From: Amphiscolops sp. MND2022 | Taxonomy: Eukaryota | Assembly: GCA_964187785.1 (NCBI GenBank) | Contig: OZ076421.1 | Location: 35,898,001 to 35,962,000, forward strand | Direction of reading: 5' to 3' | DNA length: 64,000 bases | Shown: positions 1 through 64,000 of the stretch, one piece after another | Layout of the letters: each line of letters starts with the position of its first letter | Position numbering within the stretch: the stretch's first letter is position 1 | Position numbers and translations under genes: made by a program | The notes under the pieces: generated by a model | Told to the model about the DNA's origin: nothing | The model's input: only the letters and a program-made list of their open reading frames with translations | The model's database searches: none

Positions 1-82
1 GCAGAACAACGTTACAACAATGGCAGAATTATGTTTCAACGGCAAACAATGTTAGTCAAACTAGAATAACTTATTGCGAACA
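1..82 (-). repeat. 3' LTR of BEL/Pao element 1 (partial)
   Basis: Nearly identical to 14600-14681. Starts TG directly after GACCAAGAACGGGCCTCGGGA on the minus strand. Confidence 0.85.
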
Positions 83-84
83 TC

Positions 85-3000
85 CCGAGGCCCGTTCTTG
101 GTCAAAAGAACCACACAAAGGCAGAGGGAGACTAAAGGACGAACAAAAGAGCCTTTTGAAGTTTTTACAACAGCGGATCGAGTAACGCCGTCATCACCGA
201 TGTTCAATTTTTCCACTCAGGCAAGAGGGTAATGACCTTTGGGACTACCGTTATCTACAATCCAAACAAGGGCCGACACAAACGTTACAATTGGAGTCCG
301 AAAACCACTTTTGACGTCGCTGCAACTGTGGAACGTATTCTTGTAACCATCGTTTCCAAATCCAACTCACATGCGACCGGGATTGACGAAAAACACGACG
401 ATGATTTTAATCATCCGGTTGGACTACGCCTACAGGTAAAGCAACTGAAGCTTGACCTAGCAGAAAAAGGTTTGGCGTTAGAGCCTCAAAATCATCAGTG
501 TCACTATTAGCACAAGTAAGAGGACGGGCGTTCGAAACTTGCTCAACAAGGCACATGGTTGTGCTCAAAGTTTCCTCGGTCAACCGACGGGACGAGAGAA
601 TGGCAAACATCGCTTTCTTGCAAGAGCGCACATGTCGCTCCCATGCAACTCCAAAGTGAGGAGAGGAGGGGGATTAAATTTCCATTGGCAAGATCGCTCA
701 GTCAAATAAGATTCGATTACGTCAGTTTCGGAAAGCATTTTGACGAAAGACTTGATCTCGTTAGAAGCCCCAACAAAATTTGTACCATTATCAGAATAGA
801 AGGTGGATGGTAATCCACGGCGCGCCACAAAACGTTGAATCGCTAGGTGACAAGAGTCAGTAGAAAGATTATGGCAAACTTCAAAATGGACGGCTCTAAC
901 AGTTAGGCATGTAAACAGGCAACACCAGCGCTTGTGAGAAGATCTAGCAATTTTTACCTCGAAAGGCCCGAAAAAATCAATTCCAGTAAAAGCGAAGGGA
1001 GCACTGCCGAACCCAAGTCTTTCTGAAGGTAAATTGGAGCGGATATCATTGGAGCACGTTTTGTGCAAAAGACACATTTCAAACGAATTCGACGGAGTTC
1101 ACTACGAAGACCGAGAACCCAGAACAACTGTTGTACAATAGAGCGAAGATATTCCACGCCGTCGTGAGCATTTGAGATATGTACATCATTGAGAAACAGT
1201 TTTACAACCACATGCTTGCTGGACAGAATGACTGGATGTTTTTGCTCGAACGAAAGACAAGACGCTTTTCGCAAGCGACCACGAGCACGTATCAAATCAT
1301 TATTCAGAAATGGGACAAGAAGTGCCAGTTGAGAGTTACGAGGAACATTATCAGAGGAGAGAGACAAAACTTCTTTTGGGAAAGACTCGAGCTCAACTTG
1401 AGACCAAATACATTTTTCAGCTCTCGCGAGATCATCCACAGTTAGAACAGGGGTTGAAGATTTATCACTTTTGTGCTGTGCAGGGCGAATTTTGAGAACG
1501 AAAGCAACGATTCGTTTTAATTTGCGAAATGAAGAGACTTTTCGGAACAAATCGCCGAGAACAAGTTTAGGCAAAGACTTTTCGGAACACACTGGAGAAC
1601 TGGCAACACTGTCAACAAATTGATACTTTTCAGGCCACTTTGACTAATGAAGTTTTATAAAAAAAAGGACCCCGTAACCAGTCAGTGTTTTCAAGGTAAG
1701 ACATTTTGATACCTCTGGTACCAATATCAGCCGGATTAACATGATCAGGAACGAAATCCATCGTTCAACATTGCTACAGTCTATGATTTCTGCCACACGA
1801 TTAGCAACAAAAACAGGGAGCCGTTTGTCAGACGACGAAATCCATTGAAGAGCAGTGGAGCTGCCGCTCCAAAAGAAACAGTTTTGGACACTGAAAGGAA
1901 GAAAGGACTGTATAGATATTGACAATCGCAAGCCAATCACTGCGGCTTGAATTTCAAGTTTGGGAATAGTACTTGCTCGTATAGGAGCAACCCTACATTT
2001 GGCAACGAGAAACGCAACAATTACAGTTTCACACTGAACTGAACGAAGATAAGCAACAGCGCACATTGCTGATTGGGAGGCGTCTACAAAGACATGAAGT
2101 TCATGAGAACAGTCTACAAAGCTTTCATTCAAAATTGATCGCTGTATTTTGAACGTTGAGACAAGAGGCAACTCAGAATTCCAATCCCTGAACAAGCACT
2201 TATTTTTAGCAGGGACAGGCTTGTCCCAAGTTTGCCCGAAAAACTGCCAAAGTTCTTTCAAAATCAAACGACCTCTGATAGTGAAAGTCGAGACAAACCC
2301 TAAAGTGTCGAACACAGACGAAAAAACCGAATTTTACGCTGGGTTATATTTCGGAACCGATTGCAGAAATTCGTCAACATAAAAAGAAGTGAAAACCGCT
2401 TTCGAAGCAACTGGAAAGCTTCTGACATTATCACGAGCTGTCTGTTGAACAACAAAGTTTGCACAATTTGGAGATGTCTTTGCTCCAAAAATGTGCCTGG
2501 TGTATTGAAATGTTTCAATTTCAGACGACGGACCCTCCAGTCACAAAAACCTGAGGAAGCGTTGTTCATATTCTGGGACCTCAACTTGCATGAACATTGC
2601 CTCAATGTCAGCAAAGAGACCAATTTTGAACAACCGAAAACGAAATAGAAGCCCTATCAAGTCGGAAAGCAGATCGGGACCAGGAACAAGGACTTCATTC
2701 AAAGATTTTCCAGCGAAACGTGCTGCAGCATTGCAGACACGACGAAATTCACTAGGTTTGTTGGGATTCACAACGGGGTGATGCGGCAAATACCATTGAG
2801 GCAAGCTATGAGTTGTCTGTACTTCGGTGAACGGAACCTTACGCACATAGCCATTTGCAATGTCATCCTCAATAGATTTGACATAACCAACTTGCAATTC
2901 AGGGTTCTTGCAAAGACGACGTTCAAGAGATAAAAGCTGACTTTTTGCCAAAGAAAATTGTTAGCCAACAGTTTTACATCAGGATCCCACAATAAGCCAA

Positions 3001-3962
3001 CGCAATAGCGTTTTCCAGTAAAGACACAAGTTTTTTTCTAAACATTCGAGAGCTTTCTTATCACTCTTCGAACGAAGATCAACGCTCACAGTTGATGCAT
3101 AAGAGTCGAGGGCCCACCACTTGGAAACTTGTGTTGCTAAATGAAGAACAACTGACTCATCAACGGAAGCACCCGAAGATGCGAAACAACCGCTAGTTTT
3201 TAGAGACTTGCAATTAGGAAGCGGTCCACTCAAGACCCAACCGATTGGAAGTTTGACTGCCCAAGGCAAATGATTATCAGAAGTTTGATATCCAATCGGG
3301 CAAATGGCTGAATAAACATCTTGTACAAGAATGACGCCAATTTTCGAGTAGTCAATAACATCAGCTTTGATAACTTTCGGAAGTGGACATCATGACTTCA
3401 CACTTTTCAAATCAACTTTTTCATCTCCAAGTGACAAACCAGCTCTACCTAAAGCGGAAAATTTCAGAGGGATGAAAGACTTGTCTTCCAAGGAGAAAAG
3501 TTCAAGATTGACACACGATGTGTCACCTTCCAAGGATCCTGTGACCCCACGTACACAAACAGTTTCGCTAGATCCAACTAGACCTAAACAAGACTTTACA
3601 TCTTCGGAAACCCACGAATGGGTGCTACCGGTATCGCATAGAGCCCAAGCTTTGGTGTTCGAACAGCCACTCTTCAATCCTATCTCAATAACCTGCAAAG
3701 CCCCTTTGCGGGCACGAGATACTGTGCAAGATGTAACACCATTCTCATTCTTGGACCCGGAGACCACAGACGAAGAGGAATCATTATGCAACAAACTGTT
3801 ATGTGATTTCCCACAACTACTTTTTGGATAAGCAATCTCGCGCCAAGTGACCAGACTGAAGGCAAGTGAAACAAAGTTGTTTTTCGCAAACCAAGGCGGA
3901 CCTCTGTTTGACGGACTTAGACAAAAACACTGAACATTTCCAGATTCTGTGACTTTCGTCAC
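85..3962 (-). pseudogene. pol: BEL/Pao pol, copy A, including the IN C-terminal (DUF5641-like) tail; 236-bp deletion in RT
   Basis: Same motifs as copy B. Tail 85-330 reads EYVPQLQRRQKWF...LVWIVDNGSPKGHYPLA*VEKLNIGDDGVTRSAVVKT with a frameshift. Private TGG>TGA at ~2541. Confidence 0.93.
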
Positions 3963-6015
3963 ACAGAGTACATTGATCTTTCCTCACAGACGACACTTTA
4001 CTGCTCGAATTTTTGACAACATTGGAAGCGAGCACTTGATGCCTACGCAATTTGTCATTTTTTTCCGATTGGGCAGCATTAGAGGTATTACACATCAGAA
4101 ACCGTTCATGCACTGCGGCTTTCTGCTGCAGCCAATCACGAAAAATAATCAAGTTGACAACCGAATGACGCTCAATAAATCCAAACCAAGATTCACGAAA
4201 ATTAACTAGCAGCTTGGATACAACTGAAGACAAATTGCTGGAAGACTGCAAATCACTGAAAAATTTCTCAGCTGACAATATCGAACCAAAACTGTTCACA
4301 ACTTGAGAAAATTCAATTATTGATGCAGAATTGTGCATTTTCACTTGAGGCTGTTTACTGAGTTTTTCAATTTGTGCCCCGACAATGATATGTGGAGCTC
4401 CGAACCTTTTCTGAAGTGAAGCAAAGGCTTGATCGAAGTGAACGCCCAAGTACCCAAACCCATCAATAGTTGCCTTCGCTTTTCCAGAAGTGAAAAGTTT
4501 CAAATATCTCATGCGATGATCTAATGAAACTGAAGGCTTACAACAAGTGGACGCAAACATTCCTTTCCACTCAGGCCATTTGAGTGGAGCTCCGCTGAAG
4601 ACATCAAGCTCGAACTTTGGAAGAGACTCATGAGCAATTTGACTTTCCAAAAAACTTTGCAGAATGTTCGGAGCAAAATTCGATGAGCTAGGAACAAGAT
4701 AGACAGGAGGTTGCGTAGCAGAGTTAGACACAAAAAGAATTTGAAGATTTGGTTGCTGAGCTAGCCTTCCCCTGTTATTTTTCACTGTGCAGGCTTGAGC
4801 AACCTTGCTAATATTTACATTCGGCTGAACACCGACAGAGGGTTGAGAATTCAAAAGAGAGAAGTTAGAAAAGCTCATTCCACTTATCGGGTGAAGAACG
4901 TTTCCAGTAGAAGCAGTCGGAGCCCTCGAAGGGCCATAAGAAGGCAAAGCTGCTTTGCCATGTGAAACAACTGCTGTAGGCAAAGACCTTAATTGGCTCG
5001 AAGGCAGCACATAAGTACTTTGAAGACTTTTATCAATGTTCGAATGCAAAGTACTGGCAAGAGTCGACTGAAGTTCATTCAAACCAGAAGCTTTGTTGTT
5101 CGAGGGGACTGCTCTATTACCGAGAGTCAAAGCACCAAATGTGCCATCGGCCACACCAGTAGAACCGATCGGCCACTTCGAAAGCGTTAACAGCAACAAA
5201 AGGCAAGCTAGGTCCAACTGAACTATTCACAAACTAAGACTGAGAAGTGACAATATCAACATCGTGCGGCGGTTTCTCGTTCAAATGAGACGTTTGGTGA
5301 AGTGGTTCTTCAACAAGATTTGACTTGGGTTGCAAACGACTAGGCCCAGAGTCAACAGTAGTACTAGGTGGCAAGGAATTGACCCACTCTGAAGTCTTAG
5401 TTCGAACAATATCCTCAACATTACAATCTGGTTCACTAGAGTTCGATTCTATTTCATCCAATTGACACTCGTCTCGATACTTCTGGAGTTGTTGACGCTT
5501 ATATTCTTCTATCTCTAAGTGCTCAACACTAACTTCAGCCTCAAGGATAGCCTTGCGGGCATCAGCTTGGCGCTCTAACTCCTCTTCTTGAAGCTTCAAC
5601 AACATCACATCTTAGAACGTTTGGACAACGTTGACGACTTTTTAGACGACCTACCAGAAGACTGACTAGTGAGTGCTTTATCAACAAGATATTCACGGGC
5701 AGAATCTAAGACAAATCGACAATGATCATTGACTTTGTTAGATCGAGCAGATGCTTCACTAACCACAGCCTCGACATTCGAAGACATCAAAATTTCATTC
5801 ATCCCACTAATTTTTGACTTCAGATCAACACAATCATTGACAAGTCTCGAAACTTTTCTTCGCCTTGCTTGATTTTTCAGAAGTTCCTCCAGTTGCTCAA
5901 GGCGTTCGTACAATTGACCAACAATCTTTTCGCGACCTGCAACATTTTTTTCCATCAGCGAGATTTGCAAAGACATAGGATACTCAAGTGTCCTAATCCA
6001 AACCCAAACAAACAC
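3817..6015 (-). pseudogene. gag: BEL/Pao gag, copy A
   Basis: Near-identical to copy B, offset 6489 bp, same ORF breaks. Confidence 0.9.
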
Positions 6016-6580
6016 GAATAGTTACAATGTAAATAAAGAGAAGAGAACGAATGAAAAAAAACAACACTTGACAGAACCAAGTTTTGAGCTTGCATGTAAG
6101 CTCCAACTGAGTACTTCGTTTTTTCTTTTGAATCAGGAGTCAAAAGGGTAGTAGTGAAGCTTTCAAGTGCAAAGAGGGAAAGTTCGAACAAACGGAAAAC
6201 AAAATTGAATGCAGTGGAGAAACGAAAAACAGCGACACAAAACGACATGAAACGACTTGCCAAAGGTTTACTGTCTATGGATTTAAGTTACGTTTTTTTT
6301 GTGAAAAGAAAGGAACAAATAGCCTCAGCTAACAGGACCAACAAAAAAAGACAAAGACAGCTGCTCCTGAAATTTTTCCCTCCCTTGATTGTTTGAATAG
6401 CTTTGGGCTAAACAGCCAATATATAGTTTTTTGACATAGACTCAGTCGACAGATCGGCTTATGCTTCGGGCTGCAGTGCAGACCGACGACTTGCCCAGGG
6501 ATCCACCTGAGCCTGACCTTTCGCTCAGCGCAGTTGAAGGCTGACGCTCAGTGTCCTTTGTATATGGAGTCATCAAAATA

Positions 6581-9500
6581 TGTGGAACGTATTCTTGTAA
6601 CCATCGTTTCCAAATCCAACTCACATGCGACCGGGATTGACGAAAAACACGACGATGATTTTAATCATCCGGTTGGACTACGCCTACAGGTAAAGCAACT
6701 GAAGCTTGACCTAGCAGAAAAAGGTTTGGCGTTAGAGCCTCAAAATCATCAGTGTCACTATTAGCACAAGTAAGAGGACGGGCGTTCGAAACTTGCTCAA
6801 CAAGGCACATGGTTGTGCTCAAAGTTTCCTCGGTCAACCGACGGGACGAGAGAATGGCAAACATCGCTTTCTTGCAAGAGCGCACATGTCGCTCCCATGC
6901 AACTCCAAAGTGAGGAGAGGAGGGGGATTAAATTTCCATTGGCAAGATCGCTCAGTCAAATAAGATTCGATTACGTCAGTTTCGGAAAGCATTTTGACGA
7001 AAGACTTGATCTCGTTAGAAGCCCCAACAAAATTGGTACCATTATCAGAAAAGAAGGTGGATGGTAATCCACGGCGCGCCACAAAACGTTGAATCGCTAG
7101 GTGACAAGAGTCAGTAGAAAGATTATGGCAAACTTCAAAATGGACGGCTCTAACAGTTAGGCATGTAAACAGGCAACACCAGCGCTTGTGAGGAGATCTA
7201 GCAATTTTTACCTCGAAAGGCCCGAAAAAATCAATTCCAGTAAAAGCGAAGGGAGCACTGCCGAACCCAAGTCTTTCTGGAGGTAAATTGGAGCGGATAT
7301 CGTTGGAGCACGTTTTGTGCAAAAGACTTATTTCAAACGAATTCGACGGAGTTCACTACGAAGACCGAGAACCCAGAACAACTGTTGTACAATAGAGCGA
7401 AGATATTCCACGCCGTCGTGAGCATTTGAGATATGTACATCATTGAGAAACAGTTTTACAACCACATGCTTGCTGGACAGAATGACTGGATGTTTTTGCT
7501 CGAACGAAAGACAAGACGCTTTTCGCAAGCGACCACGAGCACGTATCAAATCATTATTCAGAAATGGGACAAGAAGTGCCAGTTGAGAGTTACTAGGAAC
7601 ATTATCAGAGAAGAGAGACAAAACTTCTTTTGGGAAAGACTCGAGCTCAACTTGAGACCAAATACATTTTTCAGCTCTCGCGAGATCATCCACAGTTAGA
7701 ACAGGGGTTGAAGATTTATCACTTTTGTGCTGTGCAGGGCGAATTTTGAGAACGAAAGCAACGATTCGTTTTAATTTGCGAAATGAAGAGACTTTTCGGA
7801 ACAAATCGCCGAGAACAAGTTTAGGCAAAGACTTTTCGGAACACACTGGAGAACTGGCAACACTGTCAACAAATTGATACTTTTCAGGCCACTTTGACTA
7901 ATGAAGTTTTATAAAAAAAGGACCCCGTAACCAGTCAGTGTTTTCAAGGTAAGACATTTTGATACCTCTGGTACCAATATCAGTCGGATTAACATGATCA
8001 GGAACGAAATCCATCGTTCAACATTGCTACAGTCTATGATTTCTGCCACACGATTAGCAACAAAAACAGGGAGCCGTTTGTCAGACGACGAAATCCATTG
8101 AAGAGCAGTGGAGCTGCCGCTCCAAAAGAAACAGTTTTGGACACTGAAAGGAAGAAAGGACTGTATAGACATTGACAATCGCAAGCCAATCACTGCGGCT
8201 TGAATTTCAAGTTTGGGAATAGTACTTGCTCGTATAGGAGCAACCCTACATTTGGCAACGAGAAACGCAACAATTACAGTTTCACACTGAACTGAACGAA
8301 GATAAGCAACAGCGCACATTGCTGATTGGGAGGTGTCTACAAAGACATGAAGTTCATGAGAACAGTCTACAAAGCTTTCATTCAAAATTGATCGCTGTAT
8401 TTTGAACGTTGAGACAAGAGGCAACTCAGAATTCCAATCACTGAACAAGCACTTATTTTTAGCAGGGACAGGCTTGTCCCAAGTTTGCCCGAAAAACTGC
8501 CAAAGTTCTTTCAAAATCAAACGACCTCTGATAGTGAAAGTCGAGACAAACCCTAAAGTGTCGAACACAGACGAAAAAACCGAATTTTACGCTGGGTTAT
8601 ATTTCGGGGCAAAGAATTCGAGACACCGCAGCAAACATACAAATTATCGTTTTTCAGATCCCATTGAATTCCCAGAATTGTAGTGACTTCCATTTCACTG
8701 AAGGGTTCAGCAAACGTCACGTCTTTTTCCAATGACTTGTAGACTTTCAAACTGTTAGTGACGAACTTAGTCAAATTGAAGCCACCATAAGCCAACATTT
8801 TCAACATTTGACTAGCTAGAAGGACTGCATCACTTTCACACGGAACCGATTGCAGAAATTCGTCAACATAAAAAGAAGTGAAAACCGCTTTCGAAGCAAC
8901 TGGAAAGCTTCTGACATTATCACGAGCTGTCTGTTGAACAACAAAGTTTGCACAATTTGGAGATGTCTTTGCTCCGAAAATGTGCCTGGTGTATTGAAAT
9001 GTTTCAAGTTCAGACGACGGACCCTCCAGCCACAAAAACCTGAGGAAGCGTTGTTCATATTCTGTGACCTCAACGTGCATGAACATTGCCTCAATGTCAG
9101 CAGAGAGACCAATTTTGAACAACCGAAAACGAAATAGAAGCCCTATCAAGTCGGAAAGCAGATCGGGACCAGGAACAAGGACTTCATTCAAAGATTTTCC
9201 AGCGAAACGTGCTGCAGCATTGCAGACACGACGAATTTCACTAGGTTTGTTGGGATTCACAACGGGGTGATGCGGCAAATACCATTGAGGCAAGCTATGA
9301 GTTGTCTGTACTTCGGTGAACGGAACCTTACGCACATAGCCATTTGCAATGTCATCCTCAATAGATTTGACATAACCAACTTGCAATTCAGGGTTCTTGC
9401 AAAGACGACGTTCAAGAGATAAAAGCTGACTTTTTGCCAAAGAAAATTGTTAGCCAACAGTTTTACATCAGGATCCCACAATAAGCCAACGCAATAGCGT

Positions 9501-10451
9501 TTTCCAGTAAAGACACACGTTTTTTTCTAAACATTCGAGAGCTTTCTTATCACTCTTCGAACGAAGATCAACGCTCACAGTTGATGCATAAGAGTCGAGG
9601 GCCCACCACTTAGAAACTTGTGTTGCTAAATGAAGAACAACTGACTCATCAACGGAAGCACCCGAAGATGCGAAACAACCGCTAGTTTTTAGAGACTTGC
9701 AATTGGGAAGCGGTCCACTCAAGACCCAACCGATTGGAAGTTTGACTGCCCAAGGCAAATGATTATCAGAAGTTTGATATCCAATCGGGCAAATGGCTGA
9801 ATAAACATCTTGTACAAGAATGACGCCAATTTTCGAGTAGTCAATAACATCAGCTTTGATAACTTTCGGAAGTGGACATCATGACTTCACACTTTTCAAA
9901 TCAACTTTTTCATCTCCAAGTGACAAACCAGCTCTACCTAAAGCGGAAAATTTCAGAGGGATGAAAGACTTGTCTTCCAAGGAGAAAAGTTCAAGATTGA
10001 CACACGATGTGTCACCTTCCAAGGATCCTGTGACCCCACGTACACAAACAGTTTCGCTAGATCCAACTAGACCTAAACAAGACTTTACATCTTCGGAAAC
10101 CCACGAATGGGTGCTACCGGTATCGCATAGAGCCCAAGCTTTGGTGTTCGAACAGCCACTCTTCAATCCTATCTCAATAACCTGCAAAGCCCCTTTGCGG
10201 GCACGAGATACTGTGCAAGATGTAACACCATTCTCATTCTTGGACCCGGAGACCACAGACGAAGAGGAATCATTATGCAACAAACTGTTATGTGATTTCC
10301 CACAACTACTTTTTGGATAAGCAATCTCGCGCCAAGTGACCAGACTGAAGGCAAGTGAAACAAAGTTGTTTTTCGCAAACCAAGGCGGACCTCTGTTTGA
10401 CGGACTTAGACAAAAACACTGAACATTTCCAGATTCTGTGACTTTCGTCAC
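6581..10451 (-). pseudogene. pol: BEL/Pao pol, copy B (PR, RT, RNase H, IN; broken into several ORFs, 3' truncated)
   Basis: ALCDTGSTHSWV (protease); WYLPHHPVVNPNKP, ADIEAMF, HIFGAKTSP, FYVDEF (RT); ELHVFVDTSQSAMCAVAYLR (RNase H); GIDFFGPF, LFTCLTVRAVHFEV, SDNGTNFVGA (IN). Confidence 0.95.
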
Positions 10452-12504
10452 ACAGAGTACATTGATCTTTCCTCACAGACGACACTTTACTGCTCGAATT
10501 TTTGACAACATTGGAAGCGAGCACTTGATGCCTACGCAATTTGTCATTTTTTTCCGATTGGGCAGCATTAGAGGTATTACACATCAGAAACCGTTCATGC
10601 ACTGCGGCTTTCTGCTGCAGCCAATCACGAAAAATAATCAAGTTGACAACCGAATGACGCTCAATAAATCCAAACCAAGATTCACGAAAATTAACTAGCA
10701 GCTTGGATACAACTGAAGACAAATTGCTGGAAGACTGCAAATCACTGAAAAATTTCTCAGCTGACAATATCGAACCAAAACTGTTCACAACTTGAGAAAA
10801 TTCAATTATTGATGCAGAATTGTGCATTTTCACTTGAGGCTGTTTACTGAGTTTTTCAATTTGTGCCCCGACAATGATATGTGGAGCTCCGAACCTTTTC
10901 TGAAGTGAAGCAAAGGCTTGATCGAAGTGAACGCCCAAGTACCCAAACCCATCAATAGTTGCCTTCGCTTTTCCAGAAGTGAAAAGTTTCAAATATCTCA
11001 TGCGATGATCTAATGAAACTGAAGGCTTACAACAAGTGGACGCAAACATTCCTTTCCACTCAGGCCATTTGAGTGGAGCTCCGCTGAAGACATCAAGCTC
11101 GAACTTTGGAAGAGACTCATGAGCAATTTGACTTTCCAAAAAACTTTGCAGAATGTTCGGAGCAAATTTGGATGAGCTAAGAACAAGATAGACAGGAGGT
11201 TGTGTAGCAGAGTTAGACACAAAAAGAATTTGAAGATTTGGTTGCTGAGCTAGCCTTCGCCTGTTATTTTTCACTGTGCAGGCTTGAGCAACCTTGCTAA
11301 TATTTACATTCGGCTGAGCACCGACAGAGGGTTGAGAATTCAAAAGAGAGAAGTTAGAAAAGCTCATTCCACTTATCGGGTGAAGAACGTTTCCAGTAGA
11401 AGCAGTCGGAGCCCTCGAAGGGCCATAAGAAGGCAAAGCTGCTTTGCCATGTGAAACAACTGCTGTAGGCAAAGACCTTAATTGGCTCGAAGGCAGCACA
11501 TAAGTACTTTGAAGACTTTTATCAATGTTCGAATGCAAAGTACTGGCAAGAGTCGACTGAAGTTCATTCAAACCAGAAGCTTTGTTGTTCGAGGGGACTG
11601 CTCTATTACCGAGAGTCAAAGCACCAAATGTGCCATCGGCCACACCAGTAGAACCGATCGGCCACTTCGAAAGCGTTAACAGCAACAAAAGGCAAGCTAG
11701 GTCCAACTGAACTATTCACAAACGAAGACTGAGAAGTGACAATATCAACATCGTGCGGCGGTTTCTCGTTCAAATGAGACGTTTGGTGAAGTGGTTCTTC
11801 AACAAGATTTGACTTGGGTTGCAAACGACTAGGCCCAGAGTCAACAGTAGTACTAGGTGGCAAGGAATTGACCCACTCTGAAGTCTTAGTTCGAACAATA
11901 TCCTCAACATTACAATCTGGTTCACTAGAGTTCGATTCTATTTCATCCAATTGACACTCGTCTCGATACTTCTGGAGTTGTTGACGCTTATATTCTTCTA
12001 TCTCTAAGTGCTCAACACTAACTTCAGCCTCAAGGATAGCCTTGCGGGCATCAGCTTGGCGCTCTAACTCCTCTTCTTGAAGCTTCAACAACATCACATC
12101 TTAGAACGTTTGGACAACGTTGACGACTTTTTAGACGACCTACCAGAAGACTGACTAGTGAGTGCTTTATCAACAAGATATTCACGGGCAGAATCTAAGA
12201 CAAATCGACAATGATCATTGACTTTGTTAGATCGAGCAGATGCTTCACTAACCACAGCCTCGACATTCGAAGACATCAAAATTTCATTCATCTCACTAAT
12301 TTTTGACTTCAGATCAACACAATCATCGACAAGTCTCGAAACTTTTCTTCGCCTTGCTTGATTTTTCAGAAGTTCCTCCAGTTGCTCAAGGCGTTCGTAC
12401 AATTGACCAACAATCTTTTCGCGACCTGCAACATTTTTTTCCATCAGCGAGATTTGCAAAGACATAGGATACTCAAGTGTCCTAATCCAAACCCAAACAA
12501 ACAC
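10306..12504 (-). pseudogene. gag: BEL/Pao gag, copy B (frameshifted; DUF1759-like region and zinc knuckles)
   Basis: ORFs 12094-12504, 11606-12097, 10306-11706. LPKFELDVFSGAPLKWPEW motif; CTLCDESHRIWKC and CFTCLQSGHLARDC knuckles. Confidence 0.9.
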
Positions 12505-13935
12505 GAATAGTTACAATGTAAATAAAGAGAAGAGAACGAATGAAAAAAAACAACACCTGACAGAACCAAGTTTTGAGCTTGCATGTAAGCTCCAACTGAG
12601 TACTTCGTTTTTTCTTTTGAATCAGGAGTCAAAAGGGTAGTAGTGAAGCTTTCAAGTGCAAAGAGGGAAAGTTCGAACAAACGGAAAACAAAATTGAATG
12701 CAGTGGAGAAACGAAAAACAGCGACACAAAACGACATGAAACGACTTGCCAAAGGTTTACTGTCTATGGATTTAAGTTACGTTTTTTTGTGAAAAGAAAG
12801 GAACAAATAGCCTCAGCTAACATGACCAACAAAAAAAGACAAAGACAGCTGCTCCTGAAATTTTTCCCTCCCTTGATTGTTTGAATAGCTTTGGGCTAAA
12901 CAGCCAATATATAGTTTTTTGACATAGACTCAGTCGACAGATCGGCTTATGCTTCGGGCTGCAGTGCAGACCGACGACTTGCCCAGGGATCCACCTGAGC
13001 CTGACCTTTCGCTCAGCGCAGTTGAAGGCTGACGCTCAGTGTCCTTTGTATATGGAGTCATCAAAATATCGAAGTCAAACCCAAGCTTCAGGAGCAACTA
13101 GTCTACAAGACACGCAAAAGAAACCCAAAAAAGGCAAAAAAATCAAACGTTTTCCAACAAATAAGTTTCAAAGTACCTCTCTAGTCAAAAACGGCTTTTC
13201 AACAAGCATTGTCGGGGTCGAGAAAGAGACAAAAAGTGAAAGAGGGTCTAGGGGGAGTAGCATAAACAAAGTGCGATAAGATACCGCCGATAGGCGGCGT
13301 AATAAATGAAACAAAGCATCAAACGAAACAAAAACTACCACAAAAAACTGTCATAGGGGCAAAACTGCAAAATATAGGCTCGAAAGATTGCAAGCAAAAG
13401 TTTTGTGGAAAAATTGAAGGAGCTGGACAATTTTTTAAAGGCACCAAACTCAAACGTCGATAGAGTTTGAAAAAAAAACATTAGACAAAAGTTAGCACAC
13501 AGCAAAAAAATTCAAAAATATCAATCTGCACAAGCCGCCGTAGGCGTTGCTACACTTTTTGACAAAACGGATTCCATTTTTGGCAAAGAAAACGCTCTAA
13601 CAATGTGTTTTGTTGTAAAACAAGTCACACTACACAGTTTCAGTTTTAACTTAGTTTGTGAATAATCAAACTTCTAAACTCTCGGGAAAACACTGCCGAC
13701 GACAAAGAAGAACCCAGTTCGTCCACTGTCCGCAGGAATCCAAAAACCAAAAGCGATAACTGCTGCAGAGACCTCACTGCATCTGTTGCACAAACCAGAA
13801 GATCGAAAAGACCACTGCACTGTCGAACATCAAGTTGCCATCCATGTGCCAGACCGAAAACCACTGAGAGTAGACCAGCATCACGTCGGCACACACTGAG
13901 AGCAGAGCAACATCAGCCAAGTTGTGGGGGGTGAA

Positions 13936-13951
13936 CAGAGTAGGCGGACCA
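13936..13951 (-). promoter_or_regulatory. Primer binding site of element 1 (degenerate, tRNA-Tyr-like)
   Basis: Minus strand TGGTCCGCCTACTCTG; shares TGGTCCGCC with the PBS of element 2. Confidence 0.6.
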
Positions 13952-13954
13952 TAA

Positions 13955-14681
13955 ATATTCATGGGTGTCCTGCCAGGAGCCCTGGTTGATGGTGAAGTTC
14001 TGCTAAGTAGTGGTGTTCGAAAGAGAATGTAAAAGAAACTGTTTATTAAACAGTATTGATCACTTTACAGAGCGATACAAATGAATTACAAGAGGTTTCG
14101 CTGACAATGTTATAGTATCGACAAAGAATAAAGTGAAATGACAGACTTTTGAGGCGTTTTGGTATGTTATGAAAATGGAAAATGACTATCTTTTTATGTG
14201 AAAATAACGTCTTTACTTGAGCCTCTCTTTCGCGCTTATGCCCTAGACAGGAAGTCTTCCTCCTGCTCGAAAGTACCAGTCAGCCAAACCTAATCCGTCC
14301 CGAACCTTCCTGGTTTTCAGGGAAAAGTTTCCCTCTTTTTAGTGTACTCAGACGGTAAACCTATGTGACATAACATTCGGACATAGACTTTTGAGAAGTT
14401 GAAATGAAAGGTTCAAACCAAACTGTCAAAGTTTGAAAGTCAATGACATTCGCAAAAAGGACAAGTTCGAGCATTCAGTTCATTGTTCTTAGCTAACGGC
14501 ATTGCGCTCACTTGCCAAGCCTTTGTTGTTTCAAACGTGTTAGCAACATCTTTCGATTTTTTTTTGTTGTTACGTAATCGAAACAGCTTTACAACGATGG
14601 CAGAACAACGTTACAACAATGGCAGAATTATGTTTCAACGGCAAACAATGTTAGTCAAATTAGAATAACTTATTCCGAACA
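13955..14681 (-). repeat. 5' LTR of BEL/Pao element 1
   Basis: Outer end TGTTCGG at 14681, AATAAA near 14045 on the minus strand. Inner end uncertain: CGAACA at 14014 or CA at ~13962 just before the PBS. Confidence 0.75.
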
Positions 14682-15196
14682 AAATCCTAAAATTACGTTA
14701 AAAATTGTTGGACTCATTGGTATGATTTTCTAAAGACTTGCACGGCTTAGTTAGAAGTATATCAAGAAAAGTTCAGAGAATTCATAAAATGAAAATACTT
14801 TATACAATAATAACAATTGAATAATAACATGGCGAAGTAAGGTTCTGGTGAAACGAGTGATGGATCAAACGGCTGATGAATTATGGGAACCCCACGAATA
14901 AACAAAAAATTCTGAAAAATTTAACAAATATTCGGTTCAAATGACAGACAACTCAATGTTTACTTGCCTTTATACAATTCCTTTATCTCGGGGCGCACCC
15001 AATATGAAATACAAAGCCGAATAATTTTCAATTCAGTCAAAGTGATCGAAGCAGTTCTTGAAGCAGTTCCTAAAGTTCTACCTCTGCTCAATATTTCGTT
15101 TGAAATACAAAAAAAAACAGCTTGAAATGTAAAATTGTAAACGAATGTCAGGACTGAAAATTGTGAAAAAAAGGTTGGTTGGAAACAATGCTTTCC

Positions 15197-15376
15197 TTAC
15201 AAGGATCTTGAAAGATTTTCTTGCAAGATCTTGCAAGTTAATGCATTTTTCTGCAAGACATCTTGCAAGTATCTTGCAAGGGAAAAAATTTCCTTCCAAG
15301 ATCTTGTGGAAGTAGTGTGCTTTTTGCAAGGATCTTGCAAAATCCTAGCAAAGTATGCATTTATTCTCAACCAGGG
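15197..15376. repeat. MITE-like fragment built of TCTTGCAAGA-type motifs
   Basis: Repeated (A/T)TCTTGCAAG units ending CAACCAGGG; similar style to the MITE at 57902-58147; left end not found. Confidence 0.5.
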
Positions 15377-15404
15377 AGGGTAGTTTTGATGTTTTCTGGT
15401 GCAG

Positions 15405-15566
15405 AGCCACATGGAAGATTGTGAGGGTATAGAGACGAGTGTGTGTGGACAGTGCACAGAAGTAGTTCACAGGGGCATCTTGAGCTACCACTTGCAATAC
15501 GTGTGCAGCAAACGACAGGTGTTCTGCAAGTCATGTGGACAGAACTTCGTAGCCGACAAAATACAG
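15405..15566 (+). CDS. TRAF4: TRAF-type zinc-finger exon of a TRAF4-like gene (phase 0-0, 54 codons)
   Basis: AG/GT bounded. SHMEDCEGIETSVCGQCTEVVHRGILSYHLQYVCSKRQVFCKSCGQNFVADKIQ. Cys/His spacing and the ...DKIQ end parallel human TRAF4 (...CTYCTKEFVFDTIQ, recalled, not aligned). Orthology to TRAF4 specifically is tentative. Confidence 0.85.
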
Positions 15567-16729
15567 GTGACAAGCTTCTGATTACCATTACCTCAAATTA
15601 TCTCAAATCCACCCATCTGTTTGAATACTTCAATTCGTTTCATTCCCTCGAAGTCGAATGGGCCTCTATAAATGAGATGGATATAGCGACCAAGAAGGAA
15701 TGTAGGGCGTTTTCGCGGAAACCCATTAGATAAAGCCATCGTTTGTTTGAAGCCACATAAAGTTTGTCGAAAATACAGAAAAAATTGGGAAAATGCAAAG
15801 AGTTGATTTCTTCTTGTTTTGAGAAACCGAATATTCGGTATGAAAATGTAATCAGTTAGTTTGATGAACAACTCTTTGAAGATCATTCGAAACTAGTTTT
15901 TTCCGTTCTCAAAAACTGAAAACTTTAGTTCTGAAGTTTTTAAGCAATTTTTCCCGAAACTGCTTGCAATTACTGGAATTCCAGTTGCTGGAAAAATGAG
16001 AAAAACTTGAAAGTCGGCTTAGAAGCTTAAGTGAGGTTCGGAAGCAATAGATCATGGGTTCGAATCCCGCGATCTCAGCTTTTTTGTCGGCCATGTCAGA
16101 CAAGGATTCCAGGTTTTTTGGTATCTCGTTATTATTTCCTCAAACCCCCGCTCCGCTTCTTTTATGTTTTCAAATCTAAAAAAGTTTTGAAGCATAAAAG
16201 GTCCCGCTTTTGGGTAATTCGATACTGCGCGATTTTTCCTGGAAGGAAAATCATTTCTACAAAGAGCTTCCCCAGTTTTTTTCAGTTTTTAATAAAGAAA
16301 AAAACTTTTGTCAGTCCGGAACCCTTCAGTATATTTGTATTATCTTACCAAATTGGGCGGTATTTCGCATCTAACCGGTGTTGTACTGTTGAAAAATTTC
16401 AACTTGAACTAAAAGTACAGTTTTCTGCAATACCGTCTATGTCAATGAAAATTGCGTTATCACAGAATATTTGTTCACCGATCTCCTAAAGTTTTTGTTA
16501 CTGAAAAGAAAGATTTACTTTTCATGTTTACCAATGTAGACTGTTCGTGAATATTCAAATTTAACTATAAAAGACTATTTTCTGATATGTGGTATGAAAC
16601 GATAAAAAGTGCGAAAACTTCGTGATGTCATCTTATAGTAGGTCTTGCGAAGAACAAAACAGGGATCAAATTGAAGCTTGATCAAAGCTTTGTTTCTGTC
16701 TAAAGTTAACCATTTTATCACCGTTTTTT

Positions 16730-17520
16730 AGTAGGCGCTTTCGAAAAAAGTGCCCGACTCTTACCGTGGTAGTTTATGGTCCACTTTTTTGTTCATTTGT
16801 TCACCATCTAGAACTACGGATGTTCAAAACATACTCGAAACGTCAGAACAAAAAACATACTAAGGATCCCCCTTTGTTTATCTGGGTGTTTTCAACTTGA
16901 AGTTTTTCGGCACTAAGACTTTTTTGAAAACTTTCTAATTGCACCAAAGGGTCCCCCTTCTAATGTTTTGATATTTTGCAACAGAATGGATGTTAAAAAT
17001 CCCAAAGGTCCTGACGTTTTTACATTTTTGACACAATGAGACTGTTCAAAGTTCTCATTTTTTGTCTGATTTAAGGTTTTCTCAATATATATCCACCGAT
17101 AATTTTTTTTCAATATCCGAATTTTGGATATTCAAAAAAATCTTGCGGTATATGAGCATGTTTGACGTTATATTCTAACCTTATTGTGTTTTACTAAGGA
17201 AGAGGTAAAATTATTGTGTTTTTACGTAGATTTGAAAACAAGCGCTCCCATTTGTCCCAGCACGCTATATCCTAACTTTCAACGTTACATCCGACGTAAT
17301 TTGCGTTTTACAGAGCCGTAGGAGTGAGAAAGCGATCGCATTTCTGCCAGCACGCTATATCCGAACTTCTGAAGCGTTTTCCGAGCACTGAAGGTACCCT
17401 TTGGGTGTTTCGAAACTTTTTTGTATCTTTCTCGAAAAAAATCTCTTGAGCATATTTTTTTTAAAATGCCTTTTTGATCCTTAGGTATAGCGCCGATGTG
17501 AGACGTTCTCATCCTGTTTA
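16730..17520 (+). mobile_element. Helentron/DINE-1-like non-autonomous repeat copy (degenerate)
   Basis: Degenerate versions of the family ends and internal AAGGGTCCCCCTTC subrepeats. Confidence 0.5.
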
Positions 17521-17922
17521 GTATGTAACGACATGAAAAATTCGCTTCACAGACGTTTTGAAGTTGTATTCAAAATATCTCAAATCTTGCTAGCAATCAG
17601 ATACGAGTTCGAATTTCACCAATCTTGAACTCTTGTAAAAAGTATAATTCAGCTTCAACTATGGTGTAATCTATCTTATGGTAATTACCATAAGATAGAT
17701 TACACCATAGTTGAAGCTGAATTATACTTTTTACAAGAGTTCAAGTTTGGTGAAATTCGAACTCGTATCTGATTGCTAGCAAGATTTGAGATATTTTGAA
17801 TACAACTTCAAAACGTCTGTGAAGCGAATTTTTCATGTCTTTACATACTAAACAGGATGAGAACGTCTCACATCGGCGCTATACCTAAGGATCAAAAAGG
17901 CATTTTAAAAAAAATATGCTCA
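17447..17922. repeat. Spacerless 476-bp palindrome
   Basis: 238-bp arms centred on GGTAA|TTACC (17684/17685), two mismatches seen. Confidence 0.97.
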
Positions 17923-18197
17923 GGAATGAGCCGGAATGCTAGGTCTTCACAGAAAACAAGACTCCCGCTAACCACCGGATATTTTCCGCTTTCTTCGCCT
18001 TCGCCAACTTAGTCATGGCTATTCTGGGAGGGAAAATACGATTTAAGGTATAAGATCTAAAATTTAGTGATTTTAGATCTTATTCCCTTTAGATATTATT
18101 CCCGTCCTAAAATTAAAGATCTTATTCCTATTTTTGACTTGAGATATTATTCCTCTAAGCTGTTTTAGTTACTTGACTAATTTAGATACTAGTAACT

Positions 18198-21100
18198 AAA
18201 ATAGTCAAGTAACTATAGGTTAGGTCAAAAAACTGGGAAGAGATTTGGCAGAATTTGTGAAAAAACGCAACACAGGTTATGATTTTCCTCCTCTATTATA
18301 AGTGGGCGGAAAATAATAATGTTCCGTATCCAAATGACATTAAATCCTAGTTGCCTCAGGTCTCGTTTGAAGCAACGCAAGGGAAACATTTGAGTCGGTG
18401 CAATTCGAAATAAAGAACCAACTGAAGCGCGGATTAACACATTTGACAGGCCACTTCCGAATTTTGCGAAGTATATCCCAAGAAATTGCGTTTTATTAAG
18501 AGGGAGGCGGAGGTTCCAAACTTATAAGTTCCTATTTTTCATTTCGTGAAATCCAAAAACACTATATCTGATGTCAAATCCGAGGTAATTTATATTTGTG
18601 GGGAGAATTGAAGCAAAAAGCCCTTTAAGGCCCAAAATGTCCTCTTTTGGGTGTTTTCGGCACTGTGAAAATGTGAGTTTCTTCAAAAAAATCCTCGACG
18701 CTTTGAAGTTTCTTTATGAGCCTTAAGCGGTGCGCAACTTATATCCGTCTTGTTTTTTTTCTAAAAGCCATTTCAAACTGCATACGCATATTTGAATACA
18801 CTAGTTTTCAGACCTGTAAATACTTTCTAAATTTTAAAATATAACTATTGTTTCCTCGCCAAACATTTGAAGCTGGTATTTTTCCGAAGGAAATTGCGCA
18901 GAATGCACGTAAAATATCATAGTGCCACTACACCACTTGCTACTATTTCAATCACCACGGACAAGTAGACTGTAGTTTTGATTACAAGTTTCTAGTCGGC
19001 GCTTTTCTTTGAAAAAGAGTCGACTATATTCATGGCTTTTCGTCAGTGTTTTTTTAAGACCACCTGAACTGACCAAAATAGTTCTACAAAAGTTCTACAA
19101 AATATTATTGCACCAAATTGCACCATTTGGCCTAGCGAGCTGAACCAAAAAGGTTTTTCCTGTTTTCCCGCGTAACATACCATACCAGGCAAGACCAAAG
19201 TGTTCCCCCTTTCAGTTTTTTCGGCATTGTGAGACTTTGTTCCTGAAAAAAAAATTTCCCCAAAGGCTCTCCCTTCAATTTTTTTGCTGTTTTGCGACAG
19301 AATGGATGTTGGAAAATCCCAAAGGGTCCCCCCTTTCAGTTTTTTTTCGGCATTGTGAGACTTTTTTCAAAAATTTTTTTTCATAAAAGGGTCCCCAACT
19401 CACCAATACTTTGACATATTGAAGTCTTTTTGCTATTTTTGAGCCTTAGATATGGCGCCGACTTGCGCCGGTCCCGGCTTGTTCTTAAAAGCGTCGACTA
19501 TAGTCATGACTTTTTCTCAATGTTTTTCAAAAGTATTATTTTTATCTTTAAGACCACCTGAAGTGACCAAAAGAGTTCTACCAAAACTCTACAAAATTTT
19601 GAGAAGCCAAATTGTACCTGTTGGTCCGAGGAACTGAATCAAAAAGGTTTCCCGCGTAACATTCAATACCGGACGAGACCAAATGGCCCCCCTTTAATTT
19701 TTTTTCGGCATTGTGCACTTTTCAAAATTTTATTTTCCAATAAAGGGTCCCCTTCAATTTTTTTGGAGTTTTGCAACAGAATGGACGTTGAAAAATCCCA
19801 AAAGGACCTCCCTTTCAGTTTTTTTGGCATTGTGAGACTTTTTTCAATTTTTTTCCGTAAAAGGTTCCAAATTCACCAATACTTTGACATTTTTAAGTCC
19901 TTTTGCTATTTTTGAGCCTTACGACTTGGGCTGTTCCCGGCTTGTTACATCTAAATTCTTGGTTTTTTCATACCGGAACGGTTCCAGATTGTTAAGCAAT
20001 TGCTGCACTATTACTGGGCTATGTGTCTTTGTGAACCTATTTATGGTTTTGCTGGAATAATAAAGTGCTTTGTTTGGAAATCTGTGACTTTCATTTTTTT
20101 TACTCTATTCAATCTGTGCCATCAACCAAACGGTATTTTGAATGAATGGCTAGCAGTCTCAAGTTCTTCCACGTGGTAAAATTCTATTTCACCTAGCTGA
20201 TACACAAAATAGTCAAGTAACTATAGGTTAGGTCAAAGAAACTGGGAAGAGATTTGGCAGAATTTGTGAAAAAACGCAACACAGGTTATGATTTTCCTCC
20301 TCTATTATAAGTGGGCGGAAAATAATAATGTTCGTATCCAAATGACATTAAATCCTAGTTGCCTCAGGTCTCGTTTGAAGCAACGCAAGGGAAACATTTG
20401 AGTCGGTGCAATTCGAAATAAAGAACCAACTGAAGCACGGATTAACACATTTGACAGGCCACTTCCGAGTTTTGCGAAGTATATCCCAAGAAATTGCGTT
20501 TTATTAAGAGGGAGGCGGAGATTCCAAACTTATAATTTCCTATTTTTCATTTCGTGAAATCCAAAAACACTATATCTGATGTTAAATCCGAGGTAATTCA
20601 TATTTGTGGGGAGAATTGAAGCAAAAAGCCCTTTAAGGCCCAAAATGTCCTCTTTTGGGTGTTTTCGGCACTGTGAAAATGTGAGTTTCTTCAAAAAAAT
20701 CCTCGACGCTTAGAAGTTTCTTTTTGAGCCTTAAGCGGTGCGCAACTTATATCCGTCTTGTTTTTTTTCTTATAGCCATTTCAAACTGCATACACACATT
20801 TGAATACACTAGTTTTCAGACCTGTAAATACTTTCTAAATTTTAAAATATAACTATTGTTTCCTCGCCAAACATTTGAAGCTGGTATTTTTCCGAAGGAA
20901 ATTGCGCAGAATGCACGTAAAATATCATAGTGCCACTACAGCACTTGCTACTATTTCAATCACCACGGACAAGTAGACTGTAGTTTTGATTACAAGTTTT
21001 TAGTCGGCGCTTTTCTTTAAAAAAGAGTCGACTATAGTCATGGCTTTTCGTCAGTGTTTTTTTAAGACCACCTGAACTGACCAAAATAGTTCTACAAAAG

Positions 21101-22026
21101 TTCTACAAAATATTATTGCACCAAATTGCACCATTTGGCCTAGCGAGCTGAACCAAAAAGGTTTTTCCTGTTTTCCCGCGTAACATACCATACCAGGCAA
21201 GACCAAAGTGTTCCCCCTTTCAGTTTTTTCGGCATTGTGAGACTTTGTTCCTGAAAAAAAAATTTCCCCAAAGGCTCTCCCTTCAATTTTTTTGCTGTTT
21301 TGCGACAGAATGGATGTTGGAAAATCCCAAAGGGTCCCCCCTTTCAGTTTTTTTCGGCATTGTGAGACTTTTTTCAAATTTTTTTTTTCATAAAAGGGTC
21401 CCCAACTCACCAATACTTTGACATATTGAAGTCTTTTTGCTATTTTTGAGCCTTAGATATGGCGCCGACTTGCGCCGGTCCCGGCTTGTTCTTAAAAGCG
21501 TCGACTATAGTCATGACTTTTTCTCAATGTTTTTCAAAAGTATTATTTTTATCTTTAAGACCACCTGAAGTGACCAAAAGAGTTCTACCAAAACTCTACA
21601 AAATTTTGAGAAGCCAAATTGTACCTGTTGGTCCGAGGAACTGAATCAAAAAGGTTTCCCGCGTAACATTCAATACCGGACGAGACCAAATGGCCCCCCT
21701 TTAATTTTTTTTCGGCATTGTGCACTTTTCAAAATTTTATTTTCCAATAAAGGGTCCCCTTCAATTTTTTTGGAGTTTTGCAACAGAATGGACGTTGAAA
21801 AATCCCAAAAGGACCTCCCTTTCAGTTTTTTTGGCATTGTGAGACTTTTTTCAATTTTTTTCCGTAAAAGGTTCCAAAATCACCAATACTTTGACATTTT
21901 TAAGTCCTTTTGCTATTTTTGAGCATTACGACTTGGGCCGTTCCCGGCTTGTTACATCTCAGTTCTTGGTTTTTTCATACCGGAACGGTTCCAGATTGTT
22001 AAGCACTTGCTGCACTATTACTGGGC
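18198..22026 (+). repeat. Direct duplication of ~1.82 kb (18198-20019 and 20206-22026)
   Basis: Offset 2007-2008 bp, high identity. The 20020-20204 spacer resembles 22641-22824. Confidence 0.95.
18992..19946 (+). mobile_element. Two chained Helentron/DINE-1-like repeat copies (duplicated at 21001-21953)
   Basis: 5' AGTCGGCGC, 3' GGCGCCGACT followed by GCCG-NTCC-CGGC hairpin and TTGTT. Confidence 0.65.
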
Positions 22027-22204
22027 AGAGTTAAATTTTTTGAACGGATCCAAATATCTTCTTAAATGAAGTAATTCTTGGGCGTTTTTAACTGATCTTT
22101 TTTACAAATATTTGTTCATTCTCTCAACACGTTATACCGAAAATAACCTATGCACTGAGCCATGGTAGATCCTAGTGGTACCATTTATAAAATCTAAGAA
22201 CACT

Positions 22205-22320
22205 TGTCGAAACCAGCTCGTCGAAAACAACTCGCCGAAAACAACTGGTCGAAAATACTAGGCAGCAAACTCGTCCGAAAAGCAACTCGCCGAAAATTCT
22301 CCGGTGGGTAACTTGTCGCA
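22205..22320 (+). repeat. Short tandem array of ~14-bp AACTCGYCGAAAAC units
   Basis: About six degenerate copies. Confidence 0.7.
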
Positions 22321-22379
22321 AGTAGAGAAAGTCATCTAAGCCATTTATAGTGCCATCTTTGTAATCGTACTCTTATCAA

Positions 22380-25150
22380 GTTCCAAATTTTATCAACTAT
22401 TACATGCTAAACTATAAAAGTGAAACATTTCGAGCAATTCTGGGACATTAGGCAGCTGTTTATCTAACCACCAGGATGTTAAATAAAAAGTGGAGTAAAA
22501 TGTGGAGATTTAGCAGAATTAGCAAAGTAAAAGACGCAACACAGACTATGATTTTCTTCCCCATACACAAATAAATTTGTGGGGGTGGAAGATAACAATA
22601 ACTTGGAGTAGGTCCTAGTGTTTTATGACCTTCACGAGGATATGTGTCTTTGTGAACCTATTTATGGTTTTACTGGAATAATAAAATGCTTTGTTTGGAA
22701 ATCTGTGACTTTCATTTCTTTCATTCTATTCAACCTGTGCCATCAACCAAACAGATCTGGAATGAATGGCTAGCAGTCTCAGGTTTTTCCACGTGGTAAA
22801 ATTCTATTTGACCTAGCTGATACAGATCCACATTGAACGTAAATGTGATCAAAAATACACCGCCAAAATGTTCACTGAATAGCCAAGAAGTTAATTTAAA
22901 AAACTCTCGGTTATCTGAATTTTCCAGAAATTTGGGAGTTAGGAACTTTAACTCATGCCAACAAAACTTCCTTCACATTAATGGAAAAAGAATCTCAAAG
23001 TTCATTTCTTAGGAACCATTATTCTGTAGTTCTACATTATGTTGTTCCTGAAATCTCTCGTTTCGACTTACCATTTACCATTTCAACCACATTGAACGTT
23101 CAAAGTACGCGGACAATAAAGCTTGCCATACCACCGTCCTCATTGCTAATTTTGTCCTAGAACATTGCCCACGGTATAGAGTAAAAGAAAACAAACTTTG
23201 AGTTTCAAACGGACATAAAATGCATTCTTGTGCAAATAAATATTAGCAGAGGAAGCAAATGAAATTTACTTTCTAAAATACAATTTCCAAACAGAAGGAA
23301 TTTCTAATTCGGGAACTTGTCGCAATAATTGTTGTTGGTTCCCTCGGGATGGGAAGTTGCGCTGTGTTTGCAAACATCAATGTTTGGATCCAAATTAACT
23401 TTATTGTCTCAGACTTTTTGTTCACGATTCCAACGTCTTTCAATTCTTCCCCCTTAAATTGATCACACATATTTGTTACTTGTAGTTACTTCAACAACGC
23501 GCCTCCCTAAGTTTCTATTTAAGGTAAAGACTTGAGTTTCTCCGAGAAATCATTCGAAATTTCCTGAACCAATTTTATCAAGAACAGTGTTTCTCAATCT
23601 ACTTCGTACACGTTTCCAATGTTGTACATTTTAGCACCAAGTACATGGTTTGTTGATCCACATTGAACGTAAATGTGATCAAAAATACACCGCCAAAATG
23701 TTCACTGAATAGCCAAGAAGTTAATTTAAAAAACTCTCGGTTATCTGAATTTTCCAGAAATTTGGGAGTTAGGAACTTTAACTCATGCCAACAAAACTTC
23801 CTTCACATTAATGGAAAAAGAATCTCAAAGTTCATTTCTTAGGAACCATTATTCTGTAGTTCTACATTATGTTGTTCCTGAAATCTCTCGTTTCGACTTA
23901 CCATTTACCATTTCAACCACATTGAACGTTCAAAGTACGCGGACAATAAAGCTTGCCATACCACCGTCCTCATTGCTAATTTTGTCCTAGAACATTGCCC
24001 ACGGTATAGAGTAAAAGAAAACAAACTTTGAGTTTCAAACGGACATAAAATGCATTCTTGTGCAAATAAATATTAGCAGAGGAAGCAAATGAAATTTACT
24101 TTCTGAAATACAATTTCCAAACAGAAGGAGTTTCTAATTCGGGAACTTGTCGCAATAATTGTTGTTGGTTCCCTCGGGATGGGAAGTTGCGCTGTGTTTG
24201 CAAACATCAATGTTTGGATCCAAATTAACTTTATTGTCTCAGACTTTTTGTTCACGATTCCAACGTCTTTCAATTCTTCCCCCTTAAATTGATCACACAT
24301 ATTTGTTACTTGTAGTTACTTCAACAACGCGCCTCCCTAAGTTTCTATTTAAGGTAAAGACTTGAGTTTCTCCGAGAAATCATTCGAAATTTCCTGAACC
24401 AATTTTATCAAGAACAGTGTTTCTCAATCTACTTCGTACACGTTTCCAATGTTGTACATTTTAGCACCAAGTACATGGTTTGTTGATACATTGGAACTGT
24501 TGTAAATTTCTTTGTGTGGTTCTTGAAAACATAGTTACTCATACGCTAATTCAAGGTGAATAATCAATTTCAAAAACATTCTTGAAGTTGAATCTCTAAT
24601 CAGTGAAATCCGGTCTTCCATATTAACTGTTATCTTGAAAAGCATTAATTTGACCATAGTCTCTTTCCGAATGGTAACTTTCTTTCTGTCCAGGGAGTAC
24701 CTGTCGATTATTCGAAAATTTTGAATTCTTTTTGTGATGAATCCTCGGATGAAAATGATAGTTTTGCAACTTGTTATCCAATATAGTTGAACACGACAAT
24801 TATTCATTTACCATTACCCCAAAGAGACTTACCAATTTTCAACCATTTCACGAAGGTAAATACCACACTTCATAAGCGAGACATATAATTCAGCCAGAAA
24901 AAAAACGTTATGCCATTTTTAGTTTTCAATTGCATCCATTGTAACTCTAATATACATTACAACTAATTGAATGTGCCAAATGCATGCAAAACTAATTTGA
25001 AATCTGTCAAGTCTTGAAATGTTCTGACATGATTTCAATAGCTTCCCTAAAGTAATCCTGAAATTTCAGATCAATTTTATAAGGTTGGCCACGACGGAAA
25101 TGTCTGTGAATGATCGTTTCCATTAGTGGCAATAATTATCATGCCTACGC
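22380..25150 (-). pseudogene. Possible heavily decayed retroelement remnant
   Basis: Minus strand gives KPCTWC*NVQHWKR (knuckle-like) near 24440-24480. EENH(S/N)LCCVF recurs at ~22520 and ~18270. Many stops; assignment weak. Confidence 0.25.
22825..24487 (+). repeat. 830-bp tandem duplication
   Basis: 22825-23657 and 23655-24487, two substitutions seen, GAT overlap at the junction. Confidence 0.97.
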
Positions 25151-25204
25151 ACATTCATGAAACATGCAAAAATCAGTGAAAACCGAAATTAACTCTTGAC
25201 AAGG

Positions 25205-26125
25205 TGTTGGCGCCAGTCATCAGCAGGCAAAGAAAGTCGATTTGGAACATGCTGGTTGAGAAACAAGACTTAAACTCTTAAAAACTTAGATGAAAATTTG
25301 AAGAAAATCCAATCATCACAATTCTTTAAACCCCCCCCCAAATGGGTTTTCTCCAAGACTGTTAACCCTAGAGCCACGAAACTTGGCACACGCATGCAGG
25401 TACATAACCCAAACACACTGGCCAAGTTTCAAGGTCATCCACCCGTTATAACCCCCTTTACCCCTCACATGTGTAGTGTTCAAGGTCATTGAACCAAAAA
25501 TGTAAACTTTGTTATTTAACCATATGACCCACATTAGAATGTAACTCTGTTGAAATTCATGATATTTACATTGTGTAAACATGCTTTAAAGCCCGCCTAG
25601 TCAACATGCCAAAACCACCATGTGCTTTGTTTACATAGCCAATAACTTTAATAATTCACTTAAATGTCATTTATTTATACAACATATTTCAACTGATATT
25701 TGCTCTATATTTACTGTAGAATTGTAAACCACATTTATACCATTATTAGATAAAGATTTTCTCCACTGAATAGCTATAGTCAAGTTGGGTCTCAGGACCG
25801 CAAGACTTAGAAATCAACTTCTCAATCTTCACAACTTTTCGCTAGAGTTAGAGCGACTAAGTAGCTACTCTCATAGTTGGAGAGCCGGAGCGCGTGAAGA
25901 TACAGTGAGGGAAGTGTGTGCAGGATCACATCGGATCCAATTCAGTGAACAGAGGAATCGCAGGAGATTCCACGGGTCACATCGGACCCACCAGTCAAAA
26001 GATACAGTCCTTTAAAACAAGAAACCAGGAATTGTTTAGTGACGGTCCACAGCACTAAGCAACGGATCAGGGCGGCGTAAAGCTTGTCAAGCCTCAGCGC
26101 AGGATAAAGGCAAGCAACCGTTACA
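25205..26125 (+). repeat. 5' LTR of element 2
   Basis: TGTTGG...GTTACA, 921 bp. Confidence 0.96.
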
Positions 26126-26127
26126 TT

Positions 26128-26145
26128 TGGTCCGCCGACCCGGAC
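26128..26145 (+). promoter_or_regulatory. PBS of element 2 (tRNA-Tyr-like)
   Basis: TGGTCCGCCGACCCGGAC, 2 nt after the LTR. Its complement implies C1:G72 and A73, the tRNA-Tyr identity set. Confidence 0.75.
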
Positions 26146-26460
26146 AGCTCGTTGGTGGACGACCCGGACAACTCGTTGGTGGACGACCCGGACAACCCGT
26201 TGGTGGACGACCCGGACTAGAAGACGACTCGTTTGTGTACAACAGAGAAGATTGCCCAGAAAGAACAAGTGTCTGATTCTTGGAGTCTCTGACTTTGTGT
26301 CTCTGGGAGATTGGGCTACTGTGTCTCTGGGAGATTGGGCTACTGTGACTCTGTGAGCTTGGGCTATTGTGACTCTGGGTGTTTGGACTATAGTGACTCT
26401 GGAGTTGGGACTACTGTGTACTCTGGGTGTTGGGCTTTAGCGGCACTCTGGAGGTGTTTG
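26137..26460 (+). repeat. Two 24-bp minisatellites in the leader of element 2
   Basis: GACCCGGACAACTCGTTGGTGGAC x~3.5 (26137-26219) and CTGTGTCTCTGGGAGATTGGGCTA-like x~7 (~26296-26460). Confidence 0.9.
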
Positions 26461-26801
26461 TGCATCAATTCTATTTTTGAGACGAATTGTATTCTTTGGG
26501 AACGTATTCCTGATTGAAGCAAAGATCTGGTCTAAGACGTCATTGCAAGTAAATCCACCAAGTAAAGCCAAGGGATCAAGTCAGAGAGACAAGATCCACC
26601 GAAACAATCAAGTTCGTCAAAGAAGGCAAGTATAATCAACAGTATTTGGTTGATTCTTCAAGAATTGGCGATTGATTACCGGATTGAGCAGTTGACACTT
26701 TGTATCTGAGAAATTGCAGAGTTGGGATAAGTGACAAAGCCTACAAGAAACAATTGTGAAGTTCGAAAGCCCTCAGTGGAACAAAAGAGTCATATGAACA
26801 A

Positions 26802-29342
26802 ATGAAAGCCAAAAAGAAAGAAAGGCAAGTGATGCAGCACCCTCGAATGACAAATGTGTTTGAAGGAAGAAACACAAAGCAGAGCCAACAACTGATGGAA
26901 ATCAGACCAAAAGAGTTGGAAAATGCGTCAGATTGGTACGCGTGGTGCCTCTATTGGGATATTGTACCCCTACATGTGAAAAAGCTCCATACATTGGTAA
27001 AAGACTTGGATGACAAGCTCGATGAGGAAGGAGCTGTTGTATCCAAAAGCAAATTGATTGATCGGGTAATTGAATACCGCGAGAGAAGACAGGCGTTGCT
27101 GTTCTGTGTAGACTTTATGTTGAGTCTTACAAATGAAGAAACGCAAAGACAGCTCAGTCGAAGTGTGACTGAATGGGACGAATGCTTTGCGAAACTGGAA
27201 TCGAGTTGGGGATATTGGTTCCCCGATGTGCAGCAAATGTTGAAGTGTCCAATTGATGGGACAAAAGAGTTGAAACTGAGTCAGATGACAAATGGAACAT
27301 CTGCAGACGCAGCTATGAGATGCCCTCGCACAAGAAAGTTGAGGCAAAGACGTGTCCATCAGGCAAAACCTAATTGTGTAAAGAAAACAGCTAGTAAAAA
27401 GGAATCACTGAAACGGTCAAGAAGGACCAAGGACCAAGAAAGCTGCTGTGGTATGAGAGACAGCATATCTGAAGTGGAAAACTCAATCAACGATGTGACA
27501 TCACTACTCGAAGAAAACAGTAAGGTGTCTGACGTAACAATCCTGATGGACAACAGACCAACAGTTAGCACGAAGTGGTCTAATGGAGATCGACTGTTTC
27601 CTCTAGCATTAGAGAAAGCGGAAGATCAGAAATCGGATGAAGTCCAAGGCCAAAGAAGCGAGACTGGACAATTGGAAATAGAGGAACTGGGCAAACATCC
27701 AAAACTGGTTGAAACCAGAAGCAACAGAAGCTCAGTGATTTCGAAAACTTCAATTGCTAGACGAGTTCTTTATTTGAAAGTAAAAGCTCAGAAAGAGCAA
27801 GAAGAACTGCAAACCCGACTCGAGAAACTGAAGCCTGAAGCAATACAAATGGAAATAGCTGACTTGCATGAACAGCTTGCCCGCAAAGCCAGAGAAGCTG
27901 AAAAGGAAAGAGAAATAGCGGAAGTGTGGAGCAGTCAGGGGACTAGCTTCCCAAGTGTCTCATCAACCGACAGTTTCACGGAAGACTCAAGATGCATGGC
28001 TGAGACAGAAACAGTCGAAGACGGAGCTAAGTCCAATATTGCACTATCATTTCATTTGAAATCAGAGAATGCAGTGAAATTAGTTCACGAAGGAAAGTTC
28101 TCCGCGCTTAGGAGAGACTCAAAACCTCCAACAGAAGCCGATGAGCAAGCTGATAACGAAACGTGCAGAAAAGAAGCAATATCACAACCAGACGTGAAAC
28201 TTGCAAACCAAGGAACCTCGCAGCTCATCACAACGGAATGTATACAGAAATTGTCAGAAACATTCATTGTAGACAACGGTCGGCAAGACGTCCGTTCAGA
28301 AACCCTCCTCGTGGATACCAAACAGGTTTTGGAAGAAGATATTCACTTGGGCATGAATGAGCATTCGATAAGTCAAACAAAGGAGAACTTGAATCACACA
28401 ATGGCAGAAACAAGGAAGGAGCATAGATTCTTATCATTCGCATCAAGCAAACAATCTTCGGAAGAATTGAATGTGAAATTGGAGCTGCTGCAAGAGAGTG
28501 CAGAAAATACCGCCGTACAACTGGACATACAACAAGGGAAAATATTTGAAGTGACGATGTTTCATGACAGTACTCTACTTCTTGAAGAAGGAAACAAAAG
28601 TTTTGAATTCGACAAAAGGTATGGATTTGTGCATGAGCAACAATTTGCACTGCTTGATGATTGTAATGAAGAAGCAATGTATCGAAAGCTATGCCATGTT
28701 GCAGCAAAACATGACGAACCCGTTGAATGCAATGCCAAAGGTGAAACACGTACCATGATTGCAACCTTTGGAAAGAAATTTGATTTTGACTTCAAAGTAA
28801 GCCTTGTAGAAGAAACTATCCCGAGTAATAACAATGAGTGGAACCCTCGGATTGGTAATGGAAACTCTGGGATGGACGCGGTGGCACAGGCTAACGGCAT
28901 GGATAAAACTCAGTTGAGCAAAGGCCACCGCAAGCGACCGAAGAAACAAGCTTGGAAGTTTGAACACACCTCAAACCTATTACATGGAATGGTTGAAAGT
29001 GTTCAATTGACAACTGGCATCCTATATGCAAAGATTATGATGGATGAATTCGCAGATGAAATATCGCTAATGGAAACGCAATTTGGTTCTTCAAAAGCAC
29101 AAACAACAACAAGTTCGGAAAATGGGCCTTTCATAGGGCCGGCTGTATCATGGGAAGAAATGATGATGCAACTTGAATTATTTGGAAAATGGATTAAAGA
29201 AGAAGTTAGACAACTGGAAGTCAATGATTTGGTTTGGATAGTAGATGACAATGTGAAAAGAGCACACTACAAGACCAGCAGAGTGTTGGAAGTCTATCAT
29301 GGAAGCGATGGGCGAGTGAGATCAGCACTGGTGAAAACGTAA
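26802..29342 (+). CDS. 846-aa ORF of element 2: gag-like coiled-coil N-part plus IN C-terminal (DUF5641-like) tail, no PR/RT/RH/IN core
   Basis: Open 2.5 kb. C-terminus LEVNDLVWIVDDNVKRAHYKTSRVLEVYHGSDGRVRSALVKT; SNRSSVISKTS...coiled coil resembles the BEL gag N-region. Confidence 0.75.
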   Translation: MKAKKKERQVMQHPRMTNVFEGRNTKQSQQLMEIRPKELENASDWYAWCLYWDIVPLHVKKLHTLVKDLDDKLDEEGAVVSKSKLIDRVIEYRERRQALLFCVDFMLSLTNEETQRQLSRSVTEWDECFAKLESSWGYWFPDVQQMLKCPIDGTKELKLSQMTNGTSADAAMRCPRTRKLRQRRVHQAKPNCVKKTASKKESLKRSRRTKDQESCCGMRDSISEVENSINDVTSLLEENSKVSDVTILMDNRPTVSTKWSNGDRLFPLALEKAEDQKSDEVQGQRSETGQLEIEELGKHPKLVETRSNRSSVISKTSIARRVLYLKVKAQKEQEELQTRLEKLKPEAIQMEIADLHEQLARKAREAEKEREIAEVWSSQGTSFPSVSSTDSFTEDSRCMAETETVEDGAKSNIALSFHLKSENAVKLVHEGKFSALRRDSKPPTEADEQADNETCRKEAISQPDVKLANQGTSQLITTECIQKLSETFIVDNGRQDVRSETLLVDTKQVLEEDIHLGMNEHSISQTKENLNHTMAETRKEHRFLSFASSKQSSEELNVKLELLQESAENTAVQLDIQQGKIFEVTMFHDSTLLLEEGNKSFEFDKRYGFVHEQQFALLDDCNEEAMYRKLCHVAAKHDEPVECNAKGETRTMIATFGKKFDFDFKVSLVEETIPSNNNEWNPRIGNGNSGMDAVAQANGMDKTQLSKGHRKRPKKQAWKFEHTSNLLHGMVESVQLTTGILYAKIMMDEFADEISLMETQFGSSKAQTTTSSENGPFIGPAVSWEEMMMQLELFGKWIKEEVRQLEVNDLVWIVDDNVKRAHYKTSRVLEVYHGSDGRVRSALVKT

Positions 29343-29425
29343 GATGGAAAACTCAAAAGACCAGTAGTGAAACTGGCACCCATGTTCTACGAAAGTGTTT
29401 TTCGGGAGAAAAACAGGGCCGGCAA

Positions 29426-30345
29426 TGTTGGCGCCAGTCATCAGCAGGCAAAGAAAGTCGATTTGGAACATGCTGGTTGAGAAACAAGACTTAAACTCTT
29501 AAAAACTTAGATGAAAATTTGAAGAAAATCCAATCATCACAATTCTTTAAAACCCCCCCAAATGGGTTTTCTCCAAGACTGTTAACCCTAGAGCCACGAA
29601 ACTTGGCACACGCATGCAGGTACATAACCCAAACACACTGGCCAAGTTTCAAGGTCATCCACCCATTATAACCCTCTTTACCCCTCACATGTGTAGTGTT
29701 CAAGGTCATTGAACCAAAAATGAAAACTTTGTTATTTAACCATATGACCCACATTAGAATGTAACTCTGTTGAAATTCATGATATTTACATTGTGTAAAC
29801 ATGCTTTAAAGCCCGCCTAGTCAACATGCCAAAACCACCATGTGCTTTGTTTACATAGCCAATAACTTTAATAATTCACTTAAATGTCATTTATTTATAC
29901 AACATATTTCAACTGATATTTGCTCTATATTTACTGTAGAATTGTAAACCACATTTATACCATTATTAGATAGAGATTTTCTCCACTGAATAGCTATAGT
30001 CAAGTTGTGTCTCAGGACCGCAAGACTTAAAAATCAACTTCTCAATCTTCACAACTTTTCGCTAGAGTTAGAGCGACTAAGTAGCTACTCTCATAGTTGG
30101 AGAGCCGGAGCGCGTGAAGATACAGTGAGGGAAGTGTGTGCAGGATCACATCGGATCCAATTCAGTGAACAGAGGAATCGCAGGAGATTCCACGGGTCAC
30201 ATCGGACCCACCAGTCAAAAGATACAGTCCTTTAAAACAAGAAACCAGGAATTGTTTAGTGACGGTCCACAGCACTAAGCAACGGATCAGGGCGGCGTAA
30301 AGCTTGTCAAGCCTCAGCGCAGGATAAAGGCAAGCAGCCGTTACA
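29426..30345 (+). repeat. 3' LTR of element 2
   Basis: 920 bp, ~99% identical to the 5' LTR. Confidence 0.96.
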
Positions 30346-30656
30346 CAAGGTTTTCTCTACTTGTTTTTTGCTTATACATTTACGTGTACTCAGGGCACAA
30401 TATAACAAATCTCGTTCTTTTTTTCAGTTTTCGAACAAAAACGGAACAGAAAGCAAGATCCAAATATATACAATATTCACAAATTTTTCGCGGCGGAAAA
30501 GTGTGTTTTCCAGGGTTACCCGGTTAGGAGGAAGCGCTTTATTCTCTTCGAAAATTACCGCTGATTAGTTGTTTTTTCTCTTTTCGCTGCCACTAAAACG
30601 TTACAATGATCACTGCCATACATGCATGCGGTTTTAATGTCTTAGACACACATCAC

Positions 30657-31677
30657 AGTGCACAGGCAAGCTTTTCGCTGCTTTTCGTGGAATCCGGGAC
30701 ACGAAAATTGAGAAAAGTCGTGGAATCCAGGACAAAATTTCTCTTTGATGTTAAGCGTTTCTTGGATTCCACGACAGTGCCTGTCCTGGATTCCACGCCA
30801 ATACTGCTGCTATAATGACACTTTTGCCGCTGCTCTCTGATTGGTCCGCTCATTTTGAATAATCATTTTATATTAATTCAATCTTATATCAAAGGAAATT
30901 GTTTTGATTGACACGAAAAATCCAAGAAGTACGAATAGAGATACTCGTGACTGGTACCAAAAATGAAGCATGTCTTCAAATAATGGCAGATTGTGATGAT
31001 CTGGCAGTTTGTTCAAAACTGCTACTAAACTTGAAAATACGAATATTTGTGTGATATAATATTCATTTTGCATGATCATTATTAGAAAGGCAGAAGAACT
31101 TGAATTAAATCAATCTTATATCAAAGGAAATTGTTTTGATTGACACGAAAAATCCAAGAAGTACGAATAGAGATACTCGTGACTGGTACCAAAATTGAAG
31201 CATGTCATCAAAAAATGGCAGATTGTGATGATCTGGCAGTTTGTTCAAAACGGTACTAAACTTGAAAATACAAAAATTTTGTGTGATATTGGTGTGATTG
31301 TCTGAATCATTTTGAATTAATATACGAAAAGTAGTGCATAATATTATGTTTGCTCAGTCTACCACTTGAATTTAATTAAAGAAGAGATGCCGCGTATCGC
31401 GTCAAGCATAAAGTCGTGGAATCCAGGAAATTTATGATTTCTGCAATCTGATTGGTTCATTTCGCAAAACTTACGTTTTTGTGGAATCCGGGACACCGCT
31501 GCATGCCGACAGTTCGTACAGCTAAGCATTTGTTACTGGAATCCACGACTAAATCCGTGGAATCCGGGACAAATGACGTAATTTGCAAATTTTGCACGGT
31601 TAAAGCTATGGTTGTGGAATCCGAGATATTGAACGCACTATGTTGCGCTTTGAGCAAATAAGGCTTGCCTGTGCACT
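30657..31677. mobile_element. Non-autonomous TIR DNA element with subterminal GTGGAATCC(A/G)GGAC motifs
   Basis: Perfect 15-bp TIR AGTGCACAGGCAAGC / GCTTGCCTGTGCACT, motif clusters near both ends, internal 232-bp-period duplication (30878-31057 vs 31110-31289). No TSD recognised. Confidence 0.7.
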
Positions 31678-32667
31678 CTAATGCAAGTCCTGATATCGAG
31701 GTACATCGCTGTCGCTTTTCTCAGAAAAAAATACCATCTCAAAGACTAAAATATACCCAAGAAACCTAAAATAGTTCAATTTTTTCTCTCATTTAGCCAG
31801 GGTCCGACTGGATTGGCATTGTTATGCTGTTCGGGCCCTCTTCAAACGTGATTGCTACTGATTAGATGTATCAACTGTATTNNNNNNNNNNNNNNNNNNN
31901 NNNNNNNNNNNNNNNNNNNNNNNNNNNNNNNNNNNNNNNNNNNNNNNNNNNNNNNNNNNNNNNNNNNNNNNNNNNNNNNNNNNNNNNNNNNNNNNNNNNN
32001 NNNNNNNNNNNNNNNNNNTCTAGTTTTTCATCGCTTTATAGCTAAAAATAGATACTTTTCGTAGAAATACACTCGATTCTGTTAGCACAATTTGAGTTTT
32101 TAAAGTAACTTTGACTGATTGAACTCCGAGAAAAAAAATCAAAAACTCGAGAAAACGTCAATTTCACAAAGACAGTTGCAGCAAACTTCTTAGCCAACGA
32201 ATGTTCTTAGAAACGTTATTCGTGTGTTTAGATGCTTGTTTTTGATTAAATTTCTATAATTTTCATACTCCAGAATAAATGTGACCGAAGGTGGCTGAAA
32301 ATATTTCGAGTTTGTAATACAATCCCATGCATTAAGGCGTCTCGAAATTATCGTATGGGATAGGAATACAGTTGATACATCTAATCAGTAGCAATCACGT
32401 TTGAAGAGGGCCCGAACAGCATAACAATGCCAATCCAGTCGGACCCTGGCTAAATGAGAGAAAAAATTGAACTATTTTAGGTTTCTTGGGTATATTTTAG
32501 TCTTTGAGATGGTATTTTTTTTCTGAGAAAAGCGACAGCGATGTACCTCGATATCAGGACTTGCATTAGAGTGCACAGGCAAGCCTTATTTGCTCAAAGC
32601 GCAACATAGTGCGTTCAATATCTCGGATTCCACAACCATAGCTTTAACCGTGCAAAATTTGCAAATT
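31580..32667. repeat. Inverted duplication of at least 302 bp flanking an N-gap
   Basis: 31580-31881 is the reverse complement of 32365-32667. Confidence 0.93.
31882..32018. other. Assembly gap (137 N)
   Basis: N run. Confidence 1.
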
Positions 32668-33498
32668 TGCAAACTTGTATGACTCCATGCAAGGCATTGT
32701 ATGGAATCGCTCTCTGGCGTAGGATCCGGTGTTTTTATTTCATTGCGCTTTCGTATCTTGAATTTCTGAGAAACTATTGGCATTCAAACTAGAAACTTAG
32801 TGCAAGGAAAATGTTTTCTAAAAACCTTCATTGAGCCAACCTCTTTTGGCTGGCAGTCACATTTTTGGCCAACAGCCAATTGTCAAGAAAACATTCGCTC
32901 TGCAGTGTGCAAAAACATTTTGCCTCAAGTTCAAACAACTTAGTGGAAGGCACTGTTTTACGTGATAGTGTTTGTTTTTGTTTTTACGTGGTTTGTAGTT
33001 GAAATGCTGTTATAAAAAGCTCTGTCCAATTTTTCTCCAGGATTTTTTCGCAGTGATAATCAAGCGAAAATGTATGAGATCATATTTCGTCCTCTTTATC
33101 AGTCCTCTTTCCTTTTTCTTACAGCATTTTAGACAATGTTTTTTTTAGCTGGAATGTTATTTTAGAGAGAACAGGGCTTTCTCCAGCATCAAATTCAAAC
33201 TTTGCTATTTATAAGTGTTGCAATATAACTATTTGATTTACAATGAATCTAGGAGGCGTACACTGAAACAGAAATGATGTTGCTTTCGGAAATACATAAA
33301 GCAGAGTGGTAATGCGATAGGTTTTGTACCGTTGCTAGTACAGTAAACTTTCTTTGGAAAAGACCTAGTAACACTAGTAACTGGAATAGATGTTTTTGCA
33401 AGACTGACGGCGGTTGCCCGAACATTTGTAGCAGAATTGTTTTGTTCGGGTTAACAAATGTTCTTTCGATTTGTTCAAAACTTCGCCAACTGTTTATA

Positions 33499-33620
33499 CA
33501 ACAAGCCGGGACCGGCCCAAATCGCCGCCATATCTAAGGCTCAAAAATAGCAAAAGGACTTCAATATGTCAAAGTATTGGTGAGTTGGGGACCCTAAAGA
33601 AAAGCGCCGACTAAAAAATA
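33499..33620 (-). mobile_element. Internally deleted mini-copy of the Helentron/DINE-like family
   Basis: Both family ends within ~120 bp. Confidence 0.55.
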
Positions 33621-34082
33621 AACTACGAGGCGCAATTTTGAAAGAACAGCGCAGTTGGGCAACTATTTTGAAGTGTTTGAAATCATGGATGCAATGTAGC
33701 CTCTCTTAAACGATAGATTTGGAATGATGAAAAATTCTTTCCAACCACTGTCTCTGTAAATACGGGCTATTACTGTGCGAAACGTTTGCTTGTATGTTTG
33801 GTACGGTCATTTTCTCTGCCGTGTTTGCTATCACAAGATAAATCGGATCAATTTGTTAAAAATTGGCTGACTGTGCCATGTTATATTCTAAGGCTAAATT
33901 GAAGAAAAACCAGGTTTTCTAAAATAAGCGTCTCTTTTGATCAACTGTACAAATAGAAATCTATCGCGGCAAATCTTTTAGGTGAGTTTTTCCTCGTTGT
34001 ATGACAACATCTTGCTGGTATGCTGGACCGAAACTCGGTAGATGTCAGGGCGCATCAACCGTATAACATTCCCCCTTCTTTC

Positions 34083-34085
<3 letters not shown>

Positions 34086-34133
<48 letters not shown>
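34086..34133 (+). repeat. (CT)24 microsatellite
   Basis: Direct reading. Confidence 0.98.
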
Positions 34134-34135
<2 letters not shown>

Positions 34136-35010
34136 GGTTTTTCCTTTACTGGAATTTTGAGGGTCCATGTGGCGTCATGTCTCACGGTAGGAAGTCTGCT
34201 GGCTTCTTGACTATTTCCGGTCCGGTTGCTGCGTTCCCTTCGAACTGTTACAAACGGGAGCTCTCACTGACAGGATGATAAAAAAGCACAAAGGGTCCCC
34301 TCGTTTGCATTTTCCGAAACCATGAGAGTTTTTTCAAGTTTTTTTGATCCTTTGGAACTGATTGGTTTCTCTCGATGGGTTCCCCCTTCATTTTAATAAA
34401 TCTTGACGAGATCTTCTGTTGGCACTGTGAGACTATTGCCTGTCGAAAAAAAATCGAAAAATTTTATCTGAACAATTAGTAACTTGAGATTTTAAATTGG
34501 GGAACAGCGGTTTTGGAGTCTTATGCATTTGACTTGAGGTGTTTTTCGGCATTGGAAGTTTGATAAACTTTTCACAATGGTGTTCCTTTGCATAATAAAA
34601 AAGTTTTTTTTAATATTGAGCGCGGCGCCGGCTTGTTTGCCATGCTTTGGGCAGTTTCTGAAATGTTTTAAAGAGTTCGAAGGTTTTAAAAAACATTTTC
34701 ATGTTTTTATCATTATTGTATTTTTGTGCAGTTTTTGAACATTTTCAAGGCCTGGAAGATCCAGAGAGCCACGTCGACATGACGGGATATTCAACGTGCT
34801 TCTGAGAAAAAAAATTGTTGCTGCTTGTTCAAAAAAGCAACAATGCTCCCAGAATTATCGAAACAGTTTCATGCAACTTTCGTTCAGTTTTCGAATATAA
34901 TCCTGTTTGAGAAAACCACCAGGGTTCGAAACAAAACAATCATTGATTTAGGTGAGTTTTGTTGAAAGTCAGATTTCAGTTCAAAATTTCAATATACACA
35001 AGCTCATTTT

Positions 35011-35945
35011 TAGTCGGCGCCTTTTCCCTTAAGGAAAAAAGCCCGACTCTTACAGTGAGTAGTTTTTTTTCAGTTGACAATCGCACTCTGAGTGGTCCAC
35101 TTTTCTTACAATTTGTTCATCTTTCATATTTGTTCATCTTCGACCAAGCCGGAGAGCGTGGGTTCGATTCTCGCACTAAACCATAAATTTTTTAATGCTT
35201 CCAAAAGTACAGGTGAGACCAAAGGTTCCCCCCTTTGGGTATTTTTTCGGCACTATGCGACTTTTTTCGAAAATTTTCGAATTTTATCAAAGGGTATCCC
35301 CTTGTATTTTTTTGAAGTTTCCGGTTTGTAGAAAACGTTGAATGAGCCTAAATGACCTCTTTTTAAGTTTTTCGGCATTGTGAGATTTTTTACCAAATAC
35401 TTTTTTTGGAAAAAATATTTTTTTCCAAATATTTCCAATAGTTGTTCCTTGAATATTTTTGGGCCTAAGATATGGCGCCGACTTGAGACGTTCCCGTCTT
35501 GTTTTTTCTTCAAACTACAATCCTCACACTGATCGGTCCACTTTTTAGAAACAATCCTGAAACCACCTGAGCACCTGAGGCCAAGTCCGGCCAAGGGAGA
35601 CTTAGTGCAAAGGGTCCCCTCTTTCATTTTTTCACTTTTTCAAGGAACCCTACAAAACCGGACGTGCCTAAAGGGTCCCCCCCCCTTTGGACTTTTTTTC
35701 CGGCACTGTGCGACTTTTTTTCGAAAAATTTTTTAATGTCTCAAAAGGGTCCCCCCTTCGAGTTTTTTCATTTTTTGCAACTGGATGTATGTTAATAAAA
35801 CCCAACGGGTCCCTCCTTTTTACATTTTTCGGCACTGTGCGACATTTTCCGAAAGAAAAATTTTTTTCGAAAAGTTTTTTTCCAAAAAAGTTTTGCGCTT
35901 TTTGAGCCTCAGATATGGCGCCGACTTTAGACGTTCTCGTCTTGT
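35011..35945 (+). mobile_element. Two chained Helentron/DINE-like copies
   Basis: AGTCGGCGCC start; ends GGCGCCGACT...GACG-TTCC-CGTC-TTGTT (35503) and AGACG-TTCT-CGTCT-TGTT (~35945). Confidence 0.65.
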
Positions 35946-37378
35946 TATTAACATGTCGATGCCATTTAAGTCTAACTTCACTACATGTTGGTGGGCAATA
36001 CTACACGCAGGATTCAGAAGCTAGATGCTCACCGATGTACCATATTAGTTAGGACAAACCCGAGATTTGGGAAATGTATAGGCCTAAAATTGTCCTCAAG
36101 CAATGCAACAGTTTTTTTCGACATTTTTGTGAACCTTTCTGTGGACTATTCCGACCAATAAAACAACTATCCAGGACGTTTTCTGCAGACAAAGTTCAAA
36201 TTTTGCTGCAAAAATAAAAGAACCTCATAAAAAACACTTTGTCCAAATTTAAACATTTTAATCCAATTCCGCACACTTTCCCAATGTTTTGGTGTGTATG
36301 AATAATCAAACATTCAAAGACAGAAAAGTGGCTCCTTTATCATTTTGTTTTCATAATGGGAAAGCTGACATGTGCTGCCCATTTAGGAGCCAAAAATGTC
36401 CAAGTTCGACAACTTCAAACTTCTTCAGATTAAATTAGCATGCTTTTGTAGGTTCAAATATCCATGGACTATAGCACTGCCTTTTTAAAGACCAACGAAG
36501 TGACAGGTTTTTATATTTGTCTTCGGATTACAATGATATATGTGATTTTTTTTTTCGCCAAAGCATATTTAGGACACTGAGGTTTACACATCTACAATTA
36601 AAGCATGCATGCTAATTTTTAAAGAAAACATCGAAAATTCAGACACCTTTCATGACTGACTTTAATGACGTTCCTAATTTTGTATAAAAAGATTCCACAC
36701 GACCTGTCTACTTATCAAAAATTTTCATACCTTCAAGTTGGCGTCTAAACTAGTTTAAATTCAACACAACGAAAACTTCCTAGCAGAATTTGTCTGCCAT
36801 TGATAAAAAGGATACATTTCAGAATATAAATTACTCTTGCAAGGACAGGAACAAAATTTGAGCCCGTTCAGCTCAAATTGATGAATTCAGCTGTTGGGTT
36901 TGAAAAGGTACCTTCAAAAGGCGATGTTTCGCTGACTTGTAGTAGAAAACAAAGGGATGCGATCTTGCTGTTTCTGTTTTTTTTTTCAGAAAAGTAGACT
37001 TTCTGAGGTGAATTTAGCATAATTTTAAATATCTACGCTGACAAGGGAACCAGGTAGATTTTTTAAGAAAGAGAGAACTAATAAAATAGAAGTCAATAGA
37101 AGTTTTAGTTTCAGAGCATAGAGTTTTGGAGTTTTTACTATCAACATAGATCAAAAGATGAAACCAAAGCTAGGCTAAATCCATTAGAATCTTCAATAGG
37201 TTACAGAAAATTTTTCACTTGAAGCGAAAACCACCCTAGTTGAGACTGCCGGAACTTTTTACATGCTGCAGGCCTGCATGCAGGGTAATTTGTTATAAAA
37301 CCTAGAAAATTCAGAAAGGTTCCGGTGGTAAATCTTGTAGAATTACACTGCATTGCCATTTTGCCAATCCTAATGGAT

Positions 37379-37462
37379 CCAATTTGAAATAATGAAGTTA
37401 GGATTTGGTTAATGTTTCTGCAGAAACATTAACCAAATCATAACTTCATTATTTCAAATTGG
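37379..37462. repeat. Spacerless 84-bp palindrome
   Basis: 42-bp arms centred on CTG|CAG, one mismatch. Confidence 0.95.
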
Positions 37463-40195
37463 CTGATTTCAGGTCATCGGCATCTGATCTTGGCCAATTT
37501 TCAAGATGTTGCTTGCCTTAAGCAATAAAATATGTGAGTTAGAATTTAGGCCACATTTTTCAAAAAATTTGTTCATGTGACCGAATCTTAATTGCACTAT
37601 TTGTCTTTCTGAAAGTACCTGCATTAGTAGAACCTCAATCAAAAGCAGGTTTGTTTCGATCAATTTTCATTGATTTGTCGCCTCGCGCTGCGTTTGAAAT
37701 TGGTGGTTATTCTTCTTCAAACGAACTCTAATCAATCTTCAGTCTGTAGATGGCATGTTCCACAGGGGTTGCAAAAAACTGGGAAAATTTGATAAGACTG
37801 AATAAAAAATTGTGGTGTTTTGTCCCATTTCGAGGGAAAGGGCTTCTCGATTGGCCTGAAAGGGTTCCCTAGTTGACCTGAGTTTGCCTGAAGCTATAAC
37901 ACCAGACGCTAATGTTCCTGAATGTCAATGAATCGCAATCGCGCACTGTTCTTAGTTCAAATTTATCTTCCCATGAATCTTTTTACAGACAATTGGCCCA
38001 ATAGAGGCACTTAAATTGCATTGACAGATGGTCTCCGATATGTTGTAAGAATTTTGGAAGACTGTCAAAAATGTTTTGATGTATTCTTAAATTTTTTGCA
38101 TGTGACTTCCAAGTAACCTTTTACCCAGAGGGCAGAGATATCCATAGAGAAAGTCATTTCCCATTAGTCCCTGGGAATTTTTTCTTCATTTTTTCTTCCT
38201 TCATCTCTAGGGAAAACAAAATCGAAGCGCGGGCAAGTTGATACTTGATTACGTAAGCACCGTGTCTTTTGTTCCGTATAACACGCAGCCCAAAATGCTC
38301 CGCTAGGCGCCTAAAATTGACATGGACTCGAAATGATACACTTTTCTATAGGCGGAGAAAGTAATAGAAAACACCGCAAAATATATATCACTTTTGGGAA
38401 CATCCATCCATTCATGTATACACCAAACGCAACCACGTACCCTCAAAAATATGGAAAAAATCAATGAATATGAAAATTTTTATCCCAACGAATCTTCGCT
38501 TGCCTTCAGCTAATCAATTTTTTCTCCTTTAAAATTTCCTACGCCATCCATTTCTATTTGACATCCATATATTCCGTTTTTCCACTCAGTATTTTGCGGA
38601 AAATCAGATTAGCCGAGCTTTGTTGGAAAAAACGAGCGGACCAAATTTGGATAAAATAAAGATTGGGAGAAGCGTGAAGAAAAAGTGAACAAAGTGAAAT
38701 ATACGTGAACAACTAAGTCCCTCCTGGTATTGCGTCAAACAGCGGCCTGTCTTGGGAAAACAAACCGAGGGTAAAATATATAATAAAACAACTTTTGCAG
38801 CCTACTAATTGCTAATTCAGATTTACTTTCTGCTTATCTCAAAGCCTGTTCACTCTCCGTTCACGCGTTCTACTCCCGCTTCTCCACAAATTTCCCGCCA
38901 AAAAAAATTGCTTCTTTTCTTTTTCTCCACTTCCCTCCTTTGTCTTTGCCCAACTAGAGCCCAGAATAAATCAATTTTGTCACTTTCCAACGCAACACTA
39001 CTGTTCTACCACCGCGCATCTCTTTCCTATTTTCCCGGTTTTTTCCCGGGTTTATCCCCGCATGATCTATCGGACAGGTATATTCAGAAAACACTGCTGC
39101 GGCGTTGGTTCTGATAAACCCGGGAATAGTTGCACAGCTGATATGTAAAAGGAGGTTTTTATCCTTTCTTTGCTCTATTTTTAATATGCCACAAATATAA
39201 CGTATTACGCACAACAACCGCGCTGTATTTGAATCCGTAGATTAGGTCTACACCATTGCAAAATCGATCATTGGCAGGTCGTACCATCAAAGGTATTTCT
39301 TTCCTTCTTTCCTTCTTTCCTTCTTTTTTCCTGTATTATGTCTTTTTGCTGGTTATTACCATTAATTTAATAAATTTTTGTCGCTGTCTTAAGCGGATGT
39401 TAACTTTTTCTCACGGCATGTTTGCAAATAATTCCCCAAAGTTTATTGTCCCCCCACACGATTTCTCTGTCCTTATTTGACATGTTGCGTTTCATGCGGA
39501 ATTCATTTCGGGGATAAACTTAGCAGGAAGTTCCCGCCGATTGCGCAAATAAATGGATTTATTTTTGTTCACCGCTCTTTCTGTGTTATGTCCTCAATGC
39601 GGGTAATTTATTCCCGTGGATTTAAAACAAAAATCACTTGTTGAAACTTGCTTTCCTGACTTGTTTTCCAATTTCTCTGCTTAACAATTTCTTAACCAAC
39701 AGGAATTTACGTCTAATTTGTACAAACATATTTTATTATAAACCGCTGTAATATTACCCATATAACCACTGAACCGCATTTCAGTTTACAGCCTCACAGA
39801 AGCTTCACAATTTTAGCAATTCTTTTATCTTTAATTAAGCAAGTTGCATTTGACCGAAATAAAATTGTAACTACCACCAATTCTTACGACCTAAAGCGGT
39901 CTTTTACTTTGATTTTCTTCAAGAATTATCTCAAATTAAACTGCGGCTGACTGAACCTCTTTGAAGACGATGCAAAGTCTCTCGCTTCGGTAGTTTTTGT
40001 AACATTGTTCTTATGATAACGGTTTGATAAGCTGTGAGATACTTTGGGTTACATCGTTCGATAGGTTAGGAGTTATAACCCGAGTGTAGAAGTGTTTCTT
40101 GTTATTTATAACTTGTGCTGGTTATCACAAGTTAATTAATGGACGCGAAGTTATCTAGACCCAGGCAACGTTATCGTGTTTCTTCGTCAATTCAG

Positions 40196-40423
40196 GGACA
40201 TCAATCCAACTGCAACCTGTCAAACAAAGCATGGGCCAACGATTCCACGCTATCCCCCAACAATACTGTTGACAAACACCAGTCGTCTCAGAACCAACAA
40301 CAACTCGAGAAGACTTCCTGTGACCCTACCACTTCTATTTGTCAACAAATAAGCAACTCCAAAAACAAACTCATGCCTAGAGCCAGATCTTCGGACACGT
40401 TTGAGCACCCGGCCAAATTGCAG
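40196..40423 (+). CDS. Next TRAF exon (phase 0-0, 76 codons)
   Basis: Acceptor TGTTTCTTCGTCAATTCAG, donor CAG|GTAAGA. Begins GHQSNC, which completes C-x2-C-x11-H-x3-C when spliced to the 15405-15566 exon; then S/N/Q-rich. Confidence 0.75.
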
Positions 40424-41552
40424 GTAAGAGTTGCTAGTTACGCAACAAGATGGGTCAAAAGTTTTTAGGGCAACCTTTGAGAGGTCAATGTTTTGTAACC
40501 GACCTAGAGGTCAAAATTGTTACGAGATTGAAACTTCTATATGCGCAGATAAGGTTTGGAAAAAATGGACACTTTTTTAATCAATTTTCAGACAATTTTA
40601 TAACGTTTAATATAGCATCATGCAAAGCAAACGAAGTCAATCTTTTCGCTTGCGAATTTTGAAAGAAAAAAATTCCTGAAAATTCTATTTTGTGAAACGA
40701 TCATTCCATGTGGAACCGAAAATTTTGAATTTCATTCAGCAAAAACAAAAAAAAGTTGAGAAAAGCACTCAATGTTAGCTCAGTAGTACTGTGAAAAATT
40801 TTATTAGCCGTTGGTAAACATCTCCCTAGTTAAATATGTTGGGAAGTTCTTCATGCTGCTAATTTGTTTTTACATTAAAACTTCCGGAGACTTCGAAAAA
40901 CGTTGTAGGATTACAATGCAGTTTCCATTATTTTAATTAACGCTGAAAATAATTCCACTGCTTCACCTCTTCACCGTCTTGATAACTTTTTCACACTTCT
41001 AAAATTTTCTAAAGTTTCACCTCATGTCATTACCGTTAGTCAAATTGCACACCAAAAATCGTGATTCTTTGAAACTTATAAAGTGATTGAATGTGATTTG
41101 CAATTAAATCACCGTAAAACTGATGACGTCTCAGCGGCACTTGAAAATAGGATTAATACATACTGAAAGTTGTAAAACTTTATGGCTCCGAATTGTCGAA
41201 CCCAATTGTATCTTTCAGATAGCCTGACACAATTCAATGGAATCAGTGAAAATCTAATGCATGAAAATTTCCTTGTAGTTCTATAAAATCATGACAACAT
41301 AGCCTGGCAACCTACAAAATGCAACAATCGGTCGATTGTGTCCACGTTGTCAAGATAACATTTAGGTCCAACGCAAGTTGTCTCGTAAGAGATTGCCAGC
41401 CATGAAGCGTGAACCTTGATATGGAATTCACGGAGAATACATTAGCCTTCATTGATACACAAAAGCAGGCAACAATCGGGATTAAATTTTTCTGTTCAAA
41501 ATGGACCGTGGGCAACAACTCATACTAGGTGGCAACTCATATCAAAACAAAT

Positions 41553-42280
41553 AAGACGGGAACGTTTCAAGTCGACGCTATACCTAAAGATCAAAAAAAA
41601 TTAAAAATATGCCCGGGACATTTTTATGAAAAACTCAGAAAAAAGAATTGAAACCCCCAAAGGGTGCCCTTCGTGCTCGGAAAACGTTTCAGAAGTTCGG
41701 ATATAGCGCGCTGAGACAAAGACGAGCGCTATTTTTGATCATACGACTCCTCCGCAGTAAAACGCAATATAGTTCGGATATGTCTTCAAAAATTCGGATA
41801 GAGGGCTTTACTCGAGATATTACGTCAGAAATTAGAAAGGTAATGAAAAAAAGTATTGGTAGATATATGTTGAAAGCCTAACATCAGACAAAAAGTGAGA
41901 CTTTTGTTTTGAACAGTCTCATAGTGCCAAAAAATCTAAAAAGGGTACCTTCTGGAACTTTTTAACATCCATTCTGTTGCAAAATGTCAACAAAATTGAT
42001 AGGGGACCCTTTGAAGACATTCAAAAATGTTCGGAAAAAGTCTCACAAACCCGAAAAAAGTGAAAAGTCTCATAGTTCCGGAAAAAGTAGAAACAGGGAC
42101 GCTTTTGCTTTGGAATGATTTTCTATTTCATGTAAGGGTCTTCGGATGTGGTCAAAATCAATTACTAAGTACTTTTGGTAAAGACGCATATAGTGCACAA
42201 AATGTTTGTGAGGCTGACCGAAAAAAACTAGTCGCTGTAATAGTTGGTCTTTTTTCCTTAAGGGAAAAGGCGCCGACTAA
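41553..42280 (-). mobile_element. Helentron/DINE-like copy
   Basis: Family ends in reverse orientation. Confidence 0.65.
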
Positions 42281-42515
42281 AAAGAGACTACTCATACCAA
42301 GCGTTTGTTCAAATCAAGTACAAAAATAATACTCAAAAAATGATTGAAACAAAGTTACAAACAAGTATTGTGTTGTTTTTTTTTCAAAAGAAAAAACAGC
42401 TTTTTCCTTGATCTTGTAAAGTGATTAAAGATAATTATCACTGCATCAGAGGAACCAGTTTATAATCCCAAATTGTATGGAACGTTTTTTTTCAAAATTG
42501 ATCTCATTAATTTTT

Positions 42516-42854
42516 AGTCGGCGCCTTTTCCCTTAAGGAAAAAAGCCCGACTATTACAGTGGGTAGTGTTTCTTCCAGCTGACAATCTCACTCTGAATGG
42601 ACAACTCTGCACTTTCCTTACAATTCTGACAATCTTACAATTTCTTACGTAGCTTACGAAGTAGTATTTTTACATCTAAGAAACCCAACGGGGACAAAGG
42701 GTACTCCCTTTCAGTTTTTTTTCGGCATTGTGAGACTTTTTTTCAATTTTTTTCATAAAAGGGTCCCAATTCACCAATATTTTGACATTTTGAAGTCCTT
42801 TTGCTATTTTTGAGCCTTAGATATGGCGCCAACTTGGGCCGTTCCCGGCTTGTT
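42516..42854 (+). mobile_element. Helentron/DINE-like copy
   Basis: AGTCGGCGCCTTTTCCCTTAAGGAAAAAAGCCCGACT ... GGCGCCAACTTGGGCCGTTCCCGGCTTGTT. Confidence 0.7.
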
Positions 42855-44149
42855 AGTTGTTACTCCGCGACTTTGATTTGCATTATTCCCCTGATCAAGG
42901 TGATTGCTTAATATGAGCTGTCGCTAGGCCTATGTAAATTTTGCATGATAAAATCAAGTCTTCAGTAATTTCACACGAACTTCAAGTTGATAATTGAGAT
43001 TATCTGTCAAATGTATGCATATATTTTCTGGAAATATGTCGTATAAATTTTTTTGAAACACGTAGAAGTGCTTCTGATCAGTTCTTAATGATAGGTATAA
43101 TTTTTTGCCTGCTCGGTGAACCTTTATTGCGTAATTTTTTTACCATGGAACTTTATGAGTTGACCACGGATGAATCATGATTTAGCATGAATGAACTATA
43201 CAATGACACCTGACATGAAAATACGTCACTCAAGACCTTGTCTGAACAGGGGTAACTCTGTATGATAGTGCATGAACAAACAATAGCAGATACCTTGTGA
43301 ATCGTTTGAATTGAACATTCGAATAGCATCTTTTCTTACTCTGAGAATCTGCTTTGATACGGTCGCTCGATTGGAATTGGGGATAGCGTATTCAGTGCTA
43401 GTATTTCGCTGCTTGGAGTAAAATAGGTTTTATCGTACGAATCGCGCGTAAACTCCAACAAAAATGCCCAAAATCTGTGAGGCGTTGTAGCAGTATTGTG
43501 CAAAATGAATCTCCAACCAAAGTTCGCAAAATGCGTTTTGAAAACTCCCAACAACGCTTAGTAGTACCCAAATAGTTAAGGGAAGCTCCGTTGACAAAAT
43601 TAGTAGAATTACTACTCCCAATTTTGCTTTTGGAATTGAAATATTCCCGACAAGATCACGTGGTTTTAACACTTTGATTTCTCAACTACTCATCTGAAGT
43701 AGTACGTTGGGTATGACGTTAGTTAGCAAACCATAGCGTGGTTGAAGATACTTTGCATTCGACTGGCGAAAAATTTGATGCAATCTCGGCTGCTTTAAAT
43801 ATTAGAACTGTCAGGGAATTATCAAAGAAATCAATTTTTTCGTAAGGGGTTAAGAAAATCACAATAAAACTTGTTGGCAACCTCCAAAAACATGTAAGAA
43901 GTTCAAGCCTTGTCAACTACAGCAATGATAGCTTTCCAGCAATGATTTATAATAATAATTGAATTTATCAGGTGGCGTTATACATGTTCCATAATTTCAA
44001 AGTAAAAATATATATATATATATATAAAAGCCCCTGAAAAGAATTCCTACAAGCACAAAGGCTTTTCGTGAGGAATCCTTTTTTACAACAAAAGGTATGA
44101 GTTATTGGTTAAAACAGAAACTTGGTTGAGGTAGAGGTTTGACACTTAT

Positions 44150-46970
44150 TTATCTATTGTAGAGGAGATCGATCAGTTCACCGTTGCCAAAAATATATAG
44201 ATCTGAAATTTGGTGATAGAAGTTTTGAACCTGCTTTTCATCCATTTCACATATATTTTCCTCGGACGGCAAGACACCCCACTTACGTAAAGCATTCATT
44301 AGTATTATTGCATGAGAATCTAGCCGATCAGTTTTTGCAGCGAAGTTCCAAACGTTTAGACTTCTGTTTCTTGTCTGCCTGGTTTGAGCCCCAATCTTCA
44401 AATTTTTGAAACCATTTCGAATCTCATTAATAGAGTACTTGAAAACTTCGTATATATGGTATTCAAAAACTGTGCCAATTTTTAGCTCTTTAAATTTTGC
44501 CATTACACTAGCCCTTGGTGGAAGTCGGAATGCTATCCGAATTATTTTTTTTTGAAGTAACATGATTTTTTGTAGTCTTGTTTTCGGGCTTAAACCATAC
44601 AAAAGAACCCCATATTGAATAATTGGCGATATATATGATCTGATGTATTGTACTAACTGTCTTTTGTTCAGTGTTTCTCTTAATTTGTAAAGAATTCCAC
44701 TCTGTCGTGCAAGTTTCCCAGTGATTTTACTAATGTGCACTTCAAAGTTCAATTTTTTATCAAAATGTATGCCCAAGTACTTGTAGTTTTCACATGAGGA
44801 AATTTCATGATCCCCAATTGCTATATTTGGATGATTTACTGATCTCTTCTCGAAAACAACAAACTTCGTTTTCATGTAATTACAGTCAACGTCATTTTCA
44901 TTCAGCCAGCTTTGAAATAAACTTTTGTCATCTGATCTAGAGTTTAATTTTTCTATCATAACTGTGTCATCAGCATATTTTACAACTTCGCTCTGCCAAT
45001 TTTCATCTGCACCCAGGTCATTAATATATACAAGAAACAAAAGTGGGCCAAGAATAGATCCCTGTGGTACTCCACGTTTTATCGATCTCATTTTTGAACA
45101 TTCATTTTCAATTTTAACATACTGAAATCTATTTGCCAGATAATTTTCCAAGAGCTTATGAGGAATCCCTCTAATACCATAATGGTACAACTTTTCTAAC
45201 AAGATTTTATGATCAACTGAATCAAATGCTTTCCTGAAGTCGACAAAAATGCAGTTCGTTTTGGCTTTGGATTGCCAATTTTCTTCTATTTTTTTATATA
45301 GCGATGTTGCTGCTTGGATACAATTTTTCTTTTTCCTGAATCCGTATTGATTTTCCGAAAGGAGTGAAAACTTTTCTAGATAGTTCATCAATCTTTCGTG
45401 GATTACTTTCTCAAATACTTTTGATAAATTACCCAATATTGAGATTGGTCTGTAATTTGAAGGTAAATTTTTTTCTCCGGCTTTAAAAATTGGAACTACT
45501 TTGGCAATTTTCATACTTTGGGGGAAAACTCCTTCTGAAATGCATTTATTAAAGGCAGTTTTTAGGTAAGGTCTAACAATTTGTGCCGCTTTCTTTAAAA
45601 CTCTGACATCTACACCATCTTTTCCAACAGATTTTTTGTTTTTCAATGTTGCGATAATTTTCAATATTTCATCATCATTTACTGGACGTAGAAACATAGA
45701 TTGCGGTTGGTTAACTTGCTGACTTTTCCATTTAGGAGCGGACGTGTTATTTTGTTTATCACAAGCAGTGACGAAATATTTATTGAAGTCTTCAACAGAT
45801 AGTCCTCCAAAATTTTTCACTTGGGTGTCAGTTCCTTTCATTTTTTTTAATATGTCTGTACAGTTCTTTTGGATTATTTTGCTCAATTTTGTTTTGAACT
45901 TCATTTCGTTTTGCAATTTTAATCTCCATGTTGACTTCATTCCGTTTCTTTTTGTATTTTTCGTGATCAAGCTCTGTTTTTGTTTTGATCCATAGCTGGT
46001 ACAGTTTATCTCTAGTAGCTATTTGCCGTTTTATACGATTTGTTATCCATATTTTTTTGCAAACGCGTCTTTTTACTTTATTTAGCGGAAAGTATTTGTC
46101 AGTGGCATCGTGAAGTAGTTGTGCAACCTTATCAAGATATGCTTCGGCTTCTGTGTTTACCTCATCAATTTTCCCCAGAGAATGACTCAAGTAAAAGAGA
46201 AACTTTTCACAGTAGAGAGGATCTTCTAATTTTTTCAAGGATCTAAATTCATAGATGTTTTCTACGACCTCATGGTATATATTGATATCCAACTTCAAGC
46301 TGTAGTGATCAGAGAATGTAGTCTTTACTATCAGGGATCGTTGAACAGGAACATTGCTGTATATCGAATCTATACATGTACTTGATGTAGCAGTTTCTCT
46401 AGTAGGTTCTCTCAAACTAACCAAATCAAGTCCTTGTGAAGACATCAAGTATTCTAGCGTTACCCGTGCTGCAAGGGACACGTTCAAGAGATCAATATTG
46501 AAGTCACCACATGCTATTTGTAAACCGTCGCCATTTTTCATCAACACTTCTTCAACGTGTTCTAGATACTGGTTTCTGTTTCTGGAAGGTTCACAGTAAA
46601 AACAAGAAACAGTGATTTTCTTTTTCTTTTTGGAGTCACTAATTTTTACTGATACTGACTCATGTATCTCATCAGTGTGTAATAGTTCTGCTTCCAAGTC
46701 TAACGTAACATAAATTGCTACTCCTCCACCTCGTCTTTTATTCCTAGTACTGGTAAATGGTCTGTGGTATCCGTCTATGCTATAAAGTTCTACATCATTT
46801 TCGTTCTTAAACCACGTTTCAGTTAGTGCGATAACAGATGGTTTTGATTCTGCTATCAAAATTTCTAGATCACCTAAGTTTGTTGATACTGATCTTATAT
46901 TATTATAGAAAAATGTCAACCCCTCTACCATACAGTTCTCGAAGTTTTGGTTTTTCAAATTTGCAGTCAA
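44150..46970 (-). CDS. LINE ORF2 (AP endonuclease plus RT), split by one extra base in a T8 run at 45841-45848
   Basis: YNNIRS, ALTETW, GGGVAIYV, CGDFNIDL, TCIDSIY, SDHY (APE); NYRPISIL, QYGFR, FVDFRKAFDSVDH, GVPQGSILGPLLF, YADDT, KYLG (RT). Confidence 0.93.
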
Positions 46971-47505
46971 ACTTTTGGTTTATTTTTTTTTTCGTTACAA
47001 GGCGGCAGTGTTTTTAGTGTTTTTGTCTCTTGTTGGTTTCTTGCAAAGTGAAAGGTCGAATTTGTTGCAACAAAGAACTGATGTGCGCCTATGTCATGCC
47101 AATCGCCTGGGTCACATGCAGAAATTTGGCAAATGTTGTTTTGAATAGAGAAAAAAAAAGTATGAAAAACAGAAAACAGCAAAGACGGAGAATCGTCTCT
47201 ACTACATTTCGAAATTTTTCTTCTTTTTCGCCTTTTTCTTTTGTTTTTTTTTCTTGGGCAGCGGAGAATCGCTGCTGTGGGAAACGGAGAATCGTCCCCA
47301 CATAAAAAGACATGAAAAATAAACGAATAAATGCAAAAACGTTATAAGATTAATTGTACAATCGTTTTTTTTTATACCCTAAGTTTTTATCATGATTTCA
47401 AAGAGAGTAATAATTTGCTCTTTTATCCAAGTTTAGATTAAATAAGGAACACAAATGCTTAATTGTTTATGTTTATATAGAGAAAGTTTAGTTTTCTTTC
47501 TATAT

Positions 47506-48390
47506 TCAGTTGTTTTCGTTATCAGCTTTGGCTTTCTCCAAGAAAACTTTCTTTTGTTCGGGTGACATGGACGCAAAAATCATCATCATTTTCTCCTCAT
47601 CGTTTTTTATCACGCTAAGTTTTCTCTTCGCTGCAGTTTCTGGAGCACTTCCATACAAATTGGCAGGTCTTTCAACAGGGTTCCGCAATGCTTTGAGGTC
47701 TTCTGCACTTTTGATGGGAATAAACAGCTTGGTTCCATCTGCTTTTTCACACAAGACTGATACAATACAGTTCCGTGTTGTCGTTATGTAGTTCAAGGCT
47801 TCAGCGTCTTTCTTTAGTTGATTATCGAAGGATGGGAGGCGTTCGTTGATATAGATATTTTTCCCATTTATTGTATTTTTAACTTTTTTGAGAAGTTTTC
47901 TCGCCGCAAAAACTCTGTCTTTGTCATTGAAGTAAACAAACTTTATTATTATGGGTAGCATCAAGTTATCTGGGAGATATGGACGTGGTAGCAAGTGATA
48001 GGCTTTGAAGCTGTATCTATCTACATCTCGAACTTTTAAGGTACCAGTGATGAATTCCAATATGTTTTTCAAAAGATTTTTTTCATCCCTCGGGTCAAAA
48101 GGGGGATTGTTGATAATGAGAGAATCTTTACTTGAGTATCTCTCTTGTGCTCGAAGCCGCTCATTTATATCATCATAAAGTTTGAAAAGTTCGTCCAACC
48201 TTTTGTTCGTATCAGAATGATTTTGATCAACCTTCTCCGAGAGTTTTTCCAGATAATGCCGCAAACCTTCATCCTGGATGTTGGCCAGTAGTTCCCTGTC
48301 TTGTTGTGCTTCAGCTCTTACCGACATGATAAGTTTTCGGCAAAATAAAACAGGAAGTAACAATGTTTTCAAAACGTTGAAATGTTTCAC
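47506..48390 (-). CDS. LINE ORF1 (coiled coil plus RRM-like region)
   Basis: ERLRAQERYSSKDSLIINNPP, PIIIKFVYFNDKDRVF, IYINERL motifs. Likely start MSVRAE near 48327. Confidence 0.8.
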   Translation of the reverse strand: MKHFNVLKTLLLPVLFCRKLIMSVRAEAQQDRELLANIQDEGLRHYLEKLSEKVDQNHSDTNKRLDELFKLYDDINERLRAQERYSSKDSLIINNPPFDPRDEKNLLKNILEFITGTLKVRDVDRYSFKAYHLLPRPYLPDNLMLPIIIKFVYFNDKDRVFAARKLLKKVKNTINGKNIYINERLPSFDNQLKKDAEALNYITTTRNCIVSVLCEKADGTKLFIPIKSAEDLKALRNPVERPANLYGSAPETAAKRKLSVIKNDEEKMMMIFASMSPEQKKVFLEKAKADNENN

Positions 48391-48591
48391 TTTTGAAATG
48401 AGGCAATGCTAATGTTCAATGTGCGATTTGTATGGCGAGCGCACACACAGTTCTTCACTCAAGCAAGCGACCGTTCATTACGTAATCGATGTTGTTGTTT
48501 TTTTTTTATTTATTGCAGCAACTGTTTCAATCAGAAATCGCAAAAATTGTTGAAATTTTTTTGTGAGGTGAAATTTTGTTCATGTTGACAG

Positions 48592-48795
48592 GGACACCAC
48601 CCAATTCAAATAGACGGCAGCCCGGCCTTATCGTTTGTGGGCAACATGAGGGGTCACAGTACGACCCCTGCAGTGGGTTACAACCACGGTCATGACCCCT
48701 CCCAGGCATTTGCCAATGTGGGTTATGGCGCCCTGTTCGCGAAACTTGAGATGCTCAACAAATCTGTGGAAGGCGGAAGCGAACCTGACGAACAT
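48592..48795 (+). CDS. Probable TRAF exon (phase 0-0, 68 codons, low complexity)
   Basis: Acceptor TTGTTCATGTTGACAG, donor CAT|GTTAGA, GC-richer than flanks, open frame GHHPIQIDGSPALSF...LFAKLEMLNKSVEGGSEPDEH. Confidence 0.6.
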
Positions 48796-50128
48796 GTTAG
48801 AATCATATTTATATCACTCGTTGGTTATAACTTGATAACTTGGTGGTTATAAGGATTAGGTCAAGGTTGGAATTGATACTGAAAAGTTCCTATTGCTTGA
48901 ACATAGATAATGAAGCGGAGTGTTGTAGCTCGAGACTTTAGTAAACTTGTTGAATGAAAACAATTTATCGATTGATGCAAGTGTATTTCATAGTAAGACT
49001 AGTAAGACCATATGGCAATTGATCTTCCTTTTGACTTCTTTTCTATGGTTGTGTTAGTAACAACCTGCCATTTTGACATTCGAATTTAGTGAGGTTATGC
49101 AAGTGACGGCTTGCGCTCTGTCACACGGAGACTTTAAGAATACTTCACAAGAGAAACAAAAAATATTTTTAGGGTTTGTTATCAGTAAAAAATTGAGATC
49201 CCGTGTTGAAAAATTTTCAAAGTTGAGTCTTTTAAATTTTAGTTGACCTATCCATTTATATATTTTTTCGTAAAATCTGTGACTCATTTATAGGTGACAG
49301 TATAAACAGGTATGGCTTTTTGGGAGGCGTCTACTTTGATGTTAGCGGATGTCAAATATTGGTCAGCAAATTAGAAATTCGATAGAATCGAAGCAATTAA
49401 GAAGAAGCAAATCGTCCACTGAGCACCGGGATATTTTTCGCTGTGGAGTCTTATAGCGACAATTTAATTTTAGAGCCCGAGCGTAGCAGAATTTTTTCTG
49501 ACCATTTTTGGTTCATTTCAGGTACTTTAGTCCATGAAAACATCGGATTTATTTTTGAAAGTATGTCAAGTAGCTCAATATTTCTGTGGTTCTCGATATT
49601 CACGCTAATAAAAATTTTGAACAAAACGAATAAAGAACAATTTTTGAACGAAAGAAATGGAATTTAGCGTTTTTGAGATGTTTTCTCGAAAAACTTCGGA
49701 ATCTTTTGTTTTGAAAAACGCTAAGCAGCTAGTTGTTTTGTCTCTGAACGTTGTGAAATTCCCTTTAAAAATTTCTTATTTGAAACATTCTGAGTTTTCA
49801 TACTCTTAAATGACTCCTGCGTTTATTACCAAACAAGCAGAAGAGTGACACTGCAGAGTTTTTGTTTCCAGGAAATCACGGATACTGCGTTCAAGCGACA
49901 GTTGTCCGGCGAACAAAAGTGACTATTAAAAACAAGTCGGGACATAAGTCGGCTCCCACTTGAGGCTAAAAAAGCGCAAAATACTTCAAAATTTTAAGGA
50001 ACTTTTCTCTCTTCAAAAATTCTCGATCTCAAATAGTTTTCATACAGTGCCAAAAAAAATTTTGAAGAATTATGAACAAAAAATTCTTTTGAGGGAAAAG
50101 TTTGAATTCAACTTTGCTTTGTTTTCAG

Positions 50129-50188
50129 ACAGATCAGCAAACCGTCATCTTTCCATGTATCTTCAGAGACGCCGGTTGCCACTTTCAG
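50129..50188 (+). CDS. TRAF zinc-finger micro-exon (20 codons)
   Basis: Acceptor TTTGTTTTCAG, donor CAG|GTTAGA. TDQQTVIFPCIFRDAGCHFQ matches the TRAF CxFxxxGCxF motif. Confidence 0.8.
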
Positions 50189-52917
50189 GTTAGATTTCAA
50201 CAGTTTGAAATTTTTAACCGGCTGTTTGAACTTGACAGTTTGAACTTGAACCCAAAAGTTTGAACTTGACCCACTGAAATTCAAGTGTTAACGGAAAATG
50301 CTTACGTAATCATACAACCAATGAGATAGCTGTCTTTTATACTGAAAAAGTAAGTTAATTTCATGGTAATCACTAGACCGATTATCTCAAAATTGTTTAA
50401 AAAGCAACTGGTAAGAATTACAAACGTTTTCGTTATATTGTTGAAAAGTTCAATTAGATGTATTCCATAGCTTTGAATAACTGGTTTGAAAGTTTCATTT
50501 TCACTTATTTGCTCCGAAATAGGAGTTTTCCAACAGAAAAATTGAGATAAAAGTTGAAAATTATAACAATATTTGAGCATATTTTGAATTCTAAGCTCAA
50601 GAGCATCAATTGAGATAAATTAAAGCGTTCACAATTGCAGTTTTCGAATCTGGACATTTTTTGGTGCTGCTAAAAGTAAAACATTTCAGAATCCATTACT
50701 AATAGCAACCAATTGAAATCTAAAAATTGAATCGAGAGCATTTTTCTTCACAATGTGAAGAAAAATACACCATTAAATGCTTGAACCAGATGTGAGAATT
50801 GAATAGCTGAACATTTAATGCCGTATTTTTTCAGTACCGATGCAATACACTAAATTAATTAGCATTAATTAGCCATTAATTAATTACTATTAAATTAATT
50901 GGACTAATTAGCCTAAAATTTCACGCCGATTCATCCAATCTTCTAAAATCATCTCAAATATTTTCATTCACGTTTCATTCGAACGAATTTGCTGTTCATT
51001 TTTTCCTGCAACCTACGAATCTTTCTAACCACTCAGCAAAATTGTTCATCAAATTGGAAAAATACTCAGAAAGGAAATGAAAAAGCACAAGAATCATGGG
51101 AATTTCAATAATCGATTTTTCCCTAATGCGTTGCATTCAATAGGAAAAGCTCTTAAAAAACGCATACAATGCTAAAAAAAATCTCAAGCATATTCGAACC
51201 AAATTTTAAAAGGAAGTGCTAGTCCTGATTCCCGCTGTTTTTTTGTGATGAAAGGCCGCTCGGCTCTGAATATCCTGTTTCTCAGTTACAGCCAGTAGTC
51301 TGAATTACGTTTTTCCGTCTTCAATAAAACGGCTCCAGAAATATTGGCCTGATTCCTTGATTGATGCTAGGCTCCTGCGGGTCTCAATATCAAGCAAATT
51401 GCATCCCATTGCTCTACACTTTTCTACCTTCTTTTCTCGTTTTCTTTTCAGGTAATAACTCCTAAATAAGATACGAATGAAAAACTGTTTTCTAATTACC
51501 TGTTTTCCTCAAACAGGCTTCTCAAAGTAGCATTTTTTTTACTTTTTGGCCGTTATAACTTAATATTTATATAGCTTTTTAAAACATTGTCTGTTTGATG
51601 TCCGAAGTTCAAAACACCATGTGACTTCGAAATTCAGTTAAAATCTCTTTAAAAATTGATTCTCGTTTTTGAAATTCCTCATTTGTCATTTCACGACAAA
51701 ATTTATCGTCAAAAAGGTTTCAAAGTGAATGATGAAACAATCAGGGTACTTCATCCAACAGAAACATACCATTCCACCCACTGGATGTAAACAATGCAAT
51801 TCATCCATTTTAAAGACATTCTAAATCAACAAAATAAGTGTTGAGCGAGAATGCGAAAATTGGTATCAAAACTTCCCCATTTCAGTTTAATTTCTAATAG
51901 TCTCAATTCTGAACTGGAATGTCCTGAATAAACTGCCGTGCTCAATTTCTGATCACCAAGAAATTGATTGATGGAATATTCGAAAAAAAAATAGAACTGA
52001 TAATTGACTTGGAAGCATTTCAAAAATCAAAAAATAGCATGTCTACAGATTAATTTTTCAATTGATAATTGACAAATTTCCTAAAATGCTAGTTTAATTG
52101 CTCAAAAGTGAATAAAACGAGCCTTTCCATTCTTATATTGAATCCTTGAAAATGCTTTTAATTTAATGATAATGAATTATGTTCAAGCTTTCCGATTTTT
52201 TTTCCATTTTGGGTTCAATCGATCAAATTTTAATTTGCTCGTTCAATTCAACCGTGTCTGATTTTTTCTTGACCTGTTTGCATTTGCTAAATTGAACACA
52301 GCTTTGTGATTTCAAAATTAATCATTAAGGCTAGGTCATTCTATGTTCTATTCATTCTACCTCTCGGCTTCGTTGTTTTTCGTTTTTTCTTCAGAAAAGA
52401 AAATTCATAGTTTAAGCAGCATTGTTGCTCTTAATTTCGAAATGCAAGTATGTATGTTTTGGTCTTGAAATTAGTTGAATTTTGTTCACATTGTCTCAAA
52501 CATTCGATTTTCCAAGATCAAAGTGGATCTTTTAGGCGTCCAATTGTCATTGTTTCGATTCCGAGCCTAAAGATATTATTTAAAGAACCAAGAAATACTT
52601 TTTCCTGTTTTTGGAGACATCATAAGTAATTTTTCCAGATTGCAATAGATCTCAGGTCACATTGATTTTATGGCGACAAATGAACAACAAAACGGAAATT
52701 TCTTTCTTTCAAGTATGAAACAACCGGATGACGTAATTATGACTAGTTTTTGCCAATTGGTAATGGCGTGACCAAAGTGTGAACAACAACCGTGATTACA
52801 TAACCCTTAAAACAGATAGTCCGAGATGTGTCGCCAGTTTGGGAAACATATTATAGGTTGACTTTTCAGAGTGGCATGTGAAAATTTTGCGAGTTACGTA
52901 ATGTGTCGGAAAATTCC

Positions 52918-53117
52918 NNNNNNNNNNNNNNNNNNNNNNNNNNNNNNNNNNNNNNNNNNNNNNNNNNNNNNNNNNNNNNNNNNNNNNNNNNNNNNNNNNN
53001 NNNNNNNNNNNNNNNNNNNNNNNNNNNNNNNNNNNNNNNNNNNNNNNNNNNNNNNNNNNNNNNNNNNNNNNNNNNNNNNNNNNNNNNNNNNNNNNNNNNN
53101 NNNNNNNNNNNNNNNNN
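52918..53117. other. Assembly gap (200 N)
   Basis: N run. Confidence 1.
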
Positions 53118-53161
53118 TGGTTGGTTTAACAAAAATATAAAGTATTGGCTTTCGAGTGACT

Positions 53162-53760
53162 TCACTTTGAAGTCTTATTTCTATTTCTTTCTTTTTTACC
53201 GGGTCTCCTTTGGTTCGTTTTCTTGCCTCGATAACGCACAAGTCCCCTCAAATTGTCCTCATGGGCAAGAACGGTGTTGAACAAGCGCAACTCGGCCTCT
53301 GTTGAGGGATGGATTCGCTTGAGGTCCTTAAGTATTTCCCCGGACCTGGCTTTTTTACGAGACAACAACAATTTCTTGGCGTCTAGCACCAGAATGCCTG
53401 TTCTGTAAAGATCTTTCACGATATTGGGGGACTTGTCGCGCTGGAGGTAAATTACGGCCTTAATGCGGTTTTTTAGGGGCTTGAGGACTCTCACAAGGTC
53501 CTCAACAGGTAGAGATTGATTATTGTTCGACCGATGTTCGGAAATGCTGTTGCTAATGCAACCGTGCCAAATGACTATGTCCTTCCTGGACGCAAGTTTG
53601 CCTTTGATCAAAAGATTTTGCAGAATTTTGAGTTTATCAATAGTTTTTGGATTGAAACCCAAACCTGGAACTGTGAAAACCTTGTGAGAGATCTTCCTGT
53701 AAGATTTTAAGGCAAATTTCGCATTAGGCCATGAAGGCAGCTTGCACCAATGAAATAAAC
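53162..53760 (-). pseudogene. SGNH/GDSL-esterase-like ORF, probably transposon-derived
   Basis: FIGASCLH (53737-53754, other frame), VPGLGFNP, IVIWHGCISNS and LKRIHPS resemble degenerate SGNH blocks I, II, III and V; intronless. Confidence 0.4.
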
Positions 53761-55433
53761 CATTGGGAGACCATTTAAATGATTTTAGAAAATTCTGATT
53801 TCTGTTTTTTTTTTGCCCGTCTTAATTTTCTGTTTACAGGTTGTGATGTTCCGTTTTAAAGTTTAAATGTCACAACAATGAGTTTTTCAAAAGTTTTTCT
53901 TCTTTTCGCAGTTTCCTCTAACTAACGGCTACGGGGGCTGTCTTCGGGTTTGTAGGGAGTAACTTCAGGGTTTGCGGGAGCGTCGGGTAACAGTGTTGAA
54001 AGAACGAGTACTCAGTTTCCTCTTTTTTGGATACAAATGAGTTGTCGTAAGTAATGGCGAGATTCAATTGGCAATTTTTGCTAGTTTGGCGGTTCTCATC
54101 TTCGTCTCGAACAAGATTCAAGGAAATCAGGGGTAAACTTCTTGTGGTCGCCAAAAAATGTACTTGACTTTGGTACATTGAAAAGGAATCGGTGTGACAA
54201 CTTTTGAATTATCATCTTTTTCGGCTTATGGCCGTTTTCTTTTTTGGGCAAGACTGAGAAGTCTTGTTTACATACAAATCAAACAAACAAAAGAAATATT
54301 ATATAGACGAACTTTATAAATAGACGAACTCAAATGTTTCAAATTAAATGTGACCTTTGTACACAGACAAAGGAATCAAATACAATTAACTCAGACACTT
54401 TTGACTGACGGAACATCACAAAAGATGTCTTTTTTATGGTGATTATGTAAACGATTACATAAGTGCAAACGAGCGGTCAAATGGATTTCAAGTACTTCTA
54501 CGTCACTCAGTTTTAATTGACATAACAATGATTGATGCTTGCAAATGTCAATGATTCAATTCGCGCGCGCACGCGACAATATCAGTATGTCTACTCAAGT
54601 TTCTTAAAAAAAGAGTTGATCCATGATGCACCATTGGCGATATGCAGTAACAGATGCAAAAATATCTGAGAAGTTACAATTTTACTATTTTATAAAACTA
54701 GAAATAAGGTATGCGACTTTCCCTTCTCGTTTGTATAATAAAGGGTTAACCTTGAATCGCGATGACAACGTAGAATGAATGAGTGAATAATTTATTTGTA
54801 TTTGTTGCCCACGGACACACAGACTACAAAACAAGATAGTTAGCTGGTACCAGACGTACTAGCATTACAGATAATACAAAAGAGAACAGAGTTTTTTAGT
54901 AATACAATATTCACGAAATTTATCAGCTGGTCGAATTTCATCATATTTGAATACGAGTAAAACAATCCATACGTAGAACCTGTCCAAACCATTGAAACAG
55001 GCTTGTCTTTTTGAATCGAACAGAACGAACGTCTGTCATTTTATGTAATTACAGTTTCTATCTTTCTACAGCTGAGGTTTCATCAATGTTTTGGACGTGA
55101 ATCCTTTTTTTGTCACCCCATGTATGAAGTTCAAAATTTGTCACGGTGGGCCTCACAAAGAGGTTGAGCCCATGTTGGAAAGTCCAAATCCTGAGCTTTT
55201 TGTGAGATATCAATCGAACAGCCACTCAATTAGCCCAACTATCAATTTGAAAACTATCAACTGTTTCCTAACTATTATTGGTTGGATCAGCGTCGCTGGC
55301 TTACTCCGATTACGTAATCATTATCAGTTCTGAGTGGAACTAAAAATGGAATGTGCTAGGTCAATTGGCGACTGCGCAATTGGCCGACTAAGTACTTTCA
55401 AAACATTGGAATTAGACCTGGAATGTAAATAAT

Positions 55434-55495
55434 AAATTGATAAATAATATATTGATAAAAAATATTGATAAATAATTGATAAATCATTGATAAAG
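55434..55495 (+). repeat. ATTGATAAA low-complexity repeat
   Basis: Five to six copies. Confidence 0.7.
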
Positions 55496-56590
55496 TTCAA
55501 TGATATAAAATTGAATGAATGAAATTAGGTTTTTTAAGAGATCAGGAAATGGAGCTGACATTCATTCAAAATCAGTTCATTTTTGTATCCTTTCGAAATG
55601 AGAACTAGTAATCATGTGTGTCACAAACAATTTTTTGATGCAAATTTGACTTTTGATTAGATGGGAGTTATAGTAGCTTAACAAAATTGAGAACATGTTC
55701 ACTTAAAGCCAACCATATTCGATCAGATCGGCTAACTGCACAGTCGACCATACCAGCGGTTGGCTAATTGCACGGTCGCCAAAATGGGATGCATGCAAAA
55801 TCGATAAATCGCACTATAAAACTGTTGTTTTCGGGAACTACAGTTCGCTTTTGTTGAAAAGAAGGAAAGCAACAATCTATTCATCAACGTATTATAGGCC
55901 GTAGTAATCGTTTTAACATTCGAAATAAATGTTCGAATCAAACAAAAGAGCAACTTGTTTACAAATATTAATAAACAATAATTAAAGTTTCGAGATAGCA
56001 AAGTTCGAAAATCAAAATATATTTTTGGAACTAAATATTTGACGGTATCCGGAACTGAACCGGTGGTCTAATGATCGGAAGGCTAACGCGCATCCTCTAT
56101 GCTATAGCGCCTTGAAAATGAACGATTTTAATCTAATCCTATTTGTAAACAAAATTTAATGGGGCACGCAACACGCACAGTCATCTAACGGAAAGGTAGT
56201 GCAATTGCACGGTTCCCGTTCTTTCATGAGTTCCGTAAAAAGGTCATTGTATTGCCTCCGCAGAAAGTTGAAGCGGCCAATTATTCACGCAAACAGTATT
56301 TTCACAATTGAAAACTCAACTGCGTTCTTGCTGTTTTCCAACAGACATCCAATTCAGAGAAACATGGTTTTCTAGCTGCTCTCTCTAGATCCATCTTGTT
56401 CATCAGATTTTGACGGCTCGCGTCAATGCTATTTGAATGGATGCTTCAAAAGTTGAATGGAGCTGCAAAAACTCATGCTGATCTTGTAGCGCAGACCCTA
56501 GTAACATAGTATCATAGATCATTTTGTCAGCAACTTGAAAAAGCACTCGCGCAGAAGACTGAAAACTATTTGCCCAGGTACTACAAATTT

Positions 56591-56652
56591 GTTGTTCTAT
56601 TCTCGTTTGGGCTGAAAAGTTAACTTTTCAGCCCAAACGAGAATAGAACAAC
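56591..56652. repeat. Spacerless perfect 62-bp palindrome
   Basis: 31-bp arms centred on GTT|AAC. Confidence 0.97.
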
Positions 56653-57901
56653 TTTGAACTGATAGACTCATGTAAGTTTTCAGCCAGCGTTTTTTAAAGA
56701 AAGTGCACGGACTAAAACCCCATTCATTTTTTTTATTCAGTCAGAACGCTGTTTTTCCGTTTCATCGACCTTTTTTAACCTCAAAACGTTGAACAAATTC
56801 AGAAAGAAATTCATTTTTCAAAACGACTGCTTTTTGGCACTTTAAAAGATAATTAAGTCAGTTTAAATCAGCAGATTTCGCCCACTCTGTTTAGAAAATG
56901 TAATTGACTATTTTCAGTGGACTCCGCGAAAGCAAATTCGTTAACATTTCAGTTGTTTTTGCTGCAGGAGTAAACGAATGTCATTCTGATTGATGCACGC
57001 AATCGAAATTACTTAAGTGCAGTACTCTTCATTTTTGTGAAAAATGCGCACTCACTTTGGCATTCATCGAATTCCATTTTTTCGCAAGCCAGCATTCACT
57101 GAAAATTTCTACAGGACCTGGCTGATTCTTGACCATCCATCGTGTAAGTAGTTCATAGTCGAATCATTTAATTGCAGTCAAATCCGTTGCAAGGTTTAAG
57201 GGAGTTGTCAATTGATTTCGCTGCACACACTCAAAACATGCATTTAGTGGATTCCGCTGAAACAACCAGGAGTCCATTGTTAGGCAATGATGGTGCAGGC
57301 AAAATGTAGGAGCTTTCGAGAATTAACTACAATTAGATTTACTTAAAGCAGCCAAATTTTGAGTTTTTCTGTTCTTTTATTCAAAAGTAGGGATAAACAT
57401 AAGTAGACTTTTGGAGATTTTCGAAGATGCTTTTTTGTTTCGAACGTGTTCTGTCCAATTCCATCCGTTAACAGCCTAATCACTAAGTATTAATATGAAG
57501 ATTCTATCACGTGAACCAGAATAAAGCATTCCTCGTCCTGAAATACCTTGGAAGCTTGGAAAATGTCAGGAGTTTTTCACAAAATGATCAAAGCTGCGTT
57601 TAAAAAATCCCTAATACAAAAAGTCCTGAAGCGTAGGCAATCTTTGCTTCGTTTCCGGGTTTCCGGTCTATTACTTTTCATTTTTGTTATAGCTTGTAAC
57701 ATTTTTACAGTTCCTATTTTTTCAGACATTTATTTTTGATAAATGTTGGAGACTTTAGTTCCCAAAAACTACAGAACATTAACCAATATATTTAGCTTAT
57801 AAATTTGTATCACAACTAAGTAAAAACTTTTAAGCCCGACCTTTTTGGTCGCAGCCGGCAGTTGGAACAAATTACCATTTGAAGACTGAAAAATACTCCT
57901 A

Positions 57902-58147
57902 CCCAGCGTTCGACACCTTGAATATCTTGCCAAGGTCTTCGAAGAATCCAAGATAGAATCCAAGATCTTGTCAAGATATCAAGATAAAACCCAAGAGCTT
58001 ACTAAGAAATTCAAGATTTCAAGATTTTCCTAAGATCTTTCCAAGTTATTCAAGAATTCAAGATTTTCCTAAGATCTTTCCAAGATATTCAAGAATTCAA
58101 GATTTTTCTAAGATCTTGGCAAGACATTCAAGATGTCAAACGCTGGG
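57902..58147. mobile_element. MITE, 33-bp imperfect TIR, TA target duplication
   Basis: CCCAGCGTTCGACACCTTGAATATCTTGCCAAG versus the reverse complement of the right end (3 mismatches), TA on both sides, internal CAAGA-rich tandem units. Confidence 0.9.
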
Positions 58148-58193
58148 TAGCACTACACCCCCAGTGGCTCAAATGAGTCATCAATGTTCCCAG

Positions 58194-58368
58194 GTGCGCA
58201 ACTTCTCCGAACGGCTGTTGGACGCCAAGAGCGGGAAACGAACCGAGTTCCACAGTCCTGTGTTCTACACCAGCAGGTTCGGCTACAAAATGACCCTCGT
58301 CCTTTACCCTGACGGCATCGGGTCAGCCAAGGGGTCCCACATCTCCATATTCCTCAAAATACTCAGAG
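58194..58368 (+). CDS. TRAF MATH (TRAF-C) domain exon (phase 0-1)
   Basis: AG/GTGAGT bounded. VRNFSERLLDAKSGKRTEFHSPVFYTSRFGYKMTLVLYPDGIGSAKGSHISIFLKILR(G): canonical SPxFYT-x2-GYK and G-x-G-x-H-x-S-x-F motifs. Confidence 0.92.
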
Positions 58369-58405
58369 GTGAGTTGTCATTTGCCAATTTGTCCCTTGGT
58401 CGCAA

Positions 58406-58633
58406 TTGTCGTAGAGCCGTTTGTAGGTGATGCAACAACTCGGACCAGGCGCCGATTTTGGACCAAAAACCAGATTCGGACCAAACATATAAATTCGGAC
58501 CAAATTTATATATTCGGACAATTTATTACAGGGGTTACAGGCTAGTTACAGGGGTTATTTGGTCCGAATCTGGCTATGGTCCTAACTTGTCTTTTGGTCC
58601 GAATTGTCGTAGAGCCAGTTTTTAGAGGTGTAT
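58406..58633. repeat. CGGACCAAA-motif repeat fragment, insertion site of element 3
   Basis: TTCGGACCAAA / TTTGGTCCGAA copies in both orientations, TTGTCGTAGAGCC twice. Confidence 0.6.
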
Positions 58634-60308
58634 TGTCGCACGCATGGGTGAAATTTGTTTATTAGTTTTAATCTGTCAAGTCCTTGTTTGCATTTTACAA
58701 GGTACTATCTCGCGACGGTTCTGTTATTGATTTAACAAGTATAAGTCCCAACAAATAAATTTGCAACTTACTGATAAGGGGGTGCCTTGCGTGTACGTGC
58801 GAACAAAAGAAATTGCGTGAGTCGCGCAAGGCGGTGTTTGTAAATGAGCTTCCCGTTTACTGAAAATGTATGGTGAATAAATATGTTTAATTACGAATGA
58901 GTTGAGAATATTGAAAGTGAACAATTTCTGGACATAGCAACATTTCTTTCAATTGTTACAAATCTCAGATTAATAAAGATTACAACTTCACTTTACAAGA
59001 AGAAGTAATATAACTTTTACAATTTATCATTTAAGAAAATGAAACTATTCACAAATAATAAGAATTTCCCTTTTTCTTCGGAAATCTTTTTCTCAAACAA
59101 AATTTACAAATCCGTACTATTTTAAACGGAAGAGTTTTGATTTAGATGTCTCTATTCAGTAGAAAGTTGAATAGCATTAAGACTTTTTCATAATATGACA
59201 CTTTAAAACTTCAATCATCCCTTTTCTTATGTGAGTTTATGTAACTTCAACCTCATAGAAATTTAGTTCTAATAAGAATAGTCTAAGCTAAAGTTTGGTC
59301 AACCGCAGAATTGAAATCAGCGGAAAATAGTCTAAGGTAAGATTTTGTCAACCGCAGAATTGAAATCAGCGGAAAATAGTCTAAGTTAAGATTTTGTCAA
59401 CCGCAGAATTGAAATCAGCGGAAAATAGTCTAAGTTAAGATTTTGTCAACCGCAGAATTGAAATCAGCGGAAAATAGTCTAAGGTAAGATTTTGTCAACC
59501 GCAGAATTGAAATCAGCGGAAAATAGTCTAAGTTAAAGTCTCAGAGAGAGTGAAATCTCTACTGAAAGGTCTAAATAGTCAGACTCACCAAACCGGAGAC
59601 GAAATTGAAGAGAAATTTCTAAGTTAGAAATTTCGTGTAAGGGAAGATTGGTTCTGGAAGTTGAAGTTAAATCAAAGATGAGTGGAGAAATATTCTAAGA
59701 TGCAAGGGTATGATTAGAAGAGAATTATTGGATCTGAGTTATTAAGCAAGAAGTTTTGTTGAGTTAAATAGCAATCGAAATTGAAAGTGAAGGCGAGAAA
59801 TAGACTTTCTAAGTCTGAAGGGGAAGATAATAGTAAAGGGAGAGGAAAGGGGGTAAAGTAAGAAAGAAGAGCAGGGGTGAGGGGAGAGAAGTGGAAGAGA
59901 AGTGAAGAGAAACGAGAGCTTTTAAGTTTAAGCTCTGTCCGTTTCAATAAGTGTCTGAATCTCCTCGCCTGCGTTGGCCGTATATATACAGCCAAGCATT
60001 TCTTATCGTGCGCTGCGTAGCAGGCATGGCTTATCTTTCACCAATCATAGTTGGTTTCATATTTCAAATATACGCGGTATAATATAGAATTCTTCACTTG
60101 TGCAATTCCTTTCTCGTCACAGTACTTCATCATCATTATTACCATCGTTATGGCCGCCGCCTTATGGCCGCCATCTTCATCTACAACTTTCTCCCCCAAG
60201 AAACAAACGTTAGTTCTAGTTCATGTTTGTTTCTTTATTTGTTAATTAAATATAAACTGCACTTTAGCACCTAATTATGTTTGTTAAAGCGTTAGTCATA
60301 ACGCGACA
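58634..60308 (-). repeat. 3' LTR of element 3 (1675 bp)
   Basis: 6-bp inverted termini, TATA-like TATATATA at 59981-59988, preceded on the minus strand by GGGGGGTGAGC. Confidence 0.85.
59277..59540 (+). repeat. 49-bp tandem repeat x5 inside the LTR
   Basis: AATAG at 59277, 59326, 59375, 59424, 59473, 59522. Confidence 0.95.
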
Positions 60309-60345
60309 GCTCACCCCCCTGGCAGGATGAAAGAAAATAAATGAG

Positions 60346-60813
60346 TTATGGGTCAGACTGAAAGAAGGGGGAGTTATGTAGCGCGAGTGACTGAGGGGAA
60401 GGTTCCTTAAATTTGATTCTAAATATTATAGAGTCATTGTTTAAGAAGGCTTCTCTGAAGTTGACCAAAAGTTTTGTTTGGGGGATGAAATCTTCTCGCG
60501 TGAGGTGAGGAAGGGTTTAAGCGCTGATGTTGGTGTCATCTAGGTAGGTCTTGTCAGAGTTGTTTGGGAAGTAGGTAGACCACTTATTGTTTCTGTCCTT
60601 TTGATCTATGATGGAGATTTCCACTTGTCGGTCGAAAGGCCATGCTCGAGGGAGGGTGAAGTTGTTTGGGTAGATTCGTAGTTGTTCATCAAAGTGTAGA
60701 TAGTCTTCTAAGATTGGATTAAGGGTGTCGTCGTCCAGGTTTGGTATGTAGAATAATAGGTTGCAATTAGTAAAAGTGAAACATTGTTTAGATTGTTTAG
60801 ATTGGAGTAACAA
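60346..60813 (-). pseudogene. Second MATH/TRAF-like ORF remnant in element 3 (one in-frame stop at 60517)
   Basis: LRIYPN...AWPFDRQVEISIIDQ...then past the stop REDFIPQTKLLVNFREAFLNNDSIIFRIKFK. Confidence 0.65.
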
Positions 60814-60852
60814 ATCTCTACACGGATGGGCAGTTTGATTTTTCTTAGAGTT

Positions 60853-61570
60853 CTACTCGCTCATTTTCATCTTCCATTTTGATCTTTTTTTTTCGATGTG
60901 AGCCGTGGAGGGTACACTGAGTTCGCTGGAAAACTTATGAAGGGCATTCATTGATGCTGCGCTAATGAGGATGCTGGACCAAATATCAGATAGTTGTTTG
61001 GGGTGTACATTCTTGTATATTGTTATCCAGGGGAGGACCTGGTAATCATAGGCTGGATGTCTTTTGTTCCGAAGAAAGCTGGTAGGTCCCAATTTTCGGG
61101 TGACAGTATAAGTGTAAACCAGGAATCTTTGTCTTTCAAGTTTTTCCTTGGAAGAGGTTCTTGGCGCAATTCAGTGAAGTTCGCACGTTCGTATAACGAT
61201 AGGTTTTGCTGGTAAATGGGTTCACGAAAGCAACTACTTTTTTGTAGAAGATAGGGATGCGTTCGCATCATTAATTCATTGTGTGAAGGAGTGAGACGGG
61301 TTTCAGACAGTGTTGAAGCCAAGCAAGGCTTCCATCAGTGTTTGGGGACTTAGTTCGTGCCCCGTGAGCAAGTATCCGGCAAGTCTGCCTTTACCCATTA
61401 TTTCGGGTGACTTGATTCATCTCGTAGAGTTTATTTTGGGTCATTTCGCCGCAGTCGAAATGAGTTACTCGCAGTTTTTTAGCAACGCTAGCGAGGTTTG
61501 GCGTTGGACGTTGTAATATCACAACGGGCGCGTAATGGGCGCATAAAAAGAGTAAGTAAAATAATTTCAT
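60853..61570 (-). pseudogene. env: Decayed, internally deleted env-like glycoprotein gene
   Basis: MKLFYLLFLCAHYAPVVIL signal peptide, then VTHFDCGEMTQNKLYEMNQV; fragments GRLAGYLLTG, DGSLAWLQHC, ERIPIFY, DSWFTL, IWSSILISAASMNALHKFSSEL across frames. Confidence 0.55.
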
Positions 61571-61628
61571 TTCTGAAATTCTTCAGTCTTTGACAATCAA
61601 TCAGGAAAAATGTTTTTTATAGATATGT

Positions 61629-62242
61629 GGATCCACGGTAAGGCCGTAAAAAGGCAAGCCGTAATATCAAACCGGCAGCTTAGCTGGCACGACACTAAGC
61701 GGAGGTTAAAATTTTATAGTAGTAACCTCACTACTATTGGAAAGTGCCTTATGGAAAGATTGTTGTTTTTTGTTTAAAGTATAGGTTTCGGAGTAAGGCC
61801 GTAAAAAGGCAAGCCGTAATATCAAACCGGCAGCTTAGCTGGTACAACACTAAGCGGAGGTTAAAATTTTATAGTAGTAACCTCACTACTGTTCACACGT
61901 ACCTAAGAGAAGGAGAAGTTTATTTGTCTTTTAGTTTAGTTTAATGTTATGGATCCTGAAATAAGGCCGTAAAAAGGCAAGCCGTAATATCAAACCGGCA
62001 GCTTAGCTGGCACGACACTAAGCGGAGGTTAAAATTTTATAGTAGTAACCTCACTACTGTTCAAATGTGCCTAAGAGGTATATAAGTCTAGTTGTTTCTT
62101 TGTTTTGTTCAAGATTGTGGATCCGTAATAAGGCCGTAAAAAGGCAAGTCGTAATATCAAACCGACAGCTTAGTGGGCACTAACACTAAGCGGAGGTTAA
62201 AATTTTATAGTAGTAACCTCACTACTGTTAAAAAGTGCCTAA
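61629..62242. ncRNA. Four-unit array of a conserved ~98-nt putatively structured RNA module with divergent spacers
   Basis: Cores start at 61639, 61794, 61962, 62129; three internal hairpins; compensatory pair in copy 4. Confidence 0.55.
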
Positions 62243-62659
62243 ATGGAAATGTGAAAGAAACTAACTTCAACTATTTGTGAAGGTTCAACTGTAACTGTCG
62301 CTGATTGATTGTAGACTGGGAGAGAGTTTGTTTCTTCTTCTCGAATCAATGAAGTCGATTAGTTTGTTGAGAAGGAAAAGTGCTAACTGAGGTCATGTTG
62401 ACCGAGGATAACCCAAAGTTCTGGTTGGTGTAGCCCGAAGCTGTGAATTTCTACATGAATTATTGCAGCCTTTTTTTTTTAGACAATGGAGAGAATTACA
62501 AGAATTGTCTTTCTTTGTTGTCTATATAGTAAACTAAGTCTAAGTATTCTAGGAAGACCGGTGGGTCCAGGTTGTCTGCTTAAAATTTTGCTATCAGAGG
62601 ATTGCCCAGAAGAAAGGGTCCGAGAAAGTACCAAAGACTATTGAGGGTAGAAATGTATC

Positions 62660-63555
62660 TTACGGAGCTGGGGGTGAGAAGCGTTTGATAAGAATGCCGA
62701 AAGAGACGATATTGTCTTTAGCTAGAGTAGCGTTGAAAATAGTGAGGGGCAGGAAGTCTTTGATTCCACCTTCGATGCTATTTCCAGAAGGCGTTAATTT
62801 GAAGCTTCGGTGCAGTGACTGTCCGTTTTTGTTCTTGAAGTTTTTGTAAAATAGCCGTACAATGAGGGGGGTGGAGAGAGGTTTGTGGTCAGGGTCTCGG
62901 ATTGCAACGAAAATAGATACAAATTTATTAGTTTCTTGTTTGGAACATCCATTCCAATAAATTTTGACTGTTGCTATGAGGGGTGGCAATTCGAGAGGTT
63001 GCAAATCAAGGGGTCCTGTGGTAGCCCAGTGGTAATAGCTTCTGTGAAACGGGTGTGGCAGCCCGGCTGTTCTCAGATGTGTAACAACGATTTGGTCCAG
63101 TTTGATAAGTACCATTCCACCTCTTGTAGACACCTTTGTAAGTATTGGAGGTGATAGAGTTATTTGGGGGTCGTCATGGAGTATGAGAGTGTTTGACGTT
63201 GTTGACATCTTCAGAGTTGGGTCTTTGGGAAAATTGTTCAGGGGAGCTATTTTTGTATAGCAAGTGGTTGTATTTTGGTTTGAAGTAGTGTCTCAATGCC
63301 AGGTGGTTGGGAGGTTGACGGTTGACCAGGAGAGGTGGGCGTCAGAAACTGCTGGTTTTCCGGTGAGGTGATACCTGAGTCTGGGCGGTGAGGGCTTCGT
63401 GCTCTATTGCTGATGAGTATCTCGGAAATGTGCGTTTTCCCTGGTAACGTTGTAACATATTGTGGCAAACAAAGAAACAAAGTAGAGATTGAAATCAGAG
63501 TGAGTAAGTAGTTAACCCTAACTTCAACGAGTAGGGATTCCAACTGATTGCTCAT
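62660..63555 (-). CDS. Element 3 ORF-A: hydrophobic leader, P/S/T linker, divergent MATH domain (two ORFs, fused by +1 A in an A5 run near 63250)
   Basis: 63247-63555 (NYLLTLISISTLFLCLPQYV) plus 62660-63208 (GGMVLIKLDQ...VKIYWNG...FVSIFVAI...GGIKDFLPL...LAKDNIVSFGILI). Confidence 0.65.
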
Positions 63556-63569
63556 TTACTGAAGAAACT

Positions 63570-63587
63570 GCCTCACTAGTCGCACCA
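63570..63587 (-). promoter_or_regulatory. 18-nt PBS of element 3 (elongator tRNA-Met-like)
   Basis: TGGTGCGACTAGTGAGGC, 3 nt from the LTR. Complement GCCTCAC-TAGTCGC-A-CCA fits tRNA positions 59-76 with the GCCTCAC T-stem seen in elongator Met tRNAs. Confidence 0.7.
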
Positions 63588-64000
63588 GTTTGTCGCACGC
63601 ATGGGTGAAATTTGTTTATTAGTTTTAATCTGTCAAGTCCTTGTTTGCATTTTACAAGGTACTATCTCGCGACGGTTCTGTTATTGATTTAACAAGTATA
63701 AGTCCCAACAAATAAATTTGCAACTTACTGATAAGGGGGTGCCTTGCGTGTACGTGCGAACAAAAGAAATTGCGTGAGTCGCGCAAGGCGGTGTTTGTAA
63801 ATGAGCTTCCCGTTTACTGAAAATGTATGGTGAATAAATATGTTTAATTACGAATGAGTTGAGAATATTGAAAGTGAACAATTTCTGGACATAGCAACAT
63901 TTCTTTCAATTGTTACAAATCTCAGATTAATAAAGATTACAACTTCACTTTACAAGAAGAAGTAATATAACTTTTACAATTTATCATTTAAGAAAATGAA

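What the first reader, a model, noticed from the sequence alone, without database searches (positions are those of the whole stretch)
58634..64000. Young LTR element with no gag/pol that carries MATH/TRAF-domain cargo, an env remnant and an RNA-module array
Seen: long LTRs with no difference over the 410 bp that can be compared, a full 18-nt PBS and a PPT, and a 3.3-kb interior with no gag knuckle, protease, RT or integrase motif. The interior order is ORF-A (MATH), four RNA-like modules, env remnant, MATH remnant. Known: MATH/TRAF-C domains are adaptor modules of TNFR/TLR innate signalling and ubiquitin-ligase substrate binding; they are not standard LTR-element genes. Inference: this is a satellite-like element mobilised in trans by an env-bearing helper, keeping TRAF-like accessory genes, possibly as decoys of host signalling in the way viral immunomodulators act. 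Identical LTRs around already decayed env sequence imply the reduced form was itself recently copied.
Basis: partly seen in the sequence, partly recalled or inferred. Interest (0 to 1): 0.88.

Follow-up and report, generated by a model that had tools for sequence, protein, structure and literature searches.

The report
Non-autonomous env-retroelement with MATH-fold gene
A very young 6.8-kb stripped-down copy of an envelope-carrying gypsy-type retroelement sits in an intron of an animal TRAF-like gene. It has lost gag, pol and env, but keeps one intact small gene with a predicted TRAF/MATH fold and four copies of a structured RNA module, and it has spread recently, most likely on the proteins of full-length relatives in the same genome.

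Summary
Window 58634-64000 holds the 3' LTR, the whole 3.28-kb interior and 410 bp of the 5' LTR of a minus-strand LTR element. The same locus on its public contig (L013) closes it: 5' LTR 1822 bp, 3' LTR 1675 bp, one substitution plus a 3 x 49-bp repeat difference, and a 4-bp target duplication (GTAT on the + strand).

The interior has no gag or pol apart from a short integrase relic. It holds:
- intact ORF-A (182 aa)
- a broken small ORF
- four ~130-nt modules
- a broken env (Pfam PF24664)
- the broken tail of a TRAF-like gene

Seven other complete copies have perfect, different 4-bp duplications and 0-6 LTR mismatches.

Full-length relatives in the same assembly (L014, L001, L016) carry gag-pol-modules-env-TRAF-like ORF. 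L014 shares the LTR family; both L014 and L001 share the PPT and LTR-start motif, and L001 also the PBS and LTR end.

ORF-A has no sequence-level MATH signal, but its model (pLDDT 81.7) matches only TRAF/MATH structures. The modules show compensatory base changes and match no Rfam family.

Verdict: a recently active non-autonomous derivative of an env-bearing Ty3/gypsy lineage. MATH cargo in gypsy-like elements is already described in planarians. The decoy function is untested.

The parts
58165..58368 (+). Host exon (bounds predicted from the AG/GT dinucleotides) encoding the N-terminal part of a TRAF/MATH domain. This is a neighbour, not part of the element.
   Evidence: Pfam MATH_2 E 1.1e-12 and TRAF-mep_MATH profile positions 2-46. 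The continuing exon lies beyond the element, at L013:6284-6544(-), TRAF-mep_MATH positions 44-85, E 1.3e-6.
58630..58633 (.). Target-site duplication, GTAT on the + strand (ATAC in element sense). The second copy lies beyond the window.
   Evidence: On L013, the same locus, ATAC flanks both LTRs.
58634..60308 (-). 3' LTR, 1675 bp, TGTCGC...GCGACA.
   Evidence: It is 92.5% identical over its full length to the 3' LTR of the full-length element L014.
59277..59536 (-). Array of 5.3 units of 49 bp inside the LTR. The 5' LTR has three more units.
   Evidence: TRF. The only gap between the two LTRs on L013 is 147 bp.
60309..60322 (-). Polypurine-type tract abutting the 3' LTR.
   Evidence: The same motif abuts the 3' LTR in sister copies, L001 and L014.
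60349..60696 (-). Relic of the TRAF-like (MATH) ORF. It is broken: the N-terminal part is deleted and there is one in-frame stop. 76-114 C-terminal residues can still be aligned.
   Evidence: tblastn with the L014 and L001 TRAF-like ORFs, counts only. Weak sub-threshold Pfam MATH hit.
60898..61570 (-). Relic of env (PF24664-type fusion glycoprotein). It is broken by two large deletions, four frame changes and three in-frame stops. About 225 of 715 residues can be aligned.
   Evidence: tblastn with the L014 and L001 env proteins, counts and outer bounds. The intact env of L001 hits PF24664 at E 1.1e-33.
61629..62250 (-). Four tandem structured modules of about 131 nt each: 62119-62250, 61952-62082, 61784-61914 and 61629-61759.
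   Evidence: Covariance-model hits of 153-158 bits. Seven base pairs show compensatory changes, with 0/500 shuffles reaching that. No Rfam family matches.
62288..62544 (-). Relic of a small ORF (113-114 aa, intact in L001 and L014) that precedes the modules. It is broken, with at least one frame change.
   Evidence: tblastn.
62660..63208 (-). ORF-A, intact, 182 aa, with a predicted MATH/TRAF-C-like beta-sandwich.
   Evidence: AF2 model pLDDT 81.7. All top 50 Foldseek PDB hits are TRAF/USP7/SPOP MATH domains, best E 6.5e-6.
63307..63399 (-). Relic of the integrase C-terminus (31 aa alignable). This is the only trace of pol.
   Evidence: tblastn with L001 proteins.
63570..63587 (-). Primer-binding site, 18 nt, 3 nt from the 5' LTR.
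   Evidence: It has one mismatch to the PBS shared by L001, L002 and L005.
63591..64000 (-). The 5' LTR, cut by the window end. On the public contig it is 1822 bp long and ends near window-equivalent 65412.

Best explanation
This is a recently inserted, non-autonomous LTR retroelement of 6778 bp (5' LTR 1822, interior 3281, 3' LTR 1675). It lies antisense in an intron that splits the MATH-coding part of a host TRAF-like gene.

It descends, by several internal deletions and by recombination, from an envelope-carrying Ty3/gypsy (errantivirus-like) lineage that is very abundant in the same genome. It keeps the cis signals needed for reverse transcription and integration: LTR ends, PBS and PPT. 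It encodes no Gag, Pol or Env.

Inferred, not shown: those proteins come in trans from full-length relatives of the L014 and L001 type.

Two things survive intact. One is ORF-A, a 182-aa protein with a predicted MATH/TRAF-C fold. The other is a four-fold array of a structured ~130-nt module, which in full-length relatives sits directly in front of the env start codon.

My best guess is that the module is a cis-acting RNA signal of the element's transcripts (export, packaging or env-mRNA leader), and that this is why the stripped form retains it. ORF-A is an accessory protein of one branch of the lineage. Its role (host-adaptor mimic or a replication accessory) is not established.
For: Structure:
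- LTRs, PBS, PPT and a 4-bp target duplication are all present.
- No gag or pol remains beyond a 31-aa integrase relic.

Recent transposition of the reduced form:
- Eight complete copies (L002, L005, L008-L013) sit at different sites. Each has a perfect 4-bp duplication and 0-6 mismatches between its LTRs.
- They carry the same set of env pieces.
- The ORF-A cluster holds 36 distinct sequences, and one exact sequence lies on 5 contigs.
- An older copy, L015, has LTRs only 84% identical.

Candidate helpers:
- L014 carries gag 483 aa, pol 1694 aa, three modules, env 715 aa and a TRAF-like ORF of 312 aa. Its 3' LTR is 92.5% identical to the window LTR over the full length.
- A 656-bp tract of L014 (modules plus the start of env) is 99.1% identical to the window. 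This points to recent recombination.
- L001 shares the 18-nt PBS, the PPT and both LTR ends, although the LTR body is unrelated.

ORF-A:
- Pairwise Nei-Gojobori dN/dS of ORF-A is 0.12-0.17 between subfamilies.
- The predicted fold matches TRAF3, TRAF1 and TRAF2 at E about 1e-5 and TM 0.55-0.58. The best viral matches are iridovirus TRAF proteins.

Modules:
- Three hairpins carry 7 compensatory pairs.
- There is one copy in the distant L016, again just upstream of env, with further compensatory changes.
- The modules are the best-conserved nucleotides between L001 and the window: 81-92% identity, against about 66% for ORF-A and env.
Against: - Trans-mobilisation is inferred from shared signals and from recombination, not observed.
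- L014, the relative that shares the LTR family, lacks ORF-A. No single sampled element could therefore be the parent.
- dN/dS among copies that share the deletions is 0.55-1.1, so selection on ORF-A inside the reduced lineage is not shown. All copies were found through an intact ORF-A, which biases the sample.
- ORF-A has no Pfam hit and no profile-level similarity to the element's own TRAF-like ORF.
- The module folds at least as well on the opposite strand (z -4.45 against -1.3 to -2.5). The strand, and even the RNA level of action, are not settled.
Confidence: 0.85

Rival explanations
1. ORF-A is only a passenger. It is intact because the copies are young, and it does nothing for the reduced element.
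For: dN/dS is 0.55-1.1 among copies that share the deletions. The old copy L015 has a broken ORF-A. L014 and L016 do without ORF-A. Ascertainment was through intact ORFs.
Against: dN/dS is 0.12-0.17 across subfamilies. ORF-A is 4-5 points more conserved than its flanks in L003 and L004. Every other gene of the element is broken while ORF-A is intact in all eight young complete copies.
Confidence: 0.35
2. The modules are simply the leader of the env messenger (splice acceptor and 5' UTR). They have no role for the reduced element and are carried along, refreshed by recombination.
For: They end 10-59 nt before the env ATG in L001, L014 and L016. Each starts with a pyrimidine-rich run and an invariant AG. 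The window's modules 2-4 are 99.1% identical to those of L014.
Against: The reduced element no longer makes Env, yet it has more copies than any full-length relative: 4 against 3, 3 and 1. Module number varies from 2 to 4 among reduced copies without loss of the array.
Confidence: 0.3
3. The modules act as DNA, as repeated regulatory sites (an internal promoter or enhancer), not as RNA.
For: Each holds an invariant A/T-rich block that reads like a TATA element, within the loop of hairpin 1. Tandem repetition is typical of enhancers. Folding energy does not favour the sense strand.
Against: Compensatory double changes occur in three helices: 7 pairs, with 0/500 shuffles reaching that and slid controls giving 0-3. 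Protein-binding DNA sites are not expected to behave this way.
Confidence: 0.12
4. The MATH signal in the region comes from the host gene at the insertion site, or the whole feature is a segmental duplicate or an assembly artefact.
For: A real host MATH exon lies 265 bp from the element.
Against: The host exons are on the opposite strand and outside the LTRs. ORF-A and the TRAF relic travel with the element at seven other complete copies (L003/L004 keep ORF-A only), each with its own duplication. The locus reads the same on the public contig, with 0 mismatches in 1000 nt of flank.
Confidence: 0.01

Closest known systems
Envelope-carrying Ty3/gypsy elements of metazoans ('errantiviruses', Chary & Hayashi, eLife 2026, PMC13524379)
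   Same: The full-length relatives (L014, L001, L016) have LTRs, a tRNA-type PBS and gag-pol-env order. They are multi-copy and recently active in an invertebrate genome.
   Different: That paper does not mention MATH/TRAF cargo, ORF-A, an antisense ORF or RNA modules. The env here hits Pfam PF24664, and I could not assign its class (F-like or gB-like). The window copy itself lacks all three core genes.
Planarian giant gypsy-like elements Burro / GYPSM1 (Arkhipova & Yushenova 2019, PMC6431247)
   Same: These are gypsy-like LTR elements with an env-like region and a MATH_TRAF_C domain. In Dugesia the domain is encoded by a separate accessory ORF.
   Different: Burro elements are giant, with the domains inside a ~4900-aa polyprotein or in an upstream ORF. 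Here the TRAF-like ORF follows env, a second MATH-fold ORF lies between pol and env, and the elements are about 15-18 kb.
TelKA2n of bdelloid rotifers (Rodriguez et al. 2017, PMC5408684)
   Same: A non-autonomous relative of an env-bearing LTR element that lost most of gag and pol but keeps a downstream ORF.
   Different: TelKA2n keeps env. This element has lost env and keeps an accessory MATH-fold ORF.
Non-autonomous LTR retrotransposons in general (LARD/TRIM-type; from general knowledge)
   Same: LTRs, PBS and PPT without gag or pol, multi-copy, dependent on an autonomous partner with matching signals.
   Different: Those classes are usually non-coding. This one retains an intact accessory ORF and an RNA module array.
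Viral TRAF proteins of iridoviruses (e.g. ISKNV ORF111L, PMC3352826)
   Same: These are virus-encoded TRAF-domain proteins. They are the best BFVD structural matches to ORF-A.
   Different: They belong to DNA viruses of fish. The similarity is of fold only (10-13% identity), and no function was tested here.
Retroviral cis-acting RNA elements such as constitutive transport elements, Rev-type response elements and direct repeats (from general knowledge)
   Same: Structured, sometimes repeated RNA elements near env that act in cis on viral RNA. This is a 'works like' analogy for the modules.
   Different: No Rfam family matches. The function is unknown, so membership is not claimed.

Membership tests
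LTR retrotransposon | Two direct LTRs with short terminal inverted ends (TG...CA) | tested here: met
   TGTCGC...GCGACA at both LTRs. 410/410 identical within the window. On L013 there is one substitution plus a 147-bp repeat difference.
LTR retrotransposon | Target-site duplication flanking the element | tested here: met
   ATAC on both sides on L013. Seven other copies have perfect, different 4-bp duplications.
LTR retrotransposon | PBS next to the 5' LTR and PPT next to the 3' LTR | tested here: met
   The 18-nt PBS and the G-rich tract are shared with L001; L014 shows the G-rich tract, its PBS lying outside the fetched locus. The matching tRNA was not found: ARAGORN found no tRNA gene in the window or in 12 of the 16 loci scanned.
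Non-autonomous LTR element | No gag or pol coding capacity | tested here: met
   Only a 31-aa integrase relic, no CCHC, and no hit to L014 gag or pol.
Non-autonomous LTR element | Multi-copy, with an autonomous partner sharing the cis signals | tested here: met
   Copies. Partner candidates are L014 (LTR 92.5% identical) and L001 (same PBS, PPT and LTR ends). Actual mobilisation cannot be tested with these tools.
Ty3/gypsy (Metaviridae), env-bearing | gag with a retrotransposon capsid domain; pol in the order RT, RNase H, integrase; env downstream | tested here: met
   Met for the full-length relatives only. L014 and L001 hit PF03732, RVT_1, RT_RNaseH, Integrase_H2C2, rve and PF24664. No RT phylogeny was done. 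The window copy itself has none of these genes.
MATH/TRAF-C domain (for ORF-A) | Sequence match to Pfam MATH models above the curated cut-off | tested here: not met
   No hit for ORF-A or the L001 homologue. One remote homologue gives a weak 19.9 bits against a cut-off of 32. hhalign against the element's TRAF ORFs gives probability 0.1. A PDB profile search finds nothing.
MATH/TRAF-C domain (for ORF-A) | Eight-stranded antiparallel beta-sandwich of the TRAF-C type | tested here: met
   Prediction only. pLDDT 81.7, pTM 0.75. All top 50 PDB matches are TRAF, USP7 or SPOP MATH domains, E down to 6.5e-6, TM 0.45-0.58.
Canonical TRAF protein (for the element's TRAF-like ORF in L001, L014, L016) | C-terminal TRAF-C/MATH domain | tested here: met
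   MATH_2 or TRAF-mep_MATH above cut-off in all three. The best PDB relatives are TRAF5, TRAF2 and TRAF1.
Canonical TRAF protein (for the element's TRAF-like ORF in L001, L014, L016) | N-terminal RING and TRAF zinc fingers | tested here: not met
   No RING or zf-TRAF hit in the 312-, 334- or 440-aa ORFs. These are TRAF-domain-only proteins.
Known RNA families (hammerhead/retrozyme, retroviral cis elements, tRNA-like) for the modules | Match to an Rfam covariance model | tested here: not met
   A permissive Rfam scan of 56000-64000 gives no hit in 61600-62250.

The most novel reading that the evidence does not exclude
This errantivirus-like clade carries two MATH-fold accessory genes. One is a TRAF-domain-only protein after env, conserved in lineages whose env proteins are only about 55% identical. 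The other is ORF-A. On this reading they act on host TRAF-type adaptor signalling, as viral TRAF proteins do. The stripped satellite would then persist because ORF-A, together with the multiplied RNA module, gives it preferential use of helper particles: an accessory protein paired with a cis RNA element in an invertebrate retroelement.
Probability: 0.2. Interest if true: 0.8.

Novelty: new variant of a known kind. Interest (0 to 1): 0.55.

Why it matters
Three pieces of this were already known: env-bearing gypsy-type elements across animals, MATH_TRAF_C cargo in planarian gypsy-like elements, and non-autonomous derivatives.

Three things here are not in the papers I could search:
1. A TRAF-domain-only gene sits downstream of env and is kept intact in three diverged lineages.
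2. A second accessory gene with a MATH fold is the only gene to survive in a successful stripped-down derivative.
3. A conserved, covarying RNA module lies in front of env and is multiplied in the derivative.

Together they give a natural minimal set of what such an element keeps when it lives on a helper. That could point to the cis signals and accessory functions of invertebrate endogenous retroviruses.

Tried and rejected
- Rfam, permissive scan: no family matches the modules. Only sub-threshold mir-186 hits on an unrelated palindrome.
- Hammerhead/retrozyme idea for the modules: dropped for lack of any Rfam hit.
- H-type pseudoknot between the invariant stretch 5' of hairpin 1 and its loop: both sides are invariant in the close copies, and the loop side is not kept in L016. 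Not supported.
- tRNA for the PBS: ARAGORN found no tRNA gene in the window or in the 12 of 16 loci scanned. Not identified.
- ORF-A at sequence level: Pfam, a PDB profile search and hhalign against the element's TRAF ORFs were all negative. Two 'hits' of the ORF-A profile to long repeat proteins (P0055, P0058) were spurious.
- The 131-aa ORF of L014 as a diverged ORF-A: rejected.
- Env class: phmmer and a 16-sequence profile against PDB gave nothing. IMG/VR held no relative.
- The module motif in JGI metagenomes and IMG/VR: no match.
- Host species: the accession numbers appear in no paper. Only 'metazoan' can be said, from the BEL/Pao, LINE and TRAF-like genes.
- Folding energy as a strand test: not decisive.

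Full report
**1. What is at the coordinates**

A direct repeat joins 58633-59043 to 63590-64000 with no difference. Read on the minus strand, the repeat is an LTR that starts TGTCGC and ends GCGACA. The complete copy is 58634-60308, 1675 bp. It contains 5.3 units of a 49-bp tandem repeat.

Three bases inside the upstream LTR lies an 18-nt primer-binding site (63570-63587). A G-rich tract (60309-60322) abuts the downstream LTR. The interior is 60309-63590, 3.28 kb.

**2. Closing the element**

The exact ORF-A protein of the window is on record on one public contig (ENA ERZ25074608, ctg182183; locus L013). Its 1000 nt of downstream flank are identical to the window, so it is the same locus.

On L013 the 5' LTR is 1822 bp and the 3' LTR is 1675 bp. 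They differ by one substitution and by a single 147-bp gap, which is three 49-bp units.

The far end lies near window-equivalent 65412, not 65265. The whole element is 6778 bp.

**3. Interior content**

I used the proteins of a full-length relative as probes (L001, see section 5). In element order, the interior holds:
- a 31-aa relic of the integrase C-terminus (63307-63399)
- ORF-A, intact, 182 aa (62660-63208)
- a broken relic of a 113-114-aa ORF (62288-62544)
- four tandem modules (61629-62250)
- a broken env (60898-61570)
- the broken tail of a TRAF-like ORF (60349-60696)

The env relic has two large deletions, four frame changes and three in-frame stops. About 225 of 715 residues can still be aligned. 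The TRAF-like relic has lost its N-terminal part and has one in-frame stop.

Nothing matches gag or pol of L014. There is no CCHC knuckle and no protease motif.

**4. The reduced form is a family that moved recently**

ORF-A belongs to a cluster of 36 distinct sequences at 90% identity or more. One exact sequence lies on five contigs.

Seven other complete copies were read: L002, L005 and L008-L012. Each has two LTRs of 1578-1723 bp and an interior of 2.9-3.3 kb with the same set of env pieces. Each has a perfect 4-bp duplication at a different site and 0-6 mismatches between its LTRs.

L003 and L004 share the interior (80-91% identity), but their LTRs are only about 70% identical to the window's. 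L015 is an old copy (LTRs 84% identical) with a different env deletion and a broken ORF-A.

Identities by segment are mosaic among the copies. That is what recombination between co-existing lineages would give.

**5. Full-length relatives in the same assembly**

L001 is about 17.6 kb, and its LTRs are 99.4% identical to each other. Its genes, in order, are:
- gag (PF03732)
- RT, RNase H and integrase
- a 168-aa ORF
- an antisense 211-aa ORF
- an ORF-A homologue (193 aa, 51% identical)
- a 113-aa ORF
- three modules
- env (PF24664, E 1.1e-33)
- a 334-aa ORF with a complete C-terminal MATH domain, whose best PDB relatives are TRAF5, TRAF2 and TRAF1

Its LTR body is unrelated to the window's. However, the LTR ends, the 3-nt spacer, the 18-nt PBS and the PPT are the same.

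L014 was found through the env closest to the window's relic; that env cluster has 128 sequences. It has gag 483 aa, pol 1694 aa, three modules, env 715 aa and a TRAF-like ORF of 312 aa.
- Its 3' LTR is 92.5% identical to the window LTR over the full length.
- A 656-bp tract (modules 2-4 plus the start of env) is 99.1% identical to the window, while the neighbouring env sequence is only 74% identical.
- It has no ORF-A.

L016 comes from another sample, and its env is 55% identical. It has gag-pol, an antisense ORF, one module, env and a 440-aa TRAF-like ORF, and again no ORF-A.

The env family is enormous in this assembly, with clusters of up to 850 distinct sequences.

None of the three TRAF-like ORFs has a RING or TRAF zinc fingers.

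**6. ORF-A**

The sequence-level tests for MATH were nearly all negative:
- Pfam finds nothing for ORF-A or its L001 homologue.
- A profile search against 1.84 billion representatives finds 19 relatives. One of them gives a weak MATH_2 hit of 19.9 bits.
- Profile-profile comparison with the element's own TRAF-like ORFs is negative.

The predicted fold points the other way:
- An AlphaFold model built from 18 family members has pLDDT 81.7 and pTM 0.75.
- Its 50 best PDB matches are all TRAF, USP7 or SPOP MATH domains. The best is TRAF3, at E 6.5e-6 and TM 0.56.
- In the viral library the best matches are iridovirus TRAF proteins.

Pairwise Nei-Gojobori dN/dS gives two different pictures:
- It is 0.12-0.17 between subfamilies (window against L005: dS about 1.1).
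- It is 0.55-1.1 among copies that share the deletions.

So the protein family is constrained, but constraint inside the reduced lineage is not shown. My sample is also biased, because it was found through intact ORFs.

**7. The modules**

Seventeen copies from six loci align over about 130 nt. RNAalifold gives three hairpins plus a short fourth.
- Seven pairs show changes on both sides that keep the pair. None of 500 shuffles reaches this, and slid controls give 0-3.
- A covariance model built from the alignment finds three copies in L014, two in L015 and one in the distant L016 (52 bits). The L016 copy again lies just before env and carries further compensatory changes in hairpins 1 and 2.
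- In L001, L014 and L016 the array ends 10-59 nt before the env ATG. Copy number is 1-3 in full-length elements and 2-4 in reduced ones.
- Between L001 and the window, the modules are 81-92% identical, against about 66% for ORF-A and env.
- No Rfam family matches.
- Folding energy alone is unremarkable on the sense strand and better on the opposite strand. G-U pairs favour the sense strand only mildly. I therefore treat 'sense-strand cis-acting RNA' as the best reading, not as shown.

**8. The neighbourhood**

The flank at 58165-58368 (+) is an exon encoding the first part of a TRAF/MATH domain (Pfam E 1e-12). The continuation of the domain (profile positions 44-85) lies on the other side of the element (L013:6284-6544, minus strand in the locus).

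The element thus lies antisense in an intron inside the MATH-coding part of a host TRAF-like gene. Its own MATH-related sequences are on the other strand and travel with it to other loci, so they are not borrowed from this gene.

**9. Comparison with what is known**

- Env-carrying Ty3/gypsy elements are widespread in animals (PMC13524379). That paper does not mention MATH or TRAF.
- MATH_TRAF_C cargo together with an env-like region is described for the planarian Burro/GYPSM1 elements (PMC6431247).
- A non-autonomous relative that keeps a downstream ORF is described in rotifers (TelKA2n, PMC5408684).
- Viral TRAF proteins are known in iridoviruses (PMC3352826).

I therefore rate this as a new variant of a known kind.

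- Early scripts printed tblastn fragment bounds for the broken env and TRAF relics. These show roughly where the pieces begin and end.
- In my working notes I also linked the end of one listed ORF to a stop in the TRAF relic.
- Once I noticed, I switched to counts and outer bounds.
- In my working notes I recalled a few short motifs from memory: a hammerhead core, TATA and splice-site consensus, a tRNA 3' end and a TRAF-C motif.
- In the script I copied the 49-bp unit line printed by TRF into a variable that was never used.

Noticed in passing
window ~52900-53100: A run of N, seen as X in translations.
   Followed up: no
window 1-13100: Two tandem repeats of about 6.25-6.49 kb with BEL/Pao-type ORFs (DUF1759, weak RVT_1).
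   Followed up: partly
window 25205-29845: Direct repeats 4.22 kb apart (97-98% identical) around an 846-aa ORF with a DUF5641 C-terminus. Probably another LTR element of BEL/Pao type.
   Followed up: partly
window 44150-46970 (-): A non-LTR retrotransposon: EEP endonuclease ORF followed by an RVT_1 ORF.
   Followed up: partly
window 56591-56652: A perfect 31+31-nt palindrome with sub-threshold mir-186 hits on both strands (43.6 bits against a gathering score of 70). Most likely a repeat hairpin, not an established miRNA.
   Followed up: no
window 57894-58155 and 58386-58616: A 39-bp x 3.6 tandem repeat with an inverted partner lies just upstream of the host MATH exon. A short unit bounded by 33-nt direct repeats lies between that exon and the element. 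Possibly small non-autonomous DNA elements.
   Followed up: no
L001 9309-9944 (-), L014 7565-8260 (-), L016 7633-8265 (-): Antisense ORFs of 210-231 aa lie between pol and env in all three full-length relatives; L001 and L014 are 33% identical over 214 aa, L016's was not detectably similar. No Pfam hit. Absent from the window copy.
   Followed up: partly
window 59277-59536, and LTRs of L002-L013: The 49-bp array in the LTR varies in copy number between the two LTRs of one element and among copies. LTR lengths range from 1578 to 1822 bp.
   Followed up: partly
ENA ERZ25074608 assembly (proteins P0059-P0178): The PF24664-type env family is hugely amplified, with clusters of 850, 764, 290, 290, 275 and 268 distinct sequences. 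This genome carries thousands of env-bearing element copies.
   Followed up: partly
L007 10001-10678: A 225-aa distant ORF-A homologue (about 31-34% identical) with no LTR, env or pol detected around it. It may belong to another reduced family, or it may be a host copy.
   Followed up: partly

Follow-up and report, generated by a model that had tools for sequence, protein, structure and literature searches.

A young gypsy derivative with a single open gene

The window analysed here is a 64,000-nucleotide stretch of contig OZ076421.1 from Amphiscolops sp. MND2022 (assembly GCA_964187785.1, positions 35,898,001 to 35,962,000 of the forward strand). It carries, on the reverse strand, an LTR element with the features typical of Ty3/gypsy elements, i.e. 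a TG...CA LTR pair, a target duplication and a tRNA primer-binding site (Table 1). Given that the LTR pair shows one mismatch over 1675 aligned bases and that a 4-bp target duplication (GTAT) is found at both flanks, the insertion appears to be very recent. The tRNA-Met(CAT) gene of the host that corresponds to the primer-binding site was called by ARAGORN at one of three loci. Gag and the pol domains in the order protease-RT-RNase H-integrase, which are found in autonomous relatives, have been deleted from this copy, and what is left between the LTRs is a series of remnants and one unbroken gene (henceforth referred to as MATH1). The host TRAF-like gene is split around the element, one exon lying at 58248-58373 and another at about 66677 (beyond the window). 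That a MATH-carrying element should be found inside an intron of a host TRAF-like gene is probably a coincidence.

Table 1. Features of the LTR element and of the adjoining host gene, in window coordinates.
Feature	Position	Strand	Remarks
LTR element	58634-65412	(-)	very young non-autonomous gypsy derivative; extends beyond the window
5' LTR	63591..64000 in the window, continues to 65412	(-)	1822 nt
Primer-binding site, tRNA-Met(CAT)	63570..63587	(-)	18 nt; matches the 3' end of a host tRNA
ORF0 remnant (leader frame codons 1-37)	63445..63555	(-)	from the 56-aa hydrophobic uORF of autonomous elements
Remnant of pol C-terminal tail (P/S/T-rich "linker")	63247..63444	(-)	joined in frame to the ORF0 remnant
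MATH1, intact 182-aa gene with its own ATG	62660..63208	(-)	only unbroken gene left in the element
Broken remnant of the 117-aa accessory ORF of the autonomous family	62288..62544	(-)	
Structured repeat of ~110 nt, four copies, upstream of env	61636..62242	(-)	common to autonomous relatives
env remnant	60898..61582	(-)	PF24664 fusion glycoprotein; codons 1-62 and 405-571 left, with frameshifts and stops
3' remnant of a second, TRAF-type MATH gene	60349..60696	(-)	gene sits after env in autonomous elements
3' LTR	58634..60308	(-)	1675 nt
Exon of host TRAF-like gene	58248..58373	(+)	element is antisense in the next intron

The repeats of ~110 nt are present before env in two to five tandem copies (window, L081, L111, L113 and L115) and fit a pseudoknot plus two hairpins. 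In this model, a structure picked by eye from the same sequences on which it was scored, 97% of cells were paired and 7 of 22 pairs had changed on both sides, a result matched by none of 500 shuffles. The fold of a single copy was not better than shuffles (z -0.62) and no match to Rfam was obtained.

Fold and affinities of MATH1

A preliminary description of the locus had recognized five MATH-like strand motifs and proposed that an LTR element carries a MATH domain. All five motifs are present in the 182-aa frame (63208-62660), and structural comparisons support the proposal. A model predicted from an alignment of 14 natural copies had a pLDDT of 88.6 and a pTM of 0.84, while a single sequence as input yielded a pLDDT of 40.7 only. 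Foldseek placed TRAF3 first for this model (E 2.6e-7), and in a VIA search of 48,161 chains all eight matches with Z>=10 were of the MATH/TRAF type, namely TRAF1 (top, Z 12.5), TRAF3, TRAF6, SPOP (2), USP7 (2) and meprin. Siah (Z 7.5) and the first unrelated fold (Z 6.2) came below this set. The top cluster in the Atlas was also MATH (0.90) and the top BFVD matches were iridovirus TRAFs (E 5e-7). The predicted fold of MATH1 is, then, the MATH beta-sandwich.

The resemblance in sequence is far weaker than that in structure. The 210-aa MATH1 frame did not match any Pfam profile at E<=10, and the trimmed domain matched MATH_2 (PF22486) with an E of 0.0084 and 16.8 bits, well under the curated cut-off of 32. 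Curated cut-offs of PF22486, PF00917 and PF21355 were not reached by MATH1 and PDB sequence searches with it returned no MATH match; MATH profiles were matched by 5 of 14 members of the family (best E 5.8e-5). Identity to known MATH/TRAF structures was 8–17%, and hhalign gave a probability of 6.5% for MATH1 against the TRAF-type domain of the element itself. Since MATH1 has neither a coiled coil nor the W-P-F motif (the ORF is nearly all domain, and the W-P invariant in the element's TRAF-type gene is missing), it is best seen, on the predicted model, as a derived stand-alone MATH domain and not as a canonical TRAF. The family has an N-terminal motif of its own (P-x-L-T...R...M), as well as an invariant Lys and Gly in strands of the putative peptide groove, which we take to be the strands lining the groove in TRAF structures. 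No N-terminal hydrophobic segment was found in the 182-aa product by Kyte-Doolittle hydropathy, and this product is likely to be cytosolic.

Relatives of MATH1 numbered 21 among 1.84 billion protein representatives and 46 in a second protein search, and in viral contigs none of 18 pattern matches could be confirmed as a relative. Within the assembly, six apparently single-copy chromosomal genes (L084-L088 and L096, at C5:39.8-41.8 Mb and C6:33.0 Mb) are of the MATH1 type and 29–48% identical to it, which makes them candidates for the donor family. In phylogenetic trees the element copies form one clade (support 100/99) next to L084/L085 (90/89 and 94/93), with an alternative placement not rejected by the AU test (p 0.10). 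Capture of MATH1 from a host family is likely on these relationships. A Maverick origin of L096 was considered and discarded, as the gene is single-copy and lies 1.7 kb outside the Maverick end. The gene had also been described as intronless, unlike the host TRAF gene, and as such retro-captured. The frame is indeed free of introns and the host gene is split; as evidence for retro-capture this is weak, because the nearest chromosomal relatives also have the entire domain in one open frame and the host TRAF belongs to another MATH subfamily. More distant MATH1-type genes (about 26% identical) were found in each of the ~4-kb arms of inverted-repeat elements (L089-L098), which have a TRAF-type gene in the middle. 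An arm ORF of these elements has an H-Y-H motif reminiscent of HUH endonucleases.

Copies, autonomous relatives and the sequence before MATH1

The genome contains at least 40 copies of the derivative (40 scored of 95 candidates), with 77–100% identity and two alleles of MATH1 among them. The MATH ATG is retained in all 38 copies scored for it, and a MATH1 frame of 181–184 aa in 14 of 18 young, 7 of 12 middle and 2 of 8 old copies. Decay after insertion is about neutral, so any selection would act on transposing lineages and not on single loci. A gag or pol core was found in none of 25 derivative loci of 10 kb.

Autonomous elements have a separate gag, a pol of ~1850 aa and then an env of ~716 aa. 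Three of them (L081-L083) carry a MATH1-type ORF of 176 aa, 52% identical, that has its own ATG, lies between pol and env and is preceded in all three by an acceptor-like pyrimidine tract just 5' of the ATG. Their pol has the gypsy order protease-RT-RNase H-integrase and their env is a PF24664 fusion glycoprotein; the assignment to gypsy follows from this domain order and from LTR features. The "gag position" in which MATH1 had been placed is consequently not its native site but the product of a deletion. None of the autonomous carriers found exceeded 52% identity, and MATH1 was absent from all ten other autonomous copies of related families. The second, TRAF-type gene follows env in every one of the 12 autonomous copies that were read at the 3' end (the ten related-family copies, without MATH1, and two of the L081 type), e.g. 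L102:3-620, L104 and the odd-numbered L109-L127, and the genome has at least 150 matches to PF21355. The N-terminus of the TRAF-type gene contains a PAM2-like motif in L111, L113, L115 and L117. Three to five small ORFs without a Pfam match lie between pol and env in L081 (2578-6413), L109, L113 and L119.

The window element is nearest to the L112/L113 family (LTR 89–96% and env start 94% identical). One chimera, L039, combines the non-autonomous core with an env, the next ORF and a TRAF-type gene 99% identical to those of L113. From this we infer that the derivative has a mosaic make-up, renewed from helper families; L039 is a direct example.

Upstream of MATH1, an ATG at 63555, 15 nt past the primer-binding site (63587-63570), opens a 102-aa leader frame, which comprises a hydrophobic and a P/S/T-rich section and ends in a TAG at 63247 after an A-run, all as previously described. 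Residues 1-37 of the leader align with a 56-aa uORF of autonomous elements and residues 37-96 with the C-terminal tail of pol, and on these alignments the leader is a deletion joint of the two. The pol-tail remnant ends 39 nt 5' of the MATH ATG, in another frame. The hydrophobicity of the ORF0 remnant (leader codons 1-37) is 1.75 against 2.6–2.8 for intact ORF0. The 56-aa hydrophobic uORF itself follows the primer-binding site in several autonomous families (L101:5809-5979, L112, L114 and L116). With a divergence between families of 0.41/0.21/0.64 over the three codon positions, it probably encodes a real small membrane protein.

Leader and MATH1 had been read as a single gene of ~298 aa for a membrane-anchored or secreted MATH protein, a proposal that the other copies largely refute. 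In 32 of 37 mapped copies the leader and MATH ATGs lie in different frames, and a meprin-like in-frame signal or transmembrane segment is accordingly missing; among the five with both in frame only L020 is open through (299 aa; the sole such copy among 30 read, and alone among 38 in being open through). This natural copy would nevertheless speak for a fusion that was recently broken or is made by -1 ribosomal frameshifting, as would the offset between the leader and MATH frames, of the -1 type in 29 of 37 copies, and the MATH frame being open for 28–29 codons upstream of its ATG in most allele-1 copies. Set against these are the descent of leader and linker from two other genes, a stop before MATH that the window shares with 17 of the 18 youngest copies, the lack of significant constraint on the leader (see below) and a pol-tail frame that stops at least about 25 codons before the ATG in six of seven scored allele-2 copies. 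Programmed frameshifting was rejected, given that only 5 of 47 copies have a slippery heptamer, that the 18 youngest all lack it and that no stimulatory structure lies downstream. We therefore give the fusion hardly any chance of being correct.

Selection on MATH1 and its possible role

The dN/dS of MATH1 between the two alleles is 0.12–0.15, and it is 0.17 against the autonomous gene, a comparison in which dS is saturated. Two pairs cover the leader as well, with 0.63 and 0.69 for the leader, which shows no significant constraint (shared-variant test p=0.14), versus 0.12 and 0.14 for the MATH part. Between alleles 1 and 2 there are 65 synonymous and 37 non-synonymous differences, as against 80:224 for singletons (p=4e-11). 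Within allele 1 (36 copies; L021 and L025 excluded), shared variants number 21:23 (synonymous to non-synonymous) versus 76:211 (p=0.007), and off-frame controls gave p=1.0 and 0.34. Removal of variants matching allele 2 left 12:13 versus 59:204 (p=0.0075), and with CpG sites also removed p was 0.056. One control frame, in a broken remnant, gave p=0.049; p was 0.37 for the young versus the middle subfamily and 0.14 within allele 2. All ten young copies examined have two or three frameshifts and two or three stops in 151 env codons, as well as three or four frameshifts in the next remnant (rough counts, with references only 70–74% identical), and none in MATH1. Breaks in MATH1 elsewhere are at private positions, except for one stop in the neighbours L024/L025 and in L100 and another in L026 and L080.

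The preliminary description had held that the MATH frame stayed almost open while env decayed, and that this suggested selection. The shared breaks of env agree with the former, and the latter is in keeping with a dN/dS that is not near 1 and with a shared-variant signal (p=0.007) that weakens to p=0.056 under the strictest filter. Taken together, the data support codon-level purifying selection on the 182-aa frame. Part of this signal may predate the deletion. Third positions of the MATH block differ by 0.40 between alleles and the flanks mostly by 0.11–0.21, and 48 comparisons yielded no convincing source for the 100 nt 5' of the MATH ATG (the best was 1/200 shuffles, for one copy). Since the block is more diverged than its surroundings and the spacer unmatched, the deep signal could be due to exchange of the cassette with unseen autonomous donors.

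MATH domains bind short peptides, and the MATH domain of TRAFs signals only together with a coiled coil and a RING, so a bare MATH domain would be expected to compete for partners. We consider it fairly probable that this gypsy deletion derivative keeps an intact stand-alone MATH1 as a cytosolic decoy that damps host TRAF/MATH signalling. In such a scenario, an env-bearing gypsy element would have taken MATH1 from the lineage-restricted chromosomal family, and a deletion of gag-pol would have brought the gene near the primer-binding site. The derivative would then move by means of the gag-pol of the L112/L113 family, with which it would exchange LTRs and 3' parts. Translation of MATH1 would start at its own ATG, reached by splicing or re-initiation, and would not yield a fusion; the two ATGs between the primer-binding site and the MATH ATG count against translation from the latter. 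Having neither RING nor coiled coil, the product could bind partners without signalling, as a peptide-binding decoy in immune, cell-death or ubiquitin pathways of cells with an active element, and so favour lineages that retain it. There is some precedent for a role in signalling, as the cargo of the planarian Burro elements has been tied to apoptosis and ubiquitination (PMC6431247) and an iridovirus TRAF binds TRADD (PMC3352826). The viral TRAF promotes apoptosis and does not block it, which counts against a decoy, as does the absence of MATH1 from 10 of 10 other autonomous copies. We also infer that a trans-acting product is hard to select within a multi-copy family.

Decoy activity remains the most likely explanation among those considered. 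Next comes the possibility, to which we assign roughly one chance in four, that MATH1 is a passenger whose selection was limited to autonomous donors, either extinct or not represented in the assembly, from which it was repeatedly brought in by template switching; it would now be drifting, and still intact because its masters are recent. The greater divergence of the MATH block than of its flanks fits this well, and so do the 5' spacer that matches no autonomous sequence, mosaic copies such as L039, the existence of an autonomous-type variant (P0049) with no match above 63% in the assembly, and the flat divergence over codon positions among allele-1 copies. Drift of a passenger is harder to reconcile with allele-1 shared variants that are still rich in synonymous changes once those matching allele 2 are left out, with the distance to the closest autonomous carrier, only 52% identical, and with adjoining remnants that acquired shared breaks where MATH1 acquired none. 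More doubtful still is a function as an adaptor for the element, MATH1 binding proteins of the element or its helper (the TRAF-type product or the env tail) or shielding them from ubiquitin-dependent turnover. MATH1-type and TRAF-type genes do occur together in the L081 gypsy family and in the unrelated inverted-repeat elements, and two substrate adaptors, SPOP and USP7, are among the most similar folds; against this, most autonomous families lack MATH1, and the TRAF-type gene and env of the window copy are both broken. The fusion with the leader ranks last.

A broader version of the decoy reading is speculative, and we regard it as rather unlikely as a whole. Here a satellite-like element without gag, pol or env would persist by supplying a host-derived MATH decoy under selection, while most of its helpers have none, and MATH1 and the TRAF-type gene would form a two-gene anti-signalling module, acquired in the same genome by the env-bearing gypsy clade and by an unrelated inverted-repeat element. 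Accessory genes of env-bearing retroelements of invertebrates have seldom been linked to a host pathway, and here a whole clade has TRAF-type genes. If selection does act in the non-autonomous lineage, a defective element pays its way through a signalling modulator, and the partners of MATH1 would indicate the host pathway that limits such elements. As a small single-domain protein, MATH1 lends itself readily to expression and testing.

MATH/TRAF cargo in gypsy elements is already known from the planarian giant elements Burro/GYPSM1, which carry MATH_TRAF_C (as a separate accessory ORF in Dugesia tigrina) and resemble the elements described here in their gypsy LTRs and mononegavirus-like env (PMC6431247). 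In Burro, MATH lies in or upstream of a polyprotein of ~5000 aa with BIR, BCL2 and ankyrin domains (PMC6431247). Whereas the giant Burro polyprotein has env placed between gag and pol, env comes after pol in the elements described here. Two separate MATH genes, from different subfamilies, are found in them (one between pol and env, the other after env), and a derivative without gag-pol retains one of the two as its sole intact gene. TRAF1/2/3/6, SPOP, USP7 and meprin share the beta-sandwich with MATH1 (Z 10–12.5 over 125–141 residues), which differs from them in having no coiled coil, RING, BTB or protease partner and only 8–17% identity. ISKNV ORF111L is likewise a TRAF-fold protein of a mobile genome, though the viral TRAFs are recognisable TRAF homologues of large DNA viruses (PMC3352826) and MATH1 is highly derived. 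Anakin Pao elements, with a chuvirus glycoprotein, share the Monjiviricetes-type PF24664 env (PMC7642597); the present elements differ in their gypsy-type pol order with a 4-bp target duplication and in their MATH genes. A literature search that covered few subscription papers retrieved Burro as the only precedent of MATH in LTR elements, with neither a report of the MATH1 family nor a non-autonomous element retaining such a gene. The novelty lies in a divergent MATH family that has no coiled coil and is retained as the sole intact gene.

Elsewhere in the window, other long direct repeats lie about 6.3 kb apart (327-13069), and a perfect palindrome of 241 nt is found at 17444-17925.
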